A stretch of DNA of 64,000 bases from Selaginella moellendorffii (Eukaryota; Plantae; Lycopodiophyta): assembly GCF_000143415.4 (NCBI RefSeq), contig NW_003314320.1, positions 1 through 64,000 of the forward strand. The letters run 5' to 3'. The position numbers and the translations under genes were made by a program. Positions 1-64,000 of this stretch are shown one piece after another; within the stretch, counting starts at the first letter, position 1, and each line of letters starts with the position of its first letter. The notes under the pieces were generated by a model. That model was not told the origin of the DNA. It did no database searches and saw only the letters and a program-made list of their open reading frames with translations.

Positions 1-7
1 TATATAT

Positions 8-170
8 GCCAAGTGTACAGCTATGATGCATATACTAATATAAGCGTAGTGGGATTTTGGTAGCCGTCGGATTAGTTTTAATCCAAACTACTCACTCCTA
101 TATATAAGCTAGGGTTTTTGGGCTAATTGAGATGCTTCTGTATTCCCTTTCCATATTCCAAACACTCACA
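8..170 (+). repeat. 5' LTR of A1 (first ~7 bp TGTGAGG replaced by TATATAT)
   Basis: GCCAAGTGTA...CACTCACA matches 11840-12007 with roughly 10% mismatches. Confidence 0.9.
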
Positions 171-171
171 T

Positions 172-187
172 TGGTGGAGGTGAGGGG
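172..187 (+). promoter_or_regulatory. Primer-binding site complementary to tRNA-Ala 3' end
   Basis: TGGTGGAGGTGAGGGG 1 nt after the LTR; the plant tRNA-Ala 3' complement is TGGTGGAGATGCGGGG (2 mismatches). Same motif in A2 at 20047-20062 on the minus strand. Confidence 0.75.
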
Positions 188-300
188 CACCTTTGATTGT
201 CCTTGAGGAGTGCTTGAATTTGGGATTTTGGTTTAGATTTAGCTTTTGCATTGTTTAGATCTAGCTTTTTCCATTTCATTTCTTTTGTTCTTTCCCTTTC

Positions 301-1165
301 CTGTTGGTCCAATTGTTTGATGCTATGCGCTTGCAATTGAACAACCAAACTCAATTGATGGCGGCATTCACGGCACGTGGTCCAACTCCTCCTGCTCTTG
401 GTGCCAATCCTCGCGTTCGGCCAGAGTTCTTTCATGGGAATCCTGGGGATGATGTGTACCATTGGTTTGATCACTTCACGTGATTGCCACATATCATTCT
501 TGGGATGATGCTCGACGTTTATGTAAGTTTCCCATGTGTCTCCAAGGGACGGCGTTACAGTGGTACAATGGATTGAGTGTGGCCACTCGTGAGGATTGGA
601 GTGTTCTTCCGAACGTCTTCAAATGCGCCTTCAGACATGCCGACGATTGTGACGATGCCTTTCAACAATTGCATCATCTTCGCCAAGGGCCATCTGAGTC
701 GGTGATGCAATTTGGCATTCATTTCCGAAGTCTTTTGCTTTGTACGGAGCCCAATATGTTGGAGCAAATCAAGCTAGGAATGTTGTGGCCAGCACTTCGT
801 CAAGATCTTGTCGGCCTTGTGCATGCACTTGCTCCTGCCACCCTTAACGATGCTCTTCGCTTGGCACAACATTATGAGACGTCGCCTCTTCCACTTCTCG
901 CTGCATGTCCTTCAGCTCCACTTCCTATGAGTGATGGTCCTGTTCCAATGGAGGTTGATGCTGCTGCTACTCGAGTCCAAGGACAAGGGCAAGGACATGG
1001 TCGTGGCCATGATGTTCGTTGTTGGGCATGTGATGAAGTTGGTCATACTTATCGGCGTTCTCGGCGCTTTTCGGATTGGCAACCTCCATTTCTTGGGTGG
1101 AGACCTTGGCATCAACAACGTCACGTTGGTGCTGCTGCAGTGGAAGGTTTGGACACCGAGATGCA
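301..1165 (+). pseudogene. gag: gag of A1 (5' end deleted; last codons resume at 8563)
   Basis: Retrotrans_gag-like LRQGPSESV, PMEVDA linker, degenerate zinc knuckle CWACDEVGHTYRRS; near-identical to A2 gag. Confidence 0.85.
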
Positions 1166-2301
1166 TGTCGCGAATGTGACTTTGGGTATCGAAAGTTACC
1201 TGTCGGCCAGTCCTTACGGACACTCTTACCTTACTGCCACGATGGCAGGAGGTCGGTATTGTTGGACCCTTTATCAGTCCCTCTTGTGCTAGTGGAGTTA
1301 ACTGGGCATTTCGAGTGTACTTAGACCGGACGAGCATAAGGACGGAATTCCTACGTGTTATTAGCTAAGCATACTTAGCCCGGTAAGGAGTTCCCGTCTC
1401 GTTTTGTCTTGCACTTGCTAGTGACAAGAACCCTCGCGTATTGAGATTAGTCCCTCAATATCGCTACATGATAGCTTACCGTGTCTGCCAAACACCCTCG
1501 CTATCATGCCCTTTGTGTTAGTCTCATTTCGGTCCCAAATGCTATTTATGGAAAGTGTTTAAATTCGCTCATTTGGCACATCTACAGAATGTAGAGATCG
1601 GCCCGAACACAATGGTGTTCGTCCCGTGTCCAAATTCACAATCTAGGGACATTCCATATTTAGTAAGTTTCGAGTTTGTCCCAGAGACTAACTCCTGATA
1701 CTAAGGGAGGCTTGGGGTGAAAGCCCAAAGCGTGTGTTCCTCAAGGGGGGGGGGGGGGCTATGGGGGGTTCCAAATGTATAGTAGGGATAGTGGGTAGGT
1801 CGGGCATGGCCGACCAACCTGAGGTATAGTCTAGCTCCCGCTTGCGTGCCTGTCCTTGTTCTGCGTCCGGCTTGGGTCTAAGCCCAAGTTCCATACCATG
1901 CTAGCTGGTGGAGTACCCATACTCTCATGTTAGGCCACCGGTATGCCGAAATAGCGCCAGACTCCGTTTGGCTCCGTTTTGCGTGCTGGTCCTGGCATTG
2001 GGATGCTGGTTGCTCTAGGACTGTTCCAAGTCGCTCCGGGCCTCTGTCCCTTCGCTCCTTGGGCTATATGCTCGGGAGTTGCTCCGTGGTCCGGTTCCAT
2101 CACTCCTTGGCGTCACGCTTGGGAGTTTGGCACCGTTCCTTCGTTCAGTGGCCCAAGGCCCTGAACCTCGGGTTCCTGTGGACACGTGGCATGTGACACG
2201 TGGCATCTGTCATGTGGCACAAGAGGGTTTAGGTTCCGCTTCGTGGTGTTATCCTATGGTAAATCACCATAGGATAAAGGGTCAAAACCACGTGCGCTAC
2301 A
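1166..2301 (+). repeat. 5' LTR of B1 (1136 bp)
   Basis: TGTCGCGAAT...GCGCTACA, repeated at 7413-8557 and inverted at 31848-32938 and 37848-38973. Confidence 0.95.
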
Positions 2302-4365
2302 TTTGGTATCAGAGGATGAGTCTCAGCGAGTACTATTCAATGAGATTGGGCAACTAGTCTCGTTGCATACGTAGAGATGAAAACGATGATCCGAGTGGGT
2401 ACACGTTTGGGTGCAAAGACTTCGCAATCGTTCCTTGGGTATGGATTCGGTTACCTTCTTGTACCGTAATTATGTGAGCTTGCTCTTGGGCTCATAAGAT
2501 GGATTTGAGTTGTTCCAGTAGCACGAGTTTGCGCTTGGGCTCGTGAGTGAGGCACATTAGCAACTCAAGGTTACACTTAGAGTTGGCAGGATTAATGTTA
2601 GCCTATCAGTGGTTCCATGAGTTGTTCCATGTACCATGGGTGAAAGTAAATTTTCCCTGGGTTTGCTATGAGTGGCAAATAGGCTGGTCCGTAGCTGTTT
2701 AGCATGGCACTAGTAGATCCTTCCTAGGCATGATTATAAGTGGATCAATCAAGACTGTAGGGAATAGTCTATTGGTTCATGTAATTATTGCCGTGATCTC
2801 TTATAAACTTTTCTTCGATTGAACTAAAGGCAGTGCGAAAGCAAGTTTGAGGTTTGGTCAAAGATGAGACTGGAAAGAGACTCATCGGGGACGGAGGATC
2901 AAATACGTAAATCATTTTCTCTTCTTGGAGAGATGATTTGCAACGAAGTGTTAACTCATTGCTTGTGTTTACATTATGCAATCAAGAGTCCCTACCTTGA
3001 TGCATGTTGGAAATGATGGTCTTACAAATGGTGAGTTGTGGGATGGATAGCGGTGAAACGTTATACCATTTTGTCTAAGCTTGCTATGGAAGACTGGGGT
3101 TGCAATGCTCAATTCTTTTCCAGGGAACCTTGCTATTGCTCCTTGAGTAGCTTGGTGTTGGAATAGTTTTGAGATTGGTCGGAAAGAGAGTGGCATAAGC
3201 TTGTCTGTGTTATGAACAAAAGTTAGTGGTGTTGGGTGTCGTAAATCTCTATTGGTGGAGTGTGGCATTTATGTTGCATTTTGTCGAATCGAGTTGGCAT
3301 TTGATACTCACATAAACGTTTAAAGTAATGACATAAGCCTTGCTCATTGCGTTACTCAATTGATGATCAAGTCATTGTGATTTATATCATATCCATATGA
3401 TAATGAGCAATGTGTTTACGAAGTTGCTTGGGTAAATGATGATCAACCCCAAAGTGGTTGATGGAGAAGCTAGTCTACTTGCACGAAGTAGCATTGTAGT
3501 AGCCTTGACTGGATTCTCAATGGTGGTCCATTATGCTAAGCTTATGTTGGTACCTTGTTTCCTTGAGGGTTTGCCCATAAGGTGTTGGAAAAGGGTTATA
3601 GCATTCATTTGTTATAGCTCATTGGTTGATCCGTTAGCACTTGGAGTAGATTATTGGATGGAGAAGGTGTGTAGTTGGGGCATTGACATCACTAGCACTT
3701 GTGTTAGTGGAAGTGGCATTGTTATTTCAAATGATGAGGAATTTTCCTTGGACCTTGATTTTTCATGTCATTTATCTTGTTAGTGTTTTGGCTTCACATT
3801 GGATCTTGAAGGTGATTGAAGAAGAGTGTTAGTGCAATGTGGATATCCGAAGATGTGGTCTTAGTGATCAAGCCTTGGATGTTCATTTTGCACTTTGCGG
3901 ATGACGGTGTTGGATATCGGTTAGATGGGCAAAGATGTTCGATGCTTAAGCATATTTTTGGATCATGAGAATTTTTGTTGAGGTGAACCTATGTGGAGTT
4001 GTTAGTAGGAGGAAGTTGGTTGAGTCTTGAAAGTTTGCAATTCTGGATTGAGAGTCATTCTTTCTCTAGGATGGAAAATTTTCCACAAATTTTCTTAGAC
4101 TTTTCCAATGGCTGATCTATTGATCACTTTGCTCGAAAACCATTTCATTTTTGAAAGCCAGTACAAACTAGTGAAGGGGTTGGAGTTGACTTCGGCTGGC
4201 TTAGATCTTAGTAGGTAGTTTGTATGATGCGGCCCGAAAGGGATGCTAACTTTTGGGGCTAAAGCAATTGAGTTGGATAGAGTCTGGAGTTGGTGTAGAA
4301 AAGTTGGCTGTTGCGCTTTTCTAAGAAAGGTGACCCTTGTGCCTTTCTTTTGTAGTGTTGTGCTT

Positions 4366-4465
4366 NNNNNNNNNNNNNNNNNNNNNNNNNNNNNNNNNNN
4401 NNNNNNNNNNNNNNNNNNNNNNNNNNNNNNNNNNNNNNNNNNNNNNNNNNNNNNNNNNNNNNNNN
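4366..4465. other. Assembly gap (100 N)
   Basis: Run of N. Confidence 1.
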
Positions 4466-7412
4466 TCGCCAATCGGACTGATGCAAAACGTTCTGATAGT
4501 TTGCACCTTGCATTTCGTTAGACTCTATGAGAGTAGTGAGCTCTCACTGATCTTGACTTGGTCTTGGTGGCCCTGCACCTTGGCTGAGGATGGTGATGTC
4601 CAACTTAGTTGTTTGAGGTTGAGATGTTGGTACCCGTACTATAGCTTTGTCTATGAGGAGGTTGTGTACCGATATGAGTCCATCTCATAGTCTTCACTTT
4701 AGTTTCGACTGAGTGTTGATCACATAGCTAGCCTCTTCAAGGCATGCTCAGAGCTATTGACTAAATGCATTAGTGAGCTTATTGCGGTTGAGTTGGATTC
4801 GAGTGGTCATTTAGTTTGTGCTTGTCTATGAACTTTTATCTCGTACCTGGGGTATTATGTTCATGTTGGACAAGTATGTAACTCGATGACATGAGTTAGT
4901 GTTCGGGTCTTGTGAAGGCAAGTTGAAGGGCGATTGTTAGTTGATTTGCGACAAGTGATTATTTGTAGACTTTGTCAAAAAGACCGTTGACACTTGCTTT
5001 GCTCGATGATGATTTAGCAGTGGTGGGCTTGCTTGACCGGATGGTGTTGCGGAGGATCGTGTTGTTGGACTTGCATGATTTTCCATGTTGGCATGTCGAC
5101 TTTACCTCTGTTGATATCATTTGGTTACATTTAGTCCGTAGTGTTGGATTTCATTGAGTCTTGGACGTGGTGAATCACTCCTTGATGATGTGTTCTCTGT
5201 AACTGAGTATTGTTAGAGGATTGGTCTCCGATACTAAGTATAGTATCTTCGACTTTGGTTAGCTTGGTTGCTGGAAAGCTCCAAGTGGTGATTCACTCTT
5301 GCTTTCTTCTAGCTTTGTCCTGATGTTGATGGCATTAAAGTGATGCCTTGTCATTGATGTTGTTGACATTGAGATTCGAGTGAAATGAGATATCCTTCCA
5401 AGGATTGATATTGAGTTTCATTAGTCTTGATGAATATAGTGTTGATGATTTGGTTATAGCTTTGTGTTGTTGGCATTCGTGCATTTGCTAGTTAGCAACT
5501 GTGTTGACGTTCAAACGAACTGAGTGGCAAGTTGAGTTAGTTGTGTTCTAGACGAGATTATTTAGTAGAGGGTTGAGCTTTAGCTTTTCCTTGAAAAGTG
5601 ATTTAGTCGTGGACTGTGCTAACTCTACGAGAAGAAGAGTTAGTGATCGATATTAGAATGTTGAGTCCTTGCTGGATTTGAGTTCGGAATATAGCAATCA
5701 TTAATGATTCTTTTTGAGCTTGTTATGAAGTGAGTTACGTCTTGCTATAGATGGATTCATGGAGGATCGTTTGATGATCACTTGTTAAGCATAGCTTCGT
5801 TATGCTTAGCTTTTGGATTGATGCAGAAATGCTTTTTATTAGCTTTGGCATTATAGAGTTTAGCTTATGGATGTGTTGAGGAAGACATTGTGGGTTGCAC
5901 CATGATTTCTTCTTTAGCATTGAAGTTAGCTTCTATGAGACTCGTGATCATTATTAAGTAAGACTTGGCTATAGGCTTCTTCGAACTTTTGGTCCTTTGA
6001 GTTTTATGCTCATTGTTCCATTTGTTAGAAGTTGTTGGGGAAAGCATTTTTGGCCCTTTAGCTTCGATGTACAAGTTAGTATTTGCATTTAGCAATCAGT
6101 GGTGATGATTGACTATCATCTAGGATAATTGATTATCCTTGTACGAGGTTTTGCTTGATTATCGTTGATCTAGATTGATTTGCTATTCTTTGGGATGGTG
6201 GATTCCTTCTAAGACAATGATTCTGCATATCTCTTATTGATGGGATGATTAATGATCTTTCATGATGGTTAGTTGTTCTCTTTGATAGCTTTTGGCTTTT
6301 TGCAATACCACCAGTTGTTTGTGGTTTGCTCTGGATTGGTCTCTTGGGTTTGATACGTCAGTAGGATGTTGCTAACACTTGCTTAGGCAACTTGAGTTCC
6401 TTGGTATTGTTGACTGGGATCTATTCAGATTGGCTTTTGTGATAGTTGGCAGGAATGAGTGTTTGTTGGTCTTACCACATTCATTCTCTTCTGTTGATTG
6501 TTGCTTGAGTTAGTTTTGATAGATTTGGATGTTATTTCCTTTGGGTGATACATTCGCCAAAATTTGGTTTGCCAGTCAATGATACTTTGTGTTCTTTGAG
6601 TTATCTTTCGTAAGTTGTTTGGCATTCTCTCTACCATCTTCGATAGTTAAGTTTCATCATTGAGTTTCCTTGATGATATACTTGCTATTAAATTTTGTTG
6701 GATGGTGATTCCTATGTTTACCAATTATAGTGATCTTGGTGGTTACTATACTATAATACTAGTTTATCGGATGATAACTTATTTGGAATACATTTGTGTT
6801 CTCATCTAAGCTTTATTCACTGATAATTACATCTCTAAGATATCATTGTTTATGACTTTGATATAGTCCCTATATATTGATCTTTGAGTTTGGGCCAGTA
6901 TAGGCAGACTGGCTTCGGCACTTCGTGTGCATGTTGAAATCTCTAGTCATGGGGTAGCTACTGTCGACTGGTCACATCACCCGCCTCTCTGTCGATGTTC
7001 CTTATTCCGTTGAAAGGGCGTGACCGTGTAAACAACTCTAACTGCCTGTTTACAGTAGTCTATCTAAACCTTACCGACGGGTTTGGTTTCTTTGCTCAGG
7101 AGGGTTGGGGCCTCTGGTTCCTCTCTCTATGTCTCTGCGGGCAGGGCGTATCACACTTTTGTAGTTGGGTGACACCCAGAGCAGCAAGGGTGGCTGACTC
7201 CATTGGTCATTTCCTTGTCGGTGACGGCCGGAAGGTGTCTGAGCTGGTAGTGCATCCGCGTTAGACAAAGAGGTTCCCCCTCACTCATTTAAGTTGGTGC
7301 ATTTCTCACATAGTGTGAGTACGGTGAACTTTTTATGGAGTTGTTTCCTTGGCGGTATTCTAGACTGGAGTATGCATCGACGAGGACGTCGATCTTCCCA
7401 AGGGGGGGAGAG

Positions 7413-8557
7413 TGTCGCGAATGTGACTTCGGGTATCGAAAGTTACCTGTCGGCCAGTCCTTACGGACACTCTTACCTTACTGCCACGATGGCAGGAGGT
7501 CGGTATTGTTGGACCCTTTATCAGTCCCTCTTGTGCTAGTGGAGTTAACTGGGCATTTCGAGTGTACTTAGACCGGACGAGCATAAGGATGGAATTCCTA
7601 CGTGTTATTAGCTAAGCATACTTAGCCCGGTAAGGAGTTCCCGTCTCGTTTTGTCTTGCACTTGCTAGTGACAAGAACCCTCGCGTATTGAGATTAGTCC
7701 CTCAATATCGCTACATGATAGCTTACCGTGTCTGCCAAACACCCTCGCTATCATGCCCTTTGTGTTAGTCTCATTTCGGTCCCAAATGCTATTTATGGAA
7801 AGTGTTTAGATTCGCTCATTTGGCACATCTACAGAATGTAGAGATCGGCCCGAACACAATGGTGTTCGTCCCGTGTCCAAATTCACAATCTAGGGACATT
7901 CCATATTTAGTAAGTTTCGAGTTTGTCCCAGAGACTAACTCCTGATACTAAGGGAGGCTTGGGGTGAAAGCCCAAAGCGTGTGTTCCTCAAGGGGGGGGG
8001 GCTATGGGGGGTTCCAAATGTATAGTAGGGATAGTGGGTAGGTCGGGCATGGCCGACCAACCTGAGGCATAGTCTAGCTCCCGCTTGCGTGCCTGTCCTT
8101 GTTCTGCGTCTGGCTTGGGTCTAAGCCTAAGTTCCATACCATGCTAGCTGGTGGAGTACCCATACTCTCATGTTAGGCCACCGGTATGCCGAAATAGCGC
8201 CAGACTCCGTTTGGCTCCGTTTTGCGTGCTGGTCCTGGCATTGGGATGCTGGTTGCTCTAGGACTGTTCCAAGTCGCTCCAGGCCTCTGTCCCTTCGCTC
8301 CTTGGGCTATATGCTCGGGAGTTGCTCCGTGGTCCGGTTCCATCACTCCTTGGCGTCACGCTTGGGAGTTTGGCACCGTTCCTTCGTTCAGTGGCCCAAG
8401 GCCCTGAACCTCGGGTTCCTGTGGACACGTGGCATGGACACGTGGCATGTGACACGTGGCATCTGTCATGTGGCACAAGAGGGTTTAGGTTCCACTTCGT
8501 GGTGTTATCCTATGGTAAATCACCATAGGATAAAGGGTCAAAACCACGTGCGCTACA
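7413..8557 (+). repeat. 3' LTR of B1 (1145 bp)
   Basis: Copy of 1166-2301 with an extra 13-bp GGACACGTGGCAT unit; preceded by PPT AAGGGGGGGAGAG. Confidence 0.95.
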
Positions 8558-8565
8558 ATGCATCC

Positions 8566-8627
8566 GAGAAACGAGGAGTCGCGCGAGTAACGGAAGGACC
8601 TTGCGTGAATAAGTCAGTGACCCCTCC
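8566..8627 (+). promoter_or_regulatory. Putative -1 ribosomal frameshift signal of A1 (degenerate slippery site G AGA AAC + H-type pseudoknot)
   Basis: Pol is in the -1 frame relative to gag. Stem 1 TCGCGCGAG/CTTGCGTGA, stem 2 GGAAGG/CCCTCC, 6-nt spacer. Confidence 0.7.
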
Positions 8628-11600
8628 ATCTTTCTTTCGGGAGTATCATCAAGGGGTTCACTCGGCACCAGTTCATCCAGTGTTTACTTTCCAAACTCAT
8701 CTTTATAACAAGAGGTCTCCTATTATTCTCTCCGTGTTGGTTGATACAGGTTCGAGTTTATCTTCTATTGCTCGACCTGTTGCCACACGTTGTCGTCTAC
8801 ACTTGCGTCGTGCGGCAGAACCAGTTTTCATTCTTTATGGCAACCGCCGTACACATGCATGTGTACGGGATGAGGCAGACATGGTTGTGCGTGTGGGCAA
8901 TCTCGAGCTTGTGTTGTAGTTGTTGCAAGTGGTGCCGAGTCAAGCTTTTGACCTCATTCTTGGTATGGATTAGTTGCAATGCAATCATGCCAAGTGTGAC
9001 TTTGAGGTTTCTCCCCCTTGTTTCATACTTCCTTATGTTTCATCCATTCCTCTCACTTTCGTACCTCTTCATCCCTCTACTTCTACCTCTGCTTCCATTA
9101 CTTTTGTTCCCCCACTATTTCCTCCTGTGTTTCCATCTTGTTCTGCTCCTCCCTTTTCCAATCCCTTTGACGATCTTTGTGTTGTAGCGGTTGGCTAACT
9201 CATGAAGGAGTATTCTGATCTCTTTGAATTTGACCTATTGTCTGGAGCCAAGATTGCCACACGTCATTGGATTCCAACCGGGGATGCTCGTCCAATCAAG
9301 GTTCCTGTTCGTCGTCGGTCACCAAAGGAGATCAAGATTTTACATGTAAACATCAAGGAGATGTTAGAAAAGGGTGTTATTCGGAAGTTGCGAAGTCCTT
9401 AGGCATGTGAACCTCATCTTGTGACGAAGCCTGATGAGGGTATTCGTTTCTACATTGACTATTGTCCGTTAAATGATGTAATGATCCCAGATGTGTACCC
9501 TCTTCCTTACACTGCTGATCTCTTGGATCGTTTGGGGCAAAGTCGTTGGTTCACCAAGCTAGATCTTGCTTCTGGGTACTGGCAAGTACCGATGGCCGAA
9601 GAAGATATTCCTAAGACTACTTTTCCTACACCATTTGGTTTGTATGAGTTCTTGGTGATGCCATTTGGTTTGAACAATGCTCCAGCAACTTTTCAATGGA
9701 TTCCCTACTCCGAAGTGTGTGAATGATGTGTAGCGCTTCTTGGGCAAGGTGCAGTATCTCGGGCGTTTTGTGGATCATCTTTCTGATCGCACTACACCAT
9801 TGCGAGCATTGCTGAAGTCATCAACGTCATCTTTCATTTGGTCTCTGGATTGTGAGCGGGCGTTCGGGGATCTCAAAGAGTCATTGACAACTCCTCCGGT
9901 TTTGGCATATCCTGACTACACTCGACCTTTTATTTTGCACGTGGATGCTTCTGACATTGGTCTTGGAGGTGTGTTAATGCAAGAGAGCTCGAGTGTGCCT
10001 GGTCAGCGCCATCCCATTACATATATAAGCCGTACATTACAACCAGCGGAGATGAACTACTCCACGACAGAGAAGGAGTGTTTAGTAGCAGTTTGGGGTT
10101 TCGAGAAACTTCATGCATATCTACATGGCTCTCGGACGTTACTTGAAGGTGACCATGCTGCTGTTATTTCGTTATTAAAGCAAAAGAACCTGGTTGGTCG
10201 TAATGCTCGGTGGGCTTTGAAGCTTTAGATATATGATTTTGATGTTGTTCACTACTTAGGGAGTTTTATGGCTGATGCTGATGCCCTTTCTCGAGCTCCT
10301 CTTCCTTTTTCATTTTCTTCTCATGTTTCTAACAAGCCTATCGTTCCAGCATCTGTGGATTTTCTAGATGAGGATTTTGTGCCGTCGGCGGTTGTTGTAC
10401 TTGACGTTCAGTGTCCACAAGGTGCAAAGCAAGATCTACCTTCGCTTGATGAGGTTTGCGAGGCTCAAAAGATTGAGCCATGGATTCAAAGGCTTCAAGA
10501 TGGGTTTGAGAATCCTGCATCACTTGCTGATGACTTGCCTTTCTGGCATTTACATTCTCAATATCGTCTTGAATGTGGCCTTCTTTATTTTGTGGGGACA
10601 GATTCTGATGATCATTTATGGCTGGTGGTGCCTTCTATCTTTATTCCGCAGTTTCTCCATGCCTACCATGATTCTCCTGTTCTAGGTGGGCATATCGGAC
10701 ATCATCGTGTAATCGAGAAGCTATGCAGGTCTTTCTATTGGCCGGAAATGCGACGTGATATTATCCGGTATGTGCGTAGCTGCGTTTGGTGCCAAGCTCG
10801 TAATACTCCCCCTCGGGCTGCGGAAGGACGGTTGGAGTCAATTGCAGTTTCCCATCCATTTGAGTTGGTGGTGTTTGATCTTATGGGACCTTTTCTACAG
10901 TCAACTATTGGCAATGAGTATGTTATTATTGCTTCTGACTATTTGACTCGTTGGGTGGAAGTTCATGCTCTTGCTAGCACCTTTGCAACTGCTGTTGGAT
11001 ACTTCCTCCTCAATTGAGTGGTGTTTCAACATTCTTGTCTAGAGCTGATTCTTTCGGATAATGGTCCTGCATTTATGGCTGAGGCATTTCATGTTTTGAC
11101 GTCTTGGTTGGGGATTCACCACACTTTCACAAGTGCTTATCATCCACAATCAGACAGTCTGGTGGAATGGCTCGTTTGGACGTTCAAGGGGATGATTGCA
11201 AAGTATGTGAACTTTCAGCATTCGGATTAGGATGGTTATTTGCCATCTCTTCGGTATGCATATGTCACTGGGGTGTAGAGTTCTATTGGTGCTTCACCAT
11301 AGAAATTTCTATATAGTCATGATTCAATATTACCAATGGAGCTAGGTTTACCTTCGCGATTGCCACGAGCTGCGGATGCTAGGTCATGGGATCAATATTT
11401 GACAAGCATTCTTCCACTTGTTCGGGCGGAATCTGCCGAACACTTAGGCTGCGTACAAGTGGGACAACAATGACGCTACAACTCCCATTATCATCCACCT
11501 GTAGAGTACAAAGTGGATGATTTAGTGTTAGTCCGTTTTCCCCATCTTATGGTACATGGTTTATCTAAGGGGCTCCTTGCACAGTGGAAAGGACCGTATC

Positions 11601-11800
11601 GAGTGTTGTGGCAAGTTGGACCACAAGTTTATGAGGTTTGGCATGACGTCCAGCAAGCCGATCCTCCAGAGGTTGTGCATGTGTAGCGGTTGAAATGCTT
11701 CATACAAAGGGATCAAGAGCGGTTAATACCATCTACAAATCCACCGATGCCTCCTCCTGATGTTCCTCCAAATCCCGGCTCGGCTACAAGAGAACCCTGA
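8573..11800 (+). pseudogene. pol: pol of A1 (protease, RT with ~254-bp deletion of the catalytic core, RNase H, integrase)
   Basis: VLVDTGSS, YPLPYTADLL, DLASGYWQ, MPFGLNNAPATF, HVDASDIG, YSTTEKE, DADALSR, H-H-C-C zinc finger, SDNGPAF, WKGPY; many premature stops. Confidence 0.93.
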
Positions 11801-11832
11801 TGGTCTTCCATTATTCCAAGAGGAGGGGATGA

Positions 11833-12002
11833 TGTGAGGGCCAAGTGTATGGTTACGATGCTGTATACTAATATTAACGTAGTGGGATTTTGGTAGCCGT
11901 CGAATTAATTTCAATCCAGACCACTCGCTCCTGTATATAAGCTAGGGTTTTTAGGCTAATTGAGATGCACATTTCTATATTCCCTTTCCATATTCCAAGC
12001 AC

Positions 12003-12007
<5 letters not shown>
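11833..12007 (+). repeat. 3' LTR of A1 (175 bp)
   Basis: TGTGAG...CTCACA inverted termini, directly after the PPT. Confidence 0.95.
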
Positions 12008-12124
<117 letters not shown>

Positions 12125-12497
12125 GCTTGTATTCTATAATAACTATAAGGGCTTTAAAAAGCCAGTACTAAACAATGTTAACTATTTAGGTCTGTTATAA
12201 ATTGAATTAATAATAATTAATTTATGACTAAGCTGAAGAATCTCTTACCCAGAAGTTGGTGAGATTCCAGCCTTAGATATCCTCAGCCCTGAGCTTGATC
12301 TTCCTTGGTCTTCAGTGAATGGGAGAGTGCCAAGTGCCTCTGTTTCATCTCCAACAGTTTCTCCACAGCATCAATGTTCTTACCACTTGCATGAACTTTA
12401 GAGGACAGGTCTTTGGCCTCACGTCTACGTGCTTGTGTCTATAAAAGCAGCTGTGTCAATGTATGAAAATATAAAATGGTTAAAACCGGTATGTTAC

Positions 12498-12960
12498 CTT
12501 TGTTGCATTAGAGCGTACTCCACTCACGAAGCTTCTTTCACCTCGGTTTCTCCTACCAGCGTGAATCAAACAAAAAAATGATGCATACAGTCACAGCCGC
12601 GACTCTACTGGACAATTTGGGCAATTCGTTCGTTCAGCTTCTCCTTTTCCGCACCTACAAAGAAAAGTTAGAATCGTGACAGAGAATGGAAAATAGCAAT
12701 CGGAAACACACCTTGCAAATTAGAATAGCTCGCTTTGAGACGGTTTCTTGTCCCCAACAGTTGTCCTTCCCAAGGACTTCAACCTTTATCCAAAGACAGC
12801 CCGACTTCCCGTGCCTATGATGTACAAATCTTGGAAAATAGAAAACTCTACTTACCTCCAGTGCGTCAAGATACTGAGTCTTCCTCTCTCCAATCCTGGA
12901 GCCTTGATGGCCATAAAGCCACGTTCACAACGAGAGTTGCAAATGCTTCTTGCTCGATCT
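12498..12960 (-). pseudogene. Intron-containing fragment of plastid chaperonin-60 beta (GroEL family)
   Basis: Minus-strand exons translate, with frameshifts, to IEQEAFATLVVN, IKAPG(F)GERKTQYLD, EVGLSLDK, EKEKLNERIA, ETEVKE..LR.E.ALNATK; GT-AG introns retained. Confidence 0.85.
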
Positions 12961-13010
12961 GATCCTGTGTGAATGGGCAAGCAACACCGCAAGATCGATA
13001 TTGCTGAGCT

Positions 13011-13167
13011 TCCCTCCTGATGGCCACCTCACTGTGGATGTCAAGATGAACGACAATGGCTTTCATGTTTGCAGGACATATGGGATACGAGATTGCCCAG
13101 GATGATGATGCTCCAAAGAGCGTCTGGGCCATAAGAACACGCTCAAGAAGGCCAATCTCCTTCAGTG
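13011..13167 (+). pseudogene. DUF4419 3'-end remnant (D0)
   Basis: CACCTCACTGTGGATGTCAAG...TTCATGTTTGCAGGACATATG...GCTCCAAAGAGCGTCTGGGCC matches exon 2 of the downstream gene, with deletions. Confidence 0.85.
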
Positions 13168-13378
13168 TTGCCTTTCCGCTAATATTTAAACTGTTATGCT
13201 TATCTCTACTGATTTAACGGTGTGGATTCGAAGGCTTGTAAAGATCTTTATCTAACGGTGCGGGTTTGGATTTCTCATATTAACGGTCTAGATTTGTGGG
13301 ATTTGGGGTTTCTACGGCCACTTGTACGAAGACAAGCGAGGAAGGAGAAGAGAGAATAGCGAGGGGGGAGAGGAGAGA

Positions 13379-14658
13379 ATGGTGTCATTTAGGGTGTCCA
13401 AGAAGGATCCGGCCGAGGTGAAGCCATCTCCGGCGGGGAGTGCCCATTTCCTGGAGCGATTCATGGAATTCGAGCAGGAAGGCTGCTACGATGTGTTGCA
13501 GGGCACAAGCGTCGATGCGACCGCGTTTCTGCCGGAAAAGAACGGGTTTGTGGCAGCTGCGATCAAAGCTTACAGCTTCCATCACAATCTGGTGATCCGG
13601 CCCGACGATGTGTGGCTCGCCATCGCTGTCCAGTTTGGATTCTTCGTCAATGGCAACGGGGAGGCGCTGCGATCCATCTTTGTGGATCACGAGGGAAAGA
13701 AGGAGCTGGTTGTGTCCCAGCAGGCCGCGCTCCACAGCGGCGACTATGGGCTCCTGGCGAGGGAGATGAGTGTGGCGCTCAAGGAGACTGTCAAGGACGA
13801 GAAGGTTTGCGACTGGATCTTGCCGAGCTTCTCGACCACGACCAAGAACGATGTGGTGGTGGGCAGTGTGGTTCTCATGGCCACCTTCAAGAGCTACTTC
13901 GAATACAGGCAAGCTTTCTTCATGGTTTTTATTTTTCTCGTTTGCTCTTTGCATTTGTGTTTTAAGTTCTTTGTTTCGGTGAGTGTCTTGAGTTTATGGG
14001 TTTTCTACGTGTTTGGTGTGGTGTTCGTGTTTTATTTTTTCCCATTGATTTTCTCGTTGTCTTTAAAGCTGGGAACTTTTTTGGGTGATCTTCTCCCAGG
14101 TTTCGTCTCTGCTGCGGGATTCCATACGTGACTCTCCTGGGAACCACCGAGGATTGGGAGGAAATCGATCGGAGGGTGGACGAGCTGGAGAAATACGGGA
14201 GCGAGTGCCAGAAGTGGCGTGTCATGCTCAAGAAAATCACCGCCCAGTTCGTGGAGAGCAGCAAAGGTAACGCTGACACGGACTTTTGGAACAGGATTTG
14301 CCACCGGATTGGAGGAGGATCGGGCCCGCGATACATCTCCGGCTGGATCTCTGCCTTCTGCGTCTTCGACAGCAATGGACACTGGCGTGGCGATGAAAAG
14401 TCCTACCGAAAGGACTTTTACAACGACGCTGTGGAGCTCGAGTATCCAGTCATCGAGGACAACAGTATCCCTCCCGGCTACCTCACGGTGGATGTCAAGG
14501 TGGACGACAACGGGAAAGCTTACGAGGCTTTCATGTTTGCCGGACATATGAGGTACGAAGTTGTGGAGGACGACAACAAAGGGATTGCTCCAAAGGCTGT
14601 CTGGGCCATGACTCTCAAGGACAAGGCCAAGGCAAGGGTCACCATTCGCCGCTTTTAG
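13379..14658 (+). CDS. DUF4419-domain protein D1, 362 aa; exons 13379-13908 and 14100-14658, GC-AG intron
   Basis: Motifs NGFV..AY..HH.LVIRPDDVWLAI, FVDHEGKKEL, WILPSFSTTT, CGIPYVTL.GT.EDW, DFWNRI..GGGSG..YISGWI. Spliced ORF of 530+559 nt is in frame; intron position equals that of paralog D4. Confidence 0.88.
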
Positions 14659-14739
14659 CCCGAATGCCTCCTTCAAGTGGTTTAAACGCTTAAAACTGTT
14701 ATTAAGAGATGAGTGTTTTGCTTAAATGATGAATTTTGG

Positions 14740-15231
14740 TTTGCTTATACTGTAGTGAATATATCTAAAAATATGCTTGAATATTCTAGGATATTTTACC
14801 ATTTAAAGGTTGTTATTCATTTATAATTTATAAAAATGTTTATAATTTATAAACTTTCTTAAACACTTTCTAATGCATTCTTTTTGGTTTTCTTAAGCAA
14901 ACCTGTAGGGGGATTAAGATGATAGTAAATATACTTAAAATATACTTAAATATTATAGAATATTTTACCATTTAACAGTTGTTATTAATTTATAATTTTA
15001 TATATATAATTTATAAAAATGTTTAGAATTTATAAGCTTTCTTAAACCATTTCTAGTATACTTTTTTACTCTATTATCTAATGGTTAATATGCAATAAGA
15101 TTAATCTTGTATTTATAAATTACAAACATGTTTATTATTATAAACTTTATTTGATCAATTAGACTAATAAGTAATAATAAAACTACTATTAAGCAATCCA
15201 AGCATTTGTAGCAATTTATTTATTCTACCAT
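14740..15231. repeat. AT-rich dispersed repeat with palindromic TTATAATTTATAAA..TTTATAATTTATAA core
   Basis: Units recur at 20243-20400, 23530-23710, 50620-52150 and 59110-59400. Confidence 0.75.
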
Positions 15232-15438
15232 TGTGAGTGTTTGGAATATGGAAAAGGAATACAGAAATGTGCATATCAATTAGCCTAAAAACCCTAGCTT
15301 ATATACAGGAGCGAGTGGTCCGGATTAAAACCAATCCGACGGCTACCAAAATCCCACTACGTTAATATTAGTATACGGCATTGTAGCCGTACACTTGGCC
15401 CTCACATCATCCCCTCCTCTCAGAATAATGGAAGACCA

Positions 15439-18400
15439 TCAGGGTTCTCTTGTAGACAGGCCGGGATCTGGAGGAACATCAGGAGGAGGCATCGGTGGAT
15501 CTGTAGATGGTATTAACCGCTCTTGATCCCTTTATATGAAGTGTTTCAACTGCTGCACGTGCACAATCTCTGGAGGATCGGCTTGCTCGATGTCATACCG
15601 AACCTCATAAACTTGTGGTCCAACTTACTGCAACACTCGATACGGTCCTTTCCACTGTGCAAGGAGCCCCTTAGATAAACCACGTACCGTAAGATGGGGA
15701 AAACGGACTAACACCAAATCATCCATTTTGTACTCTATAGGTGGATGATGATGGGAGTTGTAATGCCGTTGTTATCCCACTTGTACGTAGCCTAAGTGTT
15801 CGGTAGACTCCGCTCGAACAAGTGGAAGAATGCTTGTCAAATATTGATCCCATGACCTAGCATCCGCAACTCGTGGCAATCGTGAAGGTAAACCCAGCTC
15901 CGTTGGTAATATTGGATCATGAATATATAGGAGTTTATATGGTGAAGCACCAACAGAACTCTACACCCCAGTGACATATGCATACCGAAGAGATGGCAAA
16001 TAACCATCCCAATCTGAATGCTGAAAGTTCACATACTTTGCAATCATCCCCTTGAACGTCCAAACGAGCCGTTCCACCAGACCGTCTGATTGTGGATTAT
16101 AAGCACTCATGAAAGTGTGGCAAATCCCCAACCGAGACGTCAAAACATGAAATGCCTCAGCCATAAATGCGGGACCATTATCTGAAAGAATCCGCTCTAG
16201 ACAAAAATGCTGAAACACCACTCGATTAAGGAGGAAGTATCCAACAGCAATTGCAGAGGCACTAGCAAGAGCACCAACTTCCACCCAACGAGTCAAGTAG
16301 TCAGAAGCAATAATAACATACTCATTACCAGCAGTCGACTGTGGAAAAGGTCCCATAAGATCAAATGCCACCAACTCAAACGGACGGGAAACTGCAATTG
16401 ACTCCAACAGTCCTTCTGCAGCCCGAGGGGGAGTATTACGAGCTTGGCACCAAACGCAGCTATGCACATACCAGATAATATCACATTGTATCTCTGGCTA
16501 ATAGAAAGACCTGCGTAGCTTCTCGATTACACGATGATGTCCCATATGCCCACCTAGAATAGGAGAATCATGATAGGCATGGAGAAACCGCGGAATAAAG
16601 ATAGAAGGCACCACCAGCCGTAAATGATTATCAGGATCTGTCCCCACAAAATAAAGAAGGCCATCTTCAAGACGATATTGAGAATGTAAATGCCGGAAAG
16701 GCAAATCATCAGCAAGTGATGCAGGATTCTCAAACCCATCTCGAAGCCTTCGAATCCATGGCTCAATCTTTTGAGCCTCGCGAACCTCATCAAGCGAAGG
16801 TAGATCTTGCTCTGCACCTTGTGGACACTGAACGTCAAGTACAGCAACCGCCGACGGCATAGAATCCTTGTTTAGAAAATCCACAGATGCTGGAACGACA
16901 GGCTCATCAGAAACATGAGAAGAGAGTGAAGAAGGAAGAGGAGCTCGAGAAAGGGCATCAGCATCAGCCATAGAACTCCCTGTGCGGTGAACAACATCAA
17001 AATCATATATCTGAAGCTTCAAAGCCCACTGAGCAGTACGACCAACCAGGTTCTTCCGTTTTAATAATGAAGTAATAACAGCATGGTCACCTTCAAGTAA
17101 CGTCCGAGAGCCATGTAGATATGCATGAAGTTTCTCGAAACCCCAGACTGTTGCTAAACACTCCTTTTCTATCGTGGAGTAGTTCATCTCTGCTAGTTGT
17201 AATGTACAGCTTATATATGCAATGGGATGGTGCTGACCAGATACACTTGAGCTCTCTTGCATTAACACACCTCCAAGACCAATGTCGGAAGTATCTACGC
17301 GCAAAATAAAAGGTCGAGTGTAGTCAGGATATGCCAAAATCGGAGGAGTTGTCAATAACTCTTTAAGATCCCCTAACGCCCGCTCACAATCTGGAGACCA
17401 AATGAAAGTTGACGTTGATGACTTCAGCAACGTTCGCAATGGTGCAGTGCGATCAAAAAGATGATCCACAAAATGCCCGAGATACTGCACCTTGCCCAAG
17501 AAGCACTGTACATCATTCACACACTTCAGAGTAGGGAACTTTAGAACAGCCATAAGTTTGTCAGGATCAACTTGCAAACCCTCACCAGAAATACGGTACT
17601 CAAGATAAGTTGTGTCCTTGGATCCAAACACACACTTCGACCACTTCAGCTTTAAACTAACGTCGCGTAGCCAATCCAACACTTTACAAACATCATGAAC
17701 GTGCTCCTCCCATGTCCCCTCCGAGTGGATCAAGACATCATCAATGAAGTCAGCAGTCACCTCTGGTATATCGCAAAGAACCTCGTCCATCATCCATTGA
17801 AAAGTTGCTAGAGCATTGTTCAAACCAAATGGCATCACCAAGAACTCATACAAACCAAATGGTGTACAAAAAGCAGTCTTAGGAATATCTTCTTCGGCCA
17901 TCAGTACTTGCCAGTACCCAGAAGCAAGATCTAGCTTGGTGAACCAATGACTTCGCCCCAGACGATCCAAGAGATCAGCAGTGTGAGGAAGAGGGTACAC
18001 ATCCGGGATCGTTACATCGTTTAACGGACAATAGTTGATGCAGAAATGAATACTCCCATCAGACTTCGTCACAAGATGAGGTTCACATGCCCAAGGACTC
18101 CACAATTTCTGAATAACACCCTTCTCCAACATCTCCTTGACATTTGCATGTAAAATCTTGATCTCCTTTAGTGACTGATGACGAACAGGAACCTTGATTG
18201 GACGAGCATCCCCAGTTGGAATCGGATGACGTGTGGCAATCTTGGCTCCAGACGATAGGTCAAAGTCAAAGAGATCAGAATACTCCTTCATGAGCCGGTC
18301 AACTGCTGCAACACAAAGATCGTCGAAGGGATCGGAAAAGGGAAGAGTAGAACAAGATGGAAACATAGGAGGAAATAGTGGGGGAACAAAAGTAATGGAA

Positions 18401-18920
18401 GTAGAAGTAGAAGTAGAGGGACGAAGAGGTACGGAAGTGAGAGGAATGGATAAAACATAATGAAGTATGAGAGAAGGGGGAGAAGCCTCAAAGTCACACT
18501 TGGCATGATTGCGCTGCAACCAATCCATACCAAGAATGAGGTCAAAAGCTTGACTTGGCACCACTTGCAACGACTGCAACTCAAGCTCGAGATTGCCCAC
18601 ACGCACAACCAGGTCTGCCTCATCCCGTGCACATGCATGTGTACGGCGGTTGCCATAAAGAATGAAAATTGGTTCTACTGCACGACGCAAGTGTAGACAA
18701 CAACATGTGGCAACAGGTCGAGCAATAGGAGATAAACTCGAACCTATATCAACCAACATGGAGAGAATAATAAGACACCTCTTGTTATAAATATGAGCTT
18801 GGAAAGTAAACACTGGATGAACTGATGCTGAGTGAACCCCTTGATGATACTCCCGAAAGAAAGATGGAGGGGTCACTGACTTATTCGTGCAAGGTCCCTC
18901 CGTTACTCGCACGACTCCTC
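15439..18920 (-). pseudogene. pol: pol of A2 (PR-RT-RNaseH-IN; W-to-stop mutations in integrase)
   Basis: ORF 16498-18912 with LVDIGSS, YPLP, FIDD, DTSDIG, DADALSR; integrase ORF 15961-16467. Confidence 0.95.
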
Positions 18921-18927
18921 GTTTCCT
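18866..18927 (-). promoter_or_regulatory. Putative -1 frameshift signal of A2 (A GGA AAC + pseudoknot)
   Basis: Sense strand: AGGAAAC GAGGAG TCGTGCGAG TAAC GGAGGG AC CTTGCACGA ATAAGTCAGTGAC CCCTCC. Confidence 0.75.
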
Positions 18928-19833
18928 GGATGCATCTTAGTGTCCAAACCTTCCACTGCAGCAGCACCAACGGGACGTTGTTGACGCCAAGGTCTCCACC
19001 CAAGAAATGGAGGTTGCCAATCCGGAAAGCGCCGATAACGCCGATAAGTATGACCAACTTCATCACATGCCCAGCAACGAACATCATGGCCACGACCATG
19101 TCCTTGCCCTTGTCCTTGGACTCGAGTAGCAGCAGCATCAACCTCCATTGGAACAGGACTATCACTCATAAGAAGTGGAGCTAAAGGATGTGCAGCGAGA
19201 AGTGGAAGAGGCGACATCTCATAATGTTGTGCCAAGTGAAGAGCATCGTCAAGGGTGGCAGGAGCAAGTGCATGCACAAGGCCGACAAGATCTTGACGAA
19301 GTGCTAGCCACAACATTCCTAGCTTGATCCACTCCGACATATTGGGCTCCGCACAAAGCAAAAGACTTCGGAAACGAATGCCAAATTGCATCACCGACTC
19401 AAATGGCCCTTGGCGAAGACGATGCAATTGTTGGAAGGCATCATCACAATCATCAGCATGTCCGAAGGCGCGTTTGAAGACGCCCGGAAGAACACTCCAA
19501 TCCATGAATGGCTGCACTCAATCCATTGTACCACTGCAATGCCGTCCCTTGGAGACACGTGGGAAACTCACGTAAACGTCAAGCATCATCCCAAGAATGA
19601 TATGTGGCAATTACCGTGAAGTGATCGAACCAATGGTACACATCATCCCCAGGATTCCCACAAAAGAACTCCGGCCAAACACAAGGATTGGCACCAAGAG
19701 CAGGAGGAGTTGGACCACATGCCGTGAATGCCACCATCAATTGAGTTTCGTTGTTCAATTGCAAGTGCATAGCATCAAGCAATTGGACCAACTGCTGCTC
19801 TAGAGTCAAAAGAGGAGATTACTAATCTACCAT
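18903..19833 (-). pseudogene. gag: gag of A2 (stops and a frameshift)
   Basis: ATG at 19833 followed by CAG-to-TAG type stops; ORFs 19579-19809 and 18903-19517; zinc knuckle CWACDEVGH. Confidence 0.85.
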
Positions 19834-20469
19834 GAAGACGGACGAAGAAAGAGCAAAAGAAGAGAAATGACAAAAAACGAGAAGGAAATGGGAGATCTAG
19901 ACAATGCAAAAAGCTAGATCTAAACCAAAATCCTGAAAGGGAAGAACAAAAGAAAGGAAATGGAAAAAGTTAGATCTAGACAATGCAAAAGCTAGATCTA
20001 AACCAAAATCCCAAATTCAAGCACTCCTCAGGGATAATCAAAGGTGCCCCTCACCTCCACCAATGTGAGTGCTTGGAATATAGAAAGGGAATACAGAAAT
20101 GTGCATATCAATTAGCCCAAAAACCCTAGCTTATATATAGGAGCAAGTGGTCCAGATTGAAACCAATCTGACAGCTACCAAAATCCCACTACGCTAATAT
20201 TAGTATACGGCATCGTAGTTGTACACTTGGCCCTCACACCATCTAATAATCTTGTATTTATAAATTATAAACATGTTTATAATTATAACTTCCAGTTGAT
20301 CAATTGGATTAATAATAGAAATAACACTCAAAGCATGCAAATTATTTTATTTTTAAAAATCAAAATATTATATTATTTACTAAAGCATACATACTGTAAT
20401 TTTTTTTGCAACCTTCTCTACTGAAAATGTCGTCAATGATAACAAAGGTTGCATCCTTGGGCTAGATTG

Positions 20470-21620
20470 AAGGGAGACCCACAAACTGTTTCAATTCGTT
20501 GACAGACGAGACAATGCACTATCCACTTTGTATGTCTTTGTGCATGCCCTTCCAGTGGAAACGTTTGGATTGCTGTTGTTGTTGCCGCAACTCTGGCTGA
20601 GAATACGCTACCCCCGCCACAGCAAAAAGAAAACTTATGATGTTGAAAGTTTTCCTACATTTGGAACACCGCTTTGTCTCCGTCATACTCTTGATGAACT
20701 TGCTATACATAATCACCGTTGCATGCTCCTATAGCAACGCGAACATGGACAATGGTGGCTGTTTGAACTTTCTCAATAATGAGTTGGGAAGAACATTCGA
20801 GTGACCTGGCTTGAACTCTATGGAAAATTCCAGTGCTTGAGGTTGCATTACCAACGTCTCTACTTGTTGAGGTGAGCTTGGTGTGTAGAACAGACCTCAG
20901 TGGAGTGCCATTTGCCCGCTACATGTGCTTCAGAATTTTTTGTTCCACAGAAAGCCGCATGAACGTACGATGTCTGTTAGTGGGGTGGCAATGGGATGCA
21001 TAATTTCCAACAAACTTACATAAGTAGTTGCAATAGCCCAAGAATGAGCACAATGGCTTGATTGAACGACAGTTCTCAATTACTTTGCAAGCATTTCCCA
21101 AGTTGTCAAATAGATCCACTTGTTGAGCTGACGGTAGTTGATAGCCATCTTTCCTGAGGGCAAGCAATACTGGAGCTACAAATGACCGCAAGTTGTTTTC
21201 GATGAGTCCTTGCGCGAGCAACTCCTGACCTCGCTCCTCGAATGCTCTTGTTGGCGTTGGAGAGCCTGGCTCCAGATAATATGATGCCTTCTACCCGTTC
21301 TCTCGCTTGGCTCCATAGACGCAATATGCCGTCAGGAAACATGAGGAAATCTTGGCACTAGTTGCTTCAACTCCTCTGGCATCACAGTCCCTTGAATGTC
21401 CTGCAAGGCTTCCTCCTCCTCGCCCGATCGTGACCGTTTCTCCATACCTCTAGCAACCGCTTTCTCTCTGCATTCTTCTCACTAGATATGTCTGATTGTC
21501 CTTGTTCCTGCCCATCCAAGGTCCCCTCTCCTTTGAAACCCACTTTGTTCTCTGCTTTCTTCTCGTTACATAGATGGATCGCTGCTTTCACTGGATCCAG
21601 TTTCTCTCCTTTCTCCGTCC
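20470..21620 (-). mobile_element. Highly deleted Ty3/gypsy gag-pol remnant (old, predates the duplication)
   Basis: Fragments LAQGLIE..SFVAPVLLALRKDG (RT start), SFLGYCNYLCKFV (thumb), ALSR, RFHWKGMHKDI..CSKC (integrase zinc finger); paralog at 52270-52430 and 56971-57400. Confidence 0.7.
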
Positions 21621-23139
21621 CTGGCCCTTCATTTCAGCCAACTCCTCCCCGGCCGCAGCTTGACTCCTATGCACCACTGCTTTTTTTCCTCCCAACTTCC
21701 TTCTTAGGGCGGCGGTTCGGCCCCTAGGAAAAGCCGACTCGTGGAAGGCTCGTGTCAATCCCTCCAAGAGAACCCGTCAGGAGCTACCTCCCATGGCTCC
21801 CAAGGTGACTCCAACCCCTGAACCAAAATCCACTCCCACATCTCCAAAGCAAAAACTGCACAGATTGGAGAATGGCGCTAGCCTGTGCAGGGACAATGAT
21901 TCTTCCGCTGCTGAAGTGGCTGGCCGCGAAAGACTGAAAATGCCATACTCTCTTTCCCCTCAGCGCCACCTTAGAGTCTTCATCGTGCAAGTAAGTATTT
22001 GTAGGATCGAACGGCCAGCGAATTTACCCTAAACATATGGATTTGTTTACAGAAATTCTAACCCTTGCGAGCTAAAGCGCTAAAACGGTCGTGACTTGCG
22101 ATTCGCGAGCTATCACTTTGCTTATTACTGTTGCTTCGAACATTTGCTTGAACAGTATGATTGATCTAGCATGGACGTCCCCATAGCTCTCATCAATCAT
22201 TGCAATCCAGACGAGATCATGCACGGGAGGAACAGCCCCTGGCACAGTTCTTCCCAGGTTTCGTCCCAGCTCCATTCCTCGCCTTGACAACCACAGGCTT
22301 CCCACAGTAACCACTGACGGCCAGTCTTGCACAGAACAATTTCATCGATTGATGATACCCGTTTACTGGATTTCTAGAAAGAATGTGTTGGCCAAGTGCT
22401 AAGGGGACGTAAAGAGGACTGGACAAGAAAAAGGAAGACAAGAAGCGAAACGCTTTGGCTCGCCACAACCTCTTCAAGCAGTACCGAGCGAGCAAAAATT
22501 GGGCCGGCAAAAGTTTCGGGCCGGAGTTAAAGCGCTGCGGCGATAGGCTGGGATTTCGGGAGGCAGCGACGCTAAGATTGTATGCCTGGCGATGAAGCAC
22601 ATGCAAGAGCCCCAGCAGCGCAATCGTGGCGGTGGAGGAGATCGATCCATCCATCCATGGTGACCCGGCAGATTTCAGCAACTTCCGTGCCTTTTTGGGC
22701 AGATGATCCAGCGGTGGTGCGTCCCGTTGGTGTCGCAGCATGGGGCCAAGCAATCGATGCTAGTGCTTGGGGAATTCGGGAGCTCTCGACGCCGCATTAT
22801 CGCGCGGGAGAGAGAAAGAGAGGCTTCTAACCACAACACAGCGTGAACAGCAGCAAAGCCAGCGTCGGGGAGTGCACTTCTTGCTTTGGAAAACTCCGCC
22901 GTGGAACAGTGGATTAGCGCTTTACAGCTCAAAGGTGAGTAAAATCAAGTAGCTTTTTGTGTTCTGCGATTGGCCATTTGTTTCCAAGCGCACACAACAG
23001 GCCAAGAATCTAGCCTCGATGGTTTCTGTTCATTGGAACAGTAGCCTGTTATGGAAATCCATCACATTTGGCAAGTGCATAGTGACCAAGATGAGACCTT
23101 CACAGTCAAAACCGATCCTCATATATAACAGAGGCTCTT

Positions 23140-23511
23140 GTGGAAATGAAAAACAATGAGGTACTTTCTTCTCTTGTTTTCCTTTTGTTCAGTCACTTCC
23201 GCAGGACCAATTACAATCGAAGACTGTGGAGGAGTTGCATATATCCTTATTACTACCCCGACTCAAGGATTCTGGTTGCGATGTGCGAGGGGGATTATTA
23301 TAGTTATCACAAGTCGAGTGTCCTTGTAGACCTTCCGAACTTGCGATATTGCTCTAGAGACAAGGATGTCACGCAAATTCTTTGCCACGGAACGATAAAG
23401 GGTAGAGGGACATACTATAGCTACAGTGCACCGCTGACTAAGTGCGTCAAGAACATTCGTGGAACACTTCAAATGTGTAAGTGTGTTTATTATACAAATG
23501 GAGATCTTTAA
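23140..23511 (+). CDS. Small Cys-rich protein, possible cyanovirin-N homologue (CVNH)
   Basis: Two half-repeats, SC...ILVAMCEG....SSVLVDL and ILCHG...YSAPLTKCVKNIRGTL, resemble the CVNH SC..L.A.C...S.LDL..C..N..G.L pattern; gene model uncertain. Confidence 0.4.
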   Translation: MEMKNNEVLSSLVFLLFSHFRRTNYNRRLWRSCIYPYYYPDSRILVAMCEGDYYSYHKSSVLVDLPNLRYCSRDKDVTQILCHGTIKGRGTYYSYSAPLTKCVKNIRGTLQMCKCVYYTNGDL

Positions 23512-23910
23512 TCGTATTCATAGCAAAACCCTTTTTGTTATTAAATTTTTGGTTTGCTTAAGCCAATTTGTAGATGGTAGTGATATATTTAAAAATGTGC
23601 TTAAATATTTTAAAATATTCTACCATCTAAAGGTTGTTATTTATTTAAATTCATTTTGTATTTATAATTTATAAAACTTGTTTAAACACTTTCTAGTATA
23701 TTCTTTTTTATTCGAATTTTTTTCCTAAACCTAAACTTTATGAAGGTTTCGGCCCAGGACTAGAAAAGCTGCATCTTCAATCACAGAGAGCTTCCTTCTA
23801 GGTTTAAATGTTTGGTCAAGCATTTATCTTGGCCCAAAGGTTCATCCCTCAAAAGTTTGAGAAGAGCCAATATCTACCATGTCGAAAAGAAACATTCATC
23901 ATTTACATGA

Positions 23911-24983
23911 GCCCAGAAAAAAAAATTCACCGTAGGACTATAGTATAAGTGGATAATTAGATGCCTCATATAAAATAATTGATTTATATAGTAAAATGAG
24001 TATTACCACTCTTTAATGGCCAAGAACTTAACTTAAAGCTAGTGTCCTAAAGAAAAAACATTGCCATAGCAATGTTGAGCACAAGCACTTAACAACCTTA
24101 AGAAATGAAGATTAAATCAAGGCATAAGTATGGACATATCAATGTCAGAATTATGGGCCATAGCTAAACCTTAGAAACCCTAGTAGGAAATGTTGGCTTG
24201 TAAACTACTGCTCAAGGCTTTTTTCAGCCTTCTGTAAGTCAGATTTTTGAGGTCAGAAGATGCATAGTATTACTTCTGACCAAAACTACGCAGATTTTAA
24301 GTCAATAGTTTTACTTTTGATGACTGACCACTAAATTTGTCAAAATAATTACGTCTTTTTCTGAGACAACCTTATTGTTCAAAAATTTACTTGGCCGTTT
24401 TCTACGAGAGATATTTTATGTTATCTTTCTCATTGATTTCATCAACAATACCTCTGCTTGATCAAGTAAACCTGTTTCACCATACAACTTTCAAGTAATC
24501 TTTAATTTCACCTATTCATTAGAGCCATCATTCTATCACCATATAATGACTAGAGTATTCACTTTCTTGTTTTTCTTATTTATTTATTCTTTAGGGCTTA
24601 GGGTTTATCATTATATAGCATTAATATTATTCAAGTTTCTCATTATATATTTAATTATTTAGGGATGTCCTTTTATGGATGGTCTCAAGTAATCTAAATC
24701 TTACACCTTATATTAAGAACCCTAGAGTATGTTTAGAGTTATTTCATCAATCAATCATATTTGTCTATATATAATCTATTTTACAACATAACCATAGTTA
24801 TACCTTAAGTAAATCTTTCATGTTTTAAGGTTTAGTAGATGCTTGTGTTACTGCTCAACATTGTTATAGCAATGTTTTTCTATGACCATTACTACTTATT
24901 TTACTATATAAATAGATTATTTCTATAATGCAACTAACTATTTACATATACTGTAACGCTATAGTGAATTCTTTTTCTAGGCT
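23911..24983. mobile_element. Degenerate long-TIR (foldback/MULE-like) non-autonomous element
   Basis: 23911-24140 is an imperfect reverse complement of 24788-24983 (e.g. AAAAACATTGCCATAGCAATGTTGAGCA / TGCTCAACATTGTTATAGCAATGTTTTT). Confidence 0.6.
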
Positions 24984-25350
24984 ACTACCTTTAGCTAGAT
25001 CTTTGGCTACTGATATATTAGTTTAGAATCAATACATCCTTAAAGAACCCTAGAATTCAGGGTTTAAAGCTTATACCTTAAACCCAAGCCTAGGGTTTGC
25101 AAAACCCTAAAACCTAAAGCTGGTGTATAAGTCTCAGTTATGTTTTCAGTCATTTGTAGTACTTCTAACAAAAGAAATTTAACCGTGTGAGGAGTGATAT
25201 GATTTTCTCATGAAGTGTTTTCAACAACGTGATTGTTTGAAATAGTATTCGGTGGTTTTCTAGGCCTGAGAAATGGGAATTTTCATTACACGGTAACTTT
25301 GATCTCGCACTTGAAACGTTTGGCCAAATTCAGGAACCAAACGTTTTCTC

Positions 25351-26349
25351 TTGGACCATCTTGATTGCAGCATTTGCCAGGAATGGTCATTACTAGCATG
25401 TAGAATGCAAAATGAGGGAGTGAGGTTCAACGCAGTGACAATCTCGAGCGTGTTGACAGCTTGCAGGGACATCAAACAGGCTCGAGAGCTGGAAAGGCTG
25501 GCAACAGTGGCTGGTTTTGGGGGCGAGGAGAGAATCCTTCGGAGCCTCATCCACTCGTATGGAGAGTGTGGGAGCGTGGACGATGCTCGAGAGGTTTTTG
25601 ACGCCATGGAAGCTGCTGGAGACCTTGTCTCTTGCACGGCTTTGATGGGAGCGTATGCTCAAAACGGGAATGGCATGGAAGCTCTGAGACTGTTCGAGAA
25701 GATGAGCTTGGAAGGCGTCAAGCTCGACAAGATCAGCTTTGTGAGCATCATAAAAGAAAAATGGACATTCGACCAGATTCGGGAGCCAGACATTGTTGCA
25801 AAAACTACATTGATGCACGCATGCGCTTGTGCTAGAGACTTGCGGCGAGGTAAGCTCTGTCACGAGCTCTTGATGCAAACTGGTTTCGACACTGACTTGA
25901 CTTTGCAGAACACTCTCCTGAGCATGTATGGGAAGTGTGGAATGCTTGACGAGCTGCACGACATGTTCTGCATTATAGAAGCTCCAGACGCTGTCTCCTA
26001 CAACTCGATCATCTCGGCTCTTGGTCACAACTCCCAGCCAAGGCAAGCTCTCTTTTTCTTTCGGTGCATGCTGCTTGATGGCAATCTACCAAGTCTAATC
26101 ACATTCATCTCTGTCGCTCACGCTTGCGGGTGTATAGGCGACCCTAGGCCAGCTGTGGCTCTCTGTTCGCTGATTCAAGAGTGTAGCAGAGTCACGACTA
26201 GCGATTCAGTTTTGAGATCGGCTATAGTTGCGATGCATGGAAGATGTGGAGATGTGGAAGCAGCAAGGGAGGCTTATGAATCTTACGCAAAGGATGAGCT
26301 AAGCTGCACGTCAATGGTTGCTGCGTACGTTCAAAACCAGAAACTTTAG
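25351..26349 (+). pseudogene. Truncated PLS-class pentatricopeptide repeat (PPR) gene
   Basis: SLIHSYGECGSVDDAREVF, DLVSCTALMGAYAQNG, NTLLSMYGKCG, DAVSYNSIISALGHN, MHGRCGDVEAAR; ends mid-repeat with no E/DYW domain. Confidence 0.85.
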
Positions 26350-26506
26350 ACGTCTTTTGTTGATAGCCAAAACCCTTGCCAATAACCTTATTCTAGTGGT
26401 GAGAGTTCGGTTTAGGGTGAGGGTATTGTTGGAAGGCGAGGGCGGCGGCGTTGGGGAGCTAGAGATCGATCAATCCCAAGATCTAGCCTACATTCCAGGT
26501 GTCCAG

Positions 26507-28045
26507 ATGGGTAAGATTCTCTGTCACATAAATTTTGTTTCGGTGAAAACAGATGCATAGTGAGGTTTTTAGTCTTTGGTTTGTCTCTTGGCTTTTGTTC
26601 ATCAATGGGCTGCTTATCTATGGCATCTACTTGAGCCACCAATCAAGATCCTCAGTAGGAAGCTCAGGCACGGCATTTCCTCTTTCTTTCGTTTCTCACA
26701 AAAGGATTCTTTCTTTTCATTTCAGGCTGCTTATGGCTGCTTTTTTTCATAGATGCACACCTGTGAAGGGGTTTTTGGTTTTATTTTTTACTTTGGTTTA
26801 AAATCCGGCTGCTCATCTTTGGCAATTTTTTAGTGATGTGCAGAGCCGCCTCAGCCAAGGAAGACATCGACGCATTTAGCGATGCACATGAATGGGAGTG
26901 TCTCGAGGATGGAGATGACAAGCCATATGTATGCAAGCTCGAGAACGTCCTTGCTCACCCCCTGGATGGAGTTTGTGATCAGCAGTTTTTCAATAAGGCA
27001 GCTCTGAATCAGCATAGGATCAGAATTCACAACCGTGAAATCGTACGTTTTTTGTATGTTTTTCTTTTCTAATATTATTTTTTCCAGTTGACAATGCTAA
27101 AGTCAGGAAATGGAAATGGGAGGAAGACTAAGCAGGAGTCCTCCTCAAGGAAGTACCAGGTGCAGAATTTTTTTTCCTCAAATCTCATTCGAATTTTTAT
27201 GCAAATTTTTGTTATGCAGGATTTAGAAAATCAGGTGCATAATGAAGTGCTGCCACGCAGACTGGAGAACCAGAAGCTCAAGCTTCTGAACATGAAGTAT
27301 AGCCACATCAAGGACGAAGAGAGCCGGAAAATAAAAATCCTACAAGATATTAAAACGTGGAAAAAACACTACACAGAATTGATGTTGGCGAATGACAACA
27401 AGAAGCAGGATAGACGATACGTGCTGCTCAACATGAGCAGGAGCTGGTAATTTTATTTTTTTTTGAAACGGTTTTACTTTGTTTTTTCTGTAGAGAAAGA
27501 GGAAACGCAAACTAAGGAAGGAGCGAGAACAGAAGAAGAAAAAGACTAAGCCTTTAGCTCTCGTTATTGTGCAGCAAGAGCATGAAGAAAGAGAACTAGA
27601 AACTCTGGTGGAGGGAGAAAGCTAAGAACAGCAAGAACAAACTTGTGTGGATGAAAATGCAGACAAAGAAAAGGTAAAGTTTTATGTTTATTTAGTTACT
27701 CGTCTTCAAACAAGCTAAAGACTAACCACTATTTTTAGAGAGATGACGGAATAAGGAATGATGAGGAGGAGTGACAACGATGTGAGCAGCAAGTGGTAAT
27801 TTGCTTATTGCATAAACTAGTTTTTGTTCTTATCTCTCTGTATTGTGTAGCACGAGCATGAAGAAAGAGAAAGAGAAACTCTAGTGGAGGGAGAAAGCCA
27901 AGAACAGCAAGAAAGAACTTGCATGGATGGAAATGCGAACAAAGAAAAGGTAAAGTTTTATGTTTATTTAGTTACTCATCTTCATAGCTAAATACCAACC
28001 ACTATTTGCAGAGAGATGCCAAGGAAAACGATGGAATTAGGAAGG
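26507..28045 (+). pseudogene. Multi-exon C2H2 zinc-finger / acidic coiled-coil gene, probably defective
   Basis: KPYVC...CDQQFFNKAALNQHRIRIH finger; short GT-AG introns; E/K-rich exons; in-frame stop in a duplicated exon; 3' end abuts gypsy fragment A3. Confidence 0.5.
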
Positions 28046-28074
28046 AAACTTCGCCAAAAAAATTCTGTATGCTA

Positions 28075-29430
28075 ATCTCTTTGAATTTGACCTATTATTT
28101 GGGGCCAAGATTGCCACACATCATCTGATTCGAACTAAGGATGCTCATCCAATTAAGATTCTTATTCATTGTCGGTCACCCAAAGAGATTAAGATTTTAC
28201 GTGCAAACGTCAAGGAGATGTTGAAAAAAAGTGTTATTCGAAAGTTATGAAGTCCTTGGGTATGTGAACCTCATCTTGTGATGAAGCCTAATAAGAGTAT
28301 TTGTTTCTGCATCGATTATCGTCCGTTAAACGAAGTGACAATCCCGGATATATACCCTCTTCCTCACATTGCTGATCTCTTGGATCATCTGGAGAGAACT
28401 CATTGGTTTACCAAGTTAGATCTTGTTTTTGGGTACTGGCAAGTACTGATGGTTGAAGAAGATAATTGTAATATTGTTTTTCATACACCATTTGATTTGT
28501 ACAAGTTCTTGGTGATGCTATTTGATTTGAACAATGCTTTAGCAACTTTTTAGTAGATGATGGATGAAGTTCTATGTGATATGCCAAAGGTGACTGTTGA
28601 CTTCATTGATGATGTCTTGATTCACTTGGAGGGGACGTGGGAGGAGCATGTCTGTGATGTTTATAAAGTGTATGGATCAACTATGAGATGTTGGTTTAAA
28701 GCTGAAGCAGTCGAAGTGTGTGTTTGGGTCCAAGGATATGACTTATCTTGGGTACCATATTTCTCGTGAGGGTTTACAAGTTGATCCTGACAAACTTATG
28801 GTTGTTATAAAGTTCCTTACTTCAAAATGTATGAATGATGTGCAACACTTCCTGGGTAAGGTGCAGTATCTCGGTTATTTTGTGGATCATCTTTTTGATT
28901 GCATTACACCATTGCAAATGTTGCTGAAGTCATCAACGTCATCATTTATTTGGTCTCCGGATTGTGAGTAGGCGTTCATGAATCTTAAGGGGCTATTGAT
29001 GACTCTTCCGATTTTGGCATATCCTAACTATACTTGACCTTTTATTTTGCACGTGGATGCTTATGATATTGGTTTTGGAGGTTTGTTAATGCAAGAGAGC
29101 CTGAGTGTACCATTGTCAGCACCATTCTATTGTGTATATAAGTTATACATTATAACCAGCGAGTTAATGCAAGAGAGCCTGAGTGTACCAGTGTTAGCAA
29201 CATTCTATTGTGTATATAAGTTGTACATTATAACTAGCGAGGTGAACTACTCCACGATAGAAAAGGAGTGTTTAGTAGCAGTCTAAGGTTTCGAGAAACT
29301 GCATGCATATTTATATGGTTCTTAGATGTTACTTAAAGGTGATCATGTTGCTATTACTTCATTACTGAAGCGAAAGAACCTGGTTGGTCATACTACTTGA
29401 TGGGATTTCAAGCTTTAAATATATGATTTA
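28075..29430 (+). mobile_element. Family A pol fragment (RT-RNase H), LTR-less, more decayed (A3)
   Basis: IDYRPLN, YPLPHIADLL, VDFIDDVLIH, YSTIEKECL; internal ~78-bp tandem duplication at 29084-29241. Confidence 0.9.
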
Positions 29431-29530
29431 GAGCAAGCTCAAGAAGGCCAAGGTAAGCTGGTGTGGATTTTAAGAAATTTAAGATTTAGAATTTAAAGTT
29501 TTAAAAATCTATAAACCTTCGAACTCAAGA

Positions 29531-30648
29531 ATGGTGGCATTTGTCCAAGAATGAGCCAACCAAGCTGTCGAGATTCCAGCCCAAGAGCAACCATTTCTTG
29601 GAGGAATTCAGGGATTACTAGGAGGAGGGCTGCTATGAAGTGTTGCAGGGCACTAGCATGCCTTCCATCCAGTGAAGAATGGCTCTATGGCATGTGCCAT
29701 CAGAGCTTACAACACCCACCATACCCATTGCTGTCCAGTTTGGATCCTTTGTCAATGGCAACACCGAGGCATTGCAATTGATCTTTATTGATCACAAGGG
29801 CAAGAAGGAGCTGGTTGTGTCCTAGACAACCGCACTTCGACTATGGGCTCCTGGCAAGGGAGATGAGTGTAGATATATCAAGGATGAGAAGGTCTGTGAT
29901 TGGATCTTGCTAAGCTTCTTGACCACGACCAAGAATGATATGGTGGGGGGCAATGTGGTTTTTATGGCCACCTTCAAGAACTACTTTGAATACACATAAA
30001 TGGATTTTTCCTGGATGCTTTCAAGCTTGTGGCTACTTTTGCATCATAGTGTGTTTGATAATTGTTTTTCTACGTGATTTTGTGCTCAACGTTGTGTTCT
30101 AAGATCTTGTTCGTGATCTTTTTCCCAGCTTTCATCTAATGTGTAGGATCCCTTTCATTACTCTTTTGGGACAACCGAGGACTAGGAGGAAATCGATCGG
30201 AGAGTGGACAAGCTGGACAAGTATGGCAAAATTTGCAAAAAGTGGCATGTCATGCTCAAGAAGATCACCACCCAGTTCATGGAGAGCAGCAAAGGCAACA
30301 TGGACAAGGACTTTTGTTGCCACTAGATTAGAGGGGGGCCAAGCTCTCTGAGCTACACCACTGGCTGGATCTCAGCCTTTTGCATCTTCAACAAGGAGGG
30401 AAATTGGCATGGCAATATTGGGCAATTTGATTATAGGAACATGAGTGATGATATTGTGGGAGAGTATCTGTGTGTTTTGAGCAGGGCTACCTTGGATAAG
30501 TGAATGACAATGGAAGAACTTATGAGGCTTTCATATTTGTGGGACATATGGGATACGTGGTCACCTAGGATGACAAGAAAGTGATTGCTCCAAAGAGTGT
30601 CTGGGCCATGACTCTCAAGAACACACTCAAGAAGCCCAAGATCACTAG
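29531..30648 (+). pseudogene. DUF4419 pseudogene D2
   Basis: Colinear with D1/D4 over both exons; frameshifts and deletions; donor mutated to AC|ATAAAT. Confidence 0.9.
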
Positions 30649-31847
30649 CTAATTATAAGTTCTCTAAAGTGAGGAGAAGAGAATATATCAATTTCACAGC
30701 TAACTATGCAAGAAGTGAAAGATGAAATTGTTATTTTCTCTAACAAAAAGAAAAGAAGAAAAGTAGCTTCTGCATATAACTTCCCAAATAAGGAGATATA
30801 TTCCTTTTGGACCAATTTTTGAAGTAGTGGATAAAGCATTTTGGTAGTCTCAATCATTATGGCTGGAATTAAAGGAGTTCAAGGAGTTTCTATCTTCCTA
30901 TAATATGAATATATTCTTTGAATTTCCATGAACTAATTCATCAAGTAGGAAGGGTATGGAGATACATCTTGATCTACATAATTGTTGTAGGGTAAAGATG
31001 ATCCACTCTTCCCATTTCAATGAATCTGTATCCATATGGTAGACAACTTAAGTGTGTCACTAAGAAATATATTTCTAATCATAACAAGAACATATATTTC
31101 TTTGAAAGCTTAATGATTAATCCCCCAGGTGTCATGAGGTTGTTACAAGGTTTAGATGTCACAAATATGGGGCAACACCTGTGTGTTAAATATATTGTGA
31201 TATAAGGATGTATTACTTTCTTTCATGAGATGACTATTTAGGCAGAGTAATAGTGCATGTTGAACACCATCAACACGCAACAGAGGAAGGAATCCTCTAT
31301 GATTCTTTTCACAATTTGAAAGTTACCATTACTACAAGGTTTAGAAAGAAAAGTATTGCAACTCCAAAGTGTGTTCAATAGTCTATTCTAAAGGATTATG
31401 TGGTGGACACGTTACTACAATCTAATAGCAAAACAAATTTCACGGAGAACATCTTGAAGGACCTACTTTGAAATATAGAACTTGTGACAAATTTAAATAG
31501 GTATAAGATTAATACTTAACTCTATTTTATCACTAATAACACTATTTTTTTTTGCAGAACAAAGAATTGGATGCAAGAAGGGTAAGATGGAAACACTATT
31601 TGAGAGTAACCCTACCTTTAACGGACTAAACGGGAAAAGGAAGATGGTATGGATAGTAGAATATGAAGCGGCATTTATCCACCTAAAAAAGAAATTGAGG
31701 AAGACTTCTATATTGGCTTTACGAGACTTTGATAAGGACTTCGAGGTAGAAATAGATGTTTTAGACTTTGCGTTAAGCATAATTTTGGAACAAAACAACC
31801 ATCCAATGGTATTCTTTTCAAAAAAGTTAAACAAATTTTAGCGAAAG

Positions 31848-34800
31848 TGTAGCACACGTGGTTTTGACCATTTATCCTATAGTGATTTACCATAGGATAA
31901 CACCACGAAGCGGAACCTAAACCCTCTTTATGCCACATGACACATGCCACGTGTTATATGCCACATGTCCAAAGGACAGTGGTGTGGAACCCGAGGTTCA
32001 GGGCCTTGGGCCACTGAACGAAGGAACGGTGCCAAACTCCCAAGCATGAAGCCAAGGAGTGACGGAACCGAACCACAGAGCAACTCCCAAGCATACAGCC
32101 CAAGGAGCGAAGGGACAAGAGCCCGGAGCGACTTGGAATAGTCATGGAGCAACCAGCATCCCAATGCCAAGACCAGCATGCAAAACGGAGCCAAATAGAG
32201 TCTAGCGCTATTTTGGCATACTGGTAGCCTAACGTGAGGATATAGGTACTCCACCAGCTAGCATGGAATGGAACTTGGGCTTAGACCCAAACTGGACACA
32301 GAACAAGGACAGGCACACAAGCAGGAGCTAGACTATGCCTCAAGTTGGTCGGCTATGCCCGACCTACTCACTATTCCTATTATACATTTGAAACCTCCCT
32401 TAGTATCAAGAGTTAGTCTCTGGGACAAGCTCGAAACTTACTAAATATGGAATGTCCTTAGATTGTGAATTTGGACACGGGACGAACACCATTGTGTTCA
32501 GACTGATCTCTACATTCCGTAGATATGCCAAATGAGCAAATCTGGACACTTTCCATAAATAGCATTTGGGACCGAAATGAGACTAACACAAAGGGCATGA
32601 TAGCGAGGGTGTTTGGCAGACACGGTAAGCTATCATCTAGCGATATTGAGGGACCAATCTCAATACGCAAGGGTTCTTGTCACTAGCAAGTGCAAGACAA
32701 AACGAGACGGGAACTCCTTACTGGGCTAAGTATGCTTAGCTAATAACACGTAGGAATTCCATTCTTATGCTCATCCGATTTAAGTACACTCGAAATGCCT
32801 AGTTAACTCCACTAGCACAAGAGGGACTGATAAAGGGTCTAGCAATACCGACCTCCTGCCGTCGTGGCAGTAAGGAAAGAGTGTCCGTAAGGACTAGTCG
32901 ACAGGTAACTTTCGATACCCGAAGTCATATGCGCGACACTCTCCCCCCCTAGGGAAGATCGACGTCCTCGTCGATGCATACTCCAGTCTAGAATACCGCC
33001 AAGGAAACAACTCTAGAAAAAGTTCACGGAATTCACACTATGTGAGAAATGCACCAACTTAAATGAGTGAGGGGGCAACCTCTTTGTCTAACGCGGATGC
33101 GCTACTAGCTCAGACACCTTCCGACCGTCGCTGACAAGGAAATGACCAACAAAGTTAGCCACCCTTGCTGCTCTGGGAGTCACCCAGCTTACAAAAGTGT
33201 GATATGCCCCTGCCTGCAAGGATATAGAGAGAGAAGCCAAAGGCCCCAACCCTCCTGAGCAAAGAAACCAAACTTGTCTGTAAGGTTTAGATAGACTACT
33301 GTCAACAGGCAGTTAGAGGTATTTACACAGTCACGCCCTTTGAATGGAATAAGAAACATCGACAGAGAGGCAGGTGATGTGACCAGTCAACAGTAGCTAC
33401 CCCATGACGAGAGATTTCACCATGCACATGAAGTGCTGAAGCCAGTCTGCCTATACTGGCCCAAACTCAAAGATCAATATATGGACCATATCAAAGTTAT
33501 AGACAATGATATCTAAGAGACTTAATTATCAGTGAATAAAGCTTAGATTAGAACACAAAAGTATTCCAAGTAAGTTATTATCTGATAAAGCAGTATTATA
33601 GTTTAGGAACCACCAAGCTCACAATCATTGGAAAACATAGGATTCACTATCCAACAAAATTCAATAGCAAGTATATCATCAAGTACACTCAATGAGAAAA
33701 CTTAACTATCGAAGATTGTAGACAGTATGTGAAACAACTTACGAAAGATAACTTAAAGAACACTGAGTATCATTGACTGGTAGGTAAAATGCTTGCGAAT
33801 GTATCACCCGAAGGAAATAACATCTTAATCGATCAGAACTAACTCAAGCAACAATCAACAGAACAGAATGAATGTGGCAAGACCAACAAACACTCATTCA
33901 TGCCAATTATCACATAAGTTAATCTGAATAGATCCTGGTCAATAATACCAAGGAACCAAAGTTGCTTAAGTAAGTGTCAGCAACATCCTATCGATATCTC
34001 AAACCCAAGAGACCAATCCAGAGCAAACCACAAAGAACATGTGGTATTGCAAAAAGCCATAAGCCATCAAAAAGAACAACTAACCATCATGAAAGATCAT
34101 CAATCATCCCATCAATAATGCATAATCGTCATCGAAGAAAGAATCCACCATCCTAAAGAATGGCAAATCATTCTAGATCAATGATAATCAAGCAAAACCT
34201 TTATCAAGGATAATCAACTATTCTAGATGATAGTCAATCATCATCAATGATTGCTAGATGCAAAAGCCAACTTTAACATTGAAGCTAATAAGCCAAAATG
34301 CCTTCCCCAACAACTCCTAGCAAATGGAGCAATGAGCATAAAAACTCAAGGAACCAAAAGCTCGAAGAAGGCTATAGCTAAATTTTTGTTTATAATGATC
34401 ACAAGTCTTGTATGAACTAACTTCAATGCTAAAGAAGAAATCATAGTACAACCCACAATATCCTTCTCAACACATCTAGAAGTCAAACTTCATAATACAA
34501 AGCTAATAGAGAGCATATCTACATCGATCCAAAAACTAAGCACAATGAAGCTATACTCAACAAGTGATCATTGAATGATCCTCCATGAATCCATTTATAG
34601 CAAGACGTAACTCACTTCATAATAAGCCCAAAAAAAAAAAATCATTAATGATCGTTATATCCTGAACTCAAATCCAGCAAGGACTCAACATTCTAATATC
34701 GATCACTAACTCTTCCTCTCGCAGAGTTAGCATAGTCCATGACTAAATCACTTTTCAAAGAAAAGCTAAAGCTCAACCCTACTAAATAATTTCGTCTAGA

Positions 34801-37800
34801 ATACAACTAACTTAAATTTGCCACTTAGCTCGTTTGAACATCAATACAGTTGCTAACTAGCAATTGTACAAATATAAATAACACAAAGCCATAGCCAAAT
34901 CATCAACACTATCTTCATCAAGACTAAAGAAACTCAATATCAATCCTTGCAAGGATATCTCATTTCACTCAGATCTCAATATTAACAATGTCAATGACAA
35001 GGCATCACTTCAATGTTATCAACACCAAAACAAAACTAGAAGAAAGCACGAGTGAATCACTACTCAAAACTCTCTAGCAACCAAGCTAACCAAAGTCGAA
35101 GATACTTTAGTTAGTATCCAAGACCAATCCTCCAACAAAACTTAGTTACAGACAACACTTCATCAAGGAGTGATTCACCACGTCTAAGACTCAATGAAAT
35201 CCAATACTATAGACTAGATGTAACCAAATGATATCAACAGAGATAGAGTCGACATGTCAACATGAAAAGCTCATGTAAGTCTAATGACATGATCCTGCGC
35301 AACATCATCCGGTAAAGCAAGCCCATCACTGCTAAATCATCATCGAGCGAAGCAAGTATCAACAGTCTTTGGACAAAGTCTACAAGTAATCACTAGTCGC
35401 AAAGCAACTAACAATCACTCCTCAACTTGCCTTCACAAGACCCAAACACCAACTCTTGTCATTAAGTTATATACTTGTCCAACATGAACGTGATACCCCA
35501 GGTATGAGATAAAAGTTCATAGACAAGCACAAACTAAATGACCACTTGAATCCAACTCAACCGCGATAAGCTCACCAAAACATTTAACCACTAACTCTGA
35601 GCATGTTTTGAAGAGGCTAACTATGCATGATCAACACTCAGTCAAAATGAAAGTGAAGATCATGAGATGGACTCATGTTGGTACACAACCTCCACTTAGA
35701 TAAAGCTATAGTATGGGTACCAACATCTCAAACTCAAACAACTAAGTTGGACATCACTATCCTCAGCCAAAGCACAGGGCCACCAAGACCAAGTCAAGAT
35801 TAGTGAGAGCTCACTACTCTCATAGAGTCTAAGCGAAATGCAAGGTGCAACCTACCACCGAGCATAATGCTACAAAAGAAAGGCACAAGAGTCACCCTTC
35901 TTAGAAAAGTGTAAAGGCCACTTTTCTACACCAACTCTAGACTCTATTCAACTCAATTGCTTTAGCCCCAAAAGTCAGCATCCCTTTCGGGCTGCGTCAT
36001 ACAAACTATTTACTAAGGTCTAACCCAACCAAACGACAGATCAGCCATTGGAAAAGCCTAAGAAAATTTATGGAAAAATTTCCATCTTAGAGAAAGAATG
36101 ACTCTCAGTCCAAGATTGCAAACTTTCAAGACTCAACCAACTTCCTCCTACTAACAACTTCACATAGGTTCACCTCAACACGAATTCTCACGACCCATAA
36201 TATGCTTAAGCATCGAACATCTTTGCCCATTTTTCCAATATCCAACACTGACATCCGCAAAGTGCAAAATGAACATTTAAGGCTTGATCACGAAGATCAT
36301 ATCTTCGGATATTCACATTGCACTAACACTCTTCTTCAATCACCTTCAAGATCCAATGTGAAGCCAAAACACTAACAAGAAAAATGACATGGAAAATCAA
36401 GTTTCAAGATAAATTCCTTATCACTTGAAATAACAATGCCACGTCCACTAACACAAGTGTTAGTGATGTCAATGCCATAACTACATATCTTCTCCATCCG
36501 ATAATCTACTCCAAATGTTAACGGATAAACAAATAAGTCATAGCAAGTGAATGTTATAACCATTTTTCCAACACCTAATGGGCAAACTCAAGGAAATAAA
36601 GTACCAACTTAAGCCTAGCATAATGGACCACCATCAAAAATCCAGTTAAAGCTACTACAATGCTACTTCGTGCAAGTAGACTAGCTTCACTATCAACCAC
36701 TTTAGGGTTGATCATCATTTAACCAAGCAACTTCGTAAACACATTGCTCACTATCACATGGGTATGATATAAAATCACAATGATTTGATCATCAATTGAG
36801 CAACACCACAAACAATGCCTATATCATTACTACAAAATTTATATAAGTATCAAGTGCCAACTCGATTCGACAAAATGCAACACAATTGCCACACTTCACC
36901 GATAAAGATTTATAACACCGAACACCACTAACTTTTGTTCACAACACAGTCAAGCTCATGCCACTCTCTTTCCTACCAAACTCAAAACTAATCCAACACC
37001 AAGCTACTCAAAGAGCAATAGCAAGATTCCCCAGAAAAGAATTGAGCATTGCAACCCACATCTTCAATAGCAAGCCTAGACAAAATGGTATAGCACTTCA
37101 CTGCTATCCATCCCACAACTCACCATTGTAAGACTATCATCTCCAACATGCATCAAGATAGGGACTTTTGTTTGCATGATGTGAACACGAGCAATGAGTT
37201 AACACCTCGTTGCAAATTATCTCTCCAAGAAGAGAAAATGATTTACGTGTTTGATCCTTCGTCCTTGACGACTCTCTTTCCGGCCTTATCTTGACTAAAC
37301 CTCAAGCTTGCATTCGCATTGCCTTCAGTTCAATCCAAGAAAAGTTTATGAAAGAGCACGGCAATGATTACTTGAATCAATAGACCAATCCCCACAGTCT
37401 TGATTGATTCACCCATAATCATGCCTAGGAAGGATCCACTAGTGCTGTTCTAAACAACTACAGACCAGCCTATTTGCCACTCATAACAAACCTAGGGAGG
37501 TTTGCTTTCACCCATAGTACATGGAACAACTCATGGAACCAATGATAAGCTAACATTAATCCTGCCAACTCAAAGTGTAACCTCGAGTTTCTAATGTGCC
37601 ACACTCACGAGCCCAAGGGCAAACTCGTGTAAACAGAACAACTCAGTCTACCCTATGAGCCCAAGAGCAAGCTCACATAATATGGAACAACAAGGTAACC
37701 AAAACCTATAACAAGGAACCAATGCGAAGTCTTTACACCAAAACGCGTACCCATTTGGATCATTGTTTTCATCTTTACGTATGCAATGAGACTAGTTACC

Positions 37801-38973
37801 CAATCTCATTGGATAGCACTCGCTGAGACTCTATCTCTGATACCAAATGTAGCGCACGTGGTTTTGACCCTTTATCCTATGTGATTTACCATAGGATAAC
37901 ACCACGAAGCGGAACCTAAACCCTCTTTATGCCACGTGACACATGCCATGTGTCATATGCCACATGTCCAAAGGACAGTGGTGTGGAACCCGAGGTTCAA
38001 GGCCTTGGGCCACTGAACGAAGGAACGGTGCCAAACTCCCAAGCATGAAGCCAAGGAGTGACGGAACCGAACCATGGAGCAACTCCCGAGCATACAACCC
38101 AAGGAGCGAAGGGACAGGAGCCTAGAGCGACTTGGAATAGTCCTGGAGCAACCAACATCCCAATGCCAGGACCAGCACGCAAAACAGAGCTAAATAGAGT
38201 CTAGTGCTATTTTGGCATACCGGTGGCCTAACGTGAGGATATGGGTACTCCACCAGCTAGCATGGAATGGAACTTGAGCTTAGACCCAAGTCAGACTTAG
38301 AACAAGGACAGGCACGCAAGCGGGAGTTAGACTATGCCTCAGGTTGGTCGGCCATGCCTGACCTACCCACTATCCCTACTATACATTTCCCCCCTTGAGG
38401 AACACATGCTTTGGGCTTTCACCCCAAGCCTCCCTTAGTATCAAGAGTTAGTCTCTAGGACAAGCTCGAAACTTATTAAATATGGAATGTCCTTAGATTG
38501 TGAATTTGGACACGGGACGAACACCATTGTGTTCAGGCCGATCTCTACATTTTGTAAATATGCCAAATGAGCAAATCTGGACACTTTCCATAAATAGCAT
38601 TTGGGACCGAAATGAGACTAACACAAAGGGCATGATAGCAAGGGTGTTTGGTAGACACGGTAAGCTATCATTCAACAATATTGAGGGACCAATCTCAATA
38701 CGCGAGGGTTCTTGTCACTAGCAAGTGCAAGACAAAACGAGATGGGAACTCCTTATCGAGCTAAATATGCTTAGCTAATAACACGTAGGAATTCCGTCCT
38801 TATGCTCGTCCGGTCTAAGTACACTTGAAATGCCCAGTTAACTCCACTAGCACAAGAGGGACTGATAAAGGGTCCAGCAATACTAACCTCCTGCCGTCGT
38901 GGCAGTAAGGTAAGAGTGTCCGTAAGGACTAGTCAATGGGTAACTTTCGATACCCGAAGTCACATGCGCGACA
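31848..38973 (-). mobile_element. Non-autonomous LTR element, family B copy 2
   Basis: LTRs 31848-32938 and 37848-38973; PBS CTCTGATACCA at 37835-37845; PPT at 32939-32950; interior colinear with B1; TSD not intact. Confidence 0.93.
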
Positions 38974-41224
38974 GTGGCCTACCCACGAAAAGGAATAATT
39001 TGCAGTGGTCAAAATGCTCAAAAAATGGCAATACTACATTAGGAGTCACTTCAAAGTATACACAGATAATGTGGTAATGAAAAACTTTTTGTCACAGTTG
39101 AACTTACGAGGAAAATAGGGTTGGTGGGCCAATGCTTTGGCCAAGTTTAATTGTGAGATTCTATATAAACTTGGGAAGAGCAATATCGTGGTATGCTCTA
39201 AGTCTAAAAGTAAGCTTAAAATTGGCAATATCTAGCATGATAGAAACCTTTTGAGATAATATGTAGACAACACATGAAGATGATGGTCTAGCACAAGTGT
39301 TGCTAAGGAACCAAAATGCACGGGATGTTTGCTAAAGAGGCAAGCTACATAGGGAACAGAAAATAGATTATGTGGAATGCAATAAACTTATTTATTATAA
39401 GCAGATAAAAATGTATATTTCAAAAGGGGAACTAAGAAAGTAGCCTTTGAAAAGTGTCATGATAGACTTCTTGCAAAACATGGGTGGAGTGTCTAAGACG
39501 ATGGGCTTACTTAAGAGAATGTATCATTGGTTAGACATGGCTAAGAACATTCAATATTATGTAAAGACATATCTAATATATCAGTAGGTAAAAGCTGTAA
39601 TTAAGGCTAGTGGGGGATTGTTACAAAACCTCCCAATTCTAGATTGTCCATAGAAATGTCTTATGGTGGATTTCATCATGGGACTTCTCCTAAGTGAGGG
39701 GTTTGATGTGATATTCATACTGGTGGATTAATTTTCTAAGATGGCACATTTCATACCCACCACAATGGAAGTGGAAGCAAAAGGTGTGGTGAAGTTATTC
39801 TTTGAACAAGTGATTCGAATGTGGGGAAAGCCAAAAGAAATTATCTCAAACCGAGATAAAATTTTCACCAGTAGGTTCTAGAGAACTTTTTTAGAGTAGT
39901 ATCACACTAAGCTGAAATTCAACATAGCCCATCACCCACAAATAAATAGAGTATTGAGTTAAATATAATAGCAATGACACTTCTTGATAGATGAACAAAA
40001 AAAAAAGGTGAATAGGCAATTGGAGGATTATTTACGATGTTATATCTTCAGAGATTAAACTGATTGGGTAAGTTATTTGAAATTTGCAAAAATATGTTAT
40101 AACAACTCATCACATTCGAGTATTGGGATGAATCCATAGAAAATAATCAATGGATGAGCTATTGAAGGTTGCATAGAGCTCTATGTGGCCAAGTATCACG
40201 AAGAGTTACCCACAATAGAGGCGTTCATAGTGGAAAGGCTAAACATTTGGAATCTAGTGAGAGATTCTTTAGAACAGGCTCAACAAAAGCAAACGAAATA
40301 CGTGAATCACAAGTGCCAAGACGTAGAGTTCTAACTTGGGGAGAAGGTGTGGCTAAACACAAAGAACCTAAAGTTACTAAGTGGGATTAGTTGAAAGTTG
40401 ACCCAAACGTAAAATACATATATTCCTGGAAATGAACTGATCTTGAGTTCCTTAAGCAAAATTCATGGGGCTTTGTAAGATAGAGGCTCAAATTGGTAAG
40501 ATGGCTTACTACCTTTGACTTTCCTAAGAGATGGGGAAAATGCACCTTGTATTCCACATGAACTTACTCAAACTAGACTTGCTTCACAAGGACTAAATAA
40601 AACCCTTACCCAAAGTTAACAAAGGGGAGAAAGAATATGAGATTAAGCCCATCCTTAATGTATGTAAGAGCAAGCAATAGAAATGCAAAGTAAGGGAGTT
40701 CTATGTAAAGTGGAAAGTTGACTCTATGAAATAACATAGGAATTAAAGGAGAACTTGGTGAATATACAAGATCTAGTAGAAGAATTTTTGCAAGATAGAA
40801 CTTTATACACTTATGCAAAGTTCAATTAAAGTGTCCATTTATGAAATGGAGTAATGTCATATGTTCAAGAATCAAAGACGCGCCAAAGTTAAATTAATTA
40901 GCATGAGTTTAGTTAAGTTCACTAGGCATAAAGAGTTACACCTGACTCCCCGAGGGGATGTTAAATCTGTAGATATATTTTATGGAGGTTGAGTTCGAAT
41001 TCCAACCCTCTAGTAAAGAAAGGTTGGGTTCAAGTCCCAACTCTTTACTAGGGCAAGGTGAGGTGAGGACACCTATATCTTGTCATCATGGGCTTTTAGC
41101 TAGGGAGGCTGTCTTAGGCACATCGCTAAGTGGGGGGATACCCCTGAAGACATGGTCAATAAGTCATAGAATTAAATAAAGATATTTGATATGGGCATCG
41201 AACTTCTTCTAAGGGTGGTGGAGT

Positions 41225-41967
41225 TGTAAAGAACCAAACTCTCTAAGGTGTCATAGGCTAAAGGATCTTGAAATCATATCTAGAATAATAAAGATTTCAT
41301 TAGATGAGGCTGAGTTCAAGATCAAATATGAGACTAAGTTCAAGACCAAGTCCAAGATCTGAAATTAGGTCCGAGACTAAGTCCAAGATCTAAAATTGGG
41401 TCTAAGACCGAGTTTGAAATCGAGTTCAAAATTGAGTACTAAATTGAGTATGAAACTGAGTCCGAGACTAAATCCAAATATTAATACAGATCATGGCATG
41501 AAAGCCCAAAGTAATTGTCCCTCGGGGGGAAGGGCAAAGCGTTCCAAAAGTATAGTAGGGATAGTGAGGTTTAAGAATCAATTTTGAAAGAACTCTCCAA
41601 CAATGCTTCCAAACTAACTTAAAGTTGGGATTAGGGGTTAGGGGCTTTAGGTGGGAGTGAGCATGAACTCAAATGGTGCCAAAAAAACCATCTAAAGAAG
41701 TGCTTAAAAGTAGCTTCCACTCTTAGAAGGGAAATCAATTGTAATGCTCTCAGCTCATGTAGAGTGGTGCTTCATTTGACTACCATATAGCTCATTAATC
41801 CTCGTTCCTTGTTAAGAGCTTTGGCCTTCCCTTTGGGATGGAGGTGGGGGAGTAGGGGTACCCATATTGAGCCATTTCCCCCTAAGGTCTTGAAATAAGA
41901 GATGCATTTAAGACTTGGGATTTAAAGGGTCTTATGATTAAGTCTTGTTGTAGCAAGGGATGTTACA
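41225..41967 (+). repeat. Putative 3' LTR of element C with a degenerate 6/12-bp tandem array (41310-41480)
   Basis: Starts TGTAA right after the PPT and ends TTACA; shares a ~70-bp block with B LTRs. No second LTR is available to confirm the right end. Confidence 0.5.
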
Positions 41968-43959
41968 AACCTAGAAGTTTAGTGTGCTTAGTTATTTGTG
42001 CCTGTAAGGAGTGTAATTGAATTTTAAGTCTAATCTCACCCAAGGAGGGGGATTATGAGAGAATTTAAGAATCCATGGATAGATGGCTAACACTTCATTT
42101 CTTGTGTAATGAGTAATTGAATCCAAGTAAAACCAAATAGGAGTTAGTACAATAGGCAAGAATCTTAATAAAGGAACTTAACTAATGTTAAGGTAGTGAT
42201 GGTTGGATAAACAAGGTAAATTGGCAAATTGAAAAGGAAAAATTTATGGTTTACATGTTGTTATGAATCACAACCTATAATGATATAGAATCGAGAGAAT
42301 GATCGAAATGCTGGCAAAGAAAACTTTTTAAAACAAGACTTTGGGAGAAAGAAAGTGGTGGGTGATCTTGATAATGCAGAAGAAAGCTCTTCATTTTGTT
42401 GCTTTTAAGTTTTGGAAGTTTGAACTTTTATGATAAGGTTTATGAAAAGTATAAAAAGACTATATTATTGTATAATATTAAAAGTCTATATTGTCTTACA
42501 ATATATATATACTAGATTCAAAAATATGCTTAAAGTTATCACAGAATAAAAAGAAATATCACCTCAAATGTGTCATTACTAATATGCAATTATGTGAAAA
42601 GTAAAAAAGAATTTATTCTAGGATCTAACATTGATTAACACTTTTATAATAAAGTCTATGTGAAGTATAGAGTACTATGTTGTACAATGTTAAAAGTAAG
42701 CATATATTGAAATAAAAAACATGCTCAAAGTTATTATATAGACTAACTTTTTGTAGAACGGAAAGCAATATCACCTCAAACATGTGCCATAATGTGAAAG
42801 ATATGAATGATTTTATTATAGGATCTACCATCGATCAACTGTTGCAAAAAGAACTTATATAGTAGAAATATTTTAGTCTTAAATATTGTAGATATATTCA
42901 ATACTTGATTAAAGCCAGAAATCATCACATTCTTCTATACTTATTTCAATATATTCTATCTATATACTACCATCTATCACCTATAATAGATTATCTGTCA
43001 CATTACTTTGGAAATAACACCTCAATGGGATAAGAATAATACAAATATGTATAATAAGAAAAATATTTATAAAAAAAATTAATTTAAGAACCTTATATTT
43101 TATGACAAGATTCTATGATATGCCAGATATGACATGCTAGACACAACATGACAGAAAACCTGACTCAAGTCCCATAATTTTGTAATGCCATCAATTCAAT
43201 GCCATCAATGTAAATTGGGACTTATAATTTTGTAATGCCATCAATTCAACACATATAGCTATCACATTATTTTCACATTATGGAACAGACACACCTTTAT
43301 TATTAGGTTATAACACAAAAGTATTTTGTCACGTCATCAAATCTAGAAAGGAGTAGAAATTGTAGATTACTAGCAAATAATTGGGAACGACTTAGTGGGA
43401 TCTATAGACTTCAAGAACAATGCCATAAAGAGTAAATCATTATTTTTTGCCTCCCCCTTGTAGTGCTGCCTCGATCTGCATTGCTCAACACCACCTCCTC
43501 ACATGCCTTTATGTCACCACCTCCATACTTGCCATGTCAATCAGGTTTTACTTATTTATTCTCTATAAAACCATAAAGTCTAGTTTCAACATGCCCGAAA
43601 TTGGAAAAGAGCAGATAGAGGGTGAAGGGGCTAAAGCCAAACTAAAGCTCAAGTTCATGTTTATCATGGTCCATGTGGTTAAAGTCCTTGGTGGGGAGTT
43701 TGAGGGACTTGAGGAAGTACATGTTCCGTCGCTCCTGGATAAGTGGTACCAGAGTTATAATGGTGGTTTCCATGTCCATTCATCTTTGCCAACCTCACTT
43801 CTGTGTCTAAAAAATGGCTAGAGAGCTCGTTCTTGAGCTATCTTTCCTTCGTTCCCTCTTTTTGTCAAAATGTCCACTCTGAATGCCAGTGCAACAATCA
43901 ATTGTGACCAAACCTTTATGATTGTTGCTGAGTTAAGGGGTTCCTATTGTTAAACATCC

Positions 43960-44470
43960 TGGCACAATGGGCCTTCCACACTTGCCATGTGAACTAGGCT
44001 GCACTAGCTAGGATGGCATGCTATGTGGGCCAGATGAGGTTGGGCCAGGTGCCTTGCCATGCCGTGCAAGCTGGGATTGGCACTGCTAGGGCCAGAACGA
44101 GCTAGCACCTTGCCATGCCACATGGGCTGCACAAGCCAAGCTAAGCACCTCCAAGGCTAGGACAAGGTTGAGCTAGGCACCACACTACACCACGCAGGTT
44201 GGGCAAGTGCCTTGGCACTCCTAGTATGCCGCTGCTCGTGCTTGATATACCAGTATACCAGTATGCTGGCACCTACCACCATGCTGTGTAGGTTGGGCCT
44301 GGACGAGTGCCTTGGCACACCATGTAGGCTAGGCAAGTGTCAGGCAAGGCACGTTGTGAGCTAGGCTGGGTGCCTCACCCGCTACCGCCTGCTCCTAGTA
44401 TGCCAACATAGTGATTAGCCTATGCACAGTGAGGCATAGATTGCACTATACTGGGTACTAGGCCCATTGT
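43960..44470. repeat. GC-rich patch of short repeats (GGCAC/GTGCC, GCTAGG, CCTTGCCATG), like DNA-transposon subterminal repeats
   Basis: Motifs repeated in both orientations within AT-rich surroundings. Confidence 0.45.
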
Positions 44471-44518
44471 TGCTTGCACTCGATATGCCAACGTACTAGT
44501 GAATATAGGCCAAGCACG

Positions 44519-45101
44519 TGTAAGCTTCTGAATTTAGACTTATCAAGATGTCATTCAACTCAATACTACTCAAACCCAAAGATGCTTAACTTTCAGTATC
44601 CCAAGACCTTTAACCAATTGAAAAAAAGAGTGCACTTTTGTTCATGGGCTCTTTATCTTTATATTTAAACCTTAATGAATAGTTTTTTAAGTCATTCCTT
44701 TTAATTATTTACAATTTACCATGCTTCCCTACAAGTTTATGCCCTCATAAATGAAAGTTGAGAGTTGCAACTCTCCTAAGAACCTTGCTATCTTGACAAC
44801 TTACCCTTGTTTAGCCGGAGGCAAACTAAACCTACCTAATATCAATTTTAACATATGGTGTGATTCCCTTAGCAAACCAACAAAGTTAAACCCAAAACCG
44901 CTCTAATACCAAATGGAAGTTTTTGAATTTAGGAGGTCATCTAGCTCAGTACTACTTAAACCCAAGGATGCTTAACCCCAAGTATCTTAACACCCTTAAA
45001 AAATTGGAAAAAAAAGGTGCACTTTTGTTCATAAGCTTATTACTTTTATATTTGAACCCCTATGGATTATCTCTCAAAATCATTCCTTTTGACTATTTAC
45101 A
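44519..45101 (-). mobile_element. Old Cassandra-like TRIM with 5S-rRNA-derived LTRs
   Basis: Diverged direct repeats 44519-44713 and 44914-45101; degenerate tRNA-Met PBS GCTCTAATACCA at 44900-44911; ~200-bp interior. The LTR minus strand GTTAAGCATCCTTGGGTTTAAGTAGTACTGAGCTAGATGACCTCCT matches the 5S A-box/IE/C-box region. Confidence 0.8.
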
Positions 45102-46862
45102 CAACACTATTATAGTTGAATGATTAGAGTGTAAGTGAACACTACTTTTTTAGGAGTTCCACTCCTACTTTCAACTTTCTAAGTTGGAGTTTTTAGTTCA
45201 AACATGTTATGCTCATTAAACTTCCATTTTGACCATTGCTATATAACACCATTTTGGCTTCACTTTGGGGGATAAGGATTTGTGTCTCACATAGGGTTTT
45301 TTCTCTTGGGTCTGGGTGAAGGTGGATAGTATTAGGATTTGCAACATTCTAAATCCAAGGAGATTAGAATTTTTGGATCTCCAATTAAAATATAAGGCTG
45401 CAATCATGCTAAAGTGAATGTAAAGCAAAAGTTGATTGTCATCATTTTCTCCTATTTTAGTTCTAGTGGAGATGCCCATATAATGCTAACCACGAATTTG
45501 CCAACTCCAACTTCATTGATATTCAAAGCTATTTATAACGTTTTTTAGTTTTCTTGCCCTTCTATCAACATGCACTCGTTTTTTGCATAGGTTTGTAAGT
45601 GAGCTTCAATCCACATGTAATGGCAACATCTTCTTTGAGCTATCACCTCTTATTAGTTCAAAACAAAAGGGGATGGAGGTCAAGCAAGACATCTATAGCT
45701 AGTACAAAATCAAAACCACACACTTCAAACATTTTAAATACACAGTATTTATAGTTCATTCTAGTGGGTATTTAGATTGCATGAAAAAGGCATGCAATTG
45801 AGAGTATGGTAAAAATTTCATATTTTTTGAAGGATTTGTAATCAATCCTCCTATCCGTGACACCATTAATATTAAATTCAAGTGTCAGTTTTGCAAAAAT
45901 GTTTTATTATATCATGCCATTTGCAACTTTCTTCCATAGGATAGAGAGGCTTGAAGATATTATAATGATAAAATCTAATGTAGTACCTAAAGAATGGTCG
46001 GTTGATACTGGGGTTGCGTTCACTTTATATGAGATTAAAAATCTTAAGAAATCTTGTTTTAATCTTGAGAGGAAGAGAGTTGAAAACATGAGTAATAGAA
46101 CTAACACTATTCCCATAGAGATGTATAGAAGACTTGTAAGAAAAGGTAAGGTAATTAAATTTATTAAGGTAAAATAAGTTTAGTTTAGACATTTGAGTGT
46201 GAGATTCTTTTCATGAAGTACATCACTGCGCTAGCAAAAAAGTATACTATAAAAACAAAAAGTGAAGAGTATATAATTATCATTTAAGACTTTTCTTCTT
46301 GCTCATGTTCAAACTTTATAAAATGCAAGGAACATAAAAAGGCATATACTCCTTGCAAGCATATATACTATGTCTTAATTAACATTTTGCATTATATAGT
46401 GGATACTTACTATTGTTGAGTTATAAAAGATTTTAGAGGTAATTAGATTATGTGTATTCTCTACCAATATTAGAAACTTTTATATTTTATATAATTATTA
46501 GAAATACATACTTTTCATTTTATATACTTTTTATTTTTAATTTTTTTAAATTTTATATACAAGAGTTCTTTTTGCAATAATGCCCATAATATTCATGTTT
46601 CTCATAGATGCATAGCCTTCCAAAAGAATCTTAATTCAAAAGAATCTTAATTCAGACATGATAATTTATAAAAAGCAGAATGGATCTAAATCTTATCTTA
46701 TTTACAATTCTGATGAACCTATATATTTTGGCACATAGAATATTGATAAGAAATCTCTTACAAAATATTTTTATTAATAAACAGATGTTAAAATATATTG
46801 CAAAGTTAGGTTTGCCATGAACCTTAACTTCTGAAACTTTGTAATATTTTTATTGAACTACA

Positions 46863-47462
46863 TTAGTCAGCTCGTGAATTAAAAGGGTTATAAAATGACC
46901 CAACGCTTAACACATGCCAGATGCAATTTTTGCCGACTACAATGTCCATTTTCAGATGCAGAATGTCTTGGGAGCTTTTAAAGCTCCCCAGGAGCAATTC
47001 TGCTTCGGATTGGTATTCTCCAGTCCTCGAAGCTGCAGGCTTTTTCACTTCGATGAGAGCCCTCAGGCCGTCAATCGCTGTCCCTGCTAGGATAGATTGC
47101 ACCAAGCAGATGGCGGCATCGGAAGTGCCACTGAAATCGGCTGAGAACACTGCACTGCTCACGGAGAGCCACTGCTGGTGCCTTGTCGCGGCGAACCACC
47201 CAAATTTTGGGGGCAACTTGACGTGGTCCTTCAGATGGTCCAGGTAGGAGGCTGTTTGTGAGCCTTCCCCGACGATGCTCCACGTATACGGAGGAAGTGG
47301 GCTCGGCACTATTCTGTCCTCTTCGGCCAAAACCACCTCCCTCACCAGTCGGCCACGCCGGAGGACACAAACCGCATCGTACGATACATGGGAGACTTGG
47401 TAGTGTGGCCTACGCTCACCTCCTCTTCTTCCTCTTCTTTCTTCCTCTTCATTTTCACAATT
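46863..47462 (-). pseudogene. Crinkler-type PD-(D/E)xK restriction-endonuclease-fold ORF (no in-frame ATG, C-terminus truncated)
   Basis: PPYTW..E..Q..YL..L, SGTSD, LIEVKK and YQSEAELL motifs. Confidence 0.6.
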
Positions 47463-47492
47463 CTAGGGTTCTTTGGTGTTCCTTTTGTGATC

Positions 47493-50019
47493 ATGGCGGC
47501 TGTGGGGTACTTGTACAAGCGGCTGTATGCGGGTGCGCCACCTCAATGGCAGTTGATAGATGTTGGCCGACATGTCCGTGCAGCATCCCAGGTATGCTAT
47601 TTTGTGCTTGGTGTCTTACCCTGAATCCCTTGCAGCATGGCGCGGCTGCCATCGAGGAGAAGATGTATGTGGTAGGAGGATGCTGCACGGACCGATACTT
47701 GAACGATGTGCTGGTGAGTTAAGTATCTTTCTCAGGTTCTTAGTAACACTCTCGTGGAGGTTTTCGATTTGGGAGGCTTGAGGTGGTCGACAGCCCAACC
47801 TTGTCCCGTGTCGTGCGCCGGCCATTCCGTGGTGAGTGAGGCTATTCTTCAAGTTGTTTATAGGGGGCTTTGCTTAAACACGGTCGACGAGCTTTGCAGG
47901 TAGCAAGTGGAAAAACGCTCTTACTCGTTGTTGGCATTCCGTCTGATGAAAAGATGCGCGGTACTGTGTGGCTTTTGTTTTCCTCCTTTCCATGCCTTGG
48001 GCTCATCAATCTCCGTGTATGCAGTGTACCAATTTGACACGAATCAGTGGTCACGTTTGAAGACGGGGGGAGACACTCCGGTAAGCAAGCATTCTAGATG
48101 TTTTAGCTTGTCGTTAAATCTTCAAGTCATAGGCTGCAACTCGCGGTCACTCCACCACCCTGATCGGGAGCAAAATATGGGTGTATGGCGGTGTGGATTT
48201 TCATGGTCAGCTGCGCCGTGAGCTACATGCACTCGATCTGGGAAGCAATCAGTGGGAGCTGATCGAAGCACGGTAATATATCAATCCGCAATTCCTGTTT
48301 TACTTGCGGCCTCCATGGCAGTGGCGTCATCCCACCAGCGCTTTCTTTCCATGCTGCTGTGCATGAGGGCAACCATCTGTACCTTTTCGGAGCTGGCTCA
48401 TCAGGCTTCTGCAAGAACCTATACGCACTGGATCTCGTAGAGGTATGCACGGAGTAAGACGCAACTCTGATGGTGTCGCCAAATTGTTTTGCAGAGAGAA
48501 TGGTCCAGGTATCCAGATCAAGGTCCTGCCCTCGTGCCTGCCGCACGTTTTGCAACTGCAGTCACTGAAAACCAGTGCTATGTTGTTGGTGGTAAATTTG
48601 GCTTTCTGCTGCTCCGTTTATACCTCATATATCTATAACAGGCTCTACGAAAGAAACCATGCTACTGAACATGGAGTCTTTGGAGTGGACTGTAGTGTGT
48701 GCCGAACCTCGTTTGGCTACTGAGGTAAGTGCTTAAGTTGCACTTGTCTCTCTGACTACTAAGTCTACGTAACGTGTAGAGCCTGAGCTTGGTGCACGCA
48801 AGAATCAAAGGTCGAGGCGCTCTGGTTGCTTCAGGGGGGAATCCGGTACGTGTGTGTTCCGTCTTGGACGCCGCAAGGGCGTGTTCTTGACAATGAACTC
48901 CAAGATTTTAGCTCTATGTGTTGGCCGCTCACCCGATTGATCCTCTGCCCTTCTTGCCTGCAGTTTAGCGTCTTTCTACTCAAGACTATGAAGTCATATC
49001 CGGTGCTTCCGCATCCGATGGGCAAGTGCCAGGTGAGGAGCGTAGACGGGCCACTTCTGGAGCTGTTTGAGATTCCAGACGCAGGAGAGCAGGCCCTTAA
49101 GATTATAGACAGGCTTTGGACCAAGGTGGGGAACGGAGGCGACTTGGTGAGGGACGGCCGTCCTCTGGAACGTGACGATGTCATCTTTCCAGGAGACGAG
49201 CTAACATTCCGCCCGAATGATTTTGTTGGAATACGTGGTAGCATTCATCACCAGGTCTGTGAGGTCCGTCTCATGGCACTTGGAGGCTGTCAGCTAGTCC
49301 TCGCCGCGGCGAAGATCGAGCTCATTAGAGGGGAAGGGTGGCTAGAACCGCGGGAGGAAATTGAGAGCCAAGCCTTCGCAGGGTGGAATAGCAGGAGGCC
49401 AGGGGACACGATGGAGTACCTGGTGGAGGGTGCTAAAGTTCCCCGTTTTTACAGGCTGGAGCATGTAGCTAACGATGAGGGCACATTCATGGAGGAGATA
49501 TCGACCACAACCCCGGACGAGTTCCCCTACACCCTCTGCTTCAAACTGGACGCGATGCTCATGCACATGAGTGTGGCCGAGGACATCATCACGGGCTACT
49601 ATATGAAGGAAGAGATTGGCGAGGTGGACATCTGGAGGGCTCTCGTGATGTTGGTGGGAGTGAACATCAGATGCCGCACCCTCAAGCCGTGGATGGTGAT
49701 CACGGACCTCAAAGACGAATGGCACTTCGCGTGGATGGACTGGCCACGCATGTACGTGTGCAAGGCGTGGAGCAGGAGCCAGGGACTGGGGATTCTCTGT
49801 GACCTGTGCCACGACTACAACCTGGTAACCTCGCCTGAGACGAAGGGCTGTCTCTCGAACCTGCCTAGCATCTTCACTCGCGCTTGTCCGGGGTTCAAAT
49901 GGGATATGGATGAGGAGACGCGGGTGATGTTCGCCCCTCGCCCGCCTGTCTATCATAGGTGTGCTGAAACTGGCAGGGCACTCAAGCAATATAGACCTGA
50001 GGAGCTTATTTATAGGTGA
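47493..50019 (+). CDS. Kelch-repeat (ACBP4/5-like) protein fused to a Crinkler-like ubiquitin-like + REase-fold C-terminus, ~642 aa, 11 exons
   Basis: Exons 47493-47591, 47636-47713, 47760-47831, 47900-47960, 48025-48080, 48133-48272, 48322-48442, 48495-48591, 48642-48724, 48780-48845, 48964-50019 splice to 1929 nt with no stop. Kelch motifs HGAAAIEEKMYVVGG, GHSTTLIGSKIWVYGG, HAAVHEGNHLYLFG. Last exon contains PWMVITDLKDEWHFAW. Confidence 0.8.
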
Positions 50020-50102
50020 TCAGTTGCTGTACCATTGCAATCTTAGTGAGTATTTCTTATCCTCCTCAAACAAACTGTCTTGGATATTGAGTCTTTGTAT
50101 TG

Positions 50103-50162
50103 GTCTGGGCCATGACTCTCAAGGACAAGGCCAAGGCAGGGGTCACCATTCGCCGCTTTTAG
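50103..50162 (+). pseudogene. DUF4419 3'-end remnant D3 (start of duplication copy 2)
   Basis: GTCTGGGCCATGACTCTCAAGGACAAGGCCAAGGCAGGGGTCACCATTCGCCGCTTTTAG is nearly identical to the D1 end, and the following 3' flank also matches. Confidence 0.9.
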
Positions 50163-50619
50163 CCTGCATGCCTCCTATCAGGTGGTTTAAACGCTTAAAA
50201 ACTGTTTATTAAGTTATCAAGAGATGATTGTATGTGTGAACTACATGCGCCAGGAGCTGGATCAGCAGGCTCGCTGAAAGAGCTGAAGTGGAGCTTATAT
50301 ATTTATGCTTAAAAATTCAAAGATCCCAGAGCACTAAACTTCCAAGAACACCAACACTGAAACGCTGGATCTTGCTTGTGCCAAGGAGTTTCACAGCCCG
50401 GCTTTTGCGGGCCACTGTCTCGCAAGCTCATCATAAAGCTCATGGGAAGCAAATGAAAATTCCAAGTGAAAGAGCTGTGGGTAAACTCTTTTTGTTGATC
50501 AATCCATCTTTGGATATTTATTCGCTTTTTCCATGTTGTTAGGTTTTAAGGATATTTCTAAGAAAGAAGAAGGTTTATATTTCTAGCAATCCAAACAGTA
50601 ACTTTTATGCTTGCTAAAT

Positions 50620-52150
50620 TTTGGATTTTTATATTAAGCAAACCAGGAGGATGGTAATGAATATATCTAGAATATGCTTGGATATTCTAGGTATTCATTT
50701 AGATTAATGTTGTATTTATAATTTATAAAAAATGTTTATAATTTATAAACTTTCTTAAACCCTAAGATATTCTTTTTTATTCTATCATCTAATGGTTTAT
50801 ATGCAATATAAATTACAAACATGCTTATAATTATAAACTTTATTTAATAAATTAGATTAATAAGTAAAAATAACACTACTATTAAGAAAACCAAGCATTG
50901 TACTTGGTATCCTGAAAATTTTACTTCAACAGTTTTAGTCAATTTGAGAATAGAAATTTCTGTATTAAAATTAAACGATTTCTAAATTTATATTCATCAA
51001 ATTATGGTGGAAAAGTAGAAGGAGAATTAATGAGGAATTTAGTAAATAACTTAAAAACTAATATACAGATGATATGTGTAATAAATGTGAAGTTAAATAT
51101 CCAAGGAATTTTTATTTCATCTTTCATCCTTATAGAGTTGAATTAAAAATGGGAAGCTTTACTAGCTTAACCTTTATCCAAGTTAAATTTTAACATCTCC
51201 ACATTAAAATAATTTGCTGCACATTGTATGTAATAATTCTTGGTTTTCTTAATAATAGTGTTATTCTTATTTAATATTTTTGAATAATCGAAATAATCTA
51301 TAATTATAAACATGTTTCTAATTTATAAATCATTTCATATCAACCATTAGAATAAATAGTAAATTGCTATGCATTGCATGTAGTAATGCTTAGTTTGCTT
51401 AATAGTAGTGTTATTCTTACTTATTAATCGAATTGATCAAATAAATCTTATAATTATAAGCATATTTCTAATTTGTAAACACAAGATTAATAAAAAGAAA
51501 GTTTATAAATTATAAACATGTTTATAAATTATAAATACAAAGATTAATCTAAATGGATAATAACCGTTAGATGGTAGTATATCCTAAAATATTCAAGCAT
51601 ATTTTAGGTATATCTACTATCATCCCAGTCCCCCTGTAGGCTTGCTTAAACAAACCAAAAATATACTAGAACGTGTTAGGAAAGTTTAGATTAATCTAAC
51701 TAAATAACAACCGTTAATATCCTAGAATATTAAATATATTTTAGGCATGTTCACTACCATTCAGGTTTTGCTTAAGCAATGAGTTTTTAGTTTCTTAAAG
51801 TAGTGGGATGGTAGTAAATATACCTAAAATATGCTTAGATATTCTAGGATATTCTACCATCTAATGGTTGTTATTCATTTAGATTAATCTTGCATTTATA
51901 ATTTATAAATATATTTATAATTTATAAAATTTCTTAAACACTTTCTAGTATACTCATTTTTATTCTACCATTTAATGGTTGATATGCAATAAGAATAATC
52001 TTGTGTTTATAAATTATAAACATGTTTATAATTATAACTTTCATTGGATTAATAATAACAATAACATTACTATTACAAACCAAGCATTACTACATGCAAC
52101 ACACAGCAAATTATTTTATTTTTAAAAATAAAAAATATTATATTATTTAC
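50620..52150. repeat. Array of AT-rich repeat units in direct and inverted orientation
   Basis: Forward units ~50640-50900 and 51800-52100; reverse units ~51230-51780. Confidence 0.75.
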
Positions 52151-52481
52151 TAAAGCAATATAAGAGTGCAACCTTCTCATACATACTGTAAATTTGTTTG
52201 CAACCTTCTCTGCTGAAAATGTTGACAACGATAACAAAGGTTGCATCCTTGGGCTAGATTGAAGGGAGACCCACAAACTGTCTCAATTCGTTGACAGACG
52301 AGACAATGCACTATCCACATTCGTATGTCTTTGTGCGTGCCCTTCCAGTGGAAACGTTTGGATTGCGTTGTTGTTGCTGCAACTCTGGCTGAGAATACAC
52401 TACCCCTGCCACAGAAAAAAAAAACTTGGTGGCTTTTTGAACTTTCTCAATAATGAGTTGGGAAGAACATTCAAGTGACTT

Positions 52482-55400
52482 GGTTGGAACCAAGGAGAGA
52501 TCAAGGTGCAATCAAAGGGGTGTGTATATAAGGTGAGAAGTGCTGTACTGATATATGTCAAGTACTATTCCTTTACACCTGGTATCAGAGGGATCAAAAG
52601 ATTCTCTTTTCTAGGGCTCTGGTTTTTCCAATCAGTTAGTGGTGTACAATGATTTGTGGCATGAACCATAGAAGCAGTGCAGAGAAGTGGTGTGGATTTC
52701 TTCTAAATAGGCTAGACAGTAAGGGCTTAGGTTGAGATGGGGAAGGGAAAGGAGGAAGGGAAGCTTCTTCTTTCTCATGATAATGCATTTTGATGGTTTT
52801 CCATCATGGAAGCCAAGTTCTCCAAGAAGAAGGTATTGGGAGTAGTCACAGGGTGTGAATAAGTGCCAGTTCTTCTCCCTCCAGAAGAAGTTGCTCAAAT
52901 GTCTATGGAGCAAAGACAAGCATATCAGTGATGGCATGATGATTTCAAACAGAATGATGTCACTGCAAGAGTGATCTGATGGAGTGAGTGCATTCAGAGG
53001 ATATCTTGAAGGTGAAAATTTCTCAAACAGCAATTGCAGCTTGGAAAACTCTCCAACAGTTCTACTGTGAGTAGTCTTGGGTGATAGAGATGAGCATCTT
53101 CCAAGAGATGGTGAACTGCCACCAAGGTCCACATGAGAAGGCTCAAGATTACATAGATCGGATGACAGCTCTTAGGGATAAGTTGCAGAATATGAGATCT
53201 AAATTTTCCAATGCGACTGGAGCTCTCATGATACTCAGACTGAATGAGAAGTACCAGAACGCCAAGATGGAACTCCAAAAAAATTGTCTTTGTCTAGGAT
53301 TGGATCAAGTGATCGCTAACATCCACCACTATGCCAGCTTGAACAAGGTCTTTCAAGACAAGGATGTTGGAGAGTCCAAGGATGAGGAAAGGGTGGTAAT
53401 GGCAGCTCAGATGACTGGAAGAAATTCTTTCAAGTGACAGAAATTTTCAAGTGAACGCAACTCGGTGGAACAAGCACGATAAAAGTATGGGAGTGTTCGT
53501 TGCAATGAATGTTGTGGTTTCGGGCATTTTGCAATGGATTGTCTTTGTCAAAAGGATTGCAAATGAAAGGGGCCGATTGCAAAATTAGCAGCACATGAGG
53601 AAGAGGACAATCTTAATGGTATTCATTTTTCAAGGACTCATCTTTCGTATTTTCAAATTATGCTCAAAGTGGGAAATGTCAAAGTATGAGTTGGCTGCAA
53701 GATAGTGGAGCAATGACTTCAAATAAGATGTTCTTTAGATAGATAAACTATAGGAAATTTGATATGTCAGTTAGCACAGCAAGTGGTGAGGCTTTACAAA
53801 TAATTGTATATAACATAATTTATTTTTCATGTCTTCAACTTGAGGTTGCTAACGTTTTATATGTGCTGAAGCTAGCAAGACACCTTTTTTCTGTCTCGAA
53901 ACTCGTAGAGCAAGGAGTGTACACATTCTTTCATCACACTGCAGCAGATTTTATTCTTCATTGAACACGAATTGCTCAAGCAATGGCCTTGAATGGCCTT
54001 TATTTCCTTTCACTAGACAATCCAAGTGTGCATTCTATCACCTTTTCTAAAACTCGTATTTACAACTATGGCATTTTCGGCTAGGCCACACAAGCTTTCA
54101 ATGAGTGAAGGAAATCCCTGAGCTAGTATTTAAAGTGCCAGACTTAAAGCACACAAGTTCAGACACATGTGAGGTATGTCTTCAAGCTAAGATGAAAAAG
54201 AAAACACTTCCAAAGAAAGTGTCAACTTGAGGTAAACTATTTTAGACTTAGTTCATATCGGACATTTGGGGAGCATCACCGGTAAAGTCACTCAATGGTG
54301 CTCATTACTTCCTACTAATTGTGGATGATCTAAGTTGTTATATAGTTGTTTATTTTTTAAGACAGAAATCTGAGGCACCTTGTAAGTTCCTGGAATGGAT
54401 TTGAGAGTCAGAAAATATACGTGGGATGACAATCCACACACTCAGAGTCGATGGAGGACAGGAGCTTCTCTCACGAGAATTCCAGACGATCCTTGCATCA
54501 CGTGGTATCTTCTTCCAATCTCTATGCCATATGAACATAGTCAAAACAGGTTGTGGAGTGGAAGATGTTAACAGTCCTTGATGCGGCCAGATCAATTCTT
54601 AAGGCATTCAATGTTTCAGTATTCTTTTGGGCCAAGGCTGTGAATACTGCAGTTCATGTGCAAAATATTTTCCCTACAAAAGCAGTCACCATATGAAATT
54701 TGGACAGGTTTAAAACCATCTATTACATATTTACGTGTGTTTGGATGTGTAGGATATGTATACATTTCAGCTGAGGAAAGACGAAATAAATGGGAAGATC
54801 ATTCAACAAGATGTATGATGCTTGGCTATAGTGAGAATACTAAAGGCATATTGTTTTCTTTCGAGAAGATGTACCAGCATACTTTGCCTCGTCAATCAGC
54901 AATAAGAAAGACACCAGGTATTTCTTACATTCAATTCTAACCAAGAGATATGGAAATAATAGTGATGAGGAAAGGTTATCAACTCTAGAGACTTCTCCAG
55001 CAGAACCACCACTACCACTATTCCTTGAACCACCACCTAAGGATTCACTGCCATCTCAAGAAGTTTTGTCTCCAGCTATATGACTCTGAAATCTCAAAAT
55101 GAGGTACTTTGCTTCAGAATTCTAATGAGTTGGATATTGCTTATGCAGATCTAGAGAGTAGTGGCTTATCAAAGCCAAAGCATGGTGAATCTCTAGATGC
55201 TCTAACACTGCCAACACGTTCTCTCAGACCTTGGAAACCTACATCCCGCATTATACATTATTATGCACAAGCAGCACAAGCAATTCACGAGCCAACAAAC
55301 TTAGAAGAAGCACTCTCTGGACCGCAATGTTTTCATTGGCGACAAGCAATGCAGGATGAATATCATGCTCAATTAGAGAATGGTTCCTGGACACTCATTT

Positions 55401-56964
55401 CACCACATGAGGTTCCTTGCAAGGCTTCAATCATACAGTGTAAGTGTGTTCACAAGATAAAATATAAGGAGATAGGTGAGATTGATCAGTACAAAGCAAG
55501 GTTAGTTGCAAAAGGATACACACAGCAAGCAGGAATCGATTATAGTGAGATTTTTTCACCCATAGTTAAAATAGCTTCTATTCGTTTTGTTCTTGCAATT
55601 GCTAATTACTTAGACCTTGAGATTGAGCAGATGGACATCAAGAATGCATTTGTCAATAGCAAGCTGGAAGAACCAGTGTATATGCAGCAACCTCTAGGTT
55701 TTGAGATCCAAGGGAAGGAGCATTATATTTGTAAACTCCACTAGTCCATTTATGGATTAAAACAATCCTGGTATAATACTTTGCACAAGTTTTTTCTAAC
55801 TCTTGGTTTCTCTTGTGCAAGAGCAGATTGGAATCTATATTATTGTTTTTGTGATGGCTCACTTATTCTCATGTGTATTTATGTTGACGATCTCATCATG
55901 GCCGGAAAGACAACAAATCTTAAATGGCTTAAAGAACTACTCTCCAAACAACTTCGAATGACAGATCTTGGTAAAATTTCCTTTTGTTTAGGCTTATAAA
56001 TTGTGCATGATAAGTCCATCAACATAAGTATATCTCAAATCTTATTGAGGAATATAGTGGTTTCTTTACTGCCTGTCTAGTTCCGACTCCAACACTCCAA
56101 TTCAACAAGCTCTCTAAAGTGGATCAACCACGTTCCGAGGGGGAGAAGAAAGAGATGGCTAAGCTACCATATCAAAACGTGGTTGGAGCATTGCTGTATT
56201 TAGCCACATCAAGCAGACCAGATATAGTAGCAGTTATTTCCAGAGTGTGCTAGTTCATGCAAAATCCTGGAAAGAGACAATGCAGTAGAGCGGATCTTTA
56301 ACTACATACAACAAACTTCATCACTTTATCTCGAGTACAAGGGGATGGCAAGAGGAGAAATTGGATTCGGTGCACTTATACCATATGGAATGGTAGATGC
56401 TGATCTTGCTAGTGACCTGGATGATAGGAGATCAACAACTGGGTACATGTTCAAATTCTCTAATGCAATTGTACAAATGATGGTGGCATTGGCTACTTGT
56501 GAAGCAGAGTACAATGTGGTTACGGAAGCTGTTAAGGAAGCTTTATGGATTCGACGCTTGCTCCAAGATATCAGTTTTGAGATGCAAGTACCACTGAATA
56601 TCTACAATGACAACACAGCATGTCTTCAGTCCATCGTGAACCCGGTGCATCATGGGAGAAACAAAGATGTTTCATTACTTTATCAGAGAGCGGATTGAGA
56701 GAGAAGAAGTCAGGCTGAAATACATCCCCACAATAAAGATGACTGCAGATCTACTCACAAAGACTACAATTGAAGTCCGACAGTTTGAATGACTACGACA
56801 ACTTGGACTGGTTTCACAGGGGGAGCAGCGATCTGATTAAAAGACATCAGATTGAGGGGGAGTGTTGGAACCAAGGAGAGATCAAGGCACAATCAAAGGA
56901 ACTAGGATGTGTATATAAGGTGAGAAGTGCTGTACCAATATATGTCAAGTACTATTCCTTTACA
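52482..56964 (+). mobile_element. Ty1/copia LTR retrotransposon, defective, ~100-bp LTRs
   Basis: LTRs 52482-52577 and 56863-56964; PBS TGGTATCAGAG at 52580-52590; PPT GAGGGGGAG. Domains: gag, CNECCGFGHFAMDC knuckle, WLQDSGA protease, LWHFRLGH, integrase, RT (YKARLVAKG, MDIKNAF, YVDDL), RNase H (DADLASDLDDRRSTTGY). Confidence 0.95.
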
Positions 56965-58862
56965 CCTGTTAGCAATACTGGAGCTACAAATGACCACAAG
57001 TTGTCTTCGATGAGTCCTTGCGCAAGCAACTCCTGTACTCGCTCCTCGGATGCTCTTGTTGACGTTGGAGAGCCTGGCTCCAGATAATATGATGCCTTCT
57101 ACCCGTTCTCTCGCTTGCCTCCATATGCGATAGGCCGTCAGAAAACATGAGGAAATCTTGGCACTAGTTGCTTCAACTCCTCTGGCATCACAGTCCCTTA
57201 AATATCCTGCAAAGCTTCCTCCTCCTCGCCCGATCGTGACCGTTTCTCCATGCCTCTAGCAACCGCTTTCTCTCTGCATTCTTCTCACTAGATATGTCTG
57301 ATTGTCCTTGTTCCTGCCCATCCAAGGTCCCCTCGCCTTTGAAACCCACTTTCTTCTCTGCTTTCTTTGGATCCAGTTTCTCTCCTTTCTCCGTCCCGGG
57401 CCTTTCATTTCAGCCAACTCCTCCCCGGCCGCAGCTTGGCCCTCATCACTCCTATGCACCACTGCTCTTTTAACTCTCAACTTCCTTCTTAGGGTGGCGG
57501 TTGGGCCTCTAGGAAAAGCGGACTCGTGGAAGGCTCGTGTCAATCCCTCCAAGAGAACGCGTCAGGAGCTACCTCCCATGGCTCCCAAGGTGACTCCAAC
57601 CCCTGAACCAAAATCCACTCCCACATCTCCAAAGCAAAAACTGCACAGATTGGAGAATGGTGCTAACCTGGATCGAAGGTGCAGGGACAATGATTCTTCC
57701 GCTGGCCGCGAAAGACTGAAAATGCCAAAGCCCTCAGCGCCACCTTGTAGCCAGCGAATCTACCCTAAACATTACGCTCTTTCATGATTATCGCCCAGGT
57801 CGCCAAAGCGCTAAAACAATCAGTATGATTGATCTAGCATGGACGTCCCCATAGCTCTCATAAATGCAATCCAGACGAGACCATGCACGGGAGGAACAGC
57901 CCCTGGCACCTTTCTCACAGTTCTTCCCAGAGTTTCGTCCCAGCTCCATTCCTCGCCTTGACAACCACAGGCTTCCCACAGTAACCACTGACGGCCAGTC
58001 TTGCACATAACAATTTCATCGATTGAGGATACCCGTTTACAGGATTTCTAGAAAGAATGTGTTGGCCAAGTGCTAAGGGGACGTAAAGAGGACTGGACAA
58101 GAAAAAGGAAGACAAGAAGCGAAACGCTTTGGCTCGCCACAACCAGTACCGAGAGAGCAAAAATTGGGCCGGTAAAAGTTTCGGGCCGGAGTTAAAGCGC
58201 TGCGGCGATAGGCTGGGCTTTCGGGAGGCAGCGCGCTAAGATTGTGTGCCTGGTGATGGAGCACATGCAAGAGCCCCGGCCATTCGCGGCGGTGGAGGAG
58301 ATCGATCCATCCATCATGGTGACCCGGCGGATTTCTCAGGGCCATTCCAGAGCAACTTCCGTGCCTTTTTGGGCAGATGATCCAGCGGTGGTGCGTCCCG
58401 TTGGTGTCGCAGCATGGCGCCGAGCAATCGATGCTAGTGCTTGGGGAATTCGGGAGCTCTCGACGCCGCATTATCGCGCGGAAAAGAGAAAGAGAGGCTT
58501 CTAACCACAACACAGCAGGAACAGCAGCAAAGCCAGCGTCCGGGAGTGCACTTCTTGCTTTGGAAAACTCCGCCGTGGAACAGTGGATTCGATCGTCTAG
58601 CGCTTTAGCGTGAAGCAGGACACTGCTCAAAGGTGAGTAAAAACAAGTAGCTTTGTGTGTTCTGCGATTGGCCATTTGTTTCCAAGCGCACACAACAGGC
58701 CAAGAATCTAGCCTCGATGGTTTCTGTTCATTGTACACGTACACAGAAATGGAACGGTAGCCTGTTATGGAAATCCATCATATTTGGCAAGTGCACAGTG
58801 ACCAAGATGAGATCTTCACAGTCAAAACCGATTCACTCCAATCCTCATATATAACTGTGGAA

Positions 58863-59100
58863 ATGAAAAACAATGAGGTACTTTCTTCTCTTGTTTTCCT
58901 TTAGTTCAGTCGCTTTCACAGGACCAATTACAATTGAAGACTGTGGTGGCTTCCTTAGGAGTTGCATATATCATTATTATTACCCCAACTCGAGGACTCT
59001 GGTAGAGGGACATACCACAGCTACAGTGCACCGCTGACTAAGTGCGTCAAGAACGTTCGTGGAATACTTCAAATGTGTAAGTGTGTTTGTTATACAAATG
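58863..59100 (+). pseudogene. Internally deleted duplicate of the CVNH-like ORF
   Basis: Matches 23145-23500 with ~130 bp missing and stops. Confidence 0.5.
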
Positions 59101-59768
59101 GCAAAACCCTTTAAATTTTTGGTTTGCTTAAGCAAATATTTAGAATATATTTAGATATTTTAGGATATTCTACCATTTAATGGTTGTTATCTATTTAGAT
59201 TAATTTTGTCTTTATAATGTATAAACAGGTTTATAATTTATTAATTTGCTTAAACACTTTCTAATATATTCTTTTTTATTCTACCATTTAATGGTTGATA
59301 TGTAATCTTGTGTTTATAAATTATAAAAAAATTATAATTATAAACTTTTATTTGATCAATAGGATTAATAAATAGGATTAAGCATACTAACACTTACCAA
59401 ATTATTTATGTATCAGGTATTTCAGAATTTTTTTCCTAAACCTAAACTTTATGAAGGTTTTGACAAGAAAAGCTGCATCTTCAATCTCCTTCTGTGTATA
59501 GGTTTTAATTTTTGGCCAAGGAAGCATTTATCTGTGAATGTTTCTTTTCAACATGTTAGATATCGGCTCTTCTCAAACTTTTGAGGGATGACCCTTTGGG
59601 CCACATTTCACCTCAATCTCTATTCCTTTCACATGGTCTTTCTTCTTGGGATTTCATTTAGCTATTAAGTTGATTTTGTACTCTCTTTTTTTATGTCACT
59701 ATATGGTATGGCAATGCTACCAGCAATCGTCCAGAAATTTAGCATGCCACGACAGGGGAAGAGCTGTA

Positions 59769-59820
59769 GAGGACAAGGCCAAGGCAAAGCCCAGCCATGG
59801 CTTCTTTCAGCTCGTGGAAA
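59769..59820 (+). pseudogene. DUF4419 3'-end remnant (D4-type tail)
   Basis: GGACAAGGCCAAGGCAAAGCCCAGCCATGGCTTCTTTCAGCTCGTGGAAA resembles 61820-61872. Confidence 0.75.
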
Positions 59821-60502
59821 GCTCAGTTTTTCAGTTTCTAATGATCAGTGGCTCTGGCTAATCTCTTTCTTTCATACCGGCTGTGACTTTGAACGAATCG
59901 TTCCTTCTGGTCATGCCTTGATATTAGAGCACACCATATATACATGAACTCACCACGCACGGACACCTCCACAAACACTATTTCATCGCAAATTTTCCCA
60001 TTGACACCACACCATTGAAACCTGCAGTCCTCCAAAACTGTAGCAAATCCTTTTCTTTTTCTTGGAATCGAGAGACAGTTGACGATCTTTCCGCACCTGC
60101 GTGGCGAGCCTAGAGATATTTCAAAGTTTTCTTTTTGTGCGTGTGCCTGTGTTATGACAAGCTGCCAAATTGTTTTTGGCATTCTTTCAAGTGCAGCGTT
60201 AAACCATCTCCAAGGAAACGGGATAATAGAAGCAGGATAATAACACCACTTTGCCAATTGTAAATATGGGCTTTAGGCCACGCCTCGATTTCTAGCGCAT
60301 GGTTTTTCTTCTTGGGAGGCTGGTTCCTTATAGCTGGTGATCAATCGACTCGACTTTTTCGCTCCTCGTGCTTCTTCTTCGTTGGAGTTGAGTTTTAATA
60401 TCAATTTGGCCAATAGAAATTTAACATGTAATTCTTGCCACGTGGGTGAAGGTCCATCAATTTAAACAGTGTGGATTGCTAGCGAGGGAGGGAGAAGAGA
60501 GA

Positions 60503-61862
60503 ATGGTGACATTTAGGGTTTGCGACAAGGATCCGGCACAGGTGAAGCAATCTCCGCCCGGCCGCGGCCATTTCCTGGAGGGATTCAAGGATTTCCAGCA
60601 GGAGGGCTGCTACCAGGTGTTGCAAGGCACTAGCGTCGACGCGAGTGCCTTTCATCCACAGAAGAATGGCTTCGTCGCAAGCGCCATCAAAGCTTACAGC
60701 TCTCACCACAATCTGGTAATTCGCCCCGACGATGTGTGGCTCGCCATCGCCATCCAGTTGGGATTCTTCGTCAATGGCAATGCCGAGGCGCTGCGATCCA
60801 TCTTTGTGGATCACGAGGGCAAGAAGGAGCTGGTTGTGTCCCAGGCGGCCGCGCTCCACAGCGCCGACTATGGGCTCCTGGCGAGGGAGATGAGCGTGGA
60901 GCTCAAGAAGAATATCAGGGACGGGAAGGTCTGCGACTGGATCTTGCCGAGCTTCTCGACTACAACCAAGAACGATGTGGTGGTGGGCAGTGTGGTTCTC
61001 ATGGCAACCTTCAAGAGCTACTTCGAATATACGTAAGTTGATTCACCCTCTTGGTTCTAGCTATGGTTTTGCTGTGTGTGTGTGTGTGTGAGTTTTCCCT
61101 TCTTTTTTGTTTTCTTTTCCGTTTTTGTCTGCGTGAAAAACGACGTGATAGAGTCTAATCACCTCTCACTGTCATTCTATTGTCCATTCTGCGTACTTGT
61201 TTTTGTTTGCGTTGCTGTCAATGGTACGCTATGTGTTCTCCAGGTTTGTCTCTCGCTGTAGTAAAATCTTTGAAGCTAAGAGCTTGTTTCTATCCAGGTT
61301 CCAACTTTTGTGCGGGATTCCGTACGTGACTCTCCTGGGAACCACCGAGGATTGGGAAGAAATCGATCGGAGGATCGACGAACTGGACAAGTATGGGAGC
61401 GAGTGCCAGAAGTGGCGTGTCATGCTCAAGAAAATCACTGCCCAGTTTGTGGAGAGCAGCAAAGGCAACGTTGACACGGACTTTTGGAACAGGATTTGTC
61501 ACCACCTGGGAGGAGGATCGGGGCCGACATACATCTCCGGCTGGATATCTTCCTTCTGTGTTTTTGACAGCGATGGAAAGTGGCGTGGCGATCAAAAGAG
61601 TTACCGGGATCTCTTCTCCGGGGACAAAGCTGTGGAGCTTGAGTATCCGTTCATCGACGACAGCAGCATTGCTCCCGGCTACCTCACGGTGGATGTCAAG
61701 GTGGACGACAACGGGAAAACTTACGAGGCTTTCATGTTTGCTGGACACATGGGATACGAAGCTGTGGAGGATGACAACAAAGGGATTGCTCCAAAAGCTG
61801 TCTGGGCCATGACTCTCAAGGACAAGGCCAAGGCAAATCCCAGCCATGATGGCTTCCTTTAG
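60503..61862 (+). CDS. DUF4419-domain protein D4, 364 aa; exons 60503-61032 and 61298-61862
   Basis: Same motifs as D1; GT-AG intron; 530+565 nt in frame. Confidence 0.9.
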
Positions 61863-61906
61863 TTCGTAGAAACCTGCAAGCTTTGGGATCATGGTGAGCT
61901 GTTACG

Positions 61907-61970
61907 TTTTTCTCATCCGTAACTCTCCTTTCTCCTTTCTCATCCGTAACCCATCCTTTCTCATCCGCTA
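61907..61970. repeat. Short tandem repeat TTTCTCATCCG(T)AAC x3 in the 3' flank
   Basis: Direct inspection. Confidence 0.8.
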
Positions 61971-63439
61971 ATCTCTTTTTCCCTTGTTTGTTTTCTTCTT
62001 TTTCCAGCAGGAATCGTTCAAAGCTTGAGTTAGTTGGACGATCATGATGTTGCACGGGGAGAGATGGAAAAATATTGACAATATAGTGTGTTGTGAAGGT
62101 GTTGGTGTCTGATGAGGTCATGAATATGTGGTGGCTCTAAATGTGGAGGTTAGATTTCCAATGTAAGAAAATTCAGCCAAAACTGTAGTAGGGAATTCTT
62201 CCTACGACAATCTTTGGACAATTGTTGAAAAAATGAGGAACAAAAAAGTAATTCCATATAGTTACCTGTGACACATCTATGGCCAAACAAAAGTAAATAA
62301 GGTTTTCAAAATGATGAGATAGTTGGAGAAAGTATCTCCACTATCAGAACAATAGAAACCATTCTAGGCATATTCTAAAATATTTTTTAATCTAACAGCT
62401 GGTGACTTCTCCTTTAAATTTTTCTCTAATTCGTTAGTAATAACATTTAATTTTAATATTCTTAGTTATCACTAATATAAGTTATGTTTACCATCTATGA
62501 GTGTGAGTGTTAGCAACTTTTAAGGTTTTCGCTTTCTCTCACTCCTTCAATAGATTAACAATTATACATGGACTTTTTGGCCTCTACTTTCTAGTTCCTT
62601 GCTTGAGATCTAACACAATCCTTGAAGAGCACCTCCCACACAAATAACTCTTGGATAAAAATCAAAGCAATCTTAGTAAAAGTCATGTAATATTCTTGGC
62701 CACCAAAGCCTAGCTTAAAGCTTTTTCCACAAAAGTACTTGCATTTTAATGGAATGATTATTTTAATTTTCAACATTATAATATATGTCATAAATTGCCA
62801 TGCACTCTATGATATATTTTAATTTCTGAAAAGTTTTCTTTATGTCAAGAGTGCTTTAACATTTTTTATACAAGCCAACATAGTTCATCTGGAGAGCTGG
62901 GATCTTACTGGATTAGTTGATTAAAGAATACCACTTTTAAGGATTATATTATAGGGATTTCTTTATATTTAAAATTTATCTAATTTATCAATTAAAATAT
63001 AAGCTTAATCATTCATATTAGAAAATGTATATATATATAGGAAAATAAAATATATTATTATTGATTACTAACAAATATTATAAACTGAATCTTTATATAA
63101 AGCACACCTATAGAAAAAATTATTACTATTACAGAATAATTATTTAATTTTTACTATTTTAATGAAAATCAGTCTTTAACTTAAAAAAGAAAACTCATGA
63201 AAAATATGCGTTGAAGCAATATAATTTGAATATAAGTTTAGTCTCATGTTCTCATTCACTGAAATCATACCTCGTCACCTATATCTTCTCACTAAGATCT
63301 TGTGCAATATATACAGAATAAGCGATGTAATTCCATTTGATTTAGACAAATGACTTTAAAATAATGCTAATGACAAAGCCGGCCGGAAATTAATGAGAAC
63401 TGTTTTAAAACTAGTTTTGCCGAGCCAGCCGTGGTGCCG

Positions 63440-63996
63440 AGATCTACGCCCCAGCACGCCCATTTCCTGGAGGGACTCAAAGATTTCCAGCAGGCAGGTG
63501 TTGCAGGACGCCAGCGTGGACGCCAGCGCCTTCCATCCGGAGAGGAATGGCTTCGTGGCGAGCGCGATCAGAGCTTACAGCTTCCACCACAATCTGGTGA
63601 TCAGGCCAGACGATGTGTGGCGCGCCATCGCTGTCCAGTTTGGATTCTTCGTCAATGGCAATGCCGAGGCGCTGCGATCCATCTTTGTGGATCACGAGGG
63701 CAAGAAGGTGCTGGTTGTGACCCAGGCAGCCACGCTCCACAGCGCCGACTATGGTCGCCTATGACTGGAGCTCAAGAAGAATGCCAAGGACGAGAAAGTT
63801 TGTGACTGGATCTTGCGGAGCTTCTCGACATGGATTGTGTTCTTTCTTTTGCTTTTGCTATGATAAGAACTTCCAGGTTCAAACTTGAATGCGGGATTCC
63901 ATACGTGACTCTTCTGGGAACCATAACATTTACCAGTCTTTCATGTTTGCGGGACACATCTGAACCGAAGTTGTGGAGGATGACAACTAAGGGATT
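63440..63996 (+). pseudogene. DUF4419 pseudogene D5 (5' truncated, several internal deletions)
   Basis: AHFLEGLKDF..., RPDDVWRAI, FVDHEGKK, CGIPYVTLLGT, FMFAGH, with large gaps between them. Confidence 0.9.
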
Positions 63997-64000
63997 TCTC

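What the first reader, a model, noticed from the sequence alone, without database searches (positions are those of the whole stretch)
46863..50019. Head-to-head pair: catalytic-type Crinkler REase and kelch-fused, apparently inactive REase
The minus-strand frame keeps PD-(D/E)xK-type residues (GTSD...IEVKK...Q..AEL). The divergent plus-strand gene carries a distant homologue where these read FKLD...YYMKE (Glu lost) but the family tail P..V.TDL...W.F.W is kept. The frames begin ~30 bp apart. The layout recalls paired sensor/executor immune genes or toxin/inhibitor pairs. This executor copy seems degenerate, so a chance rearrangement is also possible.
Basis: inference. Interest (0 to 1): 0.7.

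Follow-up and report, generated by a model that had tools for sequence, protein, structure and literature searches.

The report
Kelch-fused dead Crinkler nuclease, pseudogene neighbour
A spikemoss gene joins a kelch propeller to a predicted ubiquitin-like domain and a Crinkler-type nuclease domain that has lost catalytic residues, so it is likely a binding protein; the nuclease gene facing away from it is broken, so the two are unlikely to be a working immune pair.

Summary
The layout and motifs are real; a working sensor/executor pair is not supported. The plus gene has 11 exons, no stop, and equals a Selaginella moellendorffii RefSeq protein. The Glu of ExK is lost in 9 of 9 kelch-fused relatives examined, yet the C-terminal half of this domain is as conserved as the propeller or more. 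The fusion was found only in this species. The minus frame belongs to the same broad nuclease family through bridging relatives (39.5 bits, shuffles at most 6.1; direct profile comparison not significant). It is a decaying pseudogene: no in-frame Met before the catalytic motifs, family tail missing, a stop codon in a second allele, and that stop plus 10- and 7-base deletions in a third. Pairing at other loci could not be properly tested. What remains is a small lineage-specific family of domesticated, probably inactive Crinkler modules fused to kelch.

The parts
47493..50019 (+). Intact 11-exon gene: kelch propeller + ubiquitin-like domain + Crinkler-type REase-like domain. RefSeq X1 starts further up at 47388; 47493 is the likelier start because relatives P0002 and P0009 begin at the matching place.
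   Evidence: Spliced translation from 47388 equals P0001 (XP_024544600.1), no internal stop, all 10 introns GT..AG; starts of relatives
47493..48990 (+). Kelch beta-propeller (exons 1-10 and the first residues of exon 11; right edge approximate)
   Evidence: Pfam PF24681 E 2e-56, PF01344 E 7e-25; best solved relatives LZTR1, epithiospecifier, KLHDC3/2
49018..49233 (+). Predicted ubiquitin-like (beta-grasp) domain, in the position of a Crinkler header
   Evidence: AlphaFold pLDDT 66-85 in blocks of residues 21-80; Z 8.6, rmsd 1.8-2.7 over 64-70 residues; Foldseek best E 1.7e-3, listed rows are ubiquitin-type folds; coordinates
49261..49860 (+). Crinkler-type REase-like domain without the ExK Glu, the Gln and the second Glu; C-terminal half strongly conserved in the family
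   Evidence: 68 bits on profile positions 134-214 (relatives were found with this domain); nearest Atlas clusters oomycete Crinkler 0.93; residues; conservation
46971..47288 (-). N-terminal, motif-bearing part of a Crinkler-type REase: pseudogene fragment
   Evidence: 39 bits, best of 2000 shuffles 6.1; BLASTP to P0021 E 2e-6; coordinates
47342..47452 (-). Short frame from the nearest ATG (36 codons, K/E-rich start), out of frame with the REase part; homology to the family N-terminus not shown
47172..47174 (-). Codon that is a stop in two other alleles
   Evidence: Implied by the antisense translation in gene model P0007 for all 4 codon choices; read directly as G47174A in DNA run X1
46924..46929 (.). 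Deletion or rearrangement junction of this haplotype, at the 3' end of the minus gene
   Evidence: Two X1 contigs and model P0007 leave the window sequence at 46928/9 with matching other sequence; a third X1 contig covers 46867-46924 and then leaves it
50103..50213 (+). 111-bp piece 94% identical to the end of the DUF4419 gene at 14599-14706; sign of gene-piece shuffling beside the kelch gene

Best explanation
The plus gene is an intact Selaginella chimera of a kelch propeller, a predicted ubiquitin-like header and a Crinkler-type nuclease domain that lacks the ExK glutamate and so likely serves as a binding surface, while the divergent minus-strand nuclease is a broken fragment whose place next to it is likely a relic or chance. 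Shown: gene structure, domain order, residue loss, breaks in the minus gene. Inferred: a whole Crinkler-like unit (header plus REase, all in exon 11) was captured behind a kelch gene once, the fusion then duplicated to about seven loci, lost nuclease chemistry early, and kept the C-terminal half of the fold under selection. Inferred mechanism: a non-catalytic adaptor, in which the dead REase half binds a protein or nucleic-acid partner and the propeller and ubiquitin-like domain link it to other proteins. The partner is not identified; I put about 0.55 on the adaptor reading and about 0.85 on the minus gene being non-functional today.
For: Intact frame equal to P0001. Family of 11 kelch-containing gene models and 2 kelch-less fragments, all S. 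moellendorffii. Glu of ExK replaced in 9 of 9 kelch-fused sequences examined, Lys replaced by Glu in 4 of 9, Gln replaced in 9 of 9. Identity between deep subfamilies (5 pairs): REase C-half 53-62%, kelch 47-53%, ubiquitin-like 33-49%, REase N-half 27-32%. A motif-complete relative (P0020) folds as a restriction-endonuclease domain (Z 10.1, rmsd 3.4, 136 residues to BpuSI). Minus gene: no in-frame Met, candidate rescuing introns are GC 0.59-0.63 (6 scored) against 0.35-0.53 for the 10 real introns; tail missing; stop in P0007's allele; stop plus 10- and 7-base deletions in X1. Ty3 and Copia elements and moved DUF4419 pieces all around.
Against: Two Crinkler-type REases lie back to back and no other segment of the 64 kb scores on the profile (2 of 1210), which chance alone does not readily give unless the family is common in this genome; its copy number could not be measured. 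The minus copy kept G-T-S-D, E-x-K, Q and E, so it was probably working until recently. Splicing could in principle join its ATG to the REase frame: 66 GT/GC-AG choices do so. The plus domain's own model is poor over its N-terminal half (pLDDT 25-44 for residues 141-210), so its fold there is not shown. Loss of activity is read from residues only.
Confidence: 0.65

Rival explanations
1. Relic of a true pair: an active Crinkler-type nuclease (executor or toxin) was once held in check by the divergent kelch-fused dead homologue (sensor or inhibitor); the nuclease has since decayed at this locus.
For: Back-to-back layout with 41 bp between ATGs; shared family; only two such domains in the window; same layout in the P0007 allele; catalytic motifs of the minus copy still readable.
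Against: The kelch fusion is kept at several loci down to about 40% identity; the 5' extensions of two near-duplicates (P0011, P0013) do not match this upstream DNA (best E 2.6 and 0.57, against 8e-55 and 2e-67 for P0005 and P0007, a weak test); the two domains are far apart in sequence.
Confidence: 0.2
2. Working pair today: the minus gene is spliced or started at a non-ATG codon and gives an active nuclease controlled by the kelch fusion.
For: The window's allele has an open frame across all catalytic motifs; near-cognate starts exist; rescuing introns are formally possible.
Against: This allele lacks the part matching profile positions 159-214, the tail strands of the fold; the other two alleles carry a stop before GTSD, one with two frameshifts as well.
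Confidence: 0.04
3. The kelch-fused domain is still an enzyme with a remodelled active site, or its tail is only a passenger on a kelch protein.
For: This subfamily keeps an Asp in FKLD and the Lys of ExK; acidic residues follow the Lys.
Against: The Lys is Glu in the two deeper subfamilies and the Asp is absent there (read from alignment), so no site is shared; strong conservation of the C-half argues against a passenger.
Confidence: 0.11

Closest known systems
CR (Crinkler-RHS) proteins with a ubiquitin-like header and a REase domain (Zhang et al. 2016, known here only through the review PMC5289972, section 11 and passages read, and PMC6131194, passages read)
   Same: [quoted passage not shown]
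   Different: The header is internal, behind ten kelch exons; catalytic residues are lost family-wide; no NTPase or kinase domain; no kelch fusion is mentioned in the passages read.
Head-to-head sensor/executor NLR pairs with integrated decoys (RRS1/RPS4, RGA4/RGA5, Pik-1/Pik-2; recalled, from no call)
   Same: Divergent layout; one partner carries a dead copy of an enzyme domain.
   Different: No NB-ARC, TIR or LRR domain; the supposed executor is a pseudogene; conserved pairing not shown.
Kelch-only propeller proteins (LZTR1, KLHDC2/3/10, epithiospecifier and nitrile-specifier proteins)
   Same: Same Pfam propeller family PF24681.
   Different: Carries a ubiquitin-like domain and a dead REase behind the propeller. 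A likeness to the plant ACBP4/5 kelch region is recalled and was not tested.
Mitoribosomal large-subunit chains that top the fold search of relative P0020 (7a5f_s3 Z 10.2, 3j7y_5 Z 9.4); their identity as mL65/mL37 and as inactive REase folds is recalled
   Same: REase-like fold used without catalysis, if the recollection holds.
   Different: Unrelated role and lineage; 7-9% identity; my one paper search for this link found nothing.

Membership tests
CR/Crinkler REase proteins (plus gene) | Ubiquitin-like header in front of the effector domain | tested here: met
   Model residues about 19-90 of exon 11 align to ubiquitin-type folds, Z 8.6, rmsd 1.8-2.7, 64-70 residues; Foldseek best E 1.7e-3. 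It is internal, not N-terminal.
CR/Crinkler REase proteins (plus gene) | C-terminal domain of the restriction-endonuclease fold, related to Crinkler C-termini | tested here: met
   By homology: phmmer to P0020 E 1.5e-4 in 1.8 billion proteins, P0020 model Z 10.1 to BpuSI, Atlas 0.93 to an oomycete Crinkler cluster. Its own model was too poor over the N-half to show the fold.
CR/Crinkler REase proteins (plus gene) | PD-(D/E)xK-type catalytic residues (D, ExK, Q) | tested here: not met
   Glu replaced in 9 of 9 kelch-fused sequences and in the window copy, Gln in 9 of 9.
CR/Crinkler REase proteins (plus gene) | Assignment to a numbered CR-REase family of Zhang et al. 2016 | not testable with these tools
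   Paper not held; no Pfam or NCBIfam model matched.
CR/Crinkler REase proteins (minus gene) | Catalytic motifs of the family | tested here: met
   GTSD, ExK, Q and E align with the profile, 39.5 bits.
CR/Crinkler REase proteins (minus gene) | Whole, translatable domain | tested here: not met
   No in-frame Met, tail missing in the window allele; stop and deletions in other alleles.
Paired sensor/executor or toxin/inhibitor genes | Head-to-head linkage | tested here: met
   41 bp between the nearest ATGs; same layout in the P0007 allele.
Paired sensor/executor or toxin/inhibitor genes | Both partners intact | tested here: not met
   All three minus alleles seen are broken.
Paired sensor/executor or toxin/inhibitor genes | Pairing repeated at other loci or species | tested here: inconclusive
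   No genome held; only 5' extensions of gene models could be compared; no Selaginella relative of the minus REase was retrieved.
Paired sensor/executor or toxin/inhibitor genes | Physical or functional interaction | not tested
   No complex was predicted and no experiment is on hand.
NLR immune receptors | NB-ARC with LRR and TIR/CC domains | tested here: not met
   Pfam on P0001 and on the minus frame gives no such family.
Kelch propeller proteins | Kelch repeats above the Pfam cut-off | tested here: met
   PF24681 191 bits, cut-off 50.

The most novel reading that the evidence does not exclude
Selaginella has turned a Crinkler toxin module into an NLR-independent decoy: the kelch-ubiquitin-like-dead-REase proteins bind active Crinkler-type nucleases (its own or those of oomycete and fungal invaders) through the conserved half of the fold and neutralise them or send them for degradation, and this locus preserves the remains of the nuclease partner it was once linked to.
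Probability: 0.12. Interest if true: 0.75.

Novelty: new variant of a known kind. Interest (0 to 1): 0.33.

Why it matters
Crinkler-like genes are known in land plants, but why free-living plants keep them is open (PMC12957317 introduction, passages read; PMC5289972 section 11). This family gives a small, testable case of domestication: one lineage, one fusion, loss of catalysis across all subfamilies, and a conserved surface to mutate. If it traps Crinkler nucleases it would be a new form of integrated decoy in a lycophyte. The pair as proposed, however, is not a working system, and the fusion may already be listed in Zhang et al. 2016, which I could not read.

Tried and rejected
No whole genome was held, so neighbours of the other family members could not be read. 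Minus frame against P0020 alone: not significant. Searches for close relatives of the minus REase: 0 of 619 longer candidates; a four-sequence profile gave 2 of 7995, P0020 itself and P0031; metagenome scans 0 of 597 and 0 of 595 stretches; Atlas hits all under 0.9 and unrelated; solved sequences best E 0.39; Pfam and NCBIfam none. The idea that the 36-codon ATG frame is the family's N-terminus (simple frameshift) was tested and not supported: no gain in score over shuffled N-termini (499 of 500 reached it), pairwise 302 and 896 of 1000 shuffles. Expression: no holder is on record as RNA; three runs guessed to be RNA (X2, X8, X11; 0.49, 0.43, 0.30 of the words of 46800-50100) laid no contig on 46863-47418, which is no proof of silence. 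A complex prediction of the two domains was not run, so binding is open. Earlier scan notes: nothing. Papers: no paper holds crinkler+kelch+selaginella or crinkler+REase+selaginella; one holds 'selaginella moellendorffii'+crinkler (listing only); searches listed nothing on this fusion by title or abstract start (10 of 11, 20 of 41, 15 of 27, 15 of 254 listed). Zhang et al. 2016 and its supplements were not held and may list these proteins.

Full report
Source. The last exon of the plus gene is 100% identical to P0001, named by NCBI as Selaginella moellendorffii LOC9644205. No whole genome was held. P0002/P0007 (98%) lie on another scaffold; I treat them as the second haplotype, which is an inference (the two-haplotype assembly is recalled); a recent duplicate would not change the argument.

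The plus gene. Eleven exons from 47388 to 50019 translate, without a stop, to exactly P0001; all ten introns are GT..AG, 44-118 bases. Relatives P0002 and P0009 start at the place matching the ATG at 47493, so that is the likelier start. Residues up to about 330 are a kelch propeller. Exon 11 holds everything else. An AlphaFold model from a 17-sequence alignment has mean pLDDT 54; its best part, residues about 19-90, aligns to ubiquitin-type folds (Z 8.6, rmsd 1.8-2.7 over 64-70 residues; Foldseek best E 1.7e-3, none under 1e-3). A ubiquitin-like header in front of a REase is the usual Crinkler plan (PMC5289972, section 11 read; PMC12957317 passages), so exon 11 looks like a whole Crinkler-like unit captured behind a kelch gene (inference).

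Is the last domain a Crinkler-type REase? No Pfam or NCBIfam model matches. A full phmmer search gave 12 proteins at E up to 1e-3: 7 of 12 are S. moellendorffii models, and of the other five three were looked up there and carry no species name (the other two, also unnamed). None of those five has a kelch match. One of them, P0020 (E 1.5e-4), has the full motif set; its model (pLDDT 69) matches restriction-endonuclease folds: BpuSI Z 10.1, rmsd 3.4, 136 residues; TT1808 8.8; NucC 7.7; two mitoribosomal chains rank first and third. The Atlas puts residues 425-640 of P0001 nearest to oomycete and Mucoromycota clusters at 0.93, the first named Crinkler (a lead, not measured for parts). The domain's own model is poor over its N-half, so the fold is inferred from relatives.

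Family and loss of catalysis. Searches give 11 kelch-containing gene models and 2 kelch-less fragments, about seven kelch loci if four near-identical pairs are alleles. All are from this species; among 4132 long candidates only 3 scored, all kelch fusions of this species (a weak search for absence). In 9 of 9 kelch-fused sequences examined the Glu of ExK is Tyr, Ser or Trp, the Gln is Arg or Lys, and the Lys is Glu in 4 of 9 (P0013 was not aligned, P0023 and P0026 were left out as near copies). Between the deep subfamilies (5 pairs) identity is 53-62% in the REase C-half, 47-53% in the kelch, 33-49% in the ubiquitin-like domain, 27-32% in the REase N-half and 26-34% in the tail. So the half that carried the first catalytic Asp drifted while the other half is held at least as tightly as the propeller. 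That points to a binding role (inference).

The minus frame. It is related to the same relatives: BLASTP to P0021, which was found with the plus domain alone, gives 37% over 59 residues, E 2e-6; to P0020 it is not significant. A profile of 7 outside relatives scores it at 39.5 bits, best of 2000 shuffles 6.1, and it and the plus domain are the only 2 of 1210 window segments with E under 2. One profile member, P0031, was found with a query that contained the minus frame, a small circularity. Direct comparison of the two window domains is not significant.

The minus gene is broken. It has no Met before the catalytic motifs; the nearest ATG (47452) opens a different frame of 36 codons. Splicing could formally join them (66 choices), but six of the more plausible ones have GC 0.59-0.63 against 0.35-0.53 in the ten real introns next door. 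Whether the short frame is the old N-terminus is not shown. The match ends at profile position 158, before the family tail. Gene model P0007 happens to translate the antisense of this region in the other allele: 104 of 105 residues equal the window's, and the one change forces a stop in the REase frame at 47172-47174 for all 4 codon choices. DNA run X1 shows that very change and adds deletions of 10 and 7 bases at 47070 and 47191 (one contig, depth 15). Two X1 contigs and P0007 leave the window sequence at 46928/9 and carry other, mutually matching DNA, which by eye could be the lost tail (not scored); a third contig follows 46867-46924 and then leaves. The window haplotype therefore has a deletion or rearrangement there. 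Three alleles, three broken states: a decaying pseudogene.

Is the pairing meaningful? For: 41 bp between ATGs, only two such domains in 64 kb, same layout in a second allele. Against: the executor is dead while the kelch gene is intact; the domains are far apart in sequence; the 5' extensions of two near-duplicates of the kelch gene (P0011, P0013) do not match this upstream DNA, whereas those of P0005 and P0007 do (weak); the window is made of Ty3 and Copia remains and moved gene pieces, one of them 84 bases behind the kelch gene's stop. The neighbours of other loci could not be read, so an ancestral pair stays possible (about 0.2).

Literature. Read: PMC5289972 (passages and section 11), PMC6131194 (passages on CR-REase 5), PMC12957317 (passages). 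Zhang et al. 2016 was not held; it may list these proteins. Searches showed no paper on this fusion, by listing only. NLR pairs, ACBP4 likeness and the mitoribosomal pseudo-nucleases are recalled, not tested.

Verdict. The lasting result is a Selaginella family of kelch + ubiquitin-like + probably inactive Crinkler REase proteins: a new variant of a known kind, interest 0.33; the decoy reading has probability 0.12 and would deserve 0.75.

Noticed in passing
window 47714-47759: Intron 2 of the kelch gene ends in GAG, a rare acceptor; RefSeq isoform X2 (P0004, P0008) reads differently here and loses the first kelch repeat in both alleles.
   Followed up: no
window 13292-14706, 29528-30623, 60425-61862, 63442-63829: Four copies or fragments of a DUF4419 gene, 66-88% alike in DNA; a 111-bp piece of its end also sits at 50103-50213.
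   Followed up: partly
window 50650-52120: AT-rich repeat family with a 750-bp imperfect palindrome (51360-52113, 67%), with relatives at 14730-15200, 23550-23830 and 59120-59530; looks like a non-autonomous DNA transposon, not tested.
   Followed up: no
window 303-19800, 31845-38973 and 52500-57000: Decayed Ty3-type retrotransposons with about 1.15-kb terminal repeats (1166-2332 / 7413-8589, 97%) and a Copia-type element right of the kelch gene.
   Followed up: partly
window 25315-26349: PPR-repeat frame (PF13041 E 1.6e-28), probably part of a longer or broken gene.
   Followed up: no
proteins P0005 and P0007: The older gene models (SELMODRAFT_422872, 422105) extend the kelch protein by about 125 residues that are the antisense translation of the REase pseudogene; probably annotation errors.
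   Followed up: yes
window 4366-4465: Run of 100 N, an assembly gap.
   Followed up: no
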